Source of the DNA: Gemmatales bacterium
GTDB taxonomy: Bacteria > Planctomycetota > Planctomycetia > Gemmatales > HRBIN36
Direction: 5' to 3'
DNA: 64,000 nucleotides
NCBI GenBank assembly: GCA_041640595.1
Contig: JBEPZY010000005.1
Location: 32,001 to 96,000 of the forward strand
Shown here: piece after piece, positions 1-64,000 of the stretch
How positions within the stretch are numbered: position 1 is the first letter of the stretch
Layout: every line of letters starts with the position of its first letter
Notes under the pieces: generated by a model
Seen by the model: only the letters and a program-made list of their open reading frames with translations
Databases searched by the model: none
Told to the model about the DNA's origin: nothing
Position numbers and translations under genes: made by a program

Positions 1-1
1 T

Positions 2-535
2 GGCGGGCGTCAGCCCGCCGTGGTGCCGAAAACCGCATTTGCAACGGCGACCGACTTTTCCGAACCCAGCACGTTCGCCCCGGCACGATTGGTTTCCATC
101 CCACGGCTGGCTTACGTCAGCCGCTCTTGGTCGGATGCGCGGCGGCGTTTGCACAGTAACGCTTGTGTTCCGCCGGTTCGTTTGCGTGTCACGGGGGGCT
201 TACGCCCCCCCGCTCTTGTATTGCGTTGCGAACGTCTGTCGGCGAAAAACGATTTTTTCGATGCACAAACGCACGTTCACAGGAGCGGCGGGCGTCAGCC
301 CGCCGTGGTGAACATTGCGCCGGGAAAATCGCCAACGCTGATCGCCGCCCGTCAGGTCGCCGTGGTTCGGTAACGCACTTGCGAGGGCAAGCGTTTTTCA
401 CCGACGGAGCATGTCCGCATACCACGGCTGGCTTACGCCAGCCGCTCCTGGTCGTAACCGCAGATGCTGTTTCTGGTGTGTGTTTCGTACCCGCGAGTAC
501 GATACCCACCTACGGGTGGCTTACACCAGCCGCTC
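2..535. repeat. REP/BIME-like hairpin array 1 (about 6 units, runs off the window edge)
   Basis: Units of consensus GAGC-GGC(G/T)GGC-GT(C/A)A-GCC(C/A)GCC-GTGG at about 2(+), 101(-), 190(-), 282(+), 422(-), 511(-). Confidence 0.9.
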
Positions 536-699
536 CTGGGGGGACGACGTTCGGGCGGTGCGGAATACGCGATCGGCTAATGTCACGGCAAGTTCGCGGG
601 AGCGTCCGGGCGAAAAGAGGGGGGCTTCTCCGTGCGGAGTGCGCGATGGGCAAACGACCCGGCCAGGGTGGTTTTTCTTCGTCGTACAATACCAGCGCC

Positions 700-2118
700 A
701 TGTCCACGGAGAAAAACGCCCCAGCGCATGACCAGTCCCGTGCCGACGATGTGCCGGCAGCCGGGCAGGAGACGGTCTGCGAAACAAACGGCGGGGAGCA
801 GTCTGCCCCTGCGGAATCGCCGCTGATGGCGAAAGTGCGGCAGTTGCCGAATCGGCCCGGCGTGTATCTGATGAAAGACAGCCAGGGACGGGTCATTTAC
901 GTCGGTAAAGCCAAGAACCTTCGACACCGTGTGGCTCATTATTTCACTCGCCAGGCGGCTCAGGATCGCCGTACTGCTGACCTGGTGCGTCTTATTGCCG
1001 ATTTCGACTACCTCGAAGCCGAGACCGAGGTAGATGCACTGCTCATGGAAGCGCGGCTCATCAAGGACATCCAGCCGCGTTTCAACATCGAACTCAAGGA
1101 CGATAAAAGTTTCCCCTATTTGCAGATTCGCTTGCGGGAACCTTATCCGCGGGTGGAGTTTACACGGTCGCCGCGACAGCGGGGTGTCAAACTCTACGGT
1201 CCGTTCACCAGTGCCCGTGGCTTACGGGCAGCGATTCAGGTATTGCAGCGCATCTTCAAATTCCGCACCTGTTCGCTGGATATTGATCCGGGCGAGTCCA
1301 ACTGGCGCTGGTATCGTCCGTGTATCCTGCACAGTATTGGTCAGTGCACCGCTCCGTGCAATCTGCGGGTTAGTCCTGAGGATTATCGGGAGCAGATTCG
1401 CCAGCTCCGCATGGTTCTGGAAGGCAAGAAGAACCAGCTGATCCAGGAAATGGAAGTGCAGATGCGGGAAGCAGCGGCTCAGTTGCAGTTTGAAAAGGCA
1501 GCCCGCCTGCGCGATGATATTCGCGCTCTGCAAGCGTTGCAGTTACGCGGTGAACTGGACAAACATGTCCAGCCGGAAGTCTTCGTTATGAACCCCAAGC
1601 GTGGTGTGCTGGGCTTGCAGAAGGTGCTGCGCCTGGCCAAACCGCCCCGCGTTATCGAAGGATTCGATATTGCTCACCTGCAGGGCAGTGATGCGGTGGG
1701 GTCGCTGGTCACTTTCCTGGATGGTTTGCCCTTCAAGCCGGGTTATCGCCGCTTTCGTATTCGCACGGTTAGTGGTGTGGATGATTTTGCCGCTCTGCGC
1801 GAGGTTCTGACCCGTCGCTATCGCCGATTGCTCGCGGATCCTGAGGGGGTAACTCCCGACGTCGTGCTCATAGATGGCGGAAAAGGACAACTGCATGCCG
1901 CCCGGGATGCCTTTGTCGCTCTGGGTATGGAACCGCCTGTCCTTCTGGCACTGGCCAAGCGGGAAGAATTGATCTTCTGCCTCGACCGCGACGAACCGCT
2001 CCGGCTCAGCCGAGCTTCTGCGGCGCTGCGGTTGTTGCAATACGTCCGCGACGAAGCTCACCGTTTCGCCCAGCATTACCATCACCTGCTCCGCCACAAA
2101 CATCTGGAGGAAGATTGA
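700..2118 (+). CDS. uvrC: Excinuclease ABC subunit C
   Basis: GIY-YIG N-terminus (PGVYLMKD...IYVGKAKNLR), Cys-rich segment, UVR motif (FEKAARLRD), RNase H-like domain (IEGFDIAH, LIDGGKGQ, RDEAHRFA). Start is ATG700 or ATG826; the longer ORF 5' end runs through repeats. Confidence 0.93.
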   Translation: MSTEKNAPAHDQSRADDVPAAGQETVCETNGGEQSAPAESPLMAKVRQLPNRPGVYLMKDSQGRVIYVGKAKNLRHRVAHYFTRQAAQDRRTADLVRLIADFDYLEAETEVDALLMEARLIKDIQPRFNIELKDDKSFPYLQIRLREPYPRVEFTRSPRQRGVKLYGPFTSARGLRAAIQVLQRIFKFRTCSLDIDPGESNWRWYRPCILHSIGQCTAPCNLRVSPEDYREQIRQLRMVLEGKKNQLIQEMEVQMREAAAQLQFEKAARLRDDIRALQALQLRGELDKHVQPEVFVMNPKRGVLGLQKVLRLAKPPRVIEGFDIAHLQGSDAVGSLVTFLDGLPFKPGYRRFRIRTVSGVDDFAALREVLTRRYRRLLADPEGVTPDVVLIDGGKGQLHAARDAFVALGMEPPVLLALAKREELIFCLDRDEPLRLSRASAALRLLQYVRDEAHRFAQHYHHLLRHKHLEED

Positions 2119-2418
2119 AACCGTCAGGAGCGATGAAAACGGTCGGCTCTAACGTGGTGGGCAGCAGGGAGTTGTGGCATTGCCTGTTCCCGACATTGGA
2201 TTCCGCACGAAGCGGGCGTGTCAGGCCTGCGACGAAAGCAGTGCGTATCTGGTTCAGCTTTTCAGGTTCCCGGCGAGGCGGGCGCGGTGGGCCAGGCCAG
2301 CCGGTAAAAATTTCGGCGGCCTTGAAACTCACCCGCCCAGGCTGTACACTGATTACGGAACGATGATGTGGGGAAATGGTCACGAAGCGGACGACGCCTG
2401 ACGAAGCGAGGGCGGAAA

Positions 2419-2688
2419 ATGGCGATTACTAAGGAGCAAAAGACGGAGATCATTCAGCAGTACCGGCGGAGCGAAAGTGATACCGGCTCGCCGGAGGTGC
2501 AGATTGCGCTATTGACCGCCCGCATCCAGGAACTGACCGAGCATCTCAAGCAGCACCGCAAGGATTACTCCAGCCGACGCGGTTTGCTGATGCTGGTCAG
2601 CAAACGTAATCGCCTGCTCAAGTACATCCGCAATAAGGCCCCGCAGCGCTACTTCGAAGTAGTCCAGCGGCTGGGTTTGCGGAAGTAA
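2419..2688 (+). CDS. rpsO: 30S ribosomal protein S15
   Basis: [13 protein letters not shown]...[12 protein letters not shown]...LGLRK; lies directly upstream of pnp. Confidence 0.98.
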
Positions 2689-2985
2689 CAGTTGGGGCGA
2701 ACTGGGGAGTCAGGCGTTGGCTGGGGTGTCGCTCGCCGACACCGTGCAGGAACAGGGCTGGCATGAACCTGCCAGCACTTTTTCCTGGGCGACCCCATCT
2801 CGCCTGGCCGCTGTAGCGGTTCGTGAGAACCGCAGCGAGCCCAAACAGCCGAGGGCGGGTTCCCAGCTTCGTTGGGTGCCGTTCGCGCCACCGTCCCCGA
2901 CACTCGGAAGCGGGTGTCTTTGCGGTGGATAAGTGAGCTGCCAATTGGCTCAGGGCAGCCGAACGCAGCTATGAGGAGTGCAGAA

Positions 2986-5262
2986 GTGAGTGTTGTCCGT
3001 GTCGAACGCGTCATCGGTAGGCATCCTCTGATCATCGAAACCGGTAAACTGGCCAAACAGGCGCATGGAGCGGTTACCGTACAGTATGCGGATGGCGTTG
3101 TGCTGGTGGCAGCCGTCGAGGGACAGGCTCAGCCAGGCCAGGATTTCTTTCCCCTCACGGTAGATTACCGCGAGAAAACTTACGCGGCGGGAAAGTTTCC
3201 CGGCGGCTTTATCAAACGCGAAGGCCGACCCACGACGAAAGAGATTCTCACGAGCCGGCTTATAGACCGTCCGATTCGGCCGTTGTTTCCTGCCCATTAC
3301 TACAACGAGGTGCAGATTCAGGCGATCGTGCTTTCCGCCGACCCCGATTACGATCCCGATGTGCTGGCAATGATCGGAGCCAGTGCGGCGTTGCATATTT
3401 CGCATATTCCGTTTTTCGGACCGACAGGAGCGATTCGCCTGGGTCGCGTAGATGGACAACTGGTCGTCCTGCCTACCTATGACGAAGTGGAGACCGGCGA
3501 GTTGGACCTGGTGGTTTCGGGAACCCGCGATGCCGTGACCATGATCGAAGGGTTCGCCCGCGAGCTTCCCGAAGAGGACATGGTGCAGGCCATTCTGCGG
3601 GCCCACCAGGAATCGCTGGCGGTAATCGAGATGATTCAGGAGTTGCGCGATCGGCTCGGTTTGCCGCCGAAAGAGATACCTCCACCACCGCCTAATCCGT
3701 TACGCGAGTTGTTCCTGGAGCGTTTTTATCAGGAAATGCGGGAAGCCAAACTGACCCCCAAGAAGCAGGAACGCAAGGAAAAAGTCGAGGCACTGAAGCA
3801 GCGGATCTGGCAGGAATTTCTGCCAGCTACCCAGGGGAGTGATGGCCAGCCGACCCCCTGGACGGAAGCGCAGGTTCAGGAAGCCTTCCTTCACCTGGAA
3901 GAGCGAGTGGTGCGCGACCTGGCTCTGGAAGGAAAACGTCTGGATGGTCGCGGACCAAAGGACCTGCGACCGATTTCCTGCGAAGTGGGTGTGCTGCCCC
4001 GCACGCATGGCTCGGCTCTGTTTACTCGAGGAGAGACGCAGGCTCTGGTCACCACCACGCTCGGCACCGTCAGCGATGAGCAGAAAGTTGAGGGCCTGGC
4101 CGAGGAATACACCAAAAAGTTCATGCTCGATTACAACTTTCCGCCGTTCAGCGTCGGGGAAGTGCGTCCGATTCGCGGTCCCGGTCGGCGAGAGGTTGGG
4201 CATGGAGCCCTGGCGGAACGGTCTTTGAAAGCGGTTATGCCTACTCCGGAAGAGTTCCCGTACACCATTCGCGTGGTTTCGGAGATTCTGGAGTCGAACG
4301 GTTCCAGCAGCATGGCTACCGTGTGCGGGGCGACGCTCAGCCTCATGGATGCGGGTGTTCCGATCCTGCAACCGGTGGCGGGCATTTCCATCGGCCTGGT
4401 CAAGGAAGGCGACCGTTATGTGCTGTTGACTGACATCATGGGAGATGAAGACCATTACGGCGACATGGATTTCAAGGTGGCCGGTACCGGTTACGGTATC
4501 ACCGGCATTCAGCTCGACCTGAAGATAGCCGGCATCACCGAGCAAATTATCCGCGAGACCTTGCAGCAAGCCCGCGAGGCTCGGGCTCGCATCCTGCAAA
4601 TCATGCTCCAGACCATTCCGCGTCCGCGACCCGAAATCAGCAAAAACGCTCCCAAGCTGTTTGTGCTGCGGATTGACCCGGAAAAAATTGGCCTGCTTAT
4701 CGGTCCCGGTGGCAAGACGGTCAAAGCGATCCAGGACGAATACCACTGCCGCATTGACATTGCCGAAGATGGCACCGTGGCCATCTGCTGCTACGACCAC
4801 GATAAGGCCGATCTCGCTCTCAACAAGGTGCGTTCGCTCACCGAGGAAATCCGTGTCGGCAACATTTACGATGGCAAGGTGGTGGGCATCAAGGAATTCG
4901 GAGCGTTTGTCGAAATCCTGCCGGGAAAGGACGGTTTAGTGCACATTAGCGAACTGGACGACAAGTACGTCTCCCGCGTGGAAGACGTGGTCAAAATTGG
5001 CGACCGGATTCCCGTGAAAGTGATCGCCATTGACGAGCAAAATCGGCTGAAGCTGTCGCGGAAGGCGGCCTTGCGCGAGCAACTCGCCGCCCAGGGAGCC
5101 GGTACTCCTGCCGGGGAAGAAACGGCTGAGGTGTCGGAAACCGCGCCGGCCCCATCCTCCACGGAAGCCGAAGGAACGGGGATTCGACGGGAAGGCTATC
5201 GGCGAGAGTTGAGCCGACGACCACCGCCGCGCCGTCGGGATCACCGCGATCGCTACCGCTAA
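2986..5262 (+). CDS. pnp: Polyribonucleotide nucleotidyltransferase
   Basis: ETGKLAKQA, DFFPLTVDY, RLIDRPIRPLF, SNGSSSMA, GDMDFKVAG, KH and S1 domains; GTG2986 preceded by GAGGAG. Confidence 0.98.
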   Translation: MSVVRVERVIGRHPLIIETGKLAKQAHGAVTVQYADGVVLVAAVEGQAQPGQDFFPLTVDYREKTYAAGKFPGGFIKREGRPTTKEILTSRLIDRPIRPLFPAHYYNEVQIQAIVLSADPDYDPDVLAMIGASAALHISHIPFFGPTGAIRLGRVDGQLVVLPTYDEVETGELDLVVSGTRDAVTMIEGFARELPEEDMVQAILRAHQESLAVIEMIQELRDRLGLPPKEIPPPPPNPLRELFLERFYQEMREAKLTPKKQERKEKVEALKQRIWQEFLPATQGSDGQPTPWTEAQVQEAFLHLEERVVRDLALEGKRLDGRGPKDLRPISCEVGVLPRTHGSALFTRGETQALVTTTLGTVSDEQKVEGLAEEYTKKFMLDYNFPPFSVGEVRPIRGPGRREVGHGALAERSLKAVMPTPEEFPYTIRVVSEILESNGSSSMATVCGATLSLMDAGVPILQPVAGISIGLVKEGDRYVLLTDIMGDEDHYGDMDFKVAGTGYGITGIQLDLKIAGITEQIIRETLQQAREARARILQIMLQTIPRPRPEISKNAPKLFVLRIDPEKIGLLIGPGGKTVKAIQDEYHCRIDIAEDGTVAICCYDHDKADLALNKVRSLTEEIRVGNIYDGKVVGIKEFGAFVEILPGKDGLVHISELDDKYVSRVEDVVKIGDRIPVKVIAIDEQNRLKLSRKAALREQLAAQGAGTPAGEETAEVSETAPAPSSTEAEGTGIRREGYRRELSRRPPPRRRDHRDRYR

Positions 5263-5283
5263 GCTGCCACCAGGGCCGTCATC

Positions 5284-6039
5284 ATGAGCGCGCTGGCCCA
5301 CGAACCGGCAACAACCAGTTCAGCAGTCCCGGCAACGGATTTTGCCGGTCGGTACCAGGAACTGGCTGAGTTGGCCGGCCGACTCATTCACGAAATCAAA
5401 AACCATCTCGGCACCCTCAGCCTGAATCTCCAGTTGCTCCGCGAGGAGTTCCAGAATCCGACCACGCCACGCGAACGCCGCGCCTTGCAGCGCATCCAGC
5501 AATTGCAGCAAGAGTGTCAACGGCTGGCAGACCTTTCCAGCGAATTCCTGCGTTTTGCCCGTGTCGGCCAGTTGCAGCGCCGACCGGAAAACCTCGCCGC
5601 CCTCATTCAGGAACTGGCTGAGTTCGTTACACCGTCGTTGCAGCAGAAAGGAATTGAATTGCAAACGTTCGTGCCGGCGGATTTACCCACGGTGTGGCTC
5701 GACCGCGATCTGTTTCAGCAGGCGTTGCTCAACCTCATCCTCAATGCGGAACAGGCGATGCCCCACGGCGGACTGATCACCGTCCAGGCCGAACTGCTCG
5801 GCGACAGCGTCCAGTTGAGCATCATTGATACCGGTGAGGGGATGACGGCCGAGGTGCTGGCTCAGGTCTTTCGCCCGTTCTTTTCCACCCGCAAAGGCGG
5901 TAGCGGTCTCGGTTTGCCAATCACTCGCCGCATCGTAGAAGCCCACGGAGGCACTATCCGCATTCAGAGCGAACCCGGTCGCGGCACCCGGGTGGATATT
6001 CTCCTTCCGACCACCGGCGAGGAATCGGCGACGGCGTAG
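5284..6039 (+). CDS. Two-component histidine kinase (HisKA plus HATPase, no sensor domain)
   Basis: H-box HEIKNHL, N-box NLILNA, DTGEG, F-box PFFSTR, G2 GSGLGL. Confidence 0.9.
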   Translation: MSALAHEPATTSSAVPATDFAGRYQELAELAGRLIHEIKNHLGTLSLNLQLLREEFQNPTTPRERRALQRIQQLQQECQRLADLSSEFLRFARVGQLQRRPENLAALIQELAEFVTPSLQQKGIELQTFVPADLPTVWLDRDLFQQALLNLILNAEQAMPHGGLITVQAELLGDSVQLSIIDTGEGMTAEVLAQVFRPFFSTRKGGSGLGLPITRRIVEAHGGTIRIQSEPGRGTRVDILLPTTGEESATA

Positions 6040-6298
6040 CGGCCAGGTCGCGTTGCGGCCGAGAACTGGCCGGCCTCGTCGGTAAGCCAGGCCGGATTTA
6101 CCCCAAGTGTAGTCTGTGATACACCTGGCCGATAAAATGCCAGCAGTCGCCGTATAAAAGCACGCCTGCCGGAAATGTGAGGGAAACATCCTTCGACCTG
6201 GTTCCGTAGCTCCGCGAAAGTAGGCCCGACTTACACGGAAGGGCCTCCGACTGTGGCTTACTGAAAATGCAGAAACAGAAGGGGAGGCAGACCGGAGC

Positions 6299-7132
6299 AT
6301 GTTGAAAACAATCCTGCTCGCCCTGGACGGCTCAACGTACAGCGAAGCGGCTGTGGAGCTGGGCATTCGCTGGGCGAAGCGTTGCTACGCCATGCTGGTA
6401 GGCTTGGGTGTCCTGGACGAACCGACTATCCGCAAACCCGAACCGGTTCCACTCGGTGGCTTCTATTACAAGCGCCACCGTGACGACACGCTCATTCAGG
6501 AAGCCCACGAACGCATCCAGCAATTTCTCGATCGGTTTGCGTCGCGTTGTGCGGAGGCGGGTGTTTCCTGCAAAGTGCACGAGGTGATCGGCGAGCCCTG
6601 GGAGCAGATCCTCCTGGAAGCTCAGCGCTACGACCTGATCATCCTGGGCCAGCAGACCTACTTCCACTTTGAAACTCAGCAGTCCCCCTGCGAGACGGTG
6701 CAGATGGTGGTCAAGAACGCCCCACGTCCGGTGGTAACGGTGCCGGAAAAACTGGGCAGCGGCGGCGCCATCCTGATTGCCTACGACGGCAGCCTCCAGG
6801 CCGCACGCGCTGTGCAAGCGTTTCAGCAGTCCGGACTGCATCAGGGACAGCAGGTTTACGTGGTCGGCGTGGCTAAAGAGCTTGCAGAAGCCAGTGAGCG
6901 TGTCCAACGGGCCGTGGAGTTCCTCAATTACCACGCAATCAAAGCCACTCCGTGCCCGTTATCCTCCCTCGATCCGCCCGGGCAGGTCCTGCTTGAACAG
7001 GTACGCCATTACGACGCCGGACTTTTGGTGATGGGCGCTTACGGTCAGCCGGTTTTGCGTGAGTTCTTTTTTGGCTCGGTGACCAAGACCATGCTCAGGG
7101 AGGCGACTATTCCATTGTTTGTGTACCATTGA
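6299..7132 (+). CDS. Universal stress protein (tandem USP domains)
   Basis: ILLALDGS and ILIAYDGS domain starts; VMGAYG...FFGSVT motif. Confidence 0.9.
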   Translation: MLKTILLALDGSTYSEAAVELGIRWAKRCYAMLVGLGVLDEPTIRKPEPVPLGGFYYKRHRDDTLIQEAHERIQQFLDRFASRCAEAGVSCKVHEVIGEPWEQILLEAQRYDLIILGQQTYFHFETQQSPCETVQMVVKNAPRPVVTVPEKLGSGGAILIAYDGSLQAARAVQAFQQSGLHQGQQVYVVGVAKELAEASERVQRAVEFLNYHAIKATPCPLSSLDPPGQVLLEQVRHYDAGLLVMGAYGQPVLREFFFGSVTKTMLREATIPLFVYH

Positions 7133-7144
7133 GCGGAGGATAGG

Positions 7145-9859
7145 ATGTCCGTTGCCAAGCGCACCGACTTATCTGCCGGTGAGCCACCATCGGCGGTCTG
7201 GCATACTCTGGCGGCTGCGGAAGTGCTGGCGGCGCTGGAGAGCCGAGAGGCAGGTCTTACCGAAGCCGAGGCCCAGTTTCGACTGGCCAGTGTTGGCCCC
7301 AATCTTCTTCCGCAGCAACCGCCGCCGACGGTCTGGCAAATCTTCTTGAGACAGTTCCGCAGTCCGCTCATTTACTTGCTGTTAGCTGCCACTGTGGTGT
7401 CGCTGGTCATTGGGCACTTCGACGACGCCGTATTTATCGCTGCGGTTTTGCTCATTAACGCGGTGATCGGTACCATTCAGGAATGGAAGGCCGAACAAAG
7501 CAGCCGGGCTTTACAGAAATTGCTCCGTATCCGTGCGACAGTAGTGCGGGATGGTGAGGTGAAAGAAATTCCCGCCGATCAGGTCGTGCCCGGCGACATC
7601 GTCTGGCTGGAACCCGGTAACCGAGTACCCGCCGACGTTCGGCTGCTGTGGTCGCACGCGCTGGAGATTGACGAATCGTTGCTCACGGGCGAATCGCTGG
7701 GAGTGCTCAAAGATCATGAATGGTCAGGCCCACCAGCTACGCCAGTAGCAGACAGGTTGAACATGGCTCATGCCGGAACGCTGGTGATTCGCGGTCGCGG
7801 CAAGGGAATCGTGGTGGCCACCGGCAGCCGCACCGTTGTCGGACAGTTGGCGCTCGATGTGCTGGCCGCACCGCCGGGAAAACCGCCTCTCATTGAGCGC
7901 ATGGAGCGGTTCGCCCGCGCCATCGCGGGCACGGTGCTCGCGGCGGTGGCGGTGGTGGCTCTCATCGGGGTTCTGGTTCACGGCCACGGGTTGACGGAGA
8001 TGTTTACGTTTGCCGTGGCGCTGGCGGTTTCCGCTGTGCCTGAAGGCTTGCCGGTTGCTCTGACCGTGGCCCTGGCGGTGGCTACGAACCGGATGGCACG
8101 CCGAGGCGTGATCGTTCGCCGCCTGGCTGCGGTGGAAGGCCTGGGTAGTGCCACCCTGATTGCCAGCGACAAGACCGGTACGTTGACCTGCAACGAGCTG
8201 ACCGTGCGGCAAATTCGTGTGGCTTCTGGTGCGGTGTTTGAAGTTACCGGCGAAGGATTTAAGCCGCACGGTCAGGTGTTGCTGGACGGCAAGCCGGTGG
8301 AGCCAGGCACTCATCCGGAATTGAACCGTCTGGCACGGGCTGCCGTTTTATGCAACGAAGCCGAATTGCACCTGCAGGACAGCAAATGGACCTGGCGGGG
8401 TGACCCAACTGATGTGGCGCTTTTGAGCATGGCACACAAACTGGGTTGGAATCGGGAGCTGACACTCGACCGCCATCCGCAAGTCAACGAAATTCCGTTC
8501 GAGCCGGAGCATCGCTTTGCCGCCAGCTACCACCAGATGGAAGATGGTTCAGTGTACGTGTTCGTCAAGGGGGCACCGGAGCGTGTTCTGGCGATGTGTA
8601 ACTGGGCGGATGAATCCGATCGGCAGAGGCAACTGGCCCTGGCCAGTGAAATGGCTTCCCAGGGTTATCGGGTTCTGGCCTTGGCCGAAGGGCCTGCGCC
8701 TGCCCATCTCGATACTCGCCAGACTCCTCCGGAACCCACGGGTCTGACGTTGCTGGGATTCGTCGGCATGATCGATCCGTTGCGTCCCGGGGTTCGTGAA
8801 GCGGTGGCAAGTTGTCATGCAGCGGGCATCACCGTGTGCATGGTAACCGGTGATCATCCGGTTACCGCACTGGCGATTGCCCGCGATCTCGGCCTGGCCA
8901 GCCAGCCCGATCAGGTCGTTACAGGCCGGGAACTGGAAGCCATGACCGCTGAGCAGCTTCAGCTCGCGGTGGAGCGGGTGCGCGTTTTCGCACGGGTCAC
9001 TCCGCGGCAGAAACTGGAACTGGTGGAAGCGGCAAAACGAGCGGGCCATTATGTTGTCGTTACCGGCGACGGCGTGAATGATGCTCCCGCGTTGAAAGCC
9101 GCTCACATCGGCGTGGCCATGGGCAGGAGCGGTACCGATGTGGCTCGGGAGGCAGCCGATTTAGTCATCAGCGATGACAATTTTGCTACCATCGTCGCCG
9201 GCGTGGAAGAAGGGCGCGTGGCCTACGACAACATTCGCAAAGTGATCTATTTGCTCGTGTCAACGGGTGCGGCCGAAATCGTAATGGTTGCGCTCGCGGT
9301 GGCAACCGGACTGCCCTTGCCGCTCCTTCCGGTACAGCTTCTGTGGTTGAACCTGGTCACCAATGGCATCCAGGATGTCGCTCTGGCTTTCGAACCGAGC
9401 GAAGGAGATGTTCTCCGCCGCAAGCCACGCCCACCGGGAGAGCCTATCTTCAACCAGCTCATGATCGAACGAACTGTCCTGGCGGCGGTGGTCATGGGCG
9501 TGGTTGGCTTTGCTGCCTTTGCCTGGATGCTGCAGAACGGCTGGACTGAAGACTCAGCTCGAAATGCGTTGCTACTGCTCATGGTTCTGTTCGAAAATAT
9601 CCACATCGGCAACTGCCGGTCCGAAACAAAATCGGGCCTGGTGCTTTCGCCGTTCCGCTCGCCGATCCTGCTAATCGGAACAATTACCGCCTTCCTGGTT
9701 CATGTCGTGTCCATGTACCTGGCCCCGATGCAAGTGGTCCTGCGAACCGAACCGGTGAGTCCTGGTACCTGGGCATCGTTGCTGGCTCTGGCTTTGACCA
9801 TCTTCGTGGTGATGGAAATCCACAAATTAATCTGGGCGATTCGGCATCGCAACGTTTAG
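7145..9859 (+). CDS. Cation-transporting P-type ATPase (type II, Ca2+-like)
   Basis: TGES, PEGL, DKTGT phosphorylation site, KGAPE, TGD, GDGVNDAP; multiple TM helices. Confidence 0.95.
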   Translation: MSVAKRTDLSAGEPPSAVWHTLAAAEVLAALESREAGLTEAEAQFRLASVGPNLLPQQPPPTVWQIFLRQFRSPLIYLLLAATVVSLVIGHFDDAVFIAAVLLINAVIGTIQEWKAEQSSRALQKLLRIRATVVRDGEVKEIPADQVVPGDIVWLEPGNRVPADVRLLWSHALEIDESLLTGESLGVLKDHEWSGPPATPVADRLNMAHAGTLVIRGRGKGIVVATGSRTVVGQLALDVLAAPPGKPPLIERMERFARAIAGTVLAAVAVVALIGVLVHGHGLTEMFTFAVALAVSAVPEGLPVALTVALAVATNRMARRGVIVRRLAAVEGLGSATLIASDKTGTLTCNELTVRQIRVASGAVFEVTGEGFKPHGQVLLDGKPVEPGTHPELNRLARAAVLCNEAELHLQDSKWTWRGDPTDVALLSMAHKLGWNRELTLDRHPQVNEIPFEPEHRFAASYHQMEDGSVYVFVKGAPERVLAMCNWADESDRQRQLALASEMASQGYRVLALAEGPAPAHLDTRQTPPEPTGLTLLGFVGMIDPLRPGVREAVASCHAAGITVCMVTGDHPVTALAIARDLGLASQPDQVVTGRELEAMTAEQLQLAVERVRVFARVTPRQKLELVEAAKRAGHYVVVTGDGVNDAPALKAAHIGVAMGRSGTDVAREAADLVISDDNFATIVAGVEEGRVAYDNIRKVIYLLVSTGAAEIVMVALAVATGLPLPLLPVQLLWLNLVTNGIQDVALAFEPSEGDVLRRKPRPPGEPIFNQLMIERTVLAAVVMGVVGFAAFAWMLQNGWTEDSARNALLLLMVLFENIHIGNCRSETKSGLVLSPFRSPILLIGTITAFLVHVVSMYLAPMQVVLRTEPVSPGTWASLLALALTIFVVMEIHKLIWAIRHRNV

Positions 9860-10276
9860 GCAGTTCCAAAACCTGCCACCGCAGCGTACCTGGCGTTGAC
9901 AATGCTGTGTCATCGCAACACTCAACTCGTCTCGAGGACCGGAAAACATCACCGTCATTCGTGCACATAGGGAGCGATTGCAACTGCGCTCTGGGATTGC
10001 GCTGCTCGTTTGCAAGCTGTTAGTCTCAACTATTCCTGCACAGCGGAGGTGATCGCGACATGTAGCTCGTCGCGTAACAAACGCATAGCCTCTTGGTTAG
10101 TCCACGCCGGTGACCGCGAGGTTTAGCTCGCTTGGTGAACCGGTGGCCAGCCGCGAATTCGTGCTTATGCGACGGAGTTAGCGGGTGTTGTTTACGCAGG
10201 ACAGCAGGTTGCCCCAAGTAGTGGGGTCGTCCTCACGGTAATCCGACAAGCCCCAGCGACTACTATTTAGGCAGGA

Positions 10277-10295
10277 TTGCATTTGTTTTGTGCAA
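10277..10295. promoter_or_regulatory. NtrC-like enhancer box
   Basis: TTGCAT-N7-GTGCAA, close to TGCAC-N7-GTGCA, about 150 bp upstream of a sigma54 motif. Confidence 0.55.
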
Positions 10296-10446
10296 TTGTT
10301 CCCTTTCCTTGGGCAACGCATCTTGAGTACAGCTAATGCTGGATGCCAGCATCACCATGGGACGAGAACGGTTGATAGCAGAAGTTCTTTCGCAAAAAGA
10401 ACTTGCGACTCAGTGCGTAATTCATCGAGGTTGCCGTTAATTGGTT

Positions 10447-10461
10447 TGGCACGGGGGGTGC
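10447..10461 (+). promoter_or_regulatory. Sigma54 (-24/-12) promoter of the nitrate assimilation operon
   Basis: TGGCACGGGGGGTGC, with GG-N10-GC spacing and a TGGCACG core. Confidence 0.65.
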
Positions 10462-10644
10462 GTGAAGGTTACGCGTGCAAATTCGTTAGCGACGCCGGGT
10501 TTAGTGGTGCCTGCACGTAAGCCCGTCCTCTCCCCGGCCCAGCAGGCCAACCCGGCCAAGATTCTGTCGCACTCGCTTACGCCGGAATTCAAAGCGCGTG
10601 AAGGTGCTTTTCTGCGCACATTGTGTGCAATGGAGCCGAAAACA

Positions 10645-13600
10645 ATGGCAAAAAGAGAGGCAGTGGTCGTCGTCGGCAACGGCATGGCCGGAGCTCGCTT
10701 TGTCCAGGCTTTGACTGAGAAAGCTCGCGATCGCTTCACCATCACCGTCTTCGGCGACGAACCGTATGGCAACTACAATCGCATCCTGCTGTCCAGCGTA
10801 CTGGCGGGCGTTAAGCAGCCGGTAGAGATATTCCTCAACCCGACGGAGTGGTACGAGAAGAACGGCATCCGGCTGCATCTGGGCGTGCGGGTGGTGCGGA
10901 TCGATCGGGACCGGCGTGTGGCAGTGGGCCAACCGGCTCGTCACGGCGATGCGGAAGCCGGTCGCGGTTTGCTGCTGGAAGAACCGTATGACTATCTGGT
11001 GCTGGCGACGGGTTCACGGCCGTTTGTGCCAACGATTCCCGGAAAAGATTTACCTGGCGTTTTCGTGTTCCGCACGCTGGATGATTGCGTCGCCTTGCTG
11101 GAAGCCGCCGAACGTGCCGAATGTGCCGTGGTGATCGGTGGCGGTTTACTGGGTCTGGAAGCAGCCCGGGGTCTGCACGGGCGTGGGTTGAAGGTGAGCG
11201 TCGTCGAAATTGCTCCGCATCTGATGGTGCAGCAACTCGACCCGCTCGCCGGCAGAATTCTGCAGCAGCAACTGGAAAAGCTTGGTTTGCGGATATTTGT
11301 GCAGACGCAGGTGAGCCGCATCCTGGGCGAAGGACGAGTGCAGGCGGTGGAATTGCAGGATGGCACCCTGCTGGACGCCGACCTGGTAGTGATCAGCTGC
11401 GGCATCCGGCCCAATGTGGAACTGGCACGGGAAGCAGGGTTAGCAGTTCAGCGCGGTATCGTGGTGGATGACCAGTTGCGCACCAGCGACCCGGCCATAT
11501 TTGCCATCGGGGAATGTGCCGAACATCGCGGGGTAACTTACGGTCTGGTCGAACCGGTTTATGAACAGGCGGAGGTTCTCGCGGACGTTTTAAGTGGCGC
11601 TCGACCGCATGCCTGTTACGCTGGTAGCAAGTTGGCCACAACCTTGAAGGTGATCGGCATAGACCTGACTTCGATGGGCGACGTCAAATCCAGCGATGCC
11701 GATTCCCAGGTGTTCGTAGAAGCTGACCCGCTGAACGGACGCTACCGCAAACTGGTGGTCAAAGATGGCCGGTTGCAGGGAGCGATTCTGCTCGGCGAAA
11801 AAGAATCCGCTCAGAAGCTGCTCTTGTACTTCCGCAGTGGCGAAAAACTACCGGGCCATCCGCTGGAGATCTGGTATCGGTTCAGCCGCGACGGCGAGTC
11901 GAGCGAAGATGGTCAGCAGGACGCTGGCCTGTCGGCAGCCAGTTTGCCGGACGATCAGCAGATTTGCAACTGTCATCGCGTCAGCAAGCGTGAGATCGTT
12001 CGCTGCATCCGAGCTGGTGCCACTTCCATTGAAGCCATCGGCCAGGCCTGCAAAGCGGGCACCGGCTGTGGTAGTTGTCAGGGAATGCTGGGTCATCTGC
12101 TGGCCCACTATGCCCGGCATGCCGTCCAGCAATCCGGGGCTCTCGGCGACACCTCGCAGAACAAAGTGGAGCTGATCAAACGCGAAAAAGACGGTCTCGA
12201 TTCCCTGCCCGACATTCTCCACTATGCCCGGACCGGTAACTGGGAAGAAATGACCGAGGCCGACAAACAACGCTTCAAGTGGCACGGGCTGTTTTTCCGC
12301 ATTCCCACGCCGGGCTATTTCATGCTGCGGATTCGGCATACCTGCGGGCAGAGCAACGCGAGGCAGTTCCGGGTTATCGCCGAGCTTTCCGACAAGTTCG
12401 GCAAGGGTTTCTGCGATCTGACGACACGGCAGCAAATCCAGATGCGCTGGTTCACTATCCGCGACGTGCCGGAAATCTGGGCGCGACTGGCGGAAGTCGG
12501 CCTGAACAGCAAGCAGACCGGCATGGACAACGTGCGTGGCGTATGTGGCTGTCCGCTCAGTGGCCTGGCACCGCATGAGTTATTCGATGCCTCACCCGTG
12601 GCCCGCGAATTCACTTCGCTCATTCTCGACAACAAGGAATTCACCAACTTGCCGCGGAAATTCAACGTGACTATCACCGGCTGCCTGGAAAACTGCTGCC
12701 ATACCGAAACGCAGGACATCGCCCTGGTGCCGAGCTATCGGGAATTGGATGGGCAACAGGTGTTCGGCTTCAACGTGTTCGTGGGTGGCAAGCAGGGTTC
12801 CGGAGGATACACGCCGGCAAAACCGCTGGATGTTTTCGTGCGGCGAGAAGAAGCGGCTCAGCTGTGTGCCGAGATTGTCCGCATTTTCCGCGATCACGGT
12901 TCCCGCGAAAGCCGCACGCGGGCCCGATTGGCTTTTCTGCTCCAGGATCGAGGCGTTCGCTGGTTCCGTCAGGAACTGCAAGCTCGTTGGGGCAAACCAC
13001 TCTTTTCGGCAGGCCCGGAATTACGCAAAAAGCATCACACCGACCACCTCGGTATTCAGCCGCAGAAACGAAAACCCGGCGACTACGGGCCGCAACTTTT
13101 TTCCGTGGGTCTGCTGGTGCCCGTGGGTCGCATCACTACCGACCAGATGCGCGGCGTCGCCGACCTGGCTGAGCGTTATGGCAACGGCGAAATCCGTCTC
13201 ACCGTGCAGCAGAACATCATCATCCCGAACATTCCCGAAGACCGTCTGTCCGCCCTCACCGACGAGCCGCTGCTCAAAGAGTTACCGATCGATCCTTCGC
13301 CCATTTTGCGTGGGCTGGTCTGTTGTACGGGGAATGATTATTGCCACTTCGCGCTCATTGACACGAAAGGTTGGGCCTTGCAGGTGGCCCGGGAACTGGA
13401 ACGGCGAACGCAGGGACAGAAAATCGCTCCGCTGACCATCCACATGTCGGGTTGCCCCGCTGGTTGCGGCTTGCATCAAGTGGCGACGATTGGTTTGCAG
13501 GGTTGCCGCACGCGCATCGGCGACCAGATCGTGGATGCCGCCCATGTGTACATCAACGGCAAATCCGGCCCGCAGCCGCAGATCGCCACCGATGCCATGT

Positions 13601-13668
13601 ACGATGTCCCCTGCGAAAAACTGGCCGATGCCCTCGAACCCTTAGTGCGCTACCTGCCCCGCTCATGA
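10645..13668 (+). CDS. Assimilatory nitrite reductase: NirB-type FAD/NADH and BFD [2Fe-2S] module fused to a NirA-type siroheme domain
   Basis: GNGMAG, YNRILLS, GGGLLGLE, AIGECAEH; CNCH...GTGCGSC; TTRQQIQ; CTGNDYC and SGCPAGC siroheme/[4Fe-4S] ligands. Start ATG10645 (or 10630). Confidence 0.9.
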   Translation: MAKREAVVVVGNGMAGARFVQALTEKARDRFTITVFGDEPYGNYNRILLSSVLAGVKQPVEIFLNPTEWYEKNGIRLHLGVRVVRIDRDRRVAVGQPARHGDAEAGRGLLLEEPYDYLVLATGSRPFVPTIPGKDLPGVFVFRTLDDCVALLEAAERAECAVVIGGGLLGLEAARGLHGRGLKVSVVEIAPHLMVQQLDPLAGRILQQQLEKLGLRIFVQTQVSRILGEGRVQAVELQDGTLLDADLVVISCGIRPNVELAREAGLAVQRGIVVDDQLRTSDPAIFAIGECAEHRGVTYGLVEPVYEQAEVLADVLSGARPHACYAGSKLATTLKVIGIDLTSMGDVKSSDADSQVFVEADPLNGRYRKLVVKDGRLQGAILLGEKESAQKLLLYFRSGEKLPGHPLEIWYRFSRDGESSEDGQQDAGLSAASLPDDQQICNCHRVSKREIVRCIRAGATSIEAIGQACKAGTGCGSCQGMLGHLLAHYARHAVQQSGALGDTSQNKVELIKREKDGLDSLPDILHYARTGNWEEMTEADKQRFKWHGLFFRIPTPGYFMLRIRHTCGQSNARQFRVIAELSDKFGKGFCDLTTRQQIQMRWFTIRDVPEIWARLAEVGLNSKQTGMDNVRGVCGCPLSGLAPHELFDASPVAREFTSLILDNKEFTNLPRKFNVTITGCLENCCHTETQDIALVPSYRELDGQQVFGFNVFVGGKQGSGGYTPAKPLDVFVRREEAAQLCAEIVRIFRDHGSRESRTRARLAFLLQDRGVRWFRQELQARWGKPLFSAGPELRKKHHTDHLGIQPQKRKPGDYGPQLFSVGLLVPVGRITTDQMRGVADLAERYGNGEIRLTVQQNIIIPNIPEDRLSALTDEPLLKELPIDPSPILRGLVCCTGNDYCHFALIDTKGWALQVARELERRTQGQKIAPLTIHMSGCPAGCGLHQVATIGLQGCRTRIGDQIVDAAHVYINGKSGPQPQIATDAMYDVPCEKLADALEPLVRYLPRS

Positions 13669-13944
13669 CGCTCGGCAACGTGACAGCGTCCGGCCAATCG
13701 CACAAACGAGAGCTCAGTCTGTCGCGGTCTTGCATTTACCCAGGTGGCGAGATGAAAAAGAGGCTCCGCTTATGTCCGAGAGATACCGGAGCAGACTCAT
13801 TGTCGGTGTAATCAAGAAACGGGCAGTACCACTGTGCCTTCGTCCGGAGAATCGCTTGCAGCTGGTTCGGTCCGCAAGCGACACGAACGCCCCGACGCTG
13901 GTCAGCACCGCACCGGTTTGTCCCGACCCGGAAGGAGTTCGCCC

Positions 13945-16155
13945 GTGAATCCGCAGCGGTTAGCAGTTATAGGCGAGGCGATCTGTCCATATTGCGGAGT
14001 CGGTTGCCGACTTCGTGTCGAAGGGCGTGGCGGACGGCCAGAACGCATCCGCGGCGTCGAGGATGCTCCCGCCAATCATGGTCGGCTCTGTGCCAAAGGC
14101 GCGACACTGCACGAAGCCCTGCATACTCCCGATCGCCTGCTGGTGCCGATGTGGCGACGCAGCCGACAGGAAGATTTTCGACCGGCGGATTGGTCGCAAG
14201 CCCTGCGCTATGTGGCGGAGTGCCTGCGCTATATCCTGCACGCTTTCGGACCGAACGCGATTGCGTTTTACGGCAGTGGGCAGCTCGACACGGAGACGGC
14301 TTATCTGGCGTGCAAACTGTTCAAAGGATATTTCGGCACGAATAACACCGATTCCAACAGTCGGCTGTGCATGGCCGCTGCCGTCGCCGGGTATCGCACC
14401 AGTCTGGGCAGCGATGGCCCGCCGTGTTGCTACGAGGATATTGATCACGCCGACGTCATCTTCATCATTGGCAGCAATATGGCCGAGTGCCATCCGGTAA
14501 CCTTCGATCGAATTCGCTCTGCCCGGAAACGCCGACCGGACTTGACGCTGATTGTTGTGGATCCGCGTCGCACCGCCACCGCCAGGGAGGCCGACATCTA
14601 TCTGCCGGTGGCTCCCGGCGGCGACATCGCTCTGCTCAATGCCCTGGGCCGGTTGCTCCTGGAATCCGGTGCGGTGGACGAAGCGTTTGTGCGGCAACAC
14701 ACCCGCGGCTTCGAGGAATATCGGGCCTTTCTGCTGGGGCAAGACCTGCGCGAGCTGTGCGAAGTGGCCGGCATTCAGGAACAGTGGCTTCGCCGCACTG
14801 CGGCACGGATCGCCCGATCTCACGGATTCCTGAGTTTCTACTGCATGGGTTTGAACCAGAGCACGGTCGGCATGTGGAAGAATAACAGCTTGATCAACTT
14901 GCATCTGCTCACCGGCCAGATTGGCAAACCGGGAGCCGGGCCGTTTTCCCTCACCGGTCAGCCCAATGCGATGGGAGGCCGCGAAGCCGGTCTGCTGTCG
15001 CATCAGTTGCCAGGTTACCGTTTCGTGGAAGAACCGGAACACCGCCGCGAACTGGAACAATTCTGGGACCGCCCGACGGGAACCATCTCGCCTCGCCCGG
15101 GTTTTACCGCGGTGGAAATGTTCCGCGCCTTGGAAAAGGGCCAGCTCAAGGCGATCTGGATTGCCGGGACCAACCCGCTGGTCAGCATTCCCGACCTGCA
15201 CCAGGTTCGTCGCGCCATGGAACGGGCCCAACTGGTGATCGTGCAGGATGCGTATCACCCGACGGAGACGACCAGGCTGGCGCATGTCGTCCTGCCAGCC
15301 GCTCAGTGGGGCGAGAAAGAATGGACAAGCACCAGCAGTGAACGGTTGGTCAGCTACAGTCCGAAACTGTTTGACCCGCCGGGTCTGGCTCTGCCGGACT
15401 GGCAAATCCTGGCGCGGTTTGCTCAGGTGTGGGGCTTTCGCGGTTTTGCTTACGGCAGCGCTGCCGAAGTCTGGGACGAGTTCCGCCAGCTGACCCGTGG
15501 CCGACCGTGCGATATGTTCGGCATCACCGCAACACGCTTGCGGCAACAGCGGCATGTTTACTGGCCTTGCCCGCACGAGGATCATCCCGGTTCGCCACGC
15601 CGCTATCTCGACCGCATTTTCCCGACGCCCGATGGCAAAGCCAATTTTCTGCCCCGCGACCATCGTGCGCCGCGCGAACTGCCCGACCACGAATTTCCGT
15701 TCATCCTCACCACCGGCCGGCTGTACGCCCACTGGCACACGCTGACGCGAACCGGCAAATGTAGCAAACTGGTGCGGCGTGAACCCGGCCCGTTTGTCGA
15801 AATCAACGTCGAAGATGCGGCCCGGCTCGGCATCAGCGCGGGCGAACTGGTGTTGCTGTCCAGCCGGCGCGGCGCTATCCGCTTGCCTGCCCGCCTCAGT
15901 GACCACGTACCCGCCGGCATGGTTTTCGTTCCGTTTCACTGGGGCGATTTGCACCATCCTGACAACGCTGCCAACTACCTCACCATCAGCGCCACCGGTC
16001 GCATCGCCAAACAGCCCGAACTGAAATTCTGCGCGGTCAACGTCGAGAAATGCGCCCCGCATTCGGAGACACCGCTGCCACAACTCCTGCTCGTGCCCGA
16101 TTCCGCGCAAACAAGACCTGGCGCATCAACTCCGGTGGCTACCGAAAGCATCTGA
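13945..16155 (+). CDS. Assimilatory nitrate reductase catalytic subunit (Mo-bisPGD, NasA/NarB-like)
   Basis: CPYCGVGC...LCAKG [4Fe-4S], YGSGQL, NSRLCMA, SLTGQPNAMGGRE, QPELKFCAV; GTG start after GGAAGGAG. Confidence 0.92.
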   Translation: MNPQRLAVIGEAICPYCGVGCRLRVEGRGGRPERIRGVEDAPANHGRLCAKGATLHEALHTPDRLLVPMWRRSRQEDFRPADWSQALRYVAECLRYILHAFGPNAIAFYGSGQLDTETAYLACKLFKGYFGTNNTDSNSRLCMAAAVAGYRTSLGSDGPPCCYEDIDHADVIFIIGSNMAECHPVTFDRIRSARKRRPDLTLIVVDPRRTATAREADIYLPVAPGGDIALLNALGRLLLESGAVDEAFVRQHTRGFEEYRAFLLGQDLRELCEVAGIQEQWLRRTAARIARSHGFLSFYCMGLNQSTVGMWKNNSLINLHLLTGQIGKPGAGPFSLTGQPNAMGGREAGLLSHQLPGYRFVEEPEHRRELEQFWDRPTGTISPRPGFTAVEMFRALEKGQLKAIWIAGTNPLVSIPDLHQVRRAMERAQLVIVQDAYHPTETTRLAHVVLPAAQWGEKEWTSTSSERLVSYSPKLFDPPGLALPDWQILARFAQVWGFRGFAYGSAAEVWDEFRQLTRGRPCDMFGITATRLRQQRHVYWPCPHEDHPGSPRRYLDRIFPTPDGKANFLPRDHRAPRELPDHEFPFILTTGRLYAHWHTLTRTGKCSKLVRREPGPFVEINVEDAARLGISAGELVLLSSRRGAIRLPARLSDHVPAGMVFVPFHWGDLHHPDNAANYLTISATGRIAKQPELKFCAVNVEKCAPHSETPLPQLLLVPDSAQTRPGASTPVATESI

Positions 16156-16276
16156 ACGAGCACGGCCAAGGCTAAAACCAGCCGCAAAGCCACGGCATCA
16201 ACTCCGGCAGGTACCGAGAGCATCTGACACGGGCTGACCATTATCCTCCGCCCACCGCTTATTTCAGGAGACCGCC

Positions 16277-17122
16277 ATGTACGCAGCGACGATTGAAGCG
16301 ATTGCCGAACAGGCGGCCAAAAAGCTCGCCGCTCAGCGCCAATCCCTTTTCGCCCATCTGGTTCGCTCCATGCTGGCCGGCATGTACGTCGGGGTATCCA
16401 TCGCCCTGATTTTCACCATTGGCGGCACACTGGCGACAGCGGCACCGTTTGTGGTGCGGCTGGTGATGGGCGTTTGCTTCGGCTGCGCTCTGAACTATGT
16501 CGTTTTCGCTGGCGCTGAATTGTTTACCGGTAGCAACCTGGTGCTGACGCTCGGCGTGCTGGTCGGCAAAGCTCGCATCGGCGACCTGCTCAGCAACTGG
16601 GTCTGGACCTGGCTCGGTAATCTCGCTGGCAGCATGATCCTGGCCTGGATAGTCGTACAGACCGGCTTGTTCGATAACAGTGGCCCGACGCAGGGCGTGT
16701 ATGCTTTTGTGCAAAATATCGTGGCTGTGAAAATGAACCTGCCTCCCATGCAACTCTTCTGGCGGGCGGTGCTGGCCAACTGGCTGGTGTGTCTCGGTGT
16801 GTGGATGGCTGCACGAATTCAGAGCGAAGCCGCTCGCATCCTCATGATCTGGTGGTGCATGTTCACCTTCATCACCTGCGGTTTCGAGCACAGCATCGCC
16901 AATATGTTCGGCCTGCTGTTGGGCCTGCTGGTGCCGCACAGTGAGAGCATTTCCTGGGCCGGGTACTGGTACAATCTCGGCTTGGCGACACTGGGTAACA
17001 TTGTTGGTGGCGCTGCCTTCGTTGCTGGCATGTACTGGCTGGGCAGCCCGGAGATTCGCCCCGCTGTTCAACCCGCGCAGGAATCTGCCCTCGAAAGCGC
17101 CCCCGAATTAGCCCGCTCCTGA
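16277..17122 (+). CDS. Formate/nitrite transporter family protein (NirC-like)
   Basis: GAELFTGSN, NLAGS, ANWLVCL, GFEHSIANM, TLGNIVGG. Confidence 0.92.
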   Translation: MYAATIEAIAEQAAKKLAAQRQSLFAHLVRSMLAGMYVGVSIALIFTIGGTLATAAPFVVRLVMGVCFGCALNYVVFAGAELFTGSNLVLTLGVLVGKARIGDLLSNWVWTWLGNLAGSMILAWIVVQTGLFDNSGPTQGVYAFVQNIVAVKMNLPPMQLFWRAVLANWLVCLGVWMAARIQSEAARILMIWWCMFTFITCGFEHSIANMFGLLLGLLVPHSESISWAGYWYNLGLATLGNIVGGAAFVAGMYWLGSPEIRPAVQPAQESALESAPELARS

Positions 17123-17160
17123 ACCGACGTGCCCACCCCATAACTCCGGAGGACTTGCCC

Positions 17161-18420
17161 ATGAACGTTCGGGACTTTCTGCGCGCTGGCCACTGGCCGA
17201 CCTTGCTCGCCGCCTTTGTGTACTTCGACATCAGTTTTCTGGTCTGGGTGCTCCTGGGCGGTTTGAGCAATCATATCGCCGCGGACCTCGAACTCACGCA
17301 CACCCAACGCGGACTTTTAGTGGCCACGCCATTGCTCGGCGGTGCCTTGCTCCGCATTGTGCTGGGACTGCTGACCGACCGCGTGGGCGCGCGACGAACG
17401 GCTCTTATCGGACTGACGAGCACGCTACTGCCTTTGATCCTGGGCTGGCTCGGGGCACACAGTTTTGCAAAGCTGCTATGGGTAGGGTTGTTGCTGGGCA
17501 TAGCCGGGGCGAGTTTCGCTGCTGCATTGCCTCTGGCGGGGCGATGGTATCCGCCGCAGTATCAGGGGCTGGCTCTGGGCATCGCGGGGGCCGGCAACAG
17601 TGGCACTGCCTTAGCCACCTTTTTCGCACCGCGACTGGCCGAACTGGTCGGATGGCAAAATGTTTTCGGTCTGGCGGTGATTCCGGTGCTGACCGCCCTT
17701 GTGGTTGTCGTACTGCTGGCACGGGAAGCTCCGAACGCTTCCAGCTCCCAACCTGTGATACGCTATTTCCGAGTTTTGCGCGAACAGGATAGCTGGTGGT
17801 TGTGCGGTTTTTACGCAGTAACTTTCGGCGGGTTCGTTGGTCTGGCCAGCTTTCTCAACACTTTTTACCGCACCCAGTACGGTGTGCATCCAGTCGTGGC
17901 CGGGAGTCTGGCCACTATTTCCGTGCTGGCGGGTTCTTTCTTACGGCCCGTCGGCGGCTATCTGGCCGACCGATTCGGTGGCGTGCGAGTCCTGACGGTG
18001 ATTTACGGCCTGGTGGCGGCAATCATGACTGCTTTAGCTTGTCATCCCTCGGTCACTGTGGCGACGGTTCTCTTCACGGGCACACTGGGCCTTCTCGGTA
18101 TGGGCAACGGTGCAGTGTTTCAACTCGTGCCCCAACGCTTCCCCAGAGAGCTCGGCGTCATCACCGGTCTGATTGGCGCTGCCGGAGGTCTGGGCGGATT
18201 TTTCCTGCCTACCTCGCTGGGTCTGCTGCGCGATTACACTGGTTCGTATGCTGGCGGGCTGGCCGCTTTTGCTGCGATTTCCCTGGTCGGTGCGGTCGCT
18301 ATCGTTCACATCACCCGCGCCTGGTACGGCATTTACATACAGGCCGGCGGACTGGCATCCGCTTCCCTCGAGCGGTTAGCTCCCAGCTCTGCTAACCTGG
18401 CCACCGGCGAAGAAACTTAG
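17161..18420 (+). CDS. Nitrate/nitrite MFS transporter (NarK/NasA family)
   Basis: GHWPTL, AGASFA, GAGNSGT, FGGFVG, GMGNGAVFQLVP, GAAGGLGGF signature motifs. Confidence 0.93.
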   Translation: MNVRDFLRAGHWPTLLAAFVYFDISFLVWVLLGGLSNHIAADLELTHTQRGLLVATPLLGGALLRIVLGLLTDRVGARRTALIGLTSTLLPLILGWLGAHSFAKLLWVGLLLGIAGASFAAALPLAGRWYPPQYQGLALGIAGAGNSGTALATFFAPRLAELVGWQNVFGLAVIPVLTALVVVVLLAREAPNASSSQPVIRYFRVLREQDSWWLCGFYAVTFGGFVGLASFLNTFYRTQYGVHPVVAGSLATISVLAGSFLRPVGGYLADRFGGVRVLTVIYGLVAAIMTALACHPSVTVATVLFTGTLGLLGMGNGAVFQLVPQRFPRELGVITGLIGAAGGLGGFFLPTSLGLLRDYTGSYAGGLAAFAAISLVGAVAIVHITRAWYGIYIQAGGLASASLERLAPSSANLATGEET

Positions 18421-18523
18421 TCCCTCTCGATCACCAGCATGGCAAGCCCAGGTGATCGACTCGCAAAATCAAGGCATGCGTGCTAGTACTATATGCCCGC
18501 CTCAAGAACCGGCACCTTGTCGC

Positions 18524-19510
18524 TTACTGTACCTGCACCACCGCCAGATAGATCGCGGCCCGACCTTCATGCGAACTGTAGTAGCTAATATAGAGACGGC
18601 CTTCGTGCCAGACTAAGCCGGGATAACTCGTATCACCACCACTGGGCAAGGTTATAAGCGGTATTAGTTTGCCCTGCTCGACATCCAGCCGGGCCAGGAC
18701 CGTCTGTGCTTTCTTATCCTGAATGATCCGCCCGGCCGCGATCCAGCGACCATCGGGCAACTTAATAAAATTCGGCCCGCCGAAATAGACACCTAAGTCT
18801 TTCCATTCCCAGTGCTTATAGGGTGGTTTACTAACACCTAATAAAGCACTGTTCGGCATACCGTCTCGCCGTTGCATGCAATACATTGTGTCGCCATCGA
18901 AACGCAAGGTGGCCTCCGTACAGTTCGGCGGTGCAAACTCCGCAACCTTCGTATAAGCCAAACCGTCGCGCGTACTATAGAGAATGGCACTGTAGCGGCG
19001 TTGCTTTTCCTGTGGGGCCCAACGATAGGCCACACCATAACCGGTGCCCTGATGCCAGGTCAATCGCCAGAGCCACTGCCAGCTTTCTATGATTCTGCGT
19101 GGCTCACTCCATTGCCGGCCATCGGTTGAGGTGCTGACAAATGTATAGTGATCGGTAAGCGGATTTCTCGTCGCGGGAACGGCAGCAGCGGCGACGAGCA
19201 GGAGTTTGCCGTCCGGCGTAATGCTTAGTTTCGGATCGCGATAGTCCACGTTCTCACGCTCTAATACGGCAACCGATTTCCATTCCTTTGTGTCTATGGA
19301 ACTAATAATGCGAATACGTCCGGCATCACCGGCGTGCGCCTTGCCTTCACGGAAACAGCAAAGCCATTCGCCCCGATAGCGAATGAGGTCTGTAAAAGCA
19401 TTATGCGGCGCAGCTCCCCAGATTTTCCTGACTTCGACTAATTGCAGTCCCTCCTGCGAGGCGGTAAGCATCGGCACGCCGAACAGTAAAATCCAGGAAA
19501 GTCGGGTCAT
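18524..19510 (-). CDS. Exported BNR/sialidase-like beta-propeller protein
   Basis: Signal peptide; HNAFTDL, RDPKL, STDGRQWS Asp-box, GDTSYPG...SYYSSHEG. Confidence 0.75.
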   Translation of the reverse strand: MTRLSWILLFGVPMLTASQEGLQLVEVRKIWGAAPHNAFTDLIRYRGEWLCCFREGKAHAGDAGRIRIISSIDTKEWKSVAVLERENVDYRDPKLSITPDGKLLLVAAAAVPATRNPLTDHYTFVSTSTDGRQWSEPRRIIESWQWLWRLTWHQGTGYGVAYRWAPQEKQRRYSAILYSTRDGLAYTKVAEFAPPNCTEATLRFDGDTMYCMQRRDGMPNSALLGVSKPPYKHWEWKDLGVYFGGPNFIKLPDGRWIAAGRIIQDKKAQTVLARLDVEQGKLIPLITLPSGGDTSYPGLVWHEGRLYISYYSSHEGRAAIYLAVVQVQ

Positions 19511-20385
19511 GGCAGGCTCCTTGAGTGTGGTGCATGATTCCGACGCGCTGTCAGGTAATCCTGGAGGGCATCCCACCAGGAACGCATCGGCGGTGTGTGC
19601 GGGTGTTCGCTGATTAAGGCACTATAGTTAGGGCGACGGGCTGCTGTAGGTTTTTCTTTCGAGCTAACTGGACGAACTTGAGTATTCAGCCCGGCTTGTT
19701 GGATAATAGCCCTGGCAAATTCGTACCAGGAGACCGCACCTGTATTCACCAGATGCACTAATCCGGTCATCTTATGTTCTAAACATTGCAGCACAGCCGT
19801 AACTAAGTCCTCAACGTAAGTGGGAGAGCACACCTGATCAGCGACAACCTCGATGGTCTGGTGAGCGGTGGCCTGGCGTAAAATGCGTTCGACGAAATTA
19901 TCCTTCTTGCCTCCGCTCCCCGGCACACCGTATAAGCCACAGGTGCGGATGACAAGGTGATGAGGGGTTGAACTGCGAACGAAATACTCGCCGGCGAGTT
20001 TAGATACGCCATAGACGTTGACCGGACCAGGCAGGTCGCTTTCGCGGTAAGGCAGGCGGCGAGTCTCATCGAGTCCGAAAACATAGTCGGTGCTGAAATG
20101 AACCAGAAATGCTCCCACCTCAGAACAGGCGTGAGCCAGGGCGCGTACTGCCAGGGCATTGACCGCGAAGGCTGGTTGCGGTTCCTGCTCAGCGCGATCC
20201 ACGAAGTTCCAGGCCGCACAATTCAGCACCACTTGCGGTCGGTGCAAAAGAAGGAGGCGCCTTACCGCTTCGGCATCGGTAATGTCACATTCCGCTCGGC
20301 TGACGGCCAGCGCAGCGGAACCGAGGCGCCGGACAAACGCTTGACCGAGCTGGCCGGTTTTGCCAATAATCAGGTATCTAACCAT
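19507..20385 (-). CDS. rfbD: dTDP-4-dehydrorhamnose reductase
   Basis: GKTGQLG, NCAAW, STDYVF, YGVSK, DQVCSPT, ARRPNYS. Confidence 0.93.
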   Translation of the reverse strand: MVRYLIIGKTGQLGQAFVRRLGSAALAVSRAECDITDAEAVRRLLLLHRPQVVLNCAAWNFVDRAEQEPQPAFAVNALAVRALAHACSEVGAFLVHFSTDYVFGLDETRRLPYRESDLPGPVNVYGVSKLAGEYFVRSSTPHHLVIRTCGLYGVPGSGGKKDNFVERILRQATAHQTIEVVADQVCSPTYVEDLVTAVLQCLEHKMTGLVHLVNTGAVSWYEFARAIIQQAGLNTQVRPVSSKEKPTAARRPNYSALISEHPHTPPMRSWWDALQDYLTARRNHAPHSRSLP

Positions 20386-20435
20386 GGCGGTTGGTTCATC
20401 CTGCCGGGGATGGCGTATAAGGCTAGGATAGCAAA

Positions 20436-22877
20436 ATGCCACCGGATGTCCTGAGCCGCGACGCGATTTATGAGCGTTTCGTTGAGCAGCTGCCTTTCCC
20501 GTTGTATCCGATGCAGGAGGAAGCTCTGCTGGCCTGGTTTGCATCGGAGCAGGGGGTACTGGTCTGCGCTCCTACCGGTATGGGCAAGACGGTGATTGCT
20601 CATGCAGCATTATTTGAGGCCCTGCATACCGGAACGGTGGCCTACTATACGACGCCTCTCATTGCCCTGACCGAGCAGAAATTCGACGAATTGCGTGCGC
20701 TGGCAGAAAAGTGGGGCTTCTCGGCGGATGATGTTGGATTGGTGACCGGCAATCGGCGAGTCAATCCGCAGGCGCGAATTCTGGTCGTGGTGGCCGAAAT
20801 TCTGTTGAACCGACTGCTCCAACCACGCGGCTTCGATTTTTCGCAGGTTTCCGCCGTGGTTATGGATGAGTTTCACAGTTTTAACGATCCCGAGCGGGGC
20901 ATCGTCTGGGAGCTGACACTGGCTCTGTTACCGCGGCATGTACGCTTGCTGTTACTCTCCGCGACAGTGGGCAATGCCCGCGAGTTTCTGAACTGGCTGC
21001 ATCGCTGTCATGGTCGCCAGATCGAACTGGTGGAAAGCAATGAGCGGCGTGTGCCTTTGACTTACCAGTATGTGCCGGACCAGTTCCTCACTGACCATTT
21101 GCAATGGATGGCCCAGGGCTCGGTCGAAACGCGCAAAACACCGGCTTTGGTGTTTTGTTTCAATCGGGAGGAATGCTGGAGCGTCGCCGAGCAACTCAAG
21201 GGCCTGCCCTTGCTCGACGAAGAAACCCGTCGCCGCGTCAATGCTGAGGTGGATAAACTCGACTGGAGGCATGGAGTCGGCCCGAAACTCAAGCAGATGC
21301 TGCGGCGAGGAGTCGGCGTCCATCACGCCGGATTGTTGCCGAAATATCGCCGGGTCGTCGGGGATTTTTTCGAGCGCAAATTGCTGGCCGTCGTCGTTTG
21401 CACGGAAACGCTTTCGGCAGGTATCAATCTCCCGGCTCGCAGCGTCGTTCTGACCACGCTGGTCAAAGGGCCACCGGGCAAACAGAAGCTGATTGACGCC
21501 AGCACGGCTCATCAGATTTTCGGTCGGGCGGGCCGGCCACAGTTCGACAAGCAGGGATACGTCTTCGCTCTCGCTCACGAAGACGACGTCCGCATCCATC
21601 GCTGGCGGGAAAAATATGATGCCATCCCCGAAGACACCAAAGACCCGGTTCTGCTCAAACTCAAGAAGGAACTCAAACGCAAAAAGCCCACCCGCCGCGA
21701 AAATCAGGTGTACTGGAGCGAAGGAGACTTTCATCGTCTCCGCAATTCGCCGCCTGGCAAACTTTCGAGCAAGGGAACCCTTCCCTGGCGGCTTCTGGCC
21801 TACATGCTGCAGGTTTCGCCGGAGATCGGCCCCATTCGCCAGATGGTACGCAAACGCCTGCTGCCGGCCAATCAGCTAGCCGCTGCGGAACGTGACCTGC
21901 ACACCATGCTGCGGGTGCTTCATCAGGCCGGTTTTGTGCAACTCGAGCCGCCACCCGGAGATGATCTCAGCAACTGGTCTCCGGAACTGGCGCACCCCAC
22001 GGAGAAGCTCGCCACGCTGCTATTGTTTCGCAGCATTCATCCGCTTTACGGAGCGTATCTGCTGGACATGCTCGGTCTGGCCGACCGACGGGAACGGTTG
22101 CAGGCCCTGGAAAGCGTGCTGGAAATTCCCAGTTCGCTTCGCCACAAGGTGCGTGTTCCACCTCCGGAAAAACTTCCCCCCGGTCCGCTGGCTGTTTCCC
22201 GCCTGGACCCCGAACTGATCCGCCGCGGACTGATAGCCGCTCCTATCACGGAAACACCCGACGAAGAAGAGGAAGATGACGAACCGGTTGACTGGCAACC
22301 CCAGGAACGACCACCTGTTTTCGCCGATAAGCTCCGCCTCCTCTTCGAGGACCTTTATCCCGACGTGCGCGACTTGAAAGTGGTTCCCGTGTGGGCAGCC
22401 GGGGAATTGCTGGAAATGGGTGGCGATTTCCACAAATATATCGCCGCCCACGACCTCGCTAAACAGGAAGGGATCATTTTCCGCCACCTGCTTCGACTCA
22501 TCCTGCTTTGCGGGGAATTCGCCGACGCCCAACCCACCGAAGGCGATCCACAAGCCTGGCACGACGAAATGGTGGATATTGCGGCTCGCCTGACCGCCAC
22601 TTGCCGCGCCGTGGATCCCACCAGCACGGACCAACTCATCGAGGAAGCACAGGCTGCCGATGTGGTCGAAGGCGAAACCGCTCGCGAACATCCTCACGCT
22701 TTGGCCGAGGCCCTCGCCGCCGCCACACAAACTACGCGCATCATCTTCAGCCCCGATGACACTGCTTCCTTACTGGATCGCTCTCTGCGACCGTTCGGCG
22801 CCATTCCTGATGCCCCAGTTTCTGCTGCACAGCCCGCATCCTCGTCCCCCGACGGGTCCGAAAATCCCCTGCCTTGA
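20436..22877 (+). CDS. Ski2-like DEAD/DEAH-box helicase
   Basis: APTGMGKT, DEFH, SAT, HHAGLLP, TETLSAGIN, QIFGRAGR. Confidence 0.9.
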   Translation: MPPDVLSRDAIYERFVEQLPFPLYPMQEEALLAWFASEQGVLVCAPTGMGKTVIAHAALFEALHTGTVAYYTTPLIALTEQKFDELRALAEKWGFSADDVGLVTGNRRVNPQARILVVVAEILLNRLLQPRGFDFSQVSAVVMDEFHSFNDPERGIVWELTLALLPRHVRLLLLSATVGNAREFLNWLHRCHGRQIELVESNERRVPLTYQYVPDQFLTDHLQWMAQGSVETRKTPALVFCFNREECWSVAEQLKGLPLLDEETRRRVNAEVDKLDWRHGVGPKLKQMLRRGVGVHHAGLLPKYRRVVGDFFERKLLAVVVCTETLSAGINLPARSVVLTTLVKGPPGKQKLIDASTAHQIFGRAGRPQFDKQGYVFALAHEDDVRIHRWREKYDAIPEDTKDPVLLKLKKELKRKKPTRRENQVYWSEGDFHRLRNSPPGKLSSKGTLPWRLLAYMLQVSPEIGPIRQMVRKRLLPANQLAAAERDLHTMLRVLHQAGFVQLEPPPGDDLSNWSPELAHPTEKLATLLLFRSIHPLYGAYLLDMLGLADRRERLQALESVLEIPSSLRHKVRVPPPEKLPPGPLAVSRLDPELIRRGLIAAPITETPDEEEEDDEPVDWQPQERPPVFADKLRLLFEDLYPDVRDLKVVPVWAAGELLEMGGDFHKYIAAHDLAKQEGIIFRHLLRLILLCGEFADAQPTEGDPQAWHDEMVDIAARLTATCRAVDPTSTDQLIEEAQAADVVEGETAREHPHALAEALAAATQTTRIIFSPDDTASLLDRSLRPFGAIPDAPVSAAQPASSSPDGSENPLP

Positions 22878-22880
22878 ACC

Positions 22881-23252
22881 TCACTTGTTATAGACCAGCT
22901 TCGGGTCAAACACTTTGCTGGCTGCTATAAGCCACTGGCCGTTTTCGTAGCGGCGGTAGAAACAACTGCGGTAACCTTCATGGCAAGCCGCCCCTCCTAC
23001 CTGCCGCACTTTCAAAAGGATCGTGTCGCCGTCGCAATCCAGATGAGCGCTGACCACTTCCTGCCAGTGCCCGCTTTCCTCGCCTTTCCGCCACAGTTTC
23101 TGTCGGCTGCGACTATAATAACAGGCACGTCCGGTACGGATAGTTTCCTCCCAGGCTTCCCGATTCATCCACGCCAGCATCAGCACCTCACCGGTATCGG
23201 CATCCTGAGCAATAGCGGGCACCAAACCACCCATCTTATCAAAGTCAATCAT
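22881..23252 (-). CDS. hisI: Phosphoribosyl-AMP cyclohydrolase
   Basis: [39 protein letters not shown]. Confidence 0.96.
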
Positions 23253-23315
23253 GGCTACCCCCTATATTCTTCCGACTGGGCTGAGCCACTCTGGCAGCGT
23301 CCCTCTTTGCCGAGC

Positions 23316-26300
23316 CTATTTCTTTTCGGATGCAGCTTTCCCTGGCTCGCTTTTCAGGGTTTGCAAAAATTCTACTAAGTCCACTAAGTCCTGTTCGCTC
23401 ATATATTGTATCAGGTCGCTAGGCATGAGCGACCTGGGACTTTTGGCACGCTCGCTAATATCGGCCTTTTGGATTTTCCAATCCTTGCCGTTAGCATCGC
23501 GAAGCACCAGATGTTCGCCAGCTTCCTCAATCAAGATACCCTGCACGATCAGCCCTTGTTTGGTTTCGACGACCCATTGGACGAATTGATCAGCGATGGC
23601 TTTATCCGGATAAAGGATGGATTCAAACAGATTTTCCCGACTGGCTTTCGAGCCGATGGCACTGAGATCCGGGCCGATCTTTCCTCCCTGTCCATGCACG
23701 GTATGACACCGCGCACAGCCCAGGTCTTTATTTTCGAAAAACAGGCGTTGGCCATGTTGTCTATCTCCCCGCCTGAGTACGAGCTGACCGATTTCCGGAA
23801 GCTGACGGGGATTTAGTTTTGTAGCAGGAAAAGCAACGAGTGCCTTGTTACGCAAGTCCTGGAACGGGCTTTGCCGCAGCAGTCGCGCTGCCTCTGCTTG
23901 TAAAGGTTTATCCAGGTCTTGATAATGCTCAAATAACCATAAGGAACCAGGACGGGAAGATGCCAGGGCAGCTAAAATGTCCTGACGGGAACTTAGCGAT
24001 AGGTCAGGTCGCTTGAGCAGGTCGCCGAGGGCCTTGATGGCTTGCGGTGTCGCTTGCCGGCTTAGTGCGGAGATTACTTCGTTTCGCAGCGACGTTTCTC
24101 CGAGCAACGTCAACAGGGCTTCAGTTGGCCGCGAGCCGCGAATCGAACCGAGTGCCAGCACGCATTTCCGGCGCAACGCTAATGGCTGATCCGCTTGCTT
24201 GGCTAGCTCGGTCAGCGTTTCCACCCAGGCCTCCGACTCCGTTGCGGATACTAAGTCCACGGCATCGAGTTGATATTTAGGATTTTTTAGCCAGTGGCGA
24301 ATCAGGTTTTCGCAAGTTTTCGACTTGCCGAGGGCAGCCCATTTGCCAGGTAAATAACGTTTCAGCCATTCGAGAGCACGTTGTCGCAGTTCAGGTGGTA
24401 AGTCCTGGCTTAGAACGCGCAGCAGGACTTCGCCACCTGAGGTTCCTTCGCTGGCAGCAAGGATATCGAGCATGCGCTGGCGCTCGGGCAGAGAGAATCG
24501 CGGGTCTAAGATTTTGGTATCTAATTGCTGGATAATTTCCGGGGGACGCCATTCCCATACTAAGTCGAGGACCTTCTCGTCCCACTGCGGAAATCGCTGT
24601 TGAAAACCCGCTAATAATTTCGTTCGTCGCTCGCTTGGCTGGTGACCTACGGCAATACCGAGAGCCACAAGGTAAAAATGATCGTTGCCCGGATACAACT
24701 TCGCCAGTTGATCAATCCACGGTTGAGCGAATTCGGGTTCCTCGTCGCGAAGAGCAATTGCTAATTCGCGTAGTATGGGTAAGGGGGTGCCGGGTCTTAG
24801 GAATGAGCGTAACCAATTCTGCACCACCTGCGGTGCCTGCTGCAGGTGAAGCGAGCGGTCTTTAGCGATGCGAACTAACATCATGTGCCAGCGTACATCG
24901 GAGCTTTTGTTAGTTAGTAACGGCCACCATTGGTCCCAATCCGGTTGCTGTGCAAGGCACCAGGCTAGTCGAGCGCAGGTTGCCAGATCGGTTTCGCCTT
25001 GAAGAGCGCTGCTGACCAGAGCAGCCTGTCGGTGTGTGGGAAGTTGACGCAACGCCTGCCAGCTGCCGTAGCGAGTGCTTAGATTGGGGGACTTAAGCCC
25101 GGCAATAATTCCTTCTTCGCTCGACCAGTCAGGCGGCTTAATGCGATAACCAGCGTGACCTGCCGGTGTTAATCTATAGATGCGTCCTCGTGTAATGTCG
25201 CCCATGCCGTGTCCGCCCACGCCGGGATCATACCAATCGCTTACCATGACCGAACCGTCAGGAGCAACGCAAATATCGGATGGCCGGAACCAGTTATCCT
25301 GGGAATTAACAATATCCTCGCGGTCGATGGCGAAGCCGGAACCATCGAACCGAACGTAATAAATGCGCACCTGCCGTGGCCCGGCATCGGTGTGAAGCAG
25401 ACGGCCATAATAATCTTTAGGCTGACGGCCACCAGTCCACGGAATCAAGGTGCCTTCATACCAGGCCATGCCTGTCGGTGAGCCAAACCAGGTGCGCAAT
25501 ACCTTATGTACGACTCCGGGTTGCTCTTCGTGCCAATGCGACTCTCCCCGACCGCGGGGCCAGTAGCCGTAGTTGCCACCGAACATAACATGGCAAATCC
25601 GTGTCTGCTGGTTACCATCATCGTCATTATCGGAAACGAAGAGCGTGCCGAAACTATCTATCGCCGGTTCGTAATGATTGCGGAAATTATCTGCTAACAT
25701 CTCGACATTAGTGCCATCCGGGTCGCATCGCCAAACCGTACCGGCCCGACAGTCTAAATTATTAGTTTTCCACACTTTGCCCCAGCGGTCACGGATACCA
25801 TCTATACCGGTATCGCCGCATGTGAAATATAGTTTGCCGTCCGGGCCGAAATGAATACCATGCACGCCGTGATCGTGATCGTAACCGCGAAAGCCACTGA
25901 GCAACACCTTCGGAGGTCCGTCCGCACGCAAATCGTCGTCAGCGTCCTCGAAAACATAGATATGGGGAGAGTGACATACATAAACTCGTTGTCCCTTGCC
26001 GTTCGGATTCGGAGCGATAGCAATACCCAGGGGAGCTATAAAGTCGGGCGACTGATAAAATGTTGTCGCCCGGTCTGCTTTGCCATCGCCATCCACGTCT
26101 TCGAGAACGAGAATGCGATCGCCTTCGGGACGATTAAGCGGACGGTTGCGTAATCGGCAGCGATAGTTCACGGATTCACACACCCAGACTCGGCCACGGT
26201 GATCAATGTCTATACACGTTGGATTAACCAGGAGAGGTTCGCTGGCAAAGAGTTGCCATTGCAGGTTTGCTGCAACCTGAAACGTAGCAAGGGCATCGCT

Positions 26301-26375
26301 GGCAGGCTTCTGGGCCAATGCCAAGCTGAGAATCCATGCCAGTCCGCCTATGCAAAAGCTCAATCGTCGGCTCAT
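23316..26375 (-). CDS. PVC-type membrane-bound dehydrogenase-domain / heme-binding protein
   Basis: Signal peptide, FASEP beta-propeller start, DWYD, HEAT-like middle region, C-terminal CARCH...GPDLS...SLMP. Confidence 0.88.
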   Translation of the reverse strand: MSRRLSFCIGGLAWILSLALAQKPASDALATFQVAANLQWQLFASEPLLVNPTCIDIDHRGRVWVCESVNYRCRLRNRPLNRPEGDRILVLEDVDGDGKADRATTFYQSPDFIAPLGIAIAPNPNGKGQRVYVCHSPHIYVFEDADDDLRADGPPKVLLSGFRGYDHDHGVHGIHFGPDGKLYFTCGDTGIDGIRDRWGKVWKTNNLDCRAGTVWRCDPDGTNVEMLADNFRNHYEPAIDSFGTLFVSDNDDDGNQQTRICHVMFGGNYGYWPRGRGESHWHEEQPGVVHKVLRTWFGSPTGMAWYEGTLIPWTGGRQPKDYYGRLLHTDAGPRQVRIYYVRFDGSGFAIDREDIVNSQDNWFRPSDICVAPDGSVMVSDWYDPGVGGHGMGDITRGRIYRLTPAGHAGYRIKPPDWSSEEGIIAGLKSPNLSTRYGSWQALRQLPTHRQAALVSSALQGETDLATCARLAWCLAQQPDWDQWWPLLTNKSSDVRWHMMLVRIAKDRSLHLQQAPQVVQNWLRSFLRPGTPLPILRELAIALRDEEPEFAQPWIDQLAKLYPGNDHFYLVALGIAVGHQPSERRTKLLAGFQQRFPQWDEKVLDLVWEWRPPEIIQQLDTKILDPRFSLPERQRMLDILAASEGTSGGEVLLRVLSQDLPPELRQRALEWLKRYLPGKWAALGKSKTCENLIRHWLKNPKYQLDAVDLVSATESEAWVETLTELAKQADQPLALRRKCVLALGSIRGSRPTEALLTLLGETSLRNEVISALSRQATPQAIKALGDLLKRPDLSLSSRQDILAALASSRPGSLWLFEHYQDLDKPLQAEAARLLRQSPFQDLRNKALVAFPATKLNPRQLPEIGQLVLRRGDRQHGQRLFFENKDLGCARCHTVHGQGGKIGPDLSAIGSKASRENLFESILYPDKAIADQFVQWVVETKQGLIVQGILIEEAGEHLVLRDANGKDWKIQKADISERAKSPRSLMPSDLIQYMSEQDLVDLVEFLQTLKSEPGKAASEKK

Positions 26376-26376
26376 A

Positions 26377-27393
26377 TCAGTTGCCTCCGTTGTTAGTGGC
26401 GTTTTGCGAGCTTGAATGGGTATTACGAATCGCCTGGAGCAGGGCCAAACTTGCAAGTCCATAGAAGGTATATTCCACATCTGGTGCTGTATGCTTAGCA
26501 TCGGCCAGGAAGGATATTCGTCCCGGCACTTCCCAGGGCCCGGCCCAGAATCCGCCTTCGGGAGATTGCAAGCAGCAGACATGGGCGGTCAGCTTATCCG
26601 CCGCGATAAAGGTTGTGTCGCCTAATGCGTAAGCCGTCCACAGTCCCGTAAAAGTAGAAAGTAAGTCCGGTATGGTTATGCGAGCATGAGCGGTAAAACC
26701 AGTGTGCGGAACATAGACGCTCCGCAGGAATTGTAATATGCGCTCTGCCACTGATGGCGGTACTGAGCCCGTCATTTGCCAGATAGCTGCCGCAGCAGCA
26801 GTGGGATTAGTGCCACTACTGGGTACGGTTGCGGTGTCGGCATAGCCACCATCAGCCAGTTGCCTCTCGCTCAGCCAGGTGGTGCATGAGGTTAAGTCCG
26901 GGAACGATAGGTCTAACAATTCGCAACACAACAGGCCCAGAAATGTCTGGTAAATCGTCGTGCTATGGGAGCCGCGTCGCGCTGCGAAACCGCCGTCGGA
27001 GGTGCGAAATTCGGATAAGCAGGAACTGGCCCGGCTGCGAAAGTCCTCCCATTTGCCGATCGGTTCGCGCGATCTCAGGTAGTTAGCGATGGCCCTGGAT
27101 TGGATCAGAGAGTAGAAGCTAACCATAGTGGGGAACTGGGAGGGGTCTAATGTATCTAACCAGTGATAGGTGGGACTTAGTAACGAGGGATCGAGGATGT
27201 TAGCAAGAGCCAGGGTGCGCAGGGCGAAGGCTGTGTAATATATGTCCGGCTCACCCTGGCGATTGGGGAATCCGCCATCGTGGCATTGCTGGCGGAGCAC
27301 GTATTCACCGATTTGCCGCACCAGTTCGGCTGGCAGCGACCGCAGGCCAGTCCGCAAGGTTTGTTCGAGACGGTCTAAATATCGGATTTTCAT
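26377..27393 (-). CDS. Prenyltransferase/squalene-oxidase repeat protein
   Basis: Repeated Q..DGG(F/Y) motifs; DIYYTAFAL; DVEYTFYGL. Confidence 0.8.
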   Translation of the reverse strand: MKIRYLDRLEQTLRTGLRSLPAELVRQIGEYVLRQQCHDGGFPNRQGEPDIYYTAFALRTLALANILDPSLLSPTYHWLDTLDPSQFPTMVSFYSLIQSRAIANYLRSREPIGKWEDFRSRASSCLSEFRTSDGGFAARRGSHSTTIYQTFLGLLCCELLDLSFPDLTSCTTWLSERQLADGGYADTATVPSSGTNPTAAAAAIWQMTGSVPPSVAERILQFLRSVYVPHTGFTAHARITIPDLLSTFTGLWTAYALGDTTFIAADKLTAHVCCLQSPEGGFWAGPWEVPGRISFLADAKHTAPDVEYTFYGLASLALLQAIRNTHSSSQNATNNGGN

Positions 27394-27448
27394 AGAGGAA
27401 CGGGTACACGAATACTTAGGGGGTAAGTCTGGCACTTACGGTTCGGTT

Positions 27449-28024
27449 CTAAGTCGCGGTGGCCCGACCGGTGAGACCTAATTCTTCGGCATGGGGTTTC
27501 AGAGCATCAATGACGAACTGAATGTGTTCGGCCAGGTCCACACCGAAATCGGCAGCGCCGCGGTAAATATCTTCGCGATTGACTTTGGCAGCGAAGCCTT
27601 TTTGTTTGAGTTTTTTCAGGACACTGTCCGCGGTGAGACTCAGGATGCCATCCGGTCGCACCAGAGCGCAGGCGGTAATGAAGCCGCAGAGTTCGTCGCA
27701 GGCGTAAAGAGCTTTCTCGACAGGACGGATGCGGGGACAGTCAGGGAGATAGTCCGCGTGGGACTTAATCGCATAAATAACTTCTTCCGGCCAACCCCGC
27801 TCCTGGAGGATTTGTGCGCCTCGCAAGGGGTGATCGGGCGGGTTAGGCCAGCGTTCGTAATCGAAATCGTGTAACAAACCGATAATGCCCCAGAGGTCTT
27901 CATTTTCTCCGAGCTTGCGAGCATAAGCCCGCATGGCATATTCAACGGCGAGCATATGCCGGACTAAGTTTATGTTCGTAGTAAATTCCTGTACCAGTTG
28001 CCAGGCCTCTTCGCGGGATTTCAT
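27449..28024 (-). CDS. HD-domain (HDIG) metal-dependent hydrolase
   Basis: RHMLAVE...LLHDFDYE...H...SH...ACDEL. Confidence 0.9.
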   Translation of the reverse strand: MKSREEAWQLVQEFTTNINLVRHMLAVEYAMRAYARKLGENEDLWGIIGLLHDFDYERWPNPPDHPLRGAQILQERGWPEEVIYAIKSHADYLPDCPRIRPVEKALYACDELCGFITACALVRPDGILSLTADSVLKKLKQKGFAAKVNREDIYRGAADFGVDLAEHIQFVIDALKPHAEELGLTGRATAT

Positions 28025-28035
28025 ATTAGTCCCCT

Positions 28036-29889
28036 CTAGCGGGATTTGACATACTTATCGAGAAAAGCAACCATCTTCGGATAAGCATCTAAGCGGTTTT
28101 TGAGCTTGGCCAGACCGTGCCCTTCGTCCTCATAGCGCAGGTACTCGACAGGAATATTCCGCTGCCGCAGGGCGTGCACGATCTGCTCGGCCTCGCCGAT
28201 TGGTACACGGGGATCGTTGGCACCGTGGATAATCATCATCGGGCAACGAATCTTATCCACATGCCGAATGGGACTAATCTCTTCCAGAAAGGCACGGTGT
28301 TCACGGAGGTTACCGTATTCTTTTTCCCGATGGGCCCGGCGATAAGCACCAGTACGCTCCAGGAAGGTAATAAAGTTAGCGATGCCGACGACGCTGATGC
28401 CGGCGGCGAATAAGTCCGGATATTGAGTCACGGCCGACAGCACCATAAATCCGCCATAACTGCCACCGTAAACCGCGATTCGTTTGGGGTCGGCTTTTTT
28501 CTGATCGCGGAGCCAGTAAACACCCCAGATTAGATCCTTGACAGAATCCATGCGGCGAGTGGTATTGTCTAAGTTCATATAGTGCATACCGTAGCCGCTC
28601 GAACCACGAACATTAGGAGCGAAAATAGCATAGCCAGCCTGGAGGAAATACTGGAATATAGCACTAAATTCAGGGCGGGTTTGACTCTCCGGGCCACCGT
28701 GAGGATAAACAATCACGGGAGGCAAGCGACCGGATTCAGGCGCACGCGCGGGATAAAACCAGGCCGGGATCATCAGGCCGTCGAAGCTGGGATAGCGAAC
28801 CAGTTGTGGCTCCACGAACGTGCTGAAAGGAATACCAGCGCGGCTGCTATAAGTTAACTGGCGAAGCTGGCGTGTGGTTAGGTCGTAAAGCCAGATATCG
28901 GGATTGTGTCGCGGTCCGCTGAGCACAAACGCCAGTTTTGCGCCGTCCGGACTGAATTCTAGCTGGGAAATCACCCCTGTAGGTACGTCAGGACTAAAAG
29001 ATTTAGTCAGGTTATCCTGGGAGGCCAGGAACAATCGAGATTGGCCGTCGTGATTTTCCAGCCAGGCAATCCCGGGACCGATGCGAGGCAATTCGAGACT
29101 TTCGACTTCGTGTTTAGAAGTGTGTACATAATCAAGCCGGCCAGTTGCCAGTTCGATGCGAGCCAAAGCGAGTAAGTCGCGGCCACCGTGGGTGCTGACG
29201 CAATAAACATATTTGCCGTCGGGACTAAACCGCGGCGACTCATATTGGGCATCGCCCTGGTGCGGTGTCAGGTGTCGTACCTTGCCGGAATTCCATTCCA
29301 GCAAATAAAGGTCTTGATTATAATTCGACTCCGGACGGACAACTAAGAGATACTTACCGTCGGGAGAAAAGCCGGCGGGAACATAATAACCGCCTGGCCC
29401 TTCGTGAACGAGCCGGGCTTCGCCTTCATTTTGCAAAGATTGGACATAAATATCGAAGCGATCCGGTTTGGTGCGGTTGGCGGCAAAGGCGAAGTACTTG
29501 CCATCACGACTAAATCCGCCGAACAGATGAATCGCCTCGGGATGGCGGGTCACGTCCTGATAGTCCCAGCCGTCGGTAAAGCCATGTTCTGCGGCCACGC
29601 CGACAGGATACAGGCGATAAAGCTGAGTGCGCTCATTTCCTCCCGTATCCTGACTGAAGAGCAATTCGTGGCGGACAGGATTATGCCAGACGCCGCGGAC
29701 AGCCTCTTGCGTAAAGGTAAGGCGGACGGGCCAGCCGCCCTGAAGGGCAACCTGCCAGACCTGCGGGACACCGCTAATGTTAGTCAGAAAAGCTACGTAT
29801 CGGCCATCGGGCGAAAAACTCGGCGTGGTGGCGACCTGGATGTTGAGGAAGCGTTCGATAGTGTACATCGGATAGCTCGCAGCCGGCAT
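28036..29889 (-). CDS. S9 family peptidase (beta-propeller plus alpha/beta hydrolase)
   Basis: FSPDG repeats, HGGP, GGSYGG nucleophile, GANDPRV, DEGHG. Confidence 0.93.
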   Translation of the reverse strand: MPAASYPMYTIERFLNIQVATTPSFSPDGRYVAFLTNISGVPQVWQVALQGGWPVRLTFTQEAVRGVWHNPVRHELLFSQDTGGNERTQLYRLYPVGVAAEHGFTDGWDYQDVTRHPEAIHLFGGFSRDGKYFAFAANRTKPDRFDIYVQSLQNEGEARLVHEGPGGYYVPAGFSPDGKYLLVVRPESNYNQDLYLLEWNSGKVRHLTPHQGDAQYESPRFSPDGKYVYCVSTHGGRDLLALARIELATGRLDYVHTSKHEVESLELPRIGPGIAWLENHDGQSRLFLASQDNLTKSFSPDVPTGVISQLEFSPDGAKLAFVLSGPRHNPDIWLYDLTTRQLRQLTYSSRAGIPFSTFVEPQLVRYPSFDGLMIPAWFYPARAPESGRLPPVIVYPHGGPESQTRPEFSAIFQYFLQAGYAIFAPNVRGSSGYGMHYMNLDNTTRRMDSVKDLIWGVYWLRDQKKADPKRIAVYGGSYGGFMVLSAVTQYPDLFAAGISVVGIANFITFLERTGAYRRAHREKEYGNLREHRAFLEEISPIRHVDKIRCPMMIIHGANDPRVPIGEAEQIVHALRQRNIPVEYLRYEDEGHGLAKLKNRLDAYPKMVAFLDKYVKSR

Positions 29890-29937
29890 AGTTGGCGAAC
29901 TCCGTTTTAGTGTCAGGCGCTCGAATTAGATGGTTAT

Positions 29938-31203
29938 CTAAGTTTCACGGATAAAGTAAGAGCGGAGGATGCGGAATAGCGTCAGGGCGGTGATCATAGT
30001 AAGTCCGGAGGCTGTCAGGAGCCAGAAAGCCGAACGTGGTTCGCCTGTATAGTGCCAGAGCAAACCGACTACGGGAGCGCCGAGGGCACCGACGCCGAAA
30101 GTCAGGGCGAATTTCATTCCGTAAGATAGACCTCGGCGTTGTGCAGAGGTACCTTCGGCTAACAAACTGTTCTCCACCGGTTGCTGAGCGAACAGACAAA
30201 TGGCCAGCAGAATAGCGATAGGCAAACCGAGTTCAGGTTGCGGAATAAGTGCCAGCGAGGCAGCCAGAGCGGACATCAAGAGGATAGCGGCGGTATAGAC
30301 CGGCATCGCACCGCGGTGCTGAGCAAGGGTGCCGCTCAAGTATTGTCCGAGCGTGCCGGCAAGCAGAGCCAGGAAACTATAGAGTCCGCCTTTCGCCAGC
30401 GCCTGCGCAGCGCTGGCATCACCGGTCAGATACAGGGGCAGGGCGGTTACCAGAGTGCGGTAATTGAGGCCGCCCAGCATCATGGCCAGATAAAGCGGCG
30501 CCAGAATCAGCCAGACCGCGGTTTGCGAATTGGGGTCGGGCGAGGAACGAAGGGGAGAAGCGGTGGGCGAATCCTCCGGTTGCCAGCGCAGATGGAGCAT
30601 GAAACAACCGGCGAGGAAACTGATAGCTGCCAGTGTCCAGAAAGCGCCTTGCCAGTAGCCGCCAGCGGCCCAGAGACCGCCCAGGAGTGGCCCACAGGCC
30701 ACGCCAATGCTTCCGGCGACACCGTTGACGCCCATGGCCCATTCGCGGCGACGGATGCCCACGGATATCAGGGCAATGCCTGCGGGATGGTAGATGCTCA
30801 GAACCAGGCCCAGCACAGTCAGACCGAGAAAAAGAGAGATTTCGTCGTAAGCCAGGGCGACCAGGCCCGCTGCGATAGCCAGGCCGAAGTAATACCAGCG
30901 TAACAGCCGGTCAGCCCCCCAGCGATCCACAGCCAAACCAGTGGGAATCGCTCCCAGCCCCAGCAGAACGTAGCCCAGGTAAGGCAAGGAAGTAAGCACT
31001 CGCTGATCGAGCAGGAATTGCTGTTGGATGGCGAGCAGGGCTCCCGTGATGGCAAGCTCGCCGGCGTGGCACAGGGCGTGTCCCAGACTGCTGAGGGCAA
31101 CGATTCGCCATTCCCCCGCCGATTCGCTCCGGCTGGGGGCGACTACAGGGGGCAGCGGTTCGATTTGTGCTGACGCAGTTTGTGCCGAGGCATCCTGGAG
31201 CAT
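29938..31203 (-). CDS. MFS transporter
   Basis: About 12 hydrophobic helices; GLAVDRWG loop; SIYHP motif. Start uncertain. Confidence 0.85.
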   Translation of the reverse strand: MLQDASAQTASAQIEPLPPVVAPSRSESAGEWRIVALSSLGHALCHAGELAITGALLAIQQQFLLDQRVLTSLPYLGYVLLGLGAIPTGLAVDRWGADRLLRWYYFGLAIAAGLVALAYDEISLFLGLTVLGLVLSIYHPAGIALISVGIRRREWAMGVNGVAGSIGVACGPLLGGLWAAGGYWQGAFWTLAAISFLAGCFMLHLRWQPEDSPTASPLRSSPDPNSQTAVWLILAPLYLAMMLGGLNYRTLVTALPLYLTGDASAAQALAKGGLYSFLALLAGTLGQYLSGTLAQHRGAMPVYTAAILLMSALAASLALIPQPELGLPIAILLAICLFAQQPVENSLLAEGTSAQRRGLSYGMKFALTFGVGALGAPVVGLLWHYTGEPRSAFWLLTASGLTMITALTLFRILRSYFIRET

Positions 31204-31284
31204 GGAGGGATTCCTTAAATCGAGGGAGAGCGCAAAAAGCGTACTTCCGGAGAAAGGTAGGAATCGGCGGGTGGTTTGCAAAGG

Positions 31285-32139
31285 TTAGGCGAGGAGCCGA
31301 CGCAGAGTTTCAAGATTTTTGGCGTCCCAATCCGTGCCGCCGGAATCGCCTTTGGGGGTCTCCAGAATCATAGGCAGACGTCGAAAAGCCCGGCAACGCA
31401 AGACCAGCCGGAAACCTTCCAGGCCGATTTTACCGTGGCCGATATGAGCATGGCGATCGATTCGCGATCCGAGCGGCCGAGCGCTATCGTTGAGATGCCA
31501 GGCGCGGATACGTTGCACATCCAGGTAACGGTGCAACTGACGCAGGGTTTGCAGCCAGGCCCGACGCGGTGCCAGAGGATAACCGGCGGCGAATAAATGG
31601 CAGGTGTCGAGACAGAAGCCGAGCCAGGGAGGATCACCGAGACGGCGAGCGATGCTTTGCAACTGTTCGAGTCGCCAGCCGAGAGCGGTTCCCTGGCCGG
31701 CAGTGTTTTCGAGCAGGATTTGCGTGGTACACTCAGCACACCGCTGCCGTGCTTCCGCCAGTGCGTCAGCGACACGGTCGAGTGCCTCGAGTTCTGCGGT
31801 TCCGGTATGGGCTCCGGGATGCAGGACCAGATAATCCAAACCGAGGAGATTGGCCCGTTGCCATTCCTCGATGAACGCTTCCAGCGACCGGCGAAAGAGC
31901 CCCGGATCGGGCGAGGCCAGGTTGATCAGATAGCTGCTATGGGCCAGTAACCATCGCGGTCGCAGCAATCGGCGGGTCTGGTGAAAACGCGTTAGCTCGG
32001 TGGGGCTGATCGGTTTGGCATACCACTGGGTATTGTTTTTGGTGAAAAGCTGGACGGCTCGCATGCCGTAGCGGTGAGCAGCTTCCAAGGCTTTATGGTA
32101 CCCGCCGGCGATGGACAGATGGGCACCCAGATAGGGCAT
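31285..32139 (-). CDS. nfo: Endonuclease IV
   Basis: HSSYLINLAS, HPG, ENTAGQG, CLDTCH, HLNDS, DRH, ETP. Confidence 0.95.
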   Translation of the reverse strand: MPYLGAHLSIAGGYHKALEAAHRYGMRAVQLFTKNNTQWYAKPISPTELTRFHQTRRLLRPRWLLAHSSYLINLASPDPGLFRRSLEAFIEEWQRANLLGLDYLVLHPGAHTGTAELEALDRVADALAEARQRCAECTTQILLENTAGQGTALGWRLEQLQSIARRLGDPPWLGFCLDTCHLFAAGYPLAPRRAWLQTLRQLHRYLDVQRIRAWHLNDSARPLGSRIDRHAHIGHGKIGLEGFRLVLRCRAFRRLPMILETPKGDSGGTDWDAKNLETLRRLLA

Positions 32140-32154
32140 GTCCGGCTCCCGAAT

Positions 32155-33180
32155 TCAAACCGCGTTGACTTCCTGCCCACCGTGTCGCTGCCGGGATTGC
32201 AAGAGGGGACATACGCGGGCGGAGTAGGGCTGGGGCGAGCGAGTCGGGGTGCCGTTGGAGGCAGGCGACAGAACTTCCGCGGAAAGGGTCGTCATCCGAT
32301 GAAATTGCTCAAGGGCTTCCGCAAGCAGATAAGGATGCGACCAGTTGGGAAAATGTCCGCTCGCGGCGAGCCGGAAGCCGATCGCATGGGGCAAACGTTG
32401 CAGCAGTTCGTGCTGGCAGGATTCGGGAACGAGGGGATCGGTCTGGGAATAAGCAACCAGGACGGGGACGCGGATTTCCGGCAAGCAGGGTCGCAAATCA
32501 GTCTGAGCGAGTTTGCAGGCCCAAAAAGCCCAGGCACGGAAATAGACTCGCGGCCAGCTGCCCAGCGGTTGAGGCGGAGCGAGGCGTTCCACATCACGAT
32601 CGATCGCTGCCCAATTAACCACTGGCCAGCCCGCCGGGTTAGAAACGTTCGCCAGGGCTTGACGTAGCGGCCAGTGATACGGCGTCAAACACGACCACCG
32701 TCTGGGAAGCAGCCGGCCGAAACGAAGGAGTTTTTTCTGCCAGAATCGGAGCGGCCGATGAGCAAATCCGCAGATGGTGACGGCTCGCTGAACGATGTGC
32801 GGATAGCGGTAAGCGGTCGTCAGGGCCAGAGCTGAACCGAAAGAATGACCGATCAGCGTGGCACGCGGTAAGCCCAGCTGCTTCAGCAAACGAAGCACAT
32901 CGCGGGCCAATTCCGCCAACGAATATCGCTCCAACCGGGCACCATCGCGGTGACCGTCGGGCAGATTGTAAGCGATCACGCGAAAACGGTCTTTGAGCAA
33001 GGCGGCGAGCGGAAAGAAGGCGAGGTAACTGTCAGCCAGACCATGAATGCAAACCAGAGCCGGGCCGTTACCCCAGGCGAAGTATTCTGCCTGGTAGCCG
33101 CCGAGTTCAATTCGGCCCAATTCGGCTTCGTGAACGAAAGCACGCCACCAATCCTGCCAGGGGAGTTCGGTGATCGCCAT
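32155..33180 (-). CDS. Alpha/beta fold hydrolase
   Basis: IHGL oxyanion loop, GHSFG nucleophile, D (TDPLVP), SGHF. Confidence 0.85.
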   Translation of the reverse strand: MAITELPWQDWWRAFVHEAELGRIELGGYQAEYFAWGNGPALVCIHGLADSYLAFFPLAALLKDRFRVIAYNLPDGHRDGARLERYSLAELARDVLRLLKQLGLPRATLIGHSFGSALALTTAYRYPHIVQRAVTICGFAHRPLRFWQKKLLRFGRLLPRRWSCLTPYHWPLRQALANVSNPAGWPVVNWAAIDRDVERLAPPQPLGSWPRVYFRAWAFWACKLAQTDLRPCLPEIRVPVLVAYSQTDPLVPESCQHELLQRLPHAIGFRLAASGHFPNWSHPYLLAEALEQFHRMTTLSAEVLSPASNGTPTRSPQPYSARVCPLLQSRQRHGGQEVNAV

Positions 33181-33200
33181 AGTTGCCGGTCGGGTTCATC

Positions 33201-33884
33201 TCAGGGTTTCTCGCCCGGGGAGCGGGTGGGCTTCTCCGGTTCAGCGGGGAAGAGCGATTTCGTGGGCGTCGGAGGTTGCGACAAAAGTTGCCGTTTTCGC
33301 AGCATGGCATTGAAGCGGACGCTGTCCAGGAAAGCGACATTGGGGCCGCTCCGTATGCCCGCACCGACTTCGCGGCGGACAAAGTCGCACACTTCCGGGT
33401 CCTGGACACGCAGCAGGAGACTGTTGAGCTTTTTAGCGATCATGGCGGGCGGACATTTCTGCGCCAGGGGTGCTGTCCGATTCAGCGCGCGAACCAGGGC
33501 CGGTATCGCCTCAACGCCCAGGGCTTGAAACTCCTGCACCGCTTTCGGATCGGGACGCACGCCCAGGTCGTGCTGGATAAAGCGATCGATGATCGCGTCA
33601 ATACGGTCTTCCTCTTCCGGTTCGAGTTCACCAGGACGGCCTGTAAAAACGCGGCGAGGCACAGGTGTGGCAGAGGACTGAGGCGACGGTTTGGACTCCT
33701 GGTTGCCTGGCGAGCCATTGGGTGGTGCGACAGACTGGCCTGGTTTCTCGCCAGCGGTTTTTTGGGATGGAGCTGGCTGGGGAGTTGCGGGCTTGCGAGC
33801 GTCCTGGCCGGTAGCATTCACCACAAACGTAGCAGTGAGTCCCGCGACCAGGAGCAGGGTCAGTCGGCGAATCAGCGACGACAT
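33201..33884 (-). CDS. Exported hypothetical protein with Pro-rich linker and helical domain
   Basis: Signal peptide, RBS-like AGGGA, co-oriented with its neighbours. Confidence 0.65.
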   Translation of the reverse strand: MSSLIRRLTLLLVAGLTATFVVNATGQDARKPATPQPAPSQKTAGEKPGQSVAPPNGSPGNQESKPSPQSSATPVPRRVFTGRPGELEPEEEDRIDAIIDRFIQHDLGVRPDPKAVQEFQALGVEAIPALVRALNRTAPLAQKCPPAMIAKKLNSLLLRVQDPEVCDFVRREVGAGIRSGPNVAFLDSVRFNAMLRKRQLLSQPPTPTKSLFPAEPEKPTRSPGEKP

Positions 33885-34304
33885 GGCTTTTCCCTCGACG
33901 CAAGCTGGTCGGAATTACGGTAAGCCGGTCTTCGTCACTCGCGGAGCCGGTTGCGGTTGCCATCACCGCAGCCGTCCCTAAGACCACTTTACGCAAAGAT
34001 ACCGCCGGCCGCAATACACCGGCAGGGATTATCTCGTATCGGAGACGCCAGCTTCAGGCGATCCCCTTTCGGCTTTACCGATTACGAAGACTGGGAAACC
34101 TCAGCTGAAAAAAAGCGGTCGCCGTGCTTGGCGTTCGGAAAATTCGCAGTGCCGGTGATTGCTCCTGCAGTCGGCAGGCTATAAACTAGCCAGCGGGGCA
34201 AGTACGGGGCTTGCCCTTGGCGCGAAGTACTCGGCTGGGCAACAGGCTGGCCTGCGGCGCGAGGGTCGCGGACTCGTGCCCGCTAACAAAAAGGAGATGC
34301 CACC

Positions 34305-35693
34305 ATGCGTAAGGGGACGACCCGTCGCGATTTCCTGAAACAATCGGCAATGCTGGGCGTGAGTGTCGGCTTCTGGGTCGGCACGGAGAGCGATTTGCTG
34401 GCGCAAGCGCAACCGAAATCCGCTCTCGACAAGCTGAATTTCGCCTGCATTGGTGTCGGCGGCAAAGGAACGAGCGATACCGAACAGGCAGCCCGCTTCG
34501 GCAACATCGTGGCCATTTGCGACATTGACGACCGGCCACTGGAGAAAATGGCGGCCAGGTTCCCGGAAGCCAGGAAGTATCACGATTTCCGCAAGATGCT
34601 GGACGAGCTGGCCAACAAAATTGACGCCGTCGTCATCAGCACCCCCGATCATACCCACGCGGTCGCCGCGGTGATGGCGATGCGGTTGGGTAAACACGTC
34701 TATTGCCAGAAGCCGCTCACGCATAACGTCTATGAAGCCCGGTTGCTCCGCGAAACCGCACGCAAAAACAAAGTCTGCACGCAAATGGGCAACCAGGGTA
34801 CTGCTTCGGCAACTTTGCGGCGTGGCGTCGAGATCATCCGCGCCGGCGTGATTGGACCGGTGCGCGAAGTGCACGTCTGGACGAATCGCCCCATCTGGCC
34901 GCAGGCTCCTCAGGTAACGGCGCGGCCCAAACCGGAACCGGTACCTGCGCATGTCCAGTGGGACCTTTTCCTCGGCCCGGCTCCGGAACGTCCCTACAGC
35001 TCTGCTTATCATCCGTTCAGGTGGCGTGGCTGGTGGGATTTCGGTACCGGTGCGCTCGGCGATATGGGCTGCCACACCGCCAACCTGCCGTTCATGGCTC
35101 TGAAACTCAAATATCCCATCTCCGTCGAAGCTCAGGCCGGCGATGTCAATCCGGAAACCTACCCCAGCTGGGCTCATGTCGTCTGGGAATTCCCGGCTCG
35201 TGAAGGTATGCCGCCAGTCATCTTCCACTGGTACGAAGGCAGACGCGAAGGCAAAGTGCTCCGTCCACCGCAGGAGCTGCTGCAGCGAGTTCTAGCCAGC
35301 GGCGTCAAGGATATTTCTACCAGCGGTTGCATCATGGTGGGCGACAAGGGATTGCTTTACTCGCCGAGTGATTACGGTGGCGACTGGCGACTCATTCCGC
35401 AGGAATTGCAGGCTGAAGCCAACAAAGTGCCGCAGAGTCTGCCACGCAATCAGGACGGCGGCGACACCGGGATGAAAGCCGAACTGGTCATGGCCATCCG
35501 TGACAACAAGCCGGAAATCGCCATGTCCAACTTCGATTATGCCGGGCCTCTGACCGAGTTCATCCTGCTGGGCAATGTGGCTATCAAAGCCGGCACCAAG
35601 TTGCAATGGGATGGCGAGAACTTCAAGGTCACCAACAACAGCGAAGCCAACAAGTACCTCCGCCGCGAGTACCGTAAGGGCTGGGAAATCTAA
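34305..35693 (+). CDS. Tat-exported Gfo/Idh/MocA oxidoreductase
   Basis: TRRDFLK Tat motif, IGVGGKG, TPDHTH, YCQKP, GDMGCH; AAGGAG RBS. Confidence 0.93.
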   Translation: MRKGTTRRDFLKQSAMLGVSVGFWVGTESDLLAQAQPKSALDKLNFACIGVGGKGTSDTEQAARFGNIVAICDIDDRPLEKMAARFPEARKYHDFRKMLDELANKIDAVVISTPDHTHAVAAVMAMRLGKHVYCQKPLTHNVYEARLLRETARKNKVCTQMGNQGTASATLRRGVEIIRAGVIGPVREVHVWTNRPIWPQAPQVTARPKPEPVPAHVQWDLFLGPAPERPYSSAYHPFRWRGWWDFGTGALGDMGCHTANLPFMALKLKYPISVEAQAGDVNPETYPSWAHVVWEFPAREGMPPVIFHWYEGRREGKVLRPPQELLQRVLASGVKDISTSGCIMVGDKGLLYSPSDYGGDWRLIPQELQAEANKVPQSLPRNQDGGDTGMKAELVMAIRDNKPEIAMSNFDYAGPLTEFILLGNVAIKAGTKLQWDGENFKVTNNSEANKYLRREYRKGWEI

Positions 35694-35705
35694 CCCGCTG
35701 GCACA

Positions 35706-36421
35706 AGAGCGGCGGGCGTCAGCCCGCCGTGGTTCGGTGAACCGAACATCGTGCAGCGAGAATCGAACATTGTGCGGCGGCTGGCGAGTGCGCAACCAAG
35801 AGCGGTGGGCGTCAGCCCGCCGTGGGTGTTGCTGGGGGAATGTTGTCCGTAATGTGCTGGAAACGCACTTGCAAGCGCGTTTGCGAAACCACCGGGGCTT
35901 ACGCCCCCCGCTCTTAGCCGTGTTACAACGACCGTCCGCCGGAATAACGACGATTTTTGCGGTGCACAAACGCATATATACAAGAGCGGCGGGTGTCAGC
36001 CCGCCGTGCCAAACGTCAGGCGGCGAGTTCCCAAACGCTGGTCGTCGCCCATCAGCGCGCCGGAATTCGGTAACGCACTTGCAATAGTGAGCGTTTTTCA
36101 CGGGACCAGTTCGTTCGCGCACTACGGCTGGCTTACGCCAGCCGCTCTTGATGGTGGGGACGGCTCTTGCTGCCGAAGTGCGTTTCCTGCTGGTGAACCG
36201 GTACGTTCGCGTTCCACGGCTGGCTTACGTCAGCCGCTCTTGATGGTGGGGACGGCTCTCGCTGCCGAAGTGCGTTTCCTGCTGGTGAACCGGTACGTTC
36301 GCACACCGCGGCTGGCTTACGCCAGCCGCTCTTGATGGTGGGGACAGCTCTTGCTGCCGAAGTGCGTTTCCTGCTGGTGAACCGGTACGTTCGCACACCG
36401 CGGCTGGCTTACGCCAGCCGC
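35706..36421. repeat. REP/BIME-like hairpin array 2 (8 units), including a 92-bp tandem triplication
   Basis: Units at about 35706(+), 35798(+), 35889(-), 35983(+), 36122(-), 36214(-), 36306(-), 36398(-). Confidence 0.92.
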
Positions 36422-36639
36422 CACTGGGAGCGCGGGAGGTGGGGCGAAAATTTTTTCGGGTTGTGCAAGGCGCGTTGCGCCGGTAGATTAGTTGCGTCTG
36501 AGAAGGTTAGCGGTGCATCTTCGGACCTGGCCCACGGGTGAAGCGAAAAAGATGACCCAGTGCTTGAGTGCCAGGCCCGACAAGATTGGCCGGAAGTGGG
36601 AACCGGTCGAACTTTCATCACGTCAGGAGGAGACGTGCC

Positions 36640-39600
36640 ATGCGTCGCAAAACCATGTTCGCGTATGCACTGGCTCTGGCGATGGCGTGCTGGGTGAGCT
36701 ACGGCTGGTTCGACTCAGGTGGGGCGGTCGGTCAAGAGCAACCTTCTCCACCGAGAGTGCAGGAAGTTTTGCTGCAAAGCGTGGGCAATACGACGTACTT
36801 CAGCGTGCGACTCGCGGATGTTCCTGGCTGGCCGCCGGAACGTTGGGCAGAATTGAGCCGGAATCAGGTGCTGGATGTCGGCGAAAATCGGCCCCTGGTA
36901 CCGGTGAGTCTCCTGGCTGGTGCGCCGCGATTGGTGCCTCAGGATGATGTCGTGGAATCAGTTTACCTGTTGTGGCCGACCGAAGATTTGAATCGCGCCA
37001 TTCGGGAGATTGAAGGGACACAGGCACTGCCGGCGAAACCTCTGCCGAACCAGCCGGCACCAGCACCAGCGCCAGCACGCGGGCTTACTTTCGTTGGTCG
37101 GCTGCGCAAAACGGCTCCGGCGAAATTCCTGCTGGTGTACACGGCATTGCAGGAACAGAATCTGCCCCATCCGTTCCGCGACAAAGAGTCGCTGAAACTT
37201 CCCTGGCCCACGCGCCGCGAAATTCCGCTGACCGTTGACTTTAGCCAGGCAACCCGTGTAGCCCCGCCCAAAGAACCGGCCCGCCACGCTCAGGTAGAGC
37301 CGAACGATCTGGAAGGTTTGTTTGCCCTGGGTCGTGGCCAATTTTTCGCTTTGCAAGCATGGCTCACACACGAGCAGGGCACGGGATTTTACGAATTCGC
37401 CCGCATCATGAACAACCGCCGTTACGGTACGACTGTCGGTTCGCTCAACGGATTCGGACAGATACCGGGACGCGACCAGGAGCTATTGCGTCGGCAGTTC
37501 GAACTGGTCACCGGAGCGGCGGCGATTGCGGAAACTCTGCAAATTCAGAGGTTACAGGCGGCAGGCGACCCAATCAGCAAAGGGCCGCGCACGGTGGATG
37601 TGCGCAGTTTGCCCACTATAGATATCCCTGAAGTAGTCTGGGAACAGTTGCTGCGTGGTAAGGAGCCGGAAATCGAACCGCTGGCTCATCTGGTGCCCCG
37701 TGACCATTATTACGTGCACTTCAGTAATTTCGGCCGATTCCTGGAAGCGGGAGATCTGCTGGAACAATGGGGCGGCCCTATTCTGCAGGCCCTGCGGCTG
37801 GCAGGTCAGGATTACCGACTGCGTCAGAAGTACGAGCGGCAGTTGTGCCTCAAGAGCACGGCTCTGGCAAAAATCTTCGGTCCGGCAGTGGTGGAACACG
37901 TGGCCATTACCGGCAGCGACCTTTATTTCCGCGAAGGTACCGATGTGACCGTGCTGTTTCAGGTGAAGAATTTGCCGCTCTTTCTGGCGGCGGTCAACAC
38001 GCAGATCGCGGAGGCTCGCAAAGTTTACGGCGACCGGCTCCAGGAAAGCAAAGCCGAATACCAGGGCGTAGCCATCGAAAGTTTCGTCGCTCCCCGCCGC
38101 GAGGTAAGTGCCTATCGGTGTGTGCTGGATGATAAGGTGGTCGTTTACAGCAATTCGCCGGTGGCCATTCGCCGCATCATTGACACCGCGAAGAAGAAGT
38201 TACCGGCCCTGGCGGATGCTAAGGATTTCCGCTACATGCGCACCGTGTTCCGCTGGAAAGACCCGCAAGAGGATACTTTCCTGTTCTTCTCTGACACATT
38301 CCTGCGGGAACTGCTTGGGCCGGTCAAGCGCATTCAGGAAAGCCGCCGCACCGAAGCTTTGGCATCGCTGTACATGCTCCATCATGCCGCGATATACGCC
38401 GCTTGGGAAACCGGTCAATTGCCGCGCACCCATGAAGCTCTGCTTGCCCAGAGCGGACTGAAAGCCAGCGAGCTTTATCAGCCCGAGGGAAAAGAGCTGC
38501 GCTGGGATGGCGAAGCGCAAGTGGCGGTCTCCGATGTGTATAACACCATCCATTTCGCCACGCCGCTTATTGAGCTGCCTTTAGACCGCGTTACCGAGCG
38601 GGAGGCCGAGGCTTACAGGATGTTCCGCTTCAACTACATTCGCCTCTGGACAGCCGCCTTCGATCCAGTCGCTTTCCGGTTGCAGATTCGCCCGGAACGA
38701 ATCGTTGCCGAAACCTATATCCTGCCGCTTATCAACTCGCTTGATTACAGGCGATGGCGGCAGAATTTCGGCGGCAAAGTAGCCAAGTTCGACCTGAACC
38801 TGATTCCACCCGAAGGCATCCTGTACTGGCTGGTTCATTTTTCGGAAACCTCCTGGCTGCGCCAGGCTTTGCAGGACCTTGTCCGTCCTAATTTAGGCCC
38901 GAAGATACGGCTGCCTCAAGCCATCGGCGAAATTGCTTTGCTCGGCGTTCACGACGACGCTACCCTCGCCGAAATCGCTCAGGATTCCGCGTTGCGATAC
39001 CTGCTGGGCAAGTTGGATGAGGTACCCGAACACGTCTGGATCCGCCGAACTTTCAGCTTGCCGATCGTGGCGGGGTTGGAAGTGAAAAATCCCTTGATGT
39101 TCGCGGGTGTGCTGGCAGCTCTCAAAGCTCTGGTTGACCAGGCCGCCCCGCAACTGGTGACCTGGCAAATGCTGGAGCAGGATCAGCACGGCTACAAAAT
39201 CGTCGCCATTCGCCCCGTTGCGGGTTCCTGGCTGGATCAGACCATCAACCCGCCCGGTACGCCAGAAAAAGACCGTTTCACTCCCGGCATCTATTACACC
39301 ACGGTCGGCAACATGTTTTACGTCAGCCTGCGGGAAGATGTGATACGCCAGCTGATTGACCGCCATGTCGCCAAAAAGAAAGAACAAAACGGTAAACCGG
39401 AGAAACCGAACACCACCGAGGGCCACATGGTGCTCTACCTGAGCCCGGCCAACGCAAAACGACTCTGGCCGGTGGCATTGTGGGCACTGGAAACACAAAT
39501 CGCCAGCTCCGCCGTAACCAGCTCGGCTCTGCTTTATCCGCTTTGGCGAGCCCGCATTGTCCCGGCAGATGCTCGCCATCCGCAGCTGGGCGATGTTGCT

Positions 39601-39852
39601 TACCGTTTGTACGGATTTGCACCGGTGAGTCCGGACGGCACTAACTTCGTGTACAACGCCAGCACCGACCAGGTCACCAGCGAACGCCACGGAGCGATAA
39701 CCGAGCCGTGGTTCCCACGCCAGCCGGCGACAGATTGCCCGGCCGGGCAGTTGCTGCAATCGTTACGGAGCTTGCGAGCTGAACTCCAGTTCCGCGAAGA
39801 CGGTGCCTTCACCGTGCTCACTATCGAGCGGCAGGCACCAGCCGGACGATAA
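36640..39852 (+). CDS. Large exported hypothetical protein (about 1070 aa)
   Basis: AGGAGG RBS, N-terminal signal/TM segment, long ORF; no motif I recognise. Confidence 0.8.
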   Translation: MRRKTMFAYALALAMACWVSYGWFDSGGAVGQEQPSPPRVQEVLLQSVGNTTYFSVRLADVPGWPPERWAELSRNQVLDVGENRPLVPVSLLAGAPRLVPQDDVVESVYLLWPTEDLNRAIREIEGTQALPAKPLPNQPAPAPAPARGLTFVGRLRKTAPAKFLLVYTALQEQNLPHPFRDKESLKLPWPTRREIPLTVDFSQATRVAPPKEPARHAQVEPNDLEGLFALGRGQFFALQAWLTHEQGTGFYEFARIMNNRRYGTTVGSLNGFGQIPGRDQELLRRQFELVTGAAAIAETLQIQRLQAAGDPISKGPRTVDVRSLPTIDIPEVVWEQLLRGKEPEIEPLAHLVPRDHYYVHFSNFGRFLEAGDLLEQWGGPILQALRLAGQDYRLRQKYERQLCLKSTALAKIFGPAVVEHVAITGSDLYFREGTDVTVLFQVKNLPLFLAAVNTQIAEARKVYGDRLQESKAEYQGVAIESFVAPRREVSAYRCVLDDKVVVYSNSPVAIRRIIDTAKKKLPALADAKDFRYMRTVFRWKDPQEDTFLFFSDTFLRELLGPVKRIQESRRTEALASLYMLHHAAIYAAWETGQLPRTHEALLAQSGLKASELYQPEGKELRWDGEAQVAVSDVYNTIHFATPLIELPLDRVTEREAEAYRMFRFNYIRLWTAAFDPVAFRLQIRPERIVAETYILPLINSLDYRRWRQNFGGKVAKFDLNLIPPEGILYWLVHFSETSWLRQALQDLVRPNLGPKIRLPQAIGEIALLGVHDDATLAEIAQDSALRYLLGKLDEVPEHVWIRRTFSLPIVAGLEVKNPLMFAGVLAALKALVDQAAPQLVTWQMLEQDQHGYKIVAIRPVAGSWLDQTINPPGTPEKDRFTPGIYYTTVGNMFYVSLREDVIRQLIDRHVAKKKEQNGKPEKPNTTEGHMVLYLSPANAKRLWPVALWALETQIASSAVTSSALLYPLWRARIVPADARHPQLGDVAYRLYGFAPVSPDGTNFVYNASTDQVTSERHGAITEPWFPRQPATDCPAGQLLQSLRSLRAELQFREDGAFTVLTIERQAPAGR

Positions 39853-40099
39853 TCTGCTCTGGCAATTTCCAGCCGGTCTGCTAGGATACCGCCAGCAGCA
39901 AGCGACGGCCGACACGCTCACGGTCGCCATACTCGGCGGGGCGGATGACTTCCCGCCGGGCGACCGGCAACGGTCATCGGCAGTAACAACCATCCGCGAA
40001 AACCAGCCGGAGCACCCGCTCTGTGTGCCCGTACCGGAAACTGACCGGTGGAGCCAATCGAACTTCCGGACTATTTTCCGCGATTTACTGGAGACAACC

Positions 40100-40474
40100 A
40101 TGGAAGAAAAAAGCCCAGCCCAGCCCGCGGCCAGCGCAGCCTCGACAGGAAGCCAGCAGCCCTTGCGCGAATTTCCCGTGGATGCCAGCCAGCTTACCAC
40201 GGTGTATGCGAATTTCGCTCGCGTTACCGGAACGCCCGAGGAACTGGTACTGGATTTCGGCCTCAACACGCAGGCGAGTCCTACTCCGAACGAACCGGTG
40301 AAACTGACCCATCGCGTGGTGATGAGTTTTTACACCGCCAAACGTCTTCTTTTCGCCCTGCAGATGGCAGTTACCCAGCACGAACAGGTGTACGGCTACG
40401 TGGAAACGGATGTGCAGAAGCGCATGCGCATCCAGCCCCGTCCACCGGCCACTTCACCGTCCGGCGACCGCTGA
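40100..40474 (+). CDS. DUF3467-like protein
   Basis: YANFARVTGTPEELVLDFGLN...TAKRL motif; GGAG RBS. Confidence 0.8.
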   Translation: MEEKSPAQPAASAASTGSQQPLREFPVDASQLTTVYANFARVTGTPEELVLDFGLNTQASPTPNEPVKLTHRVVMSFYTAKRLLFALQMAVTQHEQVYGYVETDVQKRMRIQPRPPATSPSGDR

Positions 40475-40902
40475 GGCAAGTTACTTGCCCATCTACGCAT
40501 CCATAAAAACCGTCCGCCGACCGCTTCACCGTCCTGCGACCGCTATCGCTTCGCCGTTACGGAACTGCCTGCCGGCTTGCTCTCCGCTGCTGTCAATACG
40601 CCTGCAAGAGCTGCAACCAACTCCGTAGTTATGAACTCCCTGCAACCTCGCTTTCCGCTCCTGCGGCTTGGTAGATCGTTCTCCCACCATTGACTTGTCC
40701 CGTTACGAACCCGCTGCGCTCGTTGCGTCGCTTCCGATAGAGCTTCGCTGCCGCACTAACGTGCCACCGTTACGAACCCGCTGCGGGTTTGCTGTACCCG
40801 TAACCCAGCGCATTGGACTCACCCCAATGCGTTGAGTAACGCTAAGAGTTGTCGCGAAATTCCGTCCAACGCCGAACAACAGCGCACATCCGTCGCGAAA
40901 CC

Positions 40903-41880
40903 AGGAGCGGCTGGCGTAAGCCGGCCGTGGGAAACACTGGCATGCTCGCCGGTGAGAAACGCATATCTGCAACAACACTCGCACATGCAGCTAAGAGCGG
41001 CTGGCGTGAGCCAGCCGTGGTGCGGGAAGCGAAAGTGCGGTGCGAAACGTAATCACTCCGCAAAAAACGATCGCCGTTGCAAGCGCGAATCGGAACCACG
41101 GCGGGCTAACGCCCGCCGCTCCTGATTTTGTGTTCGCTAGCCGCTGGAAAATGTTCGATTCTCGCAGCACAGCGTCCGGCTCACCGACCCACGGCGGGCT
41201 AACGCCCGCCGCTTTTGTGCATGTGCGTTTCTGCATCGCGAAAATCGTTTTTTCACCGGCAAACGTTCGCTCTGCACCAAGAGCGGGGGGCGTAAGCCCC
41301 CCGTGGTTTCGCAAACGCGCTTGCAAGTGCGTTTCCAGCACATTACGGACTACGTTCCCCCAGGCACCCCCGGCGGGCTGACGCCCGCCGCTCCTGGTTG
41401 TGCATTCGCCAGCCGCCGGACAATGTTCGATTCTCGCGGCACGGCGTGCGGTTCACCGAACCACGGCGGGCTGACCCCCGCCGCTCTTGCGAACGTGCGT
41501 TTGTGCATCGCAAATGGAGCTTTATGCAGCGAACGAACGTCGTGCACCAGGAGCGGCTGGCGTAAGCCAGCCGTGGGAAACACTGGCATGCTCGGCGGTG
41601 AGAAACGAATATCTGCAACAACACTCGCACATGCAGCTAAGAGCGGCTGGCGTAAGCCAGCCGTGGTTAGCGAACCGCGTTTGCAAAAGCGAAATCGCGA
41701 CTCGCGGGTTACGACGACCGGTCGCTTCAACGAAACGCCGTTGCAAGTGTGTTACCGAACCACGGCGGGCTGACACCCGCCGCTCTTGGTTGTGCATTCG
41801 CCAGCCGCCGGACAATGTTCGATTGTCGCGGCACAGCGGTCGGTTTACCGAACCACGGCGGGCTGACACTCGTCGCTCTT
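40903..41880. repeat. REP/BIME-like hairpin array 3 (11 units)
   Basis: Orientation pattern ++--+--++--, spacing about 90-120 bp, recurring linker modules. Confidence 0.92.
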
Positions 41881-42114
41881 GCGAAGAAGGGCAGAAGCGT
41901 TGCCTCGGCCGCCTCCGTTGCATGAAGGCCAACCATTCTGACCGGAGTTCCAGGCACTTTCGGGTCTTGAATCTGTACCAGGTCTATCGCAAGCCGCGAC
42001 GGTTGCACTGGTACAACTCGCCTGGAGAATTTTTGCTGTCACATTTTCCCGCTCATTCCGCGTTTATTACTAGGAAGGCCAGTCAGGCCTCGAAGGTAAA
42101 CAAAGGAGATACTC

Positions 42115-43416
42115 ATGTCCAGAACTGCTTTAGAAGGTATCACGAAGAGGGCCAGGAATTCGACTGCCACTAACAATAAGGAGCTTAACATGCAAAACAA
42201 CGCTTTCGAGAAACGATGTGAAGACCTCAGCCGTGAAATCCGTAGTTTAGAGCAAAAGTCGCAGGAGCTTCAACAAATTTTGCAATGGTATCGGAGCACC
42301 AGTGAGCCGCAACTCATCATTGATTTACACACCAGCCAGCGGCAAGCGGAAGATGTGCGAACGCTTCTCTGGCAATGCGAACGCGAAATTGCCGAACTCA
42401 GCAAACAATTGCGTGATGTCGAATCGCAGCTCGGCAGCTGGCTCAATCCGTTCAACTGGTTTTGTCCGAAGCAACAACTGCTCCGTGAAAACTGTGCCAA
42501 CTTGCGAAGCGCTCTGTCGAAGAAGCAAAAGCAGTATGGCCAGGCGAAAACGCAATTGAACGCACTCGAAGCCAAAATCGAGCAATTGAAGAACCAGTTG
42601 CAACAATATCGGACCTTCGATCTCGCCCATCACGAAAGCCAGTTGGCGGAAGTGCAACAGCAGATTGCCCTCAAGAAAGAAGAACTTGGCCGACTCAGGG
42701 AGCTGAAACGACAGTTGGATCAAAAGTTGCGGCCACTCTACGACGAGGTGGAGGCCCTCGAAGAGGAAAAACGGCAATTGAAATCCCGAATTCAGGTGGC
42801 CGAGGATTTTCAACGCCGACTTGACGAGGCCCCGAATGGCCGCGCCCGTTATGTGCTCCATCAGGAGTGCAAAGACCAATTAGGTGATGAGAAGCCTTTG
42901 TTCATTATCCGGGAAAGCCGTTGTCGTCTGCGAGCCATCGAACGTGACCTCGAGAAGCTATACCAGCGGATTCACCAGGAAATTTCGGCCTTTCTCCGAA
43001 ACTCTGCAATCGAGGAAATCATCATTGACGGCAGCAACCTCTGTTACGAGGACGGTTGTTTCATCGGCCTGGCAGCGTTGAAGGTGCTGGTGCCGGAACT
43101 GGTGAATAAGAATTACCGTGTAGTCGTGGTTTTCGACGCCTCGATTCGGTATAAGCTCAAGACCGGAGACGAAAAGATAACCAGGGCCCTGAGTCCCGCC
43201 AAAGTGCATATCGTCAATACAAGGCAAGCAGCCGACACCTACGTCTTGGATTTGGCTTCTCGGGACGAACATGCCTATGTGCTCAGCAATGACCGATTTG
43301 CCGAGTATCCGGACAGCTCCGTGGTACAGGCCGGACGTATTCTCCGGCACGAAATTGTCAACGGCCAAATCTACATCCCCGACCTGCAAATACGGCTGAC
43401 CTACGGTTCCGCGTAG
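42115..43416 (+). CDS. Coiled-coil protein with C-terminal NYN/PIN (Zc3h12a-like) ribonuclease domain
   Basis: Long Q/E/K/L heptad region, then IIIDGSN...VVFDAS...AADTYVL...VLSNDRFAEY acidic tetrad. Alternative start at 42190. Confidence 0.82.
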   Translation: MSRTALEGITKRARNSTATNNKELNMQNNAFEKRCEDLSREIRSLEQKSQELQQILQWYRSTSEPQLIIDLHTSQRQAEDVRTLLWQCEREIAELSKQLRDVESQLGSWLNPFNWFCPKQQLLRENCANLRSALSKKQKQYGQAKTQLNALEAKIEQLKNQLQQYRTFDLAHHESQLAEVQQQIALKKEELGRLRELKRQLDQKLRPLYDEVEALEEEKRQLKSRIQVAEDFQRRLDEAPNGRARYVLHQECKDQLGDEKPLFIIRESRCRLRAIERDLEKLYQRIHQEISAFLRNSAIEEIIIDGSNLCYEDGCFIGLAALKVLVPELVNKNYRVVVVFDASIRYKLKTGDEKITRALSPAKVHIVNTRQAADTYVLDLASRDEHAYVLSNDRFAEYPDSSVVQAGRILRHEIVNGQIYIPDLQIRLTYGSA

Positions 43417-43493
43417 GGCTATGACAATTTCGGCCTTTTCGTATCTCGTTGCGGAAATCGTCGAAACGATGCGAGCTTGCTGGCGAAACTGAA

Positions 43494-43803
43494 CCACGGC
43501 GGGCTGACCCCCGCCGCTCTTATGAACGTGCGTTTGTGCATCGCAGAGGGCGCTTTATGCAGCGAACGAACGTCGTGCACCAGGAGCGGCTGGCGTAAGC
43601 CAGCCGTGGTACGAGAAACGACTGTGCGGGGCGAAACATAATCAGTCCGCAACAACCGATCGCCGTTGCAAGCGCGAATCGGAACCACGGCGGGCTGACG
43701 CCCGCCGCTCCTGATTCTGTGTTCGCCAGCCGCCGGACAATGTTCGATTCTCGCTGCACGATGTTCGGCTCACCGAACCACGGCGGGCTGACGCCCACCG
43801 CTC
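43494..43803. repeat. REP/BIME-like hairpin array 4 (4 units)
   Basis: Units at about 43494(-), 43582(+), 43686(-), 43778(-). Confidence 0.9.
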
Positions 43804-44315
43804 CTGGTTGTGCGTTCGTCAGCCGCTGGAAAATGTTCGATTATCGCAACACATCAAGCGACCAGGTGCTACGAAATAGCCCGCTGCACCAAAACTGGGG
43901 TACGTGTGAGCTACTCATCGAGATTACAAAACTTGTTACACCCTCTGTCCTGATTGCTTTTTGCCAGGTACGTCACCTGCTGGTCGAGTTTACAAAACTG
44001 GTGATGGCGATATAATAATTGCCAGGCACAGCCCAGGCCCGACCGATACTGGAGCAGGTCAAGCTTGGCCTGCAATTGGGCTGCGGCTTTCGGATGGGGC
44101 TGACCTGTCCAGAAAGGGAAAAGCGATTCTCGGTCTGGGCATCCAGGGCCGGCAAGACGAAGTCGGCGTGCTAGGCCCAACGGTTCACGGTGACCCGTGG
44201 GCCACCTGTGTGCTCTACGCCGACCGCATTGGCATCGGGTCGGCTCTGAACAAGGCTCTGGTTCGGACGCCTAACTCGCCGACCGAATCAGGGCGGATAA
44301 GTGCGAAACAGATTC

Positions 44316-44389
44316 GGGCGCTTAGCTCAGCTGGCTAGAGCGCATGGATCACACCCATGAGGTCGGGGGTTCGAGTCCCTCAGCGCCCA
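44316..44389 (+). tRNA. tRNA-Val(CAC)
   Basis: Acceptor stem GGGCGCT/AGCGCCC plus discriminator A, D-arm GCTC..GAGC, anticodon arm CATGG-ATCACAC-CCATG, GGTTCGAGTCC T-arm; CCA not encoded. Confidence 0.93.
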
Positions 44390-44587
44390 CTGGACAGTTG
44401 TACGCTGAGTTACACGGAGTACTAAGTAGTGATACGGACGTAACTTGCGGTTGACTGTTAGTTTGGCAGTAACGCTCTATATCGCTAGAAAACGCGGTTT
44501 GGTGCTGCGCTTTTTGCTGCGCCTGGATATTCCCGCTCTGAATTGTCGGAATTTCGTTGCCTTGCCAGCTTGGGACATGCTGGCTCC

Positions 44588-44853
44588 GGGCAGCTGACGA
44601 TACCGCCGACGATTGCGGGTCGGATGCGTTCTCTTGGTAACCAAAGTGCGTGCGGCAATCCCGGGCAGCCAACGGTGTTGCGGACGGTTGCAGCTCGGAC
44701 GTATTTCCTTACTAACTAAAGCGTTGAAGGCAACGCTGCCAGCCGACGGTGTTACGCCTGCCATCTTGCCGCACGTCGGGGAAGCAACCGCAAAGCGTTG
44801 AAGGCAATCCTGCCAGCTGACGGTGTTGCGGACGATTGCCGATCGGACGTATT
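44588..44853. repeat. Degenerate tandem repeat of about 74 bp (4 copies)
   Basis: CAGC(T/C)(G/A)ACG core at 44591, 44666, 44740, 44814; AAAGCGTTGAAGGCAA is identical in copies 3 and 4. Confidence 0.7.
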
Positions 44854-44882
44854 GATTTCGCTGGCAGTCTCACGGGTGCCCG

Positions 44883-45090
44883 TTCCAGTGATGTTCATCC
44901 GCGATGTGTTGCGGCAGCAATCGTTCGAGTGATGTTCATCCGCGATTCGAGGCGCCCAGTGGCCGTTCCAGTGATGTTCGTCCGCGATGTGTTGCGGCAG
45001 CAATCGTTCCAGGGATGTTCATCCGCGATTCGAGGCACCCAGTGGCCGTGCCAGTGATGTTCATCCGCGATGTGTTGCGGCAGTAATCGT
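44883..45090. repeat. 83-bp higher-order repeat with an 18-bp core every 41/42 bp
   Basis: GTGATGTTCATCCGCGAT (0-1 mismatch) at 44888, 44929, 44971, 45012, 45054, with alternating A/B linkers. Confidence 0.9.
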
Positions 45091-45544
45091 CCGGGAGCAG
45101 GCAGTCTGGTCTTCATTTTGAAGAAAGTCGTAAATCCGAAGCGGGGCGCTGTGCGTCATAAATGTGGGAATGGATTGGGTGCCCCAGCGATAGCGGATGT
45201 GTAACGTGTGAAGGGCTGTCGCGCGTCACAAATATGGGAATGGATGCGGGGCAAAGCCGAATCGCAACCGCCCAGGCACCCAGAACCGTCGCTCCCTGAA
45301 TAGGCATGGACAAGCGCAGCTAGCCGACATCTGCAACTCGGCTTTCGGGAGCGGGCACCATACCGTAAACTAAACGGCAGGGAACGGACATGCACTTCGG
45401 GGCACAGTCTGTTCCGGCGGGTCGAAGTGCCTGGGGTTGCTTCTGGCAAGGGATACATCCAGACGGGGTGCAGCATCTCACGGTGTCGAAATGCGTGGCC
45501 GTATCGAACCACACGGCCAAAAACCCATCATAAGGAGGCTGGGC

Positions 45545-46945
45545 ATGTCGTGGACAAACAGCATTGCGTGGCTGATGGCGGCTGGATGTGTGGCCTGCAC
45601 GTGGGCCTGCATCATGGGGCAAGAAGTCGGCAAGCCTGGAGGCGCAAAGCCAGCGACCGGTACGCCGGGCCAGACCGAAAAACTGGTGCGTGTTACCGGC
45701 GACGTGGCCAAAACCGTGTTTGCTGCGGAACCCAAGCCGTTGAGCGATTCGGTCAAGCGCGGCTTGCGGTACCTGGTGCAGCAGCAGCGGACGGATGGCG
45801 GTTGGAATCAGGGGGGCGGTTGGCGGACGGATGTGTCGCGTGGTGGACGTATCGAAGGCCCTAACGTGGCTGACCCTTCCGACGTGGGGAACACTGCGTT
45901 CGCATTGCTGGCCCTCATCCGCGCCGGAAATACTCCGAAAGAGGGAGAATACAAGGAAGCGGTGAGCAAGGGTTTGGAGTTCATTTTGAAAAACGTTGAG
46001 AAAGCGGACTGGGATTCGCTGCGTCTCGGCGATGTCCAGGGAACGCAATTGCAGTCGAAGATTGGCCGGTATGTGGATTTGTTCGCAGCTAACTGGGTGC
46101 TGGCAGAATTGCACGGTCGTTGTGGCGATGCTCAGTTGGAAGAGCGGGTCGCTAACGCCCTGGAGAAAACCATGACCAAAATAGTTCGCAACCAACGGCC
46201 GGATGGCACATTCGCCGGCAACGAAGGCTGGGCTTCCACGCTCTCGGTTGGAGTGGCGAACAAAAGCGTGGCGCGAGCGAAAGAGCGCGGCGTGGTCGTG
46301 GACGAAGCTGTGGTGAAGCGAATCGTGGCTCAGGCGGAGAATGCCTTCACTCGCAAACCGGCGGAGGGGGGCTTAGTCGGAGGAGGTGGCTTTGGACGAC
46401 TGGCTGCCGTACCTGGCGCCAGCGATGCCGGAGTTCGCCTCTACAGCGTCGCTCAGGGTGCAAGCAATTTCCAGGATGCCGTCAACAGCTTGCGACGCGA
46501 GGAAATGCGGGCCAGACAAATTCTCCAGGATAAAAATGCGTCTCCCGAAATGCGCCAGAGAGCCCAGGAGATTGTGGAAACCGTCGAAAAGCTGGAGCGG
46601 CAAAATGCTCTGTTGCAGGCGGAGCTACGCAAGAACGTCCGCGATGCCCGTTTCCTGCAGGGCTTCGGAAGCAATGGTGGCGAGGAATTCCTCAGCTTTC
46701 TCAATATCGGCGAGACCCTGGTGTTGACCGGCGGTAAGGAATGGGAGGAGTGGGATGCGCGGATGAGGAAAGGTCTGGAGGCCGCACAGAATCCGGACGG
46801 TTCCTGGTACGGGCAACATTGCATCACCGGCCGAACCTTCTGCACTGCTGCTGCGCTCCTGGTGCTCATGACCGACCGCACCCCGTTCACTCCCGAAACC
46901 ATTTCTGCAGCACGCCAGAAGCAGCAAAGCCAGAAAAACCCCTAA
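45545..46945 (+). CDS. Exported prenyltransferase/squalene-cyclase-fold repeat protein
   Basis: AGGAGG RBS, signal peptide, GLRYLVQQQRTDGGW, NQRPDGTF and AQNPDGSW QW-type repeats. Confidence 0.8.
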   Translation: MSWTNSIAWLMAAGCVACTWACIMGQEVGKPGGAKPATGTPGQTEKLVRVTGDVAKTVFAAEPKPLSDSVKRGLRYLVQQQRTDGGWNQGGGWRTDVSRGGRIEGPNVADPSDVGNTAFALLALIRAGNTPKEGEYKEAVSKGLEFILKNVEKADWDSLRLGDVQGTQLQSKIGRYVDLFAANWVLAELHGRCGDAQLEERVANALEKTMTKIVRNQRPDGTFAGNEGWASTLSVGVANKSVARAKERGVVVDEAVVKRIVAQAENAFTRKPAEGGLVGGGGFGRLAAVPGASDAGVRLYSVAQGASNFQDAVNSLRREEMRARQILQDKNASPEMRQRAQEIVETVEKLERQNALLQAELRKNVRDARFLQGFGSNGGEEFLSFLNIGETLVLTGGKEWEEWDARMRKGLEAAQNPDGSWYGQHCITGRTFCTAAALLVLMTDRTPFTPETISAARQKQQSQKNP

Positions 46946-47028
46946 TCCACGAGCTGCGGCAGAAACAAACGAACCTGGGGCGTGCGCTCGCTGCGCCGCC
47001 CCTTTTCGGAATAGAAGGGGAAGACCGC

Positions 47029-48558
47029 ATGGCTCAGCTGACTCGACGGTCGCTGGCCCTGGGCAGCTTCGGCGTGCTTACCGTAGCGGGGATGGCAATG
47101 GCGTTGTTCGCGCTGACACCAAAACCGCCGGACTCCGACCGGGACAACCAGACCCAGGGCGAACCGCATGCAGTTTTCAAACGCCCGTTTCCGAAAAGTC
47201 CGCCTCCACGAGCCGACCTGAACAAGCTGGTGGAGAAAGCTCTGGTTCGCGGTGCCCAATATCTGATTCAGCAACAGCGTAAGGATGGCTCGTGGCGTTC
47301 AGATCGTTATGAGCCATTCCAGGACGGCACGGCCCTGACTCCGCTGGCGGTTTACGCCCTGGAATGCGTTTACGACTCCGACCCCCTTGATAACCACCTG
47401 CGAAATGCAACTATCCGGGCGAGTGTGCATCGCGGACTGGATTTCCTCGCCAGGTACCACCGCCCGGACGGTTCGCTCAACCTGAAGGAAGACGAGTTGC
47501 CCTATCCGGTTTACACGGCGAGCCTGACGATCCTGGCTCTCGCATGGAACCCAGCACATCCTCTGTTTAGTGATCACTGGGGACGAAAGGCCCCCGAACT
47601 TCGGAAAGCCTGGGTGCAATATTTGAAAGAGCGGCAACTGACCGCCCGGCTGGGCTGGCATCCGGAAGATGCGTTCTACGGCGGATGGGGCTATTGTCGG
47701 CTCATTCCCCGAGCGCCCAAGTCCGGCGAGTTTGCACCGCCTCTGCTGGAATCGAATTTGTCTGCCACCGTGTTCGCTCTCGAAGCCTTGCAAGCCGCCG
47801 GCGAGCTGGATGATGAAACCCGACTGGCAGCGCGACACTTTGTGCTTCGCTGTCAGAACTGGTCGCAACCACTCGGCCCCGGCGACGACGGCGGATTTTT
47901 CTTCATTCCCAACGGCGATCCAGTTCGCAACAAAGCCGGCCGATTGGTGGATTTCCTGCGTGCAGCCGACCGGCCAGCGAAAGGCGACGTACCTGCCGAG
48001 AAAATGCTTTCCTACGGCAGTGCCACTGCGGACGGCCTGCTGGCCATGCTTACCTATACCCGCCCGACCCGCGACATCCGGGATAAGGCCCGAATTTCCG
48101 TGGCTGAGCAACTGGAAAAAAAGGACCGCGAGCGCATCCAGGCGGCGATTCGCTGGCTCCAGAAAAACGGGAGCGTGTCTTACAATCCACCGGGACCTGG
48201 TCTCAACGATGCGGTCAATCGCTGCCGGACTCGTCTCGACGGCGCATACTTCTACTACCTGGCCCGACTGGCTCGACTTTATCCGGACAATCTGGGTCTC
48301 CAATTGGCCGACGGCAACCCCGTGCCTGACCCGAACGGCGGTCCGGCGCCCTGGAAATTCTCGGAGGCGTTAGCCTGGCAGTTGTGTCAATTGCAACGCC
48401 CCGATGGTTCCTGGGCAAATCCCCACGATTTTATGCGGGAGGACGAGCCGATCGTCGCCACCTCTTTTGCTTTACTCGCCCTGTGCCGATTCGACCGCCG
48501 CTCCGCCGGCGACATCTTCCGAAAAATCGGCGACAAAATCGCCCCCATCGCTCCGTAG
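47029..48558 (+). CDS. Exported prenyltransferase/squalene-cyclase-fold repeat protein
   Basis: TRRSL plus hydrophobic signal, GAQYLIQQQRKDGSW, GGWGY, DGGFFF, YGSATADGL, LQRPDGSW. Confidence 0.8.
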   Translation: MAQLTRRSLALGSFGVLTVAGMAMALFALTPKPPDSDRDNQTQGEPHAVFKRPFPKSPPPRADLNKLVEKALVRGAQYLIQQQRKDGSWRSDRYEPFQDGTALTPLAVYALECVYDSDPLDNHLRNATIRASVHRGLDFLARYHRPDGSLNLKEDELPYPVYTASLTILALAWNPAHPLFSDHWGRKAPELRKAWVQYLKERQLTARLGWHPEDAFYGGWGYCRLIPRAPKSGEFAPPLLESNLSATVFALEALQAAGELDDETRLAARHFVLRCQNWSQPLGPGDDGGFFFIPNGDPVRNKAGRLVDFLRAADRPAKGDVPAEKMLSYGSATADGLLAMLTYTRPTRDIRDKARISVAEQLEKKDRERIQAAIRWLQKNGSVSYNPPGPGLNDAVNRCRTRLDGAYFYYLARLARLYPDNLGLQLADGNPVPDPNGGPAPWKFSEALAWQLCQLQRPDGSWANPHDFMREDEPIVATSFALLALCRFDRRSAGDIFRKIGDKIAPIAP

Positions 48559-48701
48559 TGCCAGCCATAGGCCGATCGTGTAGTCCGAAATATCGCCTTA
48601 GTTGCGTGCAAGGAACCACCGCAATCGATCCGGCGGATCGCGGCAGGCCATCTGGCGTATCGCTAATCCGCTTTCCTCACATCCGTAGTTACCTGGTGAA
48701 A

Positions 48702-48890
48702 GGGGTGCCGTGCTTGGCGTCGGTTTCAGCTCTGGGCCACTCCAAGCCTGAAAAATCATCATAATGACCACGAGAGGTCGCCACAGTTCGTCAGCGGACG
48801 CGGCAATCCGACCCGTCCCATCGCCAACCCGCTCCCCTCGCCGCACTAGCTCATCTGATGTCAGGGGGTGCCGTGCTTGGCGTCGGTTTC
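48702..48890. repeat. Perfect 26-bp direct repeat pair
   Basis: GGGGTGCCGTGCTTGGCGTCGGTTTC at 48702-48727 and 48865-48890. Confidence 0.9.
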
Positions 48891-49063
48891 GTGTCTTGGC
48901 CAGGCCCGACGTTTGTATTACCAACACCTTGCTTTTTCACAGTTCCGCCATCACCAACCTTAGGAGGAGGAGGCTTCGTCGGCTCTTCCCGGCCGCATCC
49001 GGCAGTCATTAGAGCAATCGCCCACGTGAGCACAACCGCCAGCACTACTCGCAATGGTCTCAT
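48851..49063 (-). CDS. Small Pro/Lys/Thr-rich lipoprotein
   Basis: MRPLR, hydrophobic stretch, lipobox-like TAGC; ATGA overlap with the upstream gene; AAGGAG upstream. Confidence 0.7.
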   Translation of the reverse strand: MRPLRVVLAVVLTWAIALMTAGCGREEPTKPPPPKVGDGGTVKKQGVGNTNVGPGQDTKPTPSTAPPDIR

Positions 49064-49776
49064 TGTCCTTCTCCTTGTTTTGCTGGTTCCTGAGGTTTAT
49101 CCGCCGCAAAACGCTTCGCACACTGTTCTAGGAACTCGCACAGTTTTAGCCAGTCTTCCGTGGCCTTTTGCACCAGGCAGTCCTTTATGGTCGTCTCGCC
49201 GTCTTTAGTACTATATTTGAACGCCATTACGAGTATGTTAGCTTCCGCCTTATTTACCTGAGCACGGTTAACCGCCTCTCGAAGATTTCGAGTTAGGTCC
49301 TGGATGGTGCTTTGCGCTTGTTGGTAACTTTTTCGCAAGAGGGCGTCGTCCTGGGGTTTGTTAGGCTTGGTCACCAGATTAGGTTGGGGAGCGGGCCTTG
49401 TGGCTTCTAGCGACAGTCCTAGCGCCGATACGACCAGGGCCAAAATAGCGAGTCCCAAACAAGTTAGCCATACCCAGCCGAGTCTGGGCCACTTATAAAC
49501 GGTTACGTGAAAACTATAAATTCTCCCCGCCTCGTTAGTCTTTTCTTGCTCAAACCGTCTGCGTATGTCCAGCAACACTCCATCAGCTCGGGCGAGACAA
49601 CGCCCGTCCTGCTGGTAATCTTGCTCGGCGAGCTGACTCAACCAGGTGAGCACTTTATTTCTGTACGGATCAGTTCGGCCCTGGAAGCTGGACTGAGAAA
49701 CCTGGTAGCCACCGGCATTCCAGGTTACCAGATAAGATGCTATCGGCCTGAGCGCGGAGCATGAGTTGCGCGCCAT
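49060..49776 (-). CDS. Single-pass membrane protein: small N-terminal globular domain, TM, coiled-coil/helical C-terminus
   Basis: TM WVWLTCLGLAILALVVSALGL; tightly coupled to its neighbours. Confidence 0.75.
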   Translation of the reverse strand: MARNSCSALRPIASYLVTWNAGGYQVSQSSFQGRTDPYRNKVLTWLSQLAEQDYQQDGRCLARADGVLLDIRRRFEQEKTNEAGRIYSFHVTVYKWPRLGWVWLTCLGLAILALVVSALGLSLEATRPAPQPNLVTKPNKPQDDALLRKSYQQAQSTIQDLTRNLREAVNRAQVNKAEANILVMAFKYSTKDGETTIKDCLVQKATEDWLKLCEFLEQCAKRFAADKPQEPAKQGEGQ

Positions 49777-49789
49777 GGCGACACCCCTG

Positions 49790-51655
49790 TTACTTCGCCG
49801 GTCGTTTCAAAATATCGGGAATTACCCCAGCGAATTTTGTTTCTTTCACTAGGAGGGTCAATTTGTAGTACTCTGACTTCAGGATAATCGCTTGGCCCTC
49901 ACAGCCTAGAAAAGGTGCTCCTATGTGGTATAACGAACTCGGCGGCAACTTATTGTTCGACTGGCTTAAATCCCATGTTACGTTCGTGTACTCCCATTTC
50001 TCGTTCACGAAATTGTAAACGTAGATCGAGACCGTTATCTCTTGCTCCCATTGGAAGGTCTCCGTCACTGGCCCCTTTTTGGGCGGTCGCTGATACTTGC
50101 CTTTTTTGTCCGGCTCTAGCCACCAAGGATTCTGATCCCACTTGCCGAAGACGAGGCCATGACCGAAACGTCTAGTGTTTTCGTCGGGACCTGAATACTC
50201 CAGTGTCGGCTCGAAAACGACCTGATAGGGCTCTTTTGGCGATTCTAAGAACGTTATGGCCTGGTTTAATTCGCTTGCGGGCCTTTCTTTGCCTGGCACG
50301 TGATAGCGCTCGAGTTTGTCCCTTTCCTCTCTTAGGAGCTTAATCGCATCCTTGCGGCTGTCGACTTTTTTCGGGTCACTCAAATCGGCAACGATAGTGT
50401 CGCGTAATTTGTCCCAGAAGTGCCGCTGCGCTTGCCGTAATTCCTCCACACTGGCAGAAGGTCTCGCTTGAGCAAGTATGCGGTTCAGGCCCTCTAACTT
50501 GCGGTTCCGGCCCTCTAAATCATGTAAATTTATCGTCCTAAGATCATTTTGCAAGCGCCTCCCAATTTCGTTGAGCTGCTGGCGTAATTGCTCTGCCCGC
50601 TTGTTGGGCCTCACGGCCAGCACGCAACCGTTCCGCAGAAGCTCACCGAGACGTGTTTGCTCCTTTTGCTCTCTCGGAAACTCGCGCCCTTCCGCCCAGG
50701 GTTGCAGCTCGTTTAGCACTCTTTCGATGTCCGGATCCGGGGGTATTAGGATTGAAATAAGGAGCCAGAACAAAGAGATAATCAAAGCAACCGCGAGAAG
50801 CACTTCCAACGGTTTGAGACGCAACTTACGAGCGAAGTCGTCCAGCTCGAAGAGGGTGCGCACCGTTGCCGTCAGTTGCCGGCCCTGTTCCGACGGAATG
50901 TGTTGCCGGCAGGGAGGATTGGCCACTTCTCGGACCGTCCTTCTCGGGTCAACGAGTCTGTCCGGTGCCTGGGGCCACTTGTCTTTTATCAAATCCGCAA
51001 TTTTTTCCCGAAACAGACGTGATAGGTCTCTTTGTTCCGGGTTGGTTTGCCAAAGGTCTTTGGCGGTGATGACGAAGATGACAGGTCGCATGCCTGGGCC
51101 GTTGCGCAGCGCTGGGCCCCGCCCTTCCAGCAAAGCCTCCAGCAAGCTTTCGGCACGCTCCAACTCCAATGTCAAATGGTCTTCATTAGAGTAGCGGTCC
51201 TGCTTCTGGGTCGGGTTGAAGAAAAACAAAAACGCGTCACATTGGCGTACCATGCTGGCCAGTTGACCCGATGAAGGATAACCCTCGCTTGCTTCCTTGT
51301 CCAGCTCCTCGCCAAACAGATCGTGAACCTCGATGCGGTACTGCCTTGTTTCTTTAGGACTATAGGAAAATTTCCAGACGAAACTGATTCCTTCCCAGGA
51401 TTCGGAAGTGCGCCCGGGGCGACCGTGCTGTTCGATCTCTTTGCCAACCACGTCGAGAAACCGCCGGCACTTTTCGTTGGGTTCGGCCAGCTGGTTTTGC
51501 TCATCCAAGTAGCGCAGGAAGTTGTAAAGGAACAACGTTTTGCCGGCGTGCGTGTAACCGTAAATGCCGATGTTGAGCGAGCGCGTCCGGCGAGAGGCTC
51601 GCTCCAGCCAGTTGGCGAGCGACCGAAGTACCTTGCTGGGGTATGCCGAGCTCAT
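49790..51655 (-). CDS. Membrane-anchored TRAFAC-like GTPase
   Basis: G1 IGIYGYTHAGKT, putative G2 T (GRTSE), G3 DLFGE, CDAFLFFFNP strand, G4 VITAKD; central TM LLAVALIISLFWLLISILI; GGAGGT RBS. Confidence 0.8.
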   Translation of the reverse strand: MSSAYPSKVLRSLANWLERASRRTRSLNIGIYGYTHAGKTLFLYNFLRYLDEQNQLAEPNEKCRRFLDVVGKEIEQHGRPGRTSESWEGISFVWKFSYSPKETRQYRIEVHDLFGEELDKEASEGYPSSGQLASMVRQCDAFLFFFNPTQKQDRYSNEDHLTLELERAESLLEALLEGRGPALRNGPGMRPVIFVITAKDLWQTNPEQRDLSRLFREKIADLIKDKWPQAPDRLVDPRRTVREVANPPCRQHIPSEQGRQLTATVRTLFELDDFARKLRLKPLEVLLAVALIISLFWLLISILIPPDPDIERVLNELQPWAEGREFPREQKEQTRLGELLRNGCVLAVRPNKRAEQLRQQLNEIGRRLQNDLRTINLHDLEGRNRKLEGLNRILAQARPSASVEELRQAQRHFWDKLRDTIVADLSDPKKVDSRKDAIKLLREERDKLERYHVPGKERPASELNQAITFLESPKEPYQVVFEPTLEYSGPDENTRRFGHGLVFGKWDQNPWWLEPDKKGKYQRPPKKGPVTETFQWEQEITVSIYVYNFVNEKWEYTNVTWDLSQSNNKLPPSSLYHIGAPFLGCEGQAIILKSEYYKLTLLVKETKFAGVIPDILKRPAK

Positions 51656-51685
51656 TGCAAACACCTCCGGAATGGTACACCGCTT

Positions 51686-52612
51686 TTAGTTCGGATTCTG
51701 TGCTTGCGGTTTGCCTTGTTCTGGTGGGCCCTCCTCAATAACGACCCACCCTCCGAAGACTTGACGGATGAGGTTCCGGACAGTGCTGAGCGCAGCCTCA
51801 CCTGGGTCGGGCAGCGTGTCCAACTTTACCCGGTTTTTCATTACATCATCCGGAGACAGATCACCTTTGATCGCGCTGAGCTGCTCTTTTAGTTTGCTCT
51901 CCCATTCTTGCGTATCTCGGCCCTCCACTTTTAGTGTTTTCGTTTGGTCACGGTTGCTCTTGGAGCGCCAATCCAGATGTACCGTCAAGTGTTTGGCTTG
52001 GTTACGGGGTTTTGGGCCTGCTTGGGGGCCGGAATCGGGAGAAGCCTGACCCTGTGCTTTAGGTTTTGCGTGGTCAGTCTTTGAGAGCTCCAGCTCCCAG
52101 CGAATCCGCAGGAAGACGTTTTCTGGCAGTTTTTGGGGGATTGTTGGGAATGTAGGGCCCGGGATGAGAGGGGTTGGCGGTTTTGGGGCCTCATCATTCT
52201 TTGAACGGCCTAGAAGATAATACGTAATGAACCCAGCGACGATCCCAGCGACCAGAGCGAGCGTTACGGCTGCCCAGGCAGGGACTATGATCATCCCCAC
52301 GACCAATACGGCGGTTCCCACTATGACGCCGACCATCGTTGCAATCAACAGGCGTTGAGCCTCGGCAATTGATTCCAGAAGATTGGATTTGCCAAGCCAG
52401 GCTCCGATGTTCCAGTTCGCGCTGACGATGCCCTGGATCGATGGCGATGCACGAGGCGGTTCCAGTTGCTGTAGTCCGGCAAAATCACTTAATCCGGTTA
52501 CGGATGAAGCAGGTGCCAGGCTATTTGCCGGGGTGCTGGAATATGCCACGGCGCCTGCGATAAGTCCAGTCAAAAGTGCCGCAGTGCACAGGGGCCAAGT
52601 AGGCCGTCGCAT
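51686..52612 (-). CDS. Membrane protein: signal/TM, two TMs, Pro-rich linker, C-terminal domain
   Basis: Hydrophobic segments; PKPPTPLIPGPTFPTIP; AAGGAG RBS. Confidence 0.75.
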   Translation of the reverse strand: MRRPTWPLCTAALLTGLIAGAVAYSSTPANSLAPASSVTGLSDFAGLQQLEPPRASPSIQGIVSANWNIGAWLGKSNLLESIAEAQRLLIATMVGVIVGTAVLVVGMIIVPAWAAVTLALVAGIVAGFITYYLLGRSKNDEAPKPPTPLIPGPTFPTIPQKLPENVFLRIRWELELSKTDHAKPKAQGQASPDSGPQAGPKPRNQAKHLTVHLDWRSKSNRDQTKTLKVEGRDTQEWESKLKEQLSAIKGDLSPDDVMKNRVKLDTLPDPGEAALSTVRNLIRQVFGGWVVIEEGPPEQGKPQAQNPN

Positions 52613-52648
52613 GATGTGTCTCCTTTGTGCCGCGCCGGTCTGGTTTCA

Positions 52649-53083
52649 CTATTCGAAAGCGAAGCGGACGCGGCGGACGAAGTAAACAGGTCGCTCCCAT
52701 TCTTTCTCTAATTTGCCCCTTCTTTCTTCCGGCCAGGCGCGATCGAAGCCGCGATCACTGAGCAAAATCATGACTCGCACTTCTTGCGGGTTAGTGCTGA
52801 TGTTCTGGGCCAGATGGTCAACCTCACCTTTGCTCTTGAGTTCTTTATTGCTTCGCCTCCAGCTTCCTCGGGCATCTTTTTCGAGAAGAAAGATACGGCC
52901 CTCCAGGTCGCCATAGGTGCCGCCGTAAAGGAGCAGAAACTGTGTGGGAGTCCCTTCCAAACTTACTGGGCGACGGCCAACGCGATACTGAGCCGTCACC
53001 AGTATGACCATCAACACTGCCAGCAGGCAGAGCGTAACATCCAGCAGCGACAAAAAGCGCACAATGACGCCAGTTGCTCGCAT
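52649..53083 (-). CDS. ExbD/TolR-like protein
   Basis: N-terminal TM SLLDVTLCLLAVLMVIL carrying the conserved intramembrane Asp; lies directly downstream of an ExbB-like gene. Confidence 0.7.
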   Translation of the reverse strand: MRATGVIVRFLSLLDVTLCLLAVLMVILVTAQYRVGRRPVSLEGTPTQFLLLYGGTYGDLEGRIFLLEKDARGSWRRSNKELKSKGEVDHLAQNISTNPQEVRVMILLSDRGFDRAWPEERRGKLEKEWERPVYFVRRVRFAFE

Positions 53084-53093
53084 ATTCGCGTGC

Positions 53094-53501
53094 CTATCTC
53101 TTAGTTTGGAACCACTGCAGCAGGTAAAGCGCTGCGTTCAGGAAGATATTGACGACCGCCCAGATCAGTCCGGAAATAGTGGTGGTCAAAGCCGGGGCCA
53201 GATTCATGACCATCTGGCCCACATCGGGGACATCTGCCCCTTCCAGGCCATAAGAGGTCAGTCCGTAAAAAGTATTGAGCAGCGCAATGACAGTGCCCAA
53301 AAGACCCAGCAGCGGCAATACTTCGGTGAAACTGAGCAGCGTGGCACGGAAAGTGTCGAAGTTCTCAATAGGGTGGAGCCTCCACCAGTATCGGTACAGG
53401 TACCAGACTAAACTTCCAAAATGGAGCAGGAAAAGGATACCTCCAAAAACCCAGATAACCGTATCGAGTGGCCCAAATGCTTGCCAGTAGTATTCGAGCA
53501 T
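53094..53501 (-). CDS. Minimal MotA/TolQ/ExbB proton-channel family protein (135 aa)
   Basis: LPLLGLLGTVIAL...F and ALTTTISGL..A signatures; three TMs; GGAGGT RBS. Confidence 0.85.
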   Translation of the reverse strand: MLEYYWQAFGPLDTVIWVFGGILFLLHFGSLVWYLYRYWWRLHPIENFDTFRATLLSFTEVLPLLGLLGTVIALLNTFYGLTSYGLEGADVPDVGQMVMNLAPALTTTISGLIWAVVNIFLNAALYLLQWFQTKR

Positions 53502-53540
53502 AGACATACCTCCACACCTACCGGCCAACGCTTTGGTCTT

Positions 53541-53570
53541 ATGATAGTGCGCCCAGACCAGAGTGGGCAA
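53541..53570 (-). promoter_or_regulatory. Putative sigma70 promoter of the six-gene operon
   Basis: Minus strand TTGCCC-N18-TATCAT about 40 bp before the start codon. Confidence 0.45.
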
Positions 53571-53821
53571 GAAAAAAATTGGAAAGTGCTGCGACTTTTT
53601 CCTCTCAGCTGGGCAGGATGAGCTGCACAGGACCCCGGGCTTGAAAACCAGACCGCGACACGCTGGAACTAAACGTTCACCGCTTGCCCATGCGCTTCCG
53701 TTACGAGGCACCGGTCGGACGTCAGCGGAAAGGAACGACTGACCGCCGGCGGGTGCATACTGCCCACCGGCCAGTGGGAACCGCCCACCTCGTCGCTGAA
53801 AATCGCCTACTCGCCCCGATA

Positions 53822-53880
53822 CCAGCTACTGGCCGCTGATTACCGGCCGCTGGTCACTGGCCACTGGTCACTGGCCACTG
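53822..53880. repeat. Heptamer tandem array (CACTGGY-type)
   Basis: ...ctggtcactggccactggtcactggccactg. Confidence 0.8.
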
Positions 53881-53891
53881 ATTTGGTTCGG

Positions 53892-54752
53892 TTAGGTGAT
53901 GCGGGTTTCGTGGGAGATGGTTTCGGGGCGGAAGTGGGCGGGGAGGTGCTGGTGCAGGAGATGGAGAATCTGGTCGTGGACTTTGCCGTTGCTGGCGAGA
54001 ACGTCGGGGCGGTGGATGGTGCGCTGGCCCGACCAGTCGGTGAATTTTCCTCCCGCTTCTTCGATGATCGGAACCAGGGCAGCCACATCCCAGGCATGGA
54101 CGCCGTAATCGAGCATCGCCTCGCCGGCCCCTTGCGCCACCAGCACAAAGCCGTAGCAATCGCCGAAACCCCGTTGCCTCTGCGTTCGCAGACACAACTC
54201 AATGAACGCCTGGCGGCAATCGCTGCCTAAGAACCAGCTGGCTCCGGAATAAAAAATTTGCCCCTGTTCGAGAGTGGAAATGGCGGAGACATGAAGGCGG
54301 TGGTCGTCGCGAAATGCTCCGTCGCCACGCAGAGCACGGTAAATGAAGCCGAGAGCCGGAAACGCCACCACCCCGGCAACCATTTCGCCGCGATATTCCA
54401 GGCCGACCAGCGTGCCCCACAACGGGATGCCCCGCAGAAAATTCCGCGTGCCGTCTATAGGATCAATAATCCACCGATAGCCACTGTCGCCGCTGTGTTC
54501 ACCGAACTCCTCGCCCCAGAAACCATCGCGAGGGAAGCGGCTCAGGAGCGATTCTCGGAGAGCACGTTCGGCTTCGCGGTCGGCAATCGTGACCGGACTC
54601 AGATTGGCTTTCCACTCTACCTGCACGGCAGTCGCCGAGGCCGGATCAGGGGCGGGAAATTCGAGTTGCCGGAAGTAACGAAGTGCCAGCTGTCCGGCCA
54701 GCCTGGCCGCTTCGATCGCCGTCTCGTAGCGATTTCGCCAGTCGGCATTCAT
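53892..54752 (-). CDS. hisN: Histidinol-phosphatase, inositol monophosphatase family
   Basis: SPVTIADREAE, GEE, WIIDPIDGT, RGFGDCYG, WDVAA, IIEEAGG. Confidence 0.85.
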   Translation of the reverse strand: MNADWRNRYETAIEAARLAGQLALRYFRQLEFPAPDPASATAVQVEWKANLSPVTIADREAERALRESLLSRFPRDGFWGEEFGEHSGDSGYRWIIDPIDGTRNFLRGIPLWGTLVGLEYRGEMVAGVVAFPALGFIYRALRGDGAFRDDHRLHVSAISTLEQGQIFYSGASWFLGSDCRQAFIELCLRTQRQRGFGDCYGFVLVAQGAGEAMLDYGVHAWDVAALVPIIEEAGGKFTDWSGQRTIHRPDVLASNGKVHDQILHLLHQHLPAHFRPETISHETRIT

Positions 54753-54821
54753 GAGGTAAGCCCCTAGTAGCGGCGGCTGAGCAAGCCGCGACGGTCCCTC
54801 ACAAATGACCTGTGAGCAGGG

Positions 54822-55278
54822 ACCAGTGGTCAGTGATCGGTGACCAGTGGCCAGTGGCTGGTGGCTGCTCATCGGCGACAAGTCATTAGTGCGCATTGTC
54901 CGCTGACCGGTGCTCAGTGACCCGTGATCGATGACAGATGGTCACTGACAGCCCGCCACTCATCACCAAGCACCAGTCGCCAGCCCCTGGCCACTAATTA
55001 CTGACCACTGGTCACCGGCGGCTAATCACTGGCCACTGTTCACGGGTCACTAAATTACTGGCCACTGGTCACTTACCACCGGCCACTGGGCACGGGCCAC
55101 TAATTGCTGGCCACTGGTCACTTACCACTGGCCACTTGCTCTTGATGTCGGATCACTTGTTTCCAGTCACCGATCGCTGGCCACTGGTCACCTACCACTG
55201 ACCACTGATTACTGGCCGCTGCTCACTGGCCACTGGCCACTGATCGCCGGCCACTGGTCACTGACCACCGGCCACTGA
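54822..55278. repeat. Heptamer tandem arrays in inverted arrangement
   Basis: CAGTGGY-type run at about 54822-54865, then a long CACTGGY/TACTGAC-type run at about 54940-55278. Confidence 0.88.
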
Positions 55279-55317
55279 TTTAGTGTAAGATGGTAGCAAG
55301 CAATTGTCCCACGCGAG

Positions 55318-55998
55318 ATGCGCATGAAAGAGAAGATTCTTATCGGCTGGAGTGGAGGCAAGGATAGCAGTTTGGCCGTCTGGCAGCTTCAGCAGGAGGC
55401 CAGATGGGAGCTGGTTGCTCTGGTGAGCACCATCACGGAGGGATACGAACGGTTGAGCATGCACGGCGTGCGTGTCGAGTTGATTCGGCAGCAGGCGGAG
55501 AGCCTGGGGCTGACGCTGGTCGAATCACGCATCCCGCTAAATGCCAGCAATGTTAGCTATGAAGCGGCCCTGACACGGACGTTAGAACCGTTCATCGAAC
55601 AAGGCGTGCGCAAGATGGCGTTTGGCGACCTGTTCCTGGCCGACATTCGCCGCTACCGTGAGGAATTGCTGGCGCGGTTGGGGATGGAGGCGGTGTTTCC
55701 GCTCTGGCGACGCGACACGGCAGCGTTGAGCCGTCAGTTTCTGCGGGCCGGTTTTCGTGCGGTTGTGGTGTGTGTGGACCCGCGGCAAATAGCAGCGGAG
55801 TTTTGCGGTCGCGAATATGACGAACGCTTCCTGGAGGAGTTACCGGCCAGTGCCGATCCGTGTGGCGAACGCGGCGAATTTCACACCTTCGTCTATGCTG
55901 GCCCGATCTTTCGCCGGCCGATTCCCGTTCGCCGTGGCGCTATAGTCCAGCGGGATGGGTTTTGCTTCTGCGATTTGCTGCCCGCACGGCGTGACTAG
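55318..55998 (+). CDS. PP-loop ATP-binding protein (diphthine-ammonia ligase / MJ0570 family)
   Basis: WSGGKDS, MHGVR, FGDLFL, FPLW, DPCGERGEFHTFV. Confidence 0.9.
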   Translation: MRMKEKILIGWSGGKDSSLAVWQLQQEARWELVALVSTITEGYERLSMHGVRVELIRQQAESLGLTLVESRIPLNASNVSYEAALTRTLEPFIEQGVRKMAFGDLFLADIRRYREELLARLGMEAVFPLWRRDTAALSRQFLRAGFRAVVVCVDPRQIAAEFCGREYDERFLEELPASADPCGERGEFHTFVYAGPIFRRPIPVRRGAIVQRDGFCFCDLLPARRD

Positions 55999-56526
55999 TG
56001 GTCAGTGGCCGGTGGTCAGAAAACAGGGATTAGGAATCCGCGACTAAGCGTTAGCAATTAGCAATTGGGGTTTACCGATGACGCATTAGCAAATACGGAT
56101 TCGGAATCAAGTAATCGGATAAGAGGAATTAGCGATAGGCGCTCGGCACTTGGATATCCATAAGCCTGGGTTGACTGTTTAATGGCGACTAATCACCCGC
56201 GACGAGTCGCTATTAACCACTAAACACCACCCATTAATATCCGGCAACTAATCACTGACCACTGAACACTGACCACTAATTACCGGGCACGAGTTACTAA
56301 CCACTAAACACTGGCGACTGACTCCGGCTACCAATCACTAAGCACTGATCACTAAGCATTAGCTTCTGGCGACTAATCAAAGGCCTAGAATTGCTAAGCA
56401 CTAATCATCGCTCACTGAGCACTGGCAACCAGTCGCCGGCTTCTAATCACTAACCACTTGTCACTAACCACTAATCACTGGCCACTAATTACTGGCCACT
56501 AAGCGCCGGCCGCCGAGCACTGACCA
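55996..56526. repeat. Degenerate heptamer arrays in inverted arrangement
   Basis: AGTGGTC/TTAGCAA-type run followed by a CACTAAT/CACTGAC-type run. Confidence 0.8.
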
Positions 56527-56544
56527 ATACGGCCGCCGCAGGAG

Positions 56545-56883
56545 TTAGTTGCTATCCGAACCAGTGGGCTGCACCAGTTCCCGAATGCGCACGGCAAAGC
56601 GATCCTGCACCACGACGACTTCGCCGCGGGCTACCAGCACACCGTTGATCCGTAAATCCACCGGCTGGCTAATGTCGCGGTCGAGTTCGAGCACCGAGCC
56701 TGGGCCGAGCCGTAAGACCTCGCGTAACGGCAACTGGGCTCGCCCCAGTTCAGCCGTGATGGTAACGGTGACTTTGTGCAGGTGATCCAGCGGTGCCGGC
56801 GATTCTGATGTGGTTTTGGGAGTCAGTTCCGTAAATTCAGCGGTATGGGCGATGATTTCGCTCATTTCGGCGGAAGTGGACAT
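56545..56883 (-). CDS. fliN: Flagellar motor switch protein FliN
   Basis: AELGRA...GSVLELD...PVDLRING..VARGEVVVV..RFAVRI. Confidence 0.93.
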   Translation of the reverse strand: MSTSAEMSEIIAHTAEFTELTPKTTSESPAPLDHLHKVTVTITAELGRAQLPLREVLRLGPGSVLELDRDISQPVDLRINGVLVARGEVVVVQDRFAVRIRELVQPTGSDSN

Positions 56884-56949
56884 GGTCTTGCTCCAGACTG
56901 GCGGCAGGTATTGGCCAGAAAGCAGCCGTAAGCTCTGCCGACTACTCGG

Positions 56950-57810
56950 TCACTGGCCAGTGGGCACCGGGTCAAGGGTAGCCGCGATTTGCACGGCCTG
57001 TTTGCTGCCCACCCGACCTGGCCAGGCGGTGTAGCGGGCACTTCCCTCCACGAGGACCAGTAATGGTTCCTCGAGCCGCTGTTCCAGGAGCAGCACATCG
57101 CCTGCTCGCAGTCGTTGCAGATGCGCCAGCGGCAAGCGAACCTGACCGAGCTGCACCTGCACTTTCAAAGGCACTTGCTGAAGGGCCTCTTCGATACGTC
57201 CCGGCGATTTCGGAGCCGTTGTTTCCAGTGCAAAAAATTGCTGCATCACCGCTTCGCTCAGCAACCACCAGACCAACCCGTCTGCGAAAGGTGGTTCGCC
57301 TCGCAGTTCGGCAACAGCCAGGGCGAATTGCTGGCGAAAAATTGGGGTAAATTGCGGAGCCGCCTCTCGAGCCTGGCGTTGCCATTGCGGTACTGGTTCC
57401 CGGCCCCAGCTTTCCCGCGCCAGGGCAAGAAAAACCTGGTCGAGGAACTGCTCCCACAGACTCGTTTCAATCACGGTCAACGGTCGGTCAGCGGGCAGAC
57501 TTTCACATCGTTCGCCCAGTTGCGCCAGTGTCCAGGCCAGCACCAGCGGACGGGAAACCACCAGCAGCGATGACGCCGAGTTCGACCAGGCGATGATGTA
57601 GGCCAGGACGTTTTCGGGCAGCTGGCTCAGGGCAGATTCGGTATAAGCGCGGCGAAGCGACTCCAGCCGTAAACTGAGCGGCAGGTGCAATTCACGCCGG
57701 CAATAGTCGTTGCATTGGGTCAGAAACACCGTCAGCCAAGCCCGCAATTGTCGAGAAACTTCGGGCGGATATGGTTGCGGCTGGCGAAAATCGTAAGGCG
57801 TGGCATTCAT
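56950..57810 (-). CDS. fliM: Flagellar motor switch protein FliM
   Basis: PYDFRQP, RPLTVIE, C-terminal SpoA domain; lies between fliL and fliN. Confidence 0.85.
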   Translation of the reverse strand: MNATPYDFRQPQPYPPEVSRQLRAWLTVFLTQCNDYCRRELHLPLSLRLESLRRAYTESALSQLPENVLAYIIAWSNSASSLLVVSRPLVLAWTLAQLGERCESLPADRPLTVIETSLWEQFLDQVFLALARESWGREPVPQWQRQAREAAPQFTPIFRQQFALAVAELRGEPPFADGLVWWLLSEAVMQQFFALETTAPKSPGRIEEALQQVPLKVQVQLGQVRLPLAHLQRLRAGDVLLLEQRLEEPLLVLVEGSARYTAWPGRVGSKQAVQIAATLDPVPTGQ

Positions 57811-58316
57811 TGCACGGTAAACTCTTCAAAATGCACCTGGCGGATCACCTCCCGGCCATCTGGATAAAGCATCTCGTTGAAATGATCGCGAATTTCCCGG
57901 CGGATGCGATTGATCCCGACGGTGCCTCGCACCTCCTCGAGTGTACGGTCAGCCAGGTAACTGATCAGCCAGCTTTTGAGCGGTGCCTTGCGCTTGTTGA
58001 GCAATTCGTTGAGCTTCTTTTCTTCGCTCTCTTCGACTTCCAGCACAATTTTGAGCCGCAGATAGCGGGTGAGCCGTTCTTCGTGCAAATTGACCACGAC
58101 ATCCCCGAAAGTGACGAACGCCGTCTTTTCTTCTTTTTTACTGCTGTGGCTCCTGGGGGAAGTATCCGCGTGACCTGCCGAGCCAGCGCCGGAAATGAAC
58201 CAGGGAACAGCAAAGCCGGCGGCAATGGACACCAGGGCAATTCCGCCCAGCGCTATCCAGCCGAGCAGCCCACTCTTTTTCGGTGTCTCGGTGGTTTGCT
58301 GTGCCGTTTCTGCCAT
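57807..58316 (-). CDS. fliL: Flagellar basal body-associated protein FliL
   Basis: N-terminal TM, VVNL...RYLR, C-terminal VHFEEFTVQ. Confidence 0.88.
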   Translation of the reverse strand: MAETAQQTTETPKKSGLLGWIALGGIALVSIAAGFAVPWFISGAGSAGHADTSPRSHSSKKEEKTAFVTFGDVVVNLHEERLTRYLRLKIVLEVEESEEKKLNELLNKRKAPLKSWLISYLADRTLEEVRGTVGINRIRREIRDHFNEMLYPDGREVIRQVHFEEFTVQ

Positions 58317-58455
58317 GCGATTCGCATCCCGAAGAAGAAAAGCCCAGGTGGTAGGCGGCTAAAGTGGCCTTCGGCACAGTGCCGGCACCGGCTTGATTCA
58401 GATTGAGCCGGCACACCGCGGACAGCTTGCTAAGAGCCGGTCTATCCAGCAAAGT

Positions 58456-59241
58456 CTAGCTTTTTGTGGCTGGCCGTGGGGGTGTCCGCTTCAGGTTTTT
58501 GACGCGCTCAATAATCTGGGTGGCCAGGTCGGGAGGCATTTGTTCGAGGATTTTGGCGGCCTTGCTTTCGCGGACCAGGCTGAAGAGCTTGACGGCGGTG
58601 TCGAGATTGCCCGTGTTGGCCATGTGCTCGAACAGTTTGGCGGCGCTTTCCGGAGCCATATTGCTGACCCGCTCGGCCAGGGTTTCCAGATTTTTGCGTT
58701 CGTTGTCTTCAAAAAGCCGCAGTGAACCTTCGAAGTCTTTGACCCGTTCGGCCACTTCTTCTTTCTGGCGAAGTAACTCCTGGCGCTTTTCGTCCAGTTT
58801 GCCGAGCTGTTCTTCGAGCAGGCGCATTTCGTCGGCGATTTGCTTGCGGAGCGCGTCGAGAGCAGCCCGCTCGGCGCGGATGTCGTTGTAGAGCAGTTCG
58901 AGGTTTTTCTGGCGGGCGTTGAGGACTTCTTCCTGCCGGCGCAGTTCTTCGCGGCGTTTTTCCAGGGTGGCCAGAAGCTGGACCGCCGCTTCGACCTGCT
59001 GGGATTGTGGTAAACGGACGGCCACGCGGTCGCCGCTGGCGCTGCTTTCTCCGCCGGATTCACTGGTAACTTCGCCACTCTGGGAAACGGCACCACTCTG
59101 CCCCGAACCGGATGCGTTCTCCGCAGATGCCTGCGAACGTTGATTCTTCTGCCACCACCATGACACACCGGCAGAGACTCCAAACAAGACCGCACCAACC
59201 AGCACGTACATGAGGATACGTTTCATGGTCAAAGCTCCCAT
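58456..59241 (-). CDS. MotE/YlxF-like flagellar protein
   Basis: N-terminal TM, coiled coil, MAPESAAKLF...KAAKILEQM; position after fliJ. Start may be 59226. Confidence 0.72.
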   Translation of the reverse strand: MGALTMKRILMYVLVGAVLFGVSAGVSWWWQKNQRSQASAENASGSGQSGAVSQSGEVTSESGGESSASGDRVAVRLPQSQQVEAAVQLLATLEKRREELRRQEEVLNARQKNLELLYNDIRAERAALDALRKQIADEMRLLEEQLGKLDEKRQELLRQKEEVAERVKDFEGSLRLFEDNERKNLETLAERVSNMAPESAAKLFEHMANTGNLDTAVKLFSLVRESKAAKILEQMPPDLATQIIERVKNLKRTPPRPATKS

Positions 59242-59292
59242 GCGAGACTCATTAATGCCCGGATATTAGCGGTCGGGAATGTATGGCCGTGG

Positions 59293-59883
59293 TCATCGGG
59301 CGGATTCTTCGCTGGTCGGAATTTGACCGCCGGCGGCCAGTGGTGAATCCACCGGCCGACGCGAGGCATTCACCGTCTCAGGCAATTCCAGTGAGCCGAC
59401 GGTCAGGTGCACGCTCCTGGCTTCTGCCTGGCGCGACCACGCGCGCAGCACCAGTTCATCCATCTCGTGTTGCTCGAAAATACGCTGCTCGCGGCGAAAT
59501 GCTTGCCAGGCTTGCTCACGAAGCCAGTTCAATGCCTCGACCTTTCGCGTGATCTCCAGCCGCCGCTGATCGCTCTGCTGCCAGGCCTGGCGGTGAAGCT
59601 CCTCCTGCTGGCGTGCCAGTTTGAGGATTTGATCCAGGACGACCAGGTGCTCGGCCAGCAGGAACCAGTACTGTTCCGCAGCGATGGCGTCGGCAGATGG
59701 TGCGGAGGTCAGGCGCGAACTGGCCGAATGGCTGATTTCCTGGGCGTGCGCTTGCAGAGCCTGCAATTGCTCGCGCATCGCTGACCAACGCCGGTAGGCT
59801 TGTGCCTGTTCCTGTTCGGCCAGACGCTGACGCAGCCGCTGAAGACGCAGCAAGGTTTCCAGACGAAAGCGAAAGCGTTTCAT
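59293..59883 (-). CDS. fliJ: Flagellar export protein FliJ
   Basis: FRFRLETLLRL, coiled coil, EQHEMDE; follows fliI. Confidence 0.82.
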   Translation of the reverse strand: MKRFRFRLETLLRLQRLRQRLAEQEQAQAYRRWSAMREQLQALQAHAQEISHSASSRLTSAPSADAIAAEQYWFLLAEHLVVLDQILKLARQQEELHRQAWQQSDQRRLEITRKVEALNWLREQAWQAFRREQRIFEQHEMDELVLRAWSRQAEARSVHLTVGSLELPETVNASRRPVDSPLAAGGQIPTSEESAR

Positions 59884-59960
59884 CCCGGCTCCGGTTGTGT
59901 CCGAGCAGTTTTCCAGATGCGGAGGGTTTCTGGTCGCTCAGCGGAGAGCGGCCGTTATTA

Positions 59961-60108
59961 TCAGTGGCCAGTGACCAGTGGTCGGTGATCGGTGGCCAGT
60001 GGTCGGTGTCGGGTGGCCAGTGGTTGGTGACCAGTGACCAGTGGTCGGTGGCCGGTGATCAGCATCCCGTGATCGGTGGTGAGTAATCAGGGGCCGGTCG
60101 TCGGTCAG
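59961..60108. repeat. Heptamer tandem array between fliI and fliJ
   Basis: cagtggccagtgaccagtggtcggtgatcggtggccagtggtcggtg... Confidence 0.85.
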
Positions 60109-60291
60109 CGGCACGGCAAATCGGTTGGGCGGCAGGTCAAGCTGAGCACCGGATGGCGACCGTTGCTGGAGCTCCAGGAAGCGCTGGCGAAGCGACCGGT
60201 GCACATTGGCTCAAGCGAGACATCAAGCGCTGCCCCACCGGCTCGGGGAAGCGGTGCACCTCCCTTGGCGAAGCGACCGGCGCAGAGGCGT

Positions 60292-61650
60292 TCAAGCGGT
60301 GACCGTTGCGGTTTGGCCAGGATTTGCACTCCAGGCAGCCGCGAGCCTTTGTAAAGCGGTTCGAGTTTCGGTGAAACTGGAGCGTTCGCCGAGGTTTTGC
60401 CGCAAAAATTGCCACAAAGCCGGTTGCAATTCCAGAGCCCGATCCACCTGGGGATTGCTCCCCCGCACGTAAGCACCGATGCGCACCAGGTCTTCCACCT
60501 CAGCGAGCGTGGCGATCATCGCCCGCACTTGCTGAGCGGCTTGCGCGTGACTGGGTTCCATGACTTCACGAGCAACACGGCTAATGCTGCGGCTGATGTC
60601 AATGGCGGGATAATGCCCTTTTTCGGCCAGCCGGCGATCGAGCACAATGTGCCCGTCGAGAATCGCCCGGCAGGCATCGGCAATCGGTTCCTCCATTTCG
60701 TCGCCTTCGACGAGGACGGTCAACAGAGCGGTGATACTTCCCCGCTCGGCTGGGCCCAATCGTTCCAGCGTCGCTGCCAGTAGCTGAAACACCGATGGTG
60801 TGTAACCGCGACTGCTGGGTGGTTCGCCGAGGGCCAGTCCCAGTTCGCGCTGCGCCATGGCCAGGCGAGTCAGACTGTCCAGCAGAAGCAGCACCTGCTG
60901 ACCCTGCTGGCGAAACTCCTCGGCCACACTGACAGCTGCGAGAGCGGCATGGACTCGCATCAGCGGAGTCTGATCACTGGTAGCCACGAAAACCACACTG
61001 CGTTGCAATCCGGCAGCCAGATTGTCTTCGAGGAAGGCCCGCACCTCGCGGCCACGCTCACCGATGAGCGCCACGACCACCACATCGGCTTCTGCACCAC
61101 GGGCAATTTCGCCCAGCAGCGTGCTTTTGCCCACACCGCTACCAGCAAAAATGCCCACGCGCTGCCCCTGACCGAGCGTGAGCAGTCCATCAATAGCCCG
61201 CTGGCCCGTAACAAACGGACGGCGAATGCGAGAGCGCGCCAGTGGTGATGGAGCGGTACCGTTTCCTACGGGGATTAACTTGCCAGCGGGGGGTGGTTGG
61301 CCATCGAGCGGACGGCCCAGTCCGTCCAGCACCCGCCCTAATAAAGCTGGCCCAAAAGCAATCCGCAAACTGCCGCCGCCATGCCTCACCTCTGTTCCGG
61401 GAGCCAGGGCGGTCACGGCTTCAAAAGGTGCCAGGATGGCCGTCGTCTCCCGAAAACCAATCACCTGGGCCGGAACCAGGCGATGTTCGTCGGCGACAAT
61501 CACGCAGTAATCGCCGACCGCTGCCGGTAGCCGACAGGTAAGCACGCTCCCCTGGACGCTTTGTAAGCGTCCCACCAGGGTCGGCGTCCAGGCTTGCCGT
61601 AACGCCTGCCGCCATTCAGCCAGTCGTGCCGGGTTCCACCGCATCGGCAT
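60292..61650 (-). CDS. fliI: Flagellar export ATPase FliI
   Basis: GQRVGIFAGSGVGKST, LIGERGREV, DSLTR, GEPP..RGY, ILDGHIVL, YPAID. Confidence 0.95.
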   Translation of the reverse strand: MPMRWNPARLAEWRQALRQAWTPTLVGRLQSVQGSVLTCRLPAAVGDYCVIVADEHRLVPAQVIGFRETTAILAPFEAVTALAPGTEVRHGGGSLRIAFGPALLGRVLDGLGRPLDGQPPPAGKLIPVGNGTAPSPLARSRIRRPFVTGQRAIDGLLTLGQGQRVGIFAGSGVGKSTLLGEIARGAEADVVVVALIGERGREVRAFLEDNLAAGLQRSVVFVATSDQTPLMRVHAALAAVSVAEEFRQQGQQVLLLLDSLTRLAMAQRELGLALGEPPSSRGYTPSVFQLLAATLERLGPAERGSITALLTVLVEGDEMEEPIADACRAILDGHIVLDRRLAEKGHYPAIDISRSISRVAREVMEPSHAQAAQQVRAMIATLAEVEDLVRIGAYVRGSNPQVDRALELQPALWQFLRQNLGERSSFTETRTALQRLAAAWSANPGQTATVTA

Positions 61651-62248
61651 CTATGCGCTGTTGTAAAGCCTGCCGCAGTGCAGCCAGGCGTTCCTGCCAT
61701 TGCCACCAGACGGCCAGCTCTTGCCATTGGGCTCGATATTCACCGCGTCGCAATCGGCTATCGGGGACGAGATGCCAGCCGGCCACCATCTGCCGCAATG
61801 CTTCGGGTGCCTGTTTCTGCCACCATTCGTGATCTGCCGGATGCAATGCCAGCGTGATTCCTTCCTTTTGACTCAGTAAAGCGGTGAGTTCCTGGATTCG
61901 GCGTTGCCAGACCTCGACGGGGATGGGCACCGCCGGGCCCAGGGTCTCCTCCCACACCAGGCAGGCCAGTTCCAGTGCCAGTCGCGGCAAGGCCTGACGC
62001 AACTCCTGCAGTTGCTCCTGCCATTGCTGCCAGGTCTTCTGCAGGGCCGATTGCCAGCGGACGATCTGATCGAGCCTGTCGTCTGATGGTGCGTTCGATG
62101 GTGCTGCCGGTGCTGGTGTGGGAGTCGGTTCGGGCAGCGGTGTTGCCTCCGATTTTTCCGAAGCTAATTCCACCCGCAGCAGACGACGAGGCAAGCGGAG
62201 GAGATATTCACGCGCCATGCTTTCCATCCGGTGTCCTGCGGCGGTCAC
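61616..62248 (-). CDS. fliH: Flagellar assembly protein FliH
   Basis: LHPAD...VPDSRLRRGE motif; lies between fliG and fliI. Start uncertain. Confidence 0.75.
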   Translation of the reverse strand: MTAAGHRMESMAREYLLRLPRRLLRVELASEKSEATPLPEPTPTPAPAAPSNAPSDDRLDQIVRWQSALQKTWQQWQEQLQELRQALPRLALELACLVWEETLGPAVPIPVEVWQRRIQELTALLSQKEGITLALHPADHEWWQKQAPEALRQMVAGWHLVPDSRLRRGEYRAQWQELAVWWQWQERLAALRQALQQRIDADAVEPGTTG

Positions 62249-63237
62249 TCCGTTTCAAAGGTCAATTCCCCGGCAAGATCGAGCCGTTGTATGGCATCCG
62301 TCAATTGTTTCTGGGCCTCTTGCAATTGTGCCTGGGTGGCGTCGGTGAGGAATTCCATTTCTTCGTCCAGCGCTTCCCTGGCACGGCGGGAAAGGTTTTT
62401 GCGTACCTTCTCGCGTATTGCTTCGGAAGCCGCTTTCATAGCCAGTGCCAGGGTGCGTGAATCAATTTCGGTGAGCACGCGCTGCACCGAACGGTCTTGC
62501 AGGCGCAGCAAGTCTTCAATGCGATAGAGCATCTCTTTGACTCGCGCTGCCAGTGCCGGATCGGACTGTTCGAGTGCAGCCAGGACTTCCTTGCGGTCGC
62601 TGCGATCGAGTTGCCGCAACAGAGCCGCGGTGCGTTCCGCCTGGCGCTCGCTCAGGGCCAGGTCGGGATTTTCTGCGATGATCGCTACTTTGCGCAGAAG
62701 TGCCTGGACAATGCTGTGCAGGACTGCCGGCGGAGGGGGTTGCAGTTGGGCCAGGCGCAGGGAAGCCTCCCGACGCAATTCGGTCGGCAGTCGCCGCAAG
62801 ACTTCCGCCGCCTGCGTCTGTTGGAGATGGTGGAGAACAATGGCCACGATGCGCGGTTGTTCTTCGCGGAGAGCCGCCGCCAGAAACGCCGGTGAAACCT
62901 CGTTCAGCACCCGCCAGGCATCTGTCTGACCCTGTTCGGCTTGTTGCAAACGCTGCCGCAACTGAGCCAGGTTTTCGGCGGGCGCTGGCTTCTGGTCAAC
63001 TTCGTCGGTATGGGACGGACGGCTCACCTCGGCAGGCGGTTCGGCTTCGGCACGCAGCAGATTCTGAATTTCCTGCAGGGCTTGCTGGCGTAAAGCGGGC
63101 AAATCGCGTGAACCCGCAAGTTGCTGCATCGCCTGCCGCAACTGCGTTGCCTGCTCTGGACGCAGACGCTGAAGCACGTTTTCAGCGTCCGGTCCCAGGC
63201 TGGTCAGCAGTGCAGCAGCTTTGCTGAGCTGGCTCAT
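62245..63237 (-). CDS. fliG: Flagellar motor switch protein FliG
   Basis: KAAALL.SLG, EQPRIVA, MYRIEDL...DRSVQRVL, NLSRRA...LDEEME, EAQ. Confidence 0.92.
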   Translation of the reverse strand: MSQLSKAAALLTSLGPDAENVLQRLRPEQATQLRQAMQQLAGSRDLPALRQQALQEIQNLLRAEAEPPAEVSRPSHTDEVDQKPAPAENLAQLRQRLQQAEQGQTDAWRVLNEVSPAFLAAALREEQPRIVAIVLHHLQQTQAAEVLRRLPTELRREASLRLAQLQPPPPAVLHSIVQALLRKVAIIAENPDLALSERQAERTAALLRQLDRSDRKEVLAALEQSDPALAARVKEMLYRIEDLLRLQDRSVQRVLTEIDSRTLALAMKAASEAIREKVRKNLSRRAREALDEEMEFLTDATQAQLQEAQKQLTDAIQRLDLAGELTFETE

Positions 63238-63273
63238 AAAGCGTTCCTGTTCGCGCGATCAGTTCCCCGCAAG

Positions 63274-63372
63274 CAGTGACCAGTGGCCGGTGGTCAGTGA
63301 TCGGTGACCAGTAATGGGTGCCGGTTGGTATAGTGGGTCGCTGGTTGTTACTGATCGGAGCTCGGTGATTAG
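63274..63372. repeat. Heptamer tandem array between fliF and fliG
   Basis: cagtgaccagtggccggtggtcagtgatcggtgaccagt... Confidence 0.7.
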
Positions 63373-63551
63373 CGGGCGGACGGTGTTGTTGAGCGTGAAG
63401 CAATGGACACTGGTCGGCGTCTGTGTTTGTTGGTGCAGCGTGCAAGAAGATTGGCGGCTGAAAGTTTGCGCTGCCAGGATTCTGGTCGGCGTGTGTCTAT
63501 GGTGGCGAATCGTGCAAGGGTCAGGCTCGCTCAAATTTAGCATGAAAGGAA

Positions 63552-64000
63552 TCAAGCCGCAGCACGCATGGGTTGTTCAGCGGTGGTAGAACGAGTTGCC
63601 GCAGCTGCGGGCGGCTGAGTTGCCGGGCTCGCTGCCGCCGACTCCAACCAGCGGGCAATGATCCGGGCAAGCAGGTCGGGATTTTGCCGCGCCAGTTCGG
63701 CAAGCCCTTCGGTCTGGGTCTGCGGTTGTGGCAGGATTTGAGCGGTGCGGAAACTGCGCAGCAGCAGCCAGGCGAAAGCCAGACCGGTCAGGGCAGCGAT
63801 AGCGAGTGCTGCCTGCCTGGCCAGTGCCAGATAGCGCTCCCATCTGGTGGCCTCCAACAGTTCCGTGTCCAGGGCGGAAGTATCGGGCGGCTGCAAACGC
63901 ACCTCGCTCACCTTGATTTCGTCGCGTCCGGATTTGAAGCCCACCGCCTGCTTGACAATTTCCTGCACATCGGCCAGCTGAATGGGCGGTTTGCCGCTCG
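63552..64000 (-). CDS. fliF: Flagellar M-ring protein FliF, C-terminal part (5' end outside the window)
   Basis: IVKQAVGFKSGRDEI, TM segment, QNPDLLARIIARWL; frame open to the window edge; upstream of fliG. Confidence 0.85.
   Translation of the reverse strand, partial: SGKPPIQLADVQEIVKQAVGFKSGRDEIKVSEVRLQPPDTSALDTELLEATRWERYLALARQAALAIAALTGLAFAWLLLRSFRTAQILPQPQTQTEGLAELARQNPDLLARIIARWLESAAASPATQPPAAAATRSTTAEQPMRAAA

Follow-up and report, generated by a model that had tools for sequence, protein, structure and literature searches.

A recurrent six-gene cassette in planctomycetes that pairs a miniature ExbB/ExbD-like motor with a membrane-anchored GTPase

The cassette described here comprises six co-oriented genes (g1 to g6) on the minus strand of a window from a Gemmatales bacterium, the window being the whole 64,000-nucleotide stretch of DNA that was analysed. 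Its products probably make up one proton-driven, GTPase-gated machine of the cell envelope, a reading to which we assign a probability of roughly 65%. The gene order and its recurrence, the family and fold assignments and the conserved catalytic residues were observed directly, and no described system matching the six-gene set was found in the literature searched. The features of the locus are as follows.

53541-53570, minus strand: promoter-like hexamer pair upstream of g1 (TTGCCC-18-TATCAT, 9/12)
53094-53507, minus strand: g1, 137 aa, miniature MotA/TolQ/ExbB-family channel subunit
52649-53083, minus strand: g2, 144 aa, ExbD/TolR-type partner
51686-52612, minus strand: g3, membrane-anchored protein with a Pro-rich linker and a ~100-aa C-terminal domain; orphan family
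49790-51664, minus strand: g4, 624 aa, bitopic GTPase
50825-51583, minus strand: G domain of g4, residues 28-280, predicted cytoplasmic
50747-50812, minus strand: TM helix of g4, residues ~285-306 (hydropathy 3.0; helix 285-306 in the AF2 model)
49793-50734, minus strand: ectodomain of g4, residues 311-624, a helical part and then a beta-rich domain, predicted periplasmic
49060-49776, minus strand: g5, 238 aa, bitopic partner protein; orphan family
48851-49063, minus strand: g6, 70-aa short lipoprotein

All six reading frames named in the first-pass annotation were found at these positions, and they are tightly packed across 48851-53507, with gaps of 10 to 36 nt (10, 36, 21 and 13 nt in order from g1 to g5) and 4 nt shared by g5 and g6. 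The annotation had also placed the genes behind one putative promoter. A hexamer pair is indeed present at 53570-53541, but it is a candidate only, because such sites are no commoner in the region (3) than in shuffled sequences (2.5 +/- 1.7). The cassette is AT-richer than its flanks, as had been noticed (GC of 0.5375 versus 0.59-0.61, with a genome mean of 0.576), but is not an extreme outlier, because 9.5% of same-size genome windows (n = 4294) have this GC or lower. The flanks within the window consist of housekeeping genes, including those for inositol monophosphatase, a Dph6-like ATPase, fliLMN and SQHop-cyclase-like repeat proteins. In an RNA library, contigs were found for 28 of the region's 30 bins, with the g4/g3 and g3/g2/g1 junctions spanned; this is compatible with expression of the cassette, though the library may contain DNA.

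The g1 protein matches Pfam PF01618 (MotA_ExbB) with an E value of 2.2e-10 and 40.8 bits (cut-off 22.9), in agreement with its initial description as a very small member of the ExbB/MotA family. A GTG at 53711 would allow a longer reading frame, but homologues of 133-140 aa speak against this extension; an alternative start is the ATG at 53501, located 7 nt past GGAGG. The family contains at least 215 clusters, and among the 120 listed, lengths are 132-165 aa and mostly 133-140 aa. A profile built from 42 relatives matches ExbB (7ajq, E 6e-5) and TolQ (8odt, E 0.009), aligning 'LLGTV' with 'LFGTV' of ExbB and 'PALsTT' with 'EALLAT'. Residues T72, T110 and P65 are invariant. The g1 protein shares the TM2/TM3 core and the conserved threonines with ExbB and TolQ. 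It differs from them in its small size, with three hydrophobic segments and almost no cytoplasmic domain, and the position of the conserved TM3 Glu of ExbB is occupied by an invariant Pro.

The g2 protein is composed of a single N-terminal TM helix, which carries Asp15, and a small periplasmic alpha/beta domain with a TolR/ExbD-like fold. All 47 of the 47 relatives share this Asp, and the assignment as an ExbD-like protein with a TM Asp stands, even though the Pfam ExbD model fails to recognise g2 and searches of Pfam, NCBIfam and PDB sequences gave no match. The motor pair is ~90% conserved between the window and locus L003, versus 38% identity for g3 and 46.5% for g4.

The g4 protein is, judging from its sequence, a bitopic GTPase of the DO-GTPase clade. 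It has G1 (GxxxxGKT), G3 (DxxGE) and G4 (TxxD) motifs, whose residues are kept in 52-58 of the 58 family members aligned; the Walker-B Glu, a hallmark of DO-GTPases according to the text of Kaur et al. (PMC7159879), occurs in 52 of the 58. A search of 1.84 billion proteins yielded 79 family representatives at E <= 1e-3. The nearest families of the G domain are DO-GTPase1 and DO-GTPase2, which bears out the suspected kinship to TRAFAC GTPases of published GTPase-centred conflict systems, with the limit that g4 of the window scores 19.6 bits against Pfam DO-GTPase1, under the gathering cut-off of 27. A central hydrophobic segment is present in all 58 aligned members, and in g4 it is preceded by Lys/Arg and followed by acidic residues. 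The remaining ~310 aa are presumably a periplasmic ectodomain, in which the AF2 model (pLDDT 91.7) places helices at 311-474 and strands at 480-610. The ectodomain is conserved at G582 (55/58) and P616 (56/58), and PDB and Pfam sequence searches with it gave no match. These data fit the earlier picture of a GTPase with a TM segment and a large distal domain.

The three other products also resemble envelope proteins. The g3 protein has a hydrophobic stretch at 85-136, a Pro content of 9.4% and a TonB/TolA-like topology, consistent with its annotation as a Pro-rich multi-TM protein. Searches of Pfam and the PDB gave no match, and hhalign found no relationship to g2. Most relatives have two g3 paralogues instead of one gene, and in a distant clade g3 is replaced by the paralogous proteins TM-A (~230 aa) and TM-B (~215 aa), both of which align with g3 and have in common the motif P-x-P-G-E. 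The g5 protein is the anticipated TM protein downstream of the GTPase, with a ~95-aa N-terminal domain, one TM segment (97-127) and a C-terminal part of ~110 aa. Its homologues follow the GTPase gene in 8 related loci, and in the distant clade the GTG start of g5 overlaps the GTPase stop codon and is preceded by AAAGGAG. Pfam, PADLOC, PDB and Atlas searches with g5 gave no match. The g6 protein begins with a signal peptide that is followed by Cys23 (...ALMTAGC-GREE) and a Pro/Lys-rich tail, as befits the lipoprotein gene originally proposed. A short signal-peptide-plus-Cys ORF also follows g5 in L005, L008, L012, L015 and L016 (by pattern search); inspection by eye added L009 and L018, and none was found in L014 or L043.

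The initial proposal depended on the GTPase being associated with the ExbB/ExbD-like pair, and this association recurs. The order g1, g2, g3 (or TM-A plus TM-B), GTPase, g5, lipoprotein is kept in every one of the 11 related loci, from metagenomes or genomes, whose sequence upstream of the GTPase reaches 1.7 kb or more (L003-L008, L012-L014, L016 and L018, representing ~7 lineages); 5 other loci have too little upstream sequence and were left out of the count. The same order is found in genomes G624 and G436. Recurrence holds down to ~30% GTPase identity, while neighbouring genes vary, and the carriers are MAGs labelled Gemmataceae, Isosphaeraceae and Thermoguttaceae. The cassette occurs in 8 of the order's 267 genomes and in none of 400 others sampled from the phylum, and it is absent from the three other genomes of the window's genus (completeness 78-93%). 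Because it is rare, patchy and missing from these congeneric genomes, the cassette is not a core function.

Some lineages have copies of the cassette that seem decayed or reduced: matches are split in L004-L006, and one genus has a degenerate GTPase. All five species of that genus carry g2, and the three of its genomes that were examined in detail have a reduced form. G007 and G010 have the motor and TM-A/TM-B but neither g5 nor g6, and at the GTPase position they carry a homologue without a P-loop, encoded by an intact frame (hhalign probability 99.6%, E 1.9e-24); in G009, the motor-plus-TM-A module has no detectable GTPase homologue. The reduced form shows that GTP hydrolysis is dispensable there, and the description of the system as GTPase-switched does not extend to every member.

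The set fails the definitions of Ton, Tol-Pal, Zorya and the published DO-GTPase/GAP1 systems, as first surmised. It resembles Ton and Tol-Pal in having a protein of TonB/TolA topology next to the motor and a lipoprotein at the operon end. However, Pfam finds no TonB_C, TolB, Pal/OmpA or TonB-dependent-receptor domain in the six proteins, so identity with Ton or Tol-Pal was rejected, and the cassette includes a membrane GTPase and its partner as integral parts. Zorya consists of the ZorAB motor and ZorC/D/E, and PADLOC-DB includes models for it. Like Zorya, the cassette is a rare accessory set in which a MotAB/ExbBD-type motor is repurposed beyond flagella and Ton/Tol, but g1 has no long C-terminal tail, and a GTPase is present instead of cytoplasmic nuclease/helicase effectors. 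None of the six proteins matched any PADLOC model at E <= 0.01, and up to E 1 there was a single weak match, to g3 (E 0.076); a check for known defence models was thus negative, and identity with Zorya was rejected.

The closest published GTPases are those of the predicted GTPase-centric conflict systems of Kaur, Burroughs, Iyer and Aravind (2020; PMC7159879), which include planctomycete examples; in some GAP1-N2-type GTPases described there, a C-terminal TM precedes extracellular beta-sandwich domains. The cassette shares with the DO-GTPase/GAP1 systems in that text the G-domain type, including the Walker-B Glu, and a gene tightly 3' of the GTPase (g5 here, GAP1 there). It lacks the GAP1, GASH, FNIII-repeat component, N-terminal zinc ribbon and variable effector that the text describes, so this identity was rejected as well, and the text and two supplementary files contain no mention of MotA, ExbB, ExbD or TolQ. 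Williams-Jones et al. (2025; PMC12204202) describe TolQR-like motors, including those of Planctomycetes, that repeatedly gained new periplasmic force transducers of unknown function. TolQ-like and TolR-like genes beside inner-membrane-tethered proteins of unknown function, in the PVC group, are common to that account and the cassette. In contrast, the transducers there are vWA proteins (vWA and TPH-vWA clusters), Pfam finds no vWA domain in the cassette, and the term 'GTPase' is absent from the main text.

A conflict or defence role for the machine is suggested tentatively, on circumstantial evidence. It is favoured by the nearness of the G domain to DO-GTPase families from predicted conflict systems, the patchy distribution, the GC below the flanks, the fast divergence of g3 and g4 relative to the motor, and the decayed-looking copies. 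In two loci clear defence genes also lie close to the cassette: L015 has a type III-B CRISPR module 3.6 kb away, and L016 has genes for a NucC-like nuclease and DndE as well as bpX4. With 2 of 7 distinct contexts, however, the proposed defence-island setting is weak overall. Other points weigh against defence: the housekeeping flanks, a GC at the 9.5th percentile, the g4 score below the DO-GTPase1 cut-off, no cassette found on plasmids, phages or viral contigs, and no recognisable nuclease, protease, NADase or pore-former domain in the six proteins. The reduced form in one genus looks more like a retained cellular function.

Several of these points fit a possible, somewhat less favoured role in ordinary envelope physiology. 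In this case the machine would be a lineage-specific Tol-Pal/Ton analogue for PMF-driven outer-membrane tethering or remodelling, or for lipoprotein or polymer movement, and the GTPase would couple it to growth, the division site or stress. All products are envelope proteins, and the set ends with a lipoprotein; the TonB/TolA topology of g3 and its paralogues, the predominance of housekeeping genes in the flanks of the loci, the genus-wide g2 and the lack of an effector or PADLOC match agree with such a role. A membrane acyltransferase gene, co-oriented, lies immediately upstream in two of the three reduced-form genomes, and the motors in PMC12204202, as presented there, offer a precedent for new transducers. 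Against this stand the rarity of the set, the three congeneric genomes without it, the fast divergence of g3 and g4, and the lack of Ton/Tol partner domains. Moreover, the window's genome already has two canonical ExbB-ExbD-ExbD clusters and 7 MotA/ExbB matches. We lean slightly towards defence.

A device for surface motility, adhesion or secretion is unlikely. Its model would be Myxococcus Agl-Glt, which combines a TolQR-like motor, two TonB-like proteins and the Ras-like GTPase MglA. However, the cassette has no outer-membrane beta-barrel, TonB_C, MglB/roadblock or large periplasmic scaffold, MglA scores below Rag, Rab and Ras against the g4 G domain and is not among its best matches, and adjacency to fliLMN is seen in the window and in none of six other contexts examined. 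That the pair lies by chance beside an unrelated GTPase, with no joint function, is highly improbable and already disfavoured because the gene order recurs despite changing flanks: the motor-plus-TM-A of one genus does occur without an active GTPase, but genes are tightly spaced with overlapping starts and stops, and the reduced form still has a GTPase homologue in place.

The proposal of a GTPase-switched trans-envelope machine is therefore retained for its anatomy, recurrence, TRAFAC kinship and distinctness from known systems, but not as a switch in every member. We infer its assembly, stoichiometry, topology, proton use and GTP switching. The six products would form a single inner-membrane-anchored machine crossing the envelope, in which g1 is a minimal ExbB/TolQ-type ring and g2 an ExbD/TolR-type plug whose membrane Asp may take up protons beside the conserved threonines of the ring. 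The g3 protein would span the periplasm from the membrane in TonB/TolA fashion, and g6 would be the lipid-anchored outer end. With a Ras-like cytoplasmic G domain, one helix and a periplasmic domain of ~310 aa, g4 could act as a transmembrane switch, and g5, translationally coupled to it, probably pairs with it on either side of the membrane. Proton flow through g1 and g2 would be converted into mechanical work on the periplasmic components, and g4, through its nucleotide state, might set motor engagement or signal a periplasmic event to the cytoplasm. Perhaps the machine serves in envelope surveillance as in Zorya, possibly leading to membrane depolarisation.

The cassette consists of six co-oriented genes, g1 to g6, and all of the open reading frames claimed by the first-pass annotation lie where it placed them:

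53094-53507, minus strand: g1, motor subunit, 137 amino acids
52649-53083, minus strand: g2, putative motor subunit, 144 amino acids
51686-52612, minus strand: g3, 308 amino acids
49790-51664, minus strand: g4, GTPase, 624 amino acids
49060-49776, minus strand: g5, 238 amino acids
48851-49063, minus strand: g6, lipoprotein, 70 amino acids

Successive genes are separated by 10, 36, 21 and 13 nucleotides, with a 4-nucleotide overlap between g5 and g6. A longer reading frame beginning at 53711 was dismissed as g1, because the 120 relatives listed are short (132 to 165 amino acids, mostly 133 to 140) and because GGAGG lies upstream of both candidate ATG codons, at 53507 and 53501. The most economical explanation of the cassette, with a probability of roughly 0.65, is that its products constitute a single envelope machine. 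Such a machine would comprise a proton-driven g1/g2 motor and g3-type transducers, together with a transmembrane GTPase switch (g4), its partner g5 and the lipoprotein g6.

The g1 protein belongs to the MotA_ExbB family, scoring 40.8 bits against PF01618 (cut-off 22.9, E 2.2e-10), and 114 of the 120 g1 relatives listed carry a precomputed PF01618 tag. A profile of 42 g1 sequences matches ExbB (7ajq, E 6e-5; 5sv0, E 6.6e-4) and TolQ (8odt, E 0.009). In a HMMER alignment with E. coli ExbB, the g1 segments LLGTV and PAL-TT align to LFGTV and EALLAT. Thr72 and Thr110, which like Pro65 are invariant in the 42 sequences, fall on the ExbB 'GTV' and 'LLAT' motifs, so the TM2/TM3 core is conserved. The conserved threonines of ExbB-type proteins are described as lining the pore (PMC12204202). 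ExbB/TolQ chains in the PDB have 220 to 287 residues, compared with 137 for the whole of g1, which lacks a sizeable TM1-TM2 cytoplasmic domain of the ExbB/TolQ type. With three hydrophobic segments, the first two about 17 to 20 residues apart, and almost no cytoplasmic loop, g1 is therefore a stripped-down member of the family.

The g2 protein has no Pfam or NCBIfam match at E <= 1, including to PF02472 (ExbD/TolR), no PADLOC match and, as a 7-sequence profile, nothing at E <= 10 among PDB sequences; a Pfam tag is found on 0 of 88 relatives. The PF02472 model does find four ExbD genes elsewhere in the window's genome. An AF2 model of g2 (pLDDT 83.5) predicts a TM helix at residues 3-35 followed by a small alpha/beta domain. 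The single N-terminal TM helix carries a conserved Asp, as in ExbD/TolR proteins (all 47 sequences have Asp15 and Arg9), and the periplasmic domain has the TolR/ExbD fold, with modest scores. A Foldseek search of the PDB with the model gave nothing at E <= 0.001, and its highest-ranked entries were folds of the YeaZ, NTPDase and YqgF types (TM 0.2-0.3). When g2 is aligned by hhalign to the ExbD proteins of its own genome, D15 falls on the TM Asp, with this motif alone aligned, and weakly (E 0.01, probability 4%). Our reading of g2 is an ExbD/TolR-type partner too diverged to be recognised by sequence. A complex prediction with alignments for four copies of g1 and two of g2, which departs from the native 5:2 ratio, scored 0.11 against a mark of 0.32 and speaks neither for nor against the pairing. 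The window's genome contains canonical ExbB-ExbD-ExbD clusters at C2:576518-578411 and C3:118351-120277, and its MotA/ExbB-family matches total seven; the cassette motor is therefore an extra, specialised copy.

Besides its hydrophobic segments, g3 has a Pro-rich linker and ends in a domain of about 100 amino acids that, judged by charge distribution, should be periplasmic. This architecture resembles that of TonB and TolA, but g3 has no detectable TonB_C or other domain. It aligns with TM-A and TM-B, two paralogous proteins that replace it in most relatives. A g3 profile finds nothing below E 0.04 among PDB sequences, and a PDB profile search with the paralogues reveals no Tol-Pal/Ton domain. 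Kinship between the g3 and g2 families was considered and rejected, as hhalign gives no relation.

The GTPase g4 has four regions in its AF2 model (pLDDT 91.7):

Residues 28-280: G domain
Residues 285-306: TM helix
Residues 311-474: helical region
Residues 480-610: beta-rich domain

The central TM segment is found in 58 of 58 members of the GTPase family. Conserved catalytic positions are K42, D115 and D203 (each in 57/58 members), G118 (58/58), T200 (56/58) and E119 (52/58), the last being the Glu of a Walker B motif of the form DxxGE. Against the DO-GTPase1 Pfam model g4 scores 19.6 bits, with a cut-off of 27, and among its relatives 30/58 match DO-GTPase1 and 35/58 match DO-GTPase2 at E <= 0.01. 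As judged by sequence, g4 is a divergent branch and not a clean member of the DO-GTPase family. An alignment of its ectodomain finds nothing below E 0.04 among PDB sequences and chance-level matches only in a Pfam scan, and residues 310-624 have no usable match in the ESM Atlas. In fold searches with the whole g4 model, the G domain dominates the match lists.

The g5 gene encodes a bitopic protein of 238 amino acids with no Pfam match, no usable ESM Atlas match and nothing below E 0.04 in a PDB profile search. In the distant clade of relatives, its GTG start overlaps the stop codon of the GTPase and is preceded by a Shine-Dalgarno sequence. The g6 product is a short lipoprotein. A similar reading frame follows g5 by pattern at five related loci (L005, L008, L012, L015 and L016) and by eye at two (L009 and L018); none was found after g5 in L014 or L043. 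Annotated families are lacking for g2 (by sequence), g3, g5 and the g4 ectodomain. With four of the six proteins in this position, the cassette thus defines new families.

The GTPase family is small: a search of 1.84 billion proteins gives 79 representatives at E <= 1e-3. Pattern scans located 13 metagenome loci beyond the window's own contig and three genome loci, labelled as Isosphaeraceae, Thermoguttaceae and Planctomycetota MAGs. The proposed pairing of GTPase and motor recurs: g1 and g2 homologues are present in the same order at 11 of the 11 loci whose sequence extends 1.7 kb or more beyond the GTPase on its upstream side, these loci being not independent and representing about seven lineages. 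At the remaining 5 of the 16 loci, the upstream sequence is too short to tell. Apart from the exchange of g3 for its two paralogues, the loci share one composition, and the genes that flank the cassette vary between them. The g2 profile matches 8 of 267 genomes of the order and 0 of 400 other sampled genomes of the phylum, and the GTPase profile likewise finds none of the latter. The window's genus has three further genomes (78-93% complete), and the cassette was found in none of them. A single-protein GTPase search of the family's genomes (0/14) covers intact close relatives only; degenerate homologues surfaced through g2.

Conservation within the cassette is uneven. Between the window and the related locus L003, identity is 89% for g1, 93% for g2 and 38% for g3, and g4 is 46.5% identical to P0004, a relative from the L003 lineage. 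In the lineage of a 109,703-nucleotide contig, identity to the window is 80% for g1, 83% for g2 and 60% for g4. Because the motor is conserved and g3 and g4 are divergent, the periplasm-exposed and switch parts either evolve much faster or are swapped as modules. On three contigs of one lineage (L004, L005:8176-11908 and L006), the matches to g1, to g2 and to the GTPase are each broken into two or three pieces that lie in different frames. The split pattern is identical on all three, which suggests a decayed cassette copy or a shared assembly error.

A reduced form of the cassette is found in another genus of the same family as the window's, where g2 is present in 5/5 species. In genomes G007 and G010 the locus lacks g5 and g6 and reads g1-g2-TM-A-TM-B, followed by a gene for a 431-amino-acid protein. 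The protein shows homology with GTPase residues 140-484 (hhalign probability 99.6%, E 1.9e-24), has G-H-G-V-D in place of GKT at the P-loop position and lacks the beta-rich domain; identity between the two degenerate homologues is 47%. Genome G009 has g1, g2, TM-A and a 93-amino-acid reading frame only. These loci imply that the motor and g3-type proteins form a module able to exist without an active GTPase. Directly upstream in G007 and G010 is a co-oriented gene for a membrane acyltransferase (PF01553). Coordinates of the reduced form are:

L044:6766-8061, minus strand
L045:11436-12731, plus strand
L042:9561-11378

The AT-richness reported for the cassette relative to its flanks is real, yet moderate. 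The GC content of 48851-53507 is 0.5375, compared with 0.59-0.61 in the flanks and a genome mean of 0.576, and 9.5% of same-size genome windows (n=4294) are as low or lower. The pair of sites proposed as a promoter is present at 53570-53541, but such sites are no commoner than in shuffled sequences. Near-identical DNA occurs in runs labelled as hot-spring, microbial-mat or freshwater metagenomes, and the contigs of one RNA library cover 28 of 30 bins, running across the g4/g3 and g3/g2/g1 junctions. All four sequence runs compared consist of contigs, which carry no depth, strand or transcript ends and offer no silent control stretch. Because the RNA library is seen as contigs, and because DNA carry-over is possible, its cover is only compatible with expression of the cassette.

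The first-pass annotation did not recognise the gene combination as a named system, and the cassette indeed falls outside the definitions of Ton, Tol-Pal, Zorya and DO-GTPase/GAP1 systems. In contrast to Tol-Pal and Ton, it has no TolB, Pal/OmpA, TonB_C or TonB-dependent receptor among its six proteins (Pfam, E <= 1). PADLOC-DB v2 includes Zorya models; none of the six proteins has a PADLOC match at E <= 0.01, and the Zorya set of ZorA/ZorB with ZorC/D or ZorE was not detected. Pfam likewise holds GAP1 models. Unlike DO-GTPase/GAP1 systems, the cassette has no GAP1 (GAP1-N, -M or -C) at E <= 1 in g5, the C-terminal half of g4 or the other proteins, and it lacks GASH, FNIII repeats, a zinc ribbon and variable effectors. 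MotA, ExbB, ExbD and TolQ are unmentioned in the text and two supplements of Kaur et al. 2020 (PMC7159879), the source of the DO-GTPase/GAP1 systems, and the word 'GTPase' is absent from the main text of Williams-Jones et al. 2025 (PMC12204202), which presents new TolQR-linked force transducers. DO-GTPases come up in a 2026 preprint on ParA-like NTPases, which does not mention ExbB, MotA or TolQ. The literature search found no description of a cassette combining the motor with a GTPase. The parts come from known superfamilies; the combination and four protein families appear to be undescribed.

The flanks of the cassette in the window contain tRNA-Val, two SQHop-cyclase-like repeat proteins, inositol monophosphatase, a Dph6-like protein and fliLMN. 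Features nearby are:

42115-43416, plus strand: 433-amino-acid protein, a long coiled coil in its N-terminal part and a Zc3h12a-like NYN ribonuclease domain (E 6e-9) at its C-terminus
44316-44390, plus strand: tRNA-Val (CAC), 4.5 kb from the cassette end
45437-46945 and 46741-48558, plus strand: adjacent squalene-hopene-cyclase-like repeat proteins, probably secreted or membrane-anchored
53827-53883, 54821-54863 and 54987-55280: tandem arrays of the heptamer GGCCACT, also with periods of 14, 21, 28, 35 and 70
56545-58316, minus strand: cluster of fliL, fliM and fliN, some 3 kb upstream of the cassette

The NYN protein gene lies in the lowest-GC stretch of its half of the window (0.505-0.54), and its weak PADLOC match to LmuB is probably due to the coiled coil. 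Because the listed frame of the second cyclase-like protein overlaps that of its neighbour, the protein probably starts further downstream. The fliLMN adjacency is absent from six other contexts examined. The GGCCACT arrays fill the intergenic regions on both sides of the inositol-monophosphatase gene. The contigs of other samples are broken or variable at 53830-53883; the breaks there and at about 48545/48744 fall on intergenic repeats.

No integrase or repeat links tRNA-Val to the cassette, and none of the contigs in the compared runs joins the flanks without the operon as an 'empty site'. The three other genomes of the genus, with about 70% DNA identity and the flanks on different contigs, did not resolve insertion boundaries. 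The plasmid and phage collections searched gave no match to the cassette, and the g1 alignment found no relative among viral contigs.

Signs of a defence-island setting are weak: defence genes lie near the cassette at two related loci, and matches are ambiguous, weak or absent elsewhere. The neighbours at L016 include a NucC-like nuclease, DndE and bpX4. At L015, genes for type III-B Cmr3, Cmr4, Cmr5 and a fused Cmr6/Csm3-like RAMP (6645-10839, minus strand) lie 3.6 kb downstream of the cassette copy; a protein with an MrfA Zn-binding domain sits between the two. Matches are ambiguous in L005 and L012, L018 and the window have one weak, probably spurious match each, and L014 has none.

What the envelope machine might do can be read in several ways. 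A role in conflict or defence is a tentative though plausible proposal, and is favoured by the DO-GTPase kinship, a patchy distribution that is probably due to horizontal spread, fast-evolving exposed parts, frequent decay and the defence genes among some neighbours. Alternately, the machine could serve envelope physiology, a possible and only slightly less likely role to which the envelope-type character of all products, the absence of an effector, the housekeeping genes in the flanks and the stable retention of the reduced form all point. It is unlikely that the cassette represents the first example of an undescribed class of PVC envelope machines, proton-driven and GTPase-gated, that act as an envelope-surveillance immune system. 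In such a system a minimal ExbB/ExbD-type motor, fast-evolving periplasmic sensors and a transmembrane DO-GTPase-like switch would act jointly, phage or other attack would be sensed at the cell surface, and the motor would itself deliver the response, for instance through a controlled loss of membrane potential, with no separate enzymatic effector.

Known tasks of MotAB/ExbBD/TolQR-type motors range from driving flagella and gliding to nutrient import, maintenance of the outer membrane and, in Zorya, defence against phage. If the cassette does encode a single envelope machine, a motor wired to a transmembrane Ras-like GTPase would represent a new mode of control, by nucleotide state across the membrane. 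The DO-GTPase clade, whose role in conflict systems is so far only predicted, would also gain a concrete mechanical partner. At 137 amino acids, g1 is near the smallest size conceivable for its family, which makes it attractive for structural work on motor function. The envelopes of planctomycetes are poorly understood, and any dedicated machine found in them would be informative.
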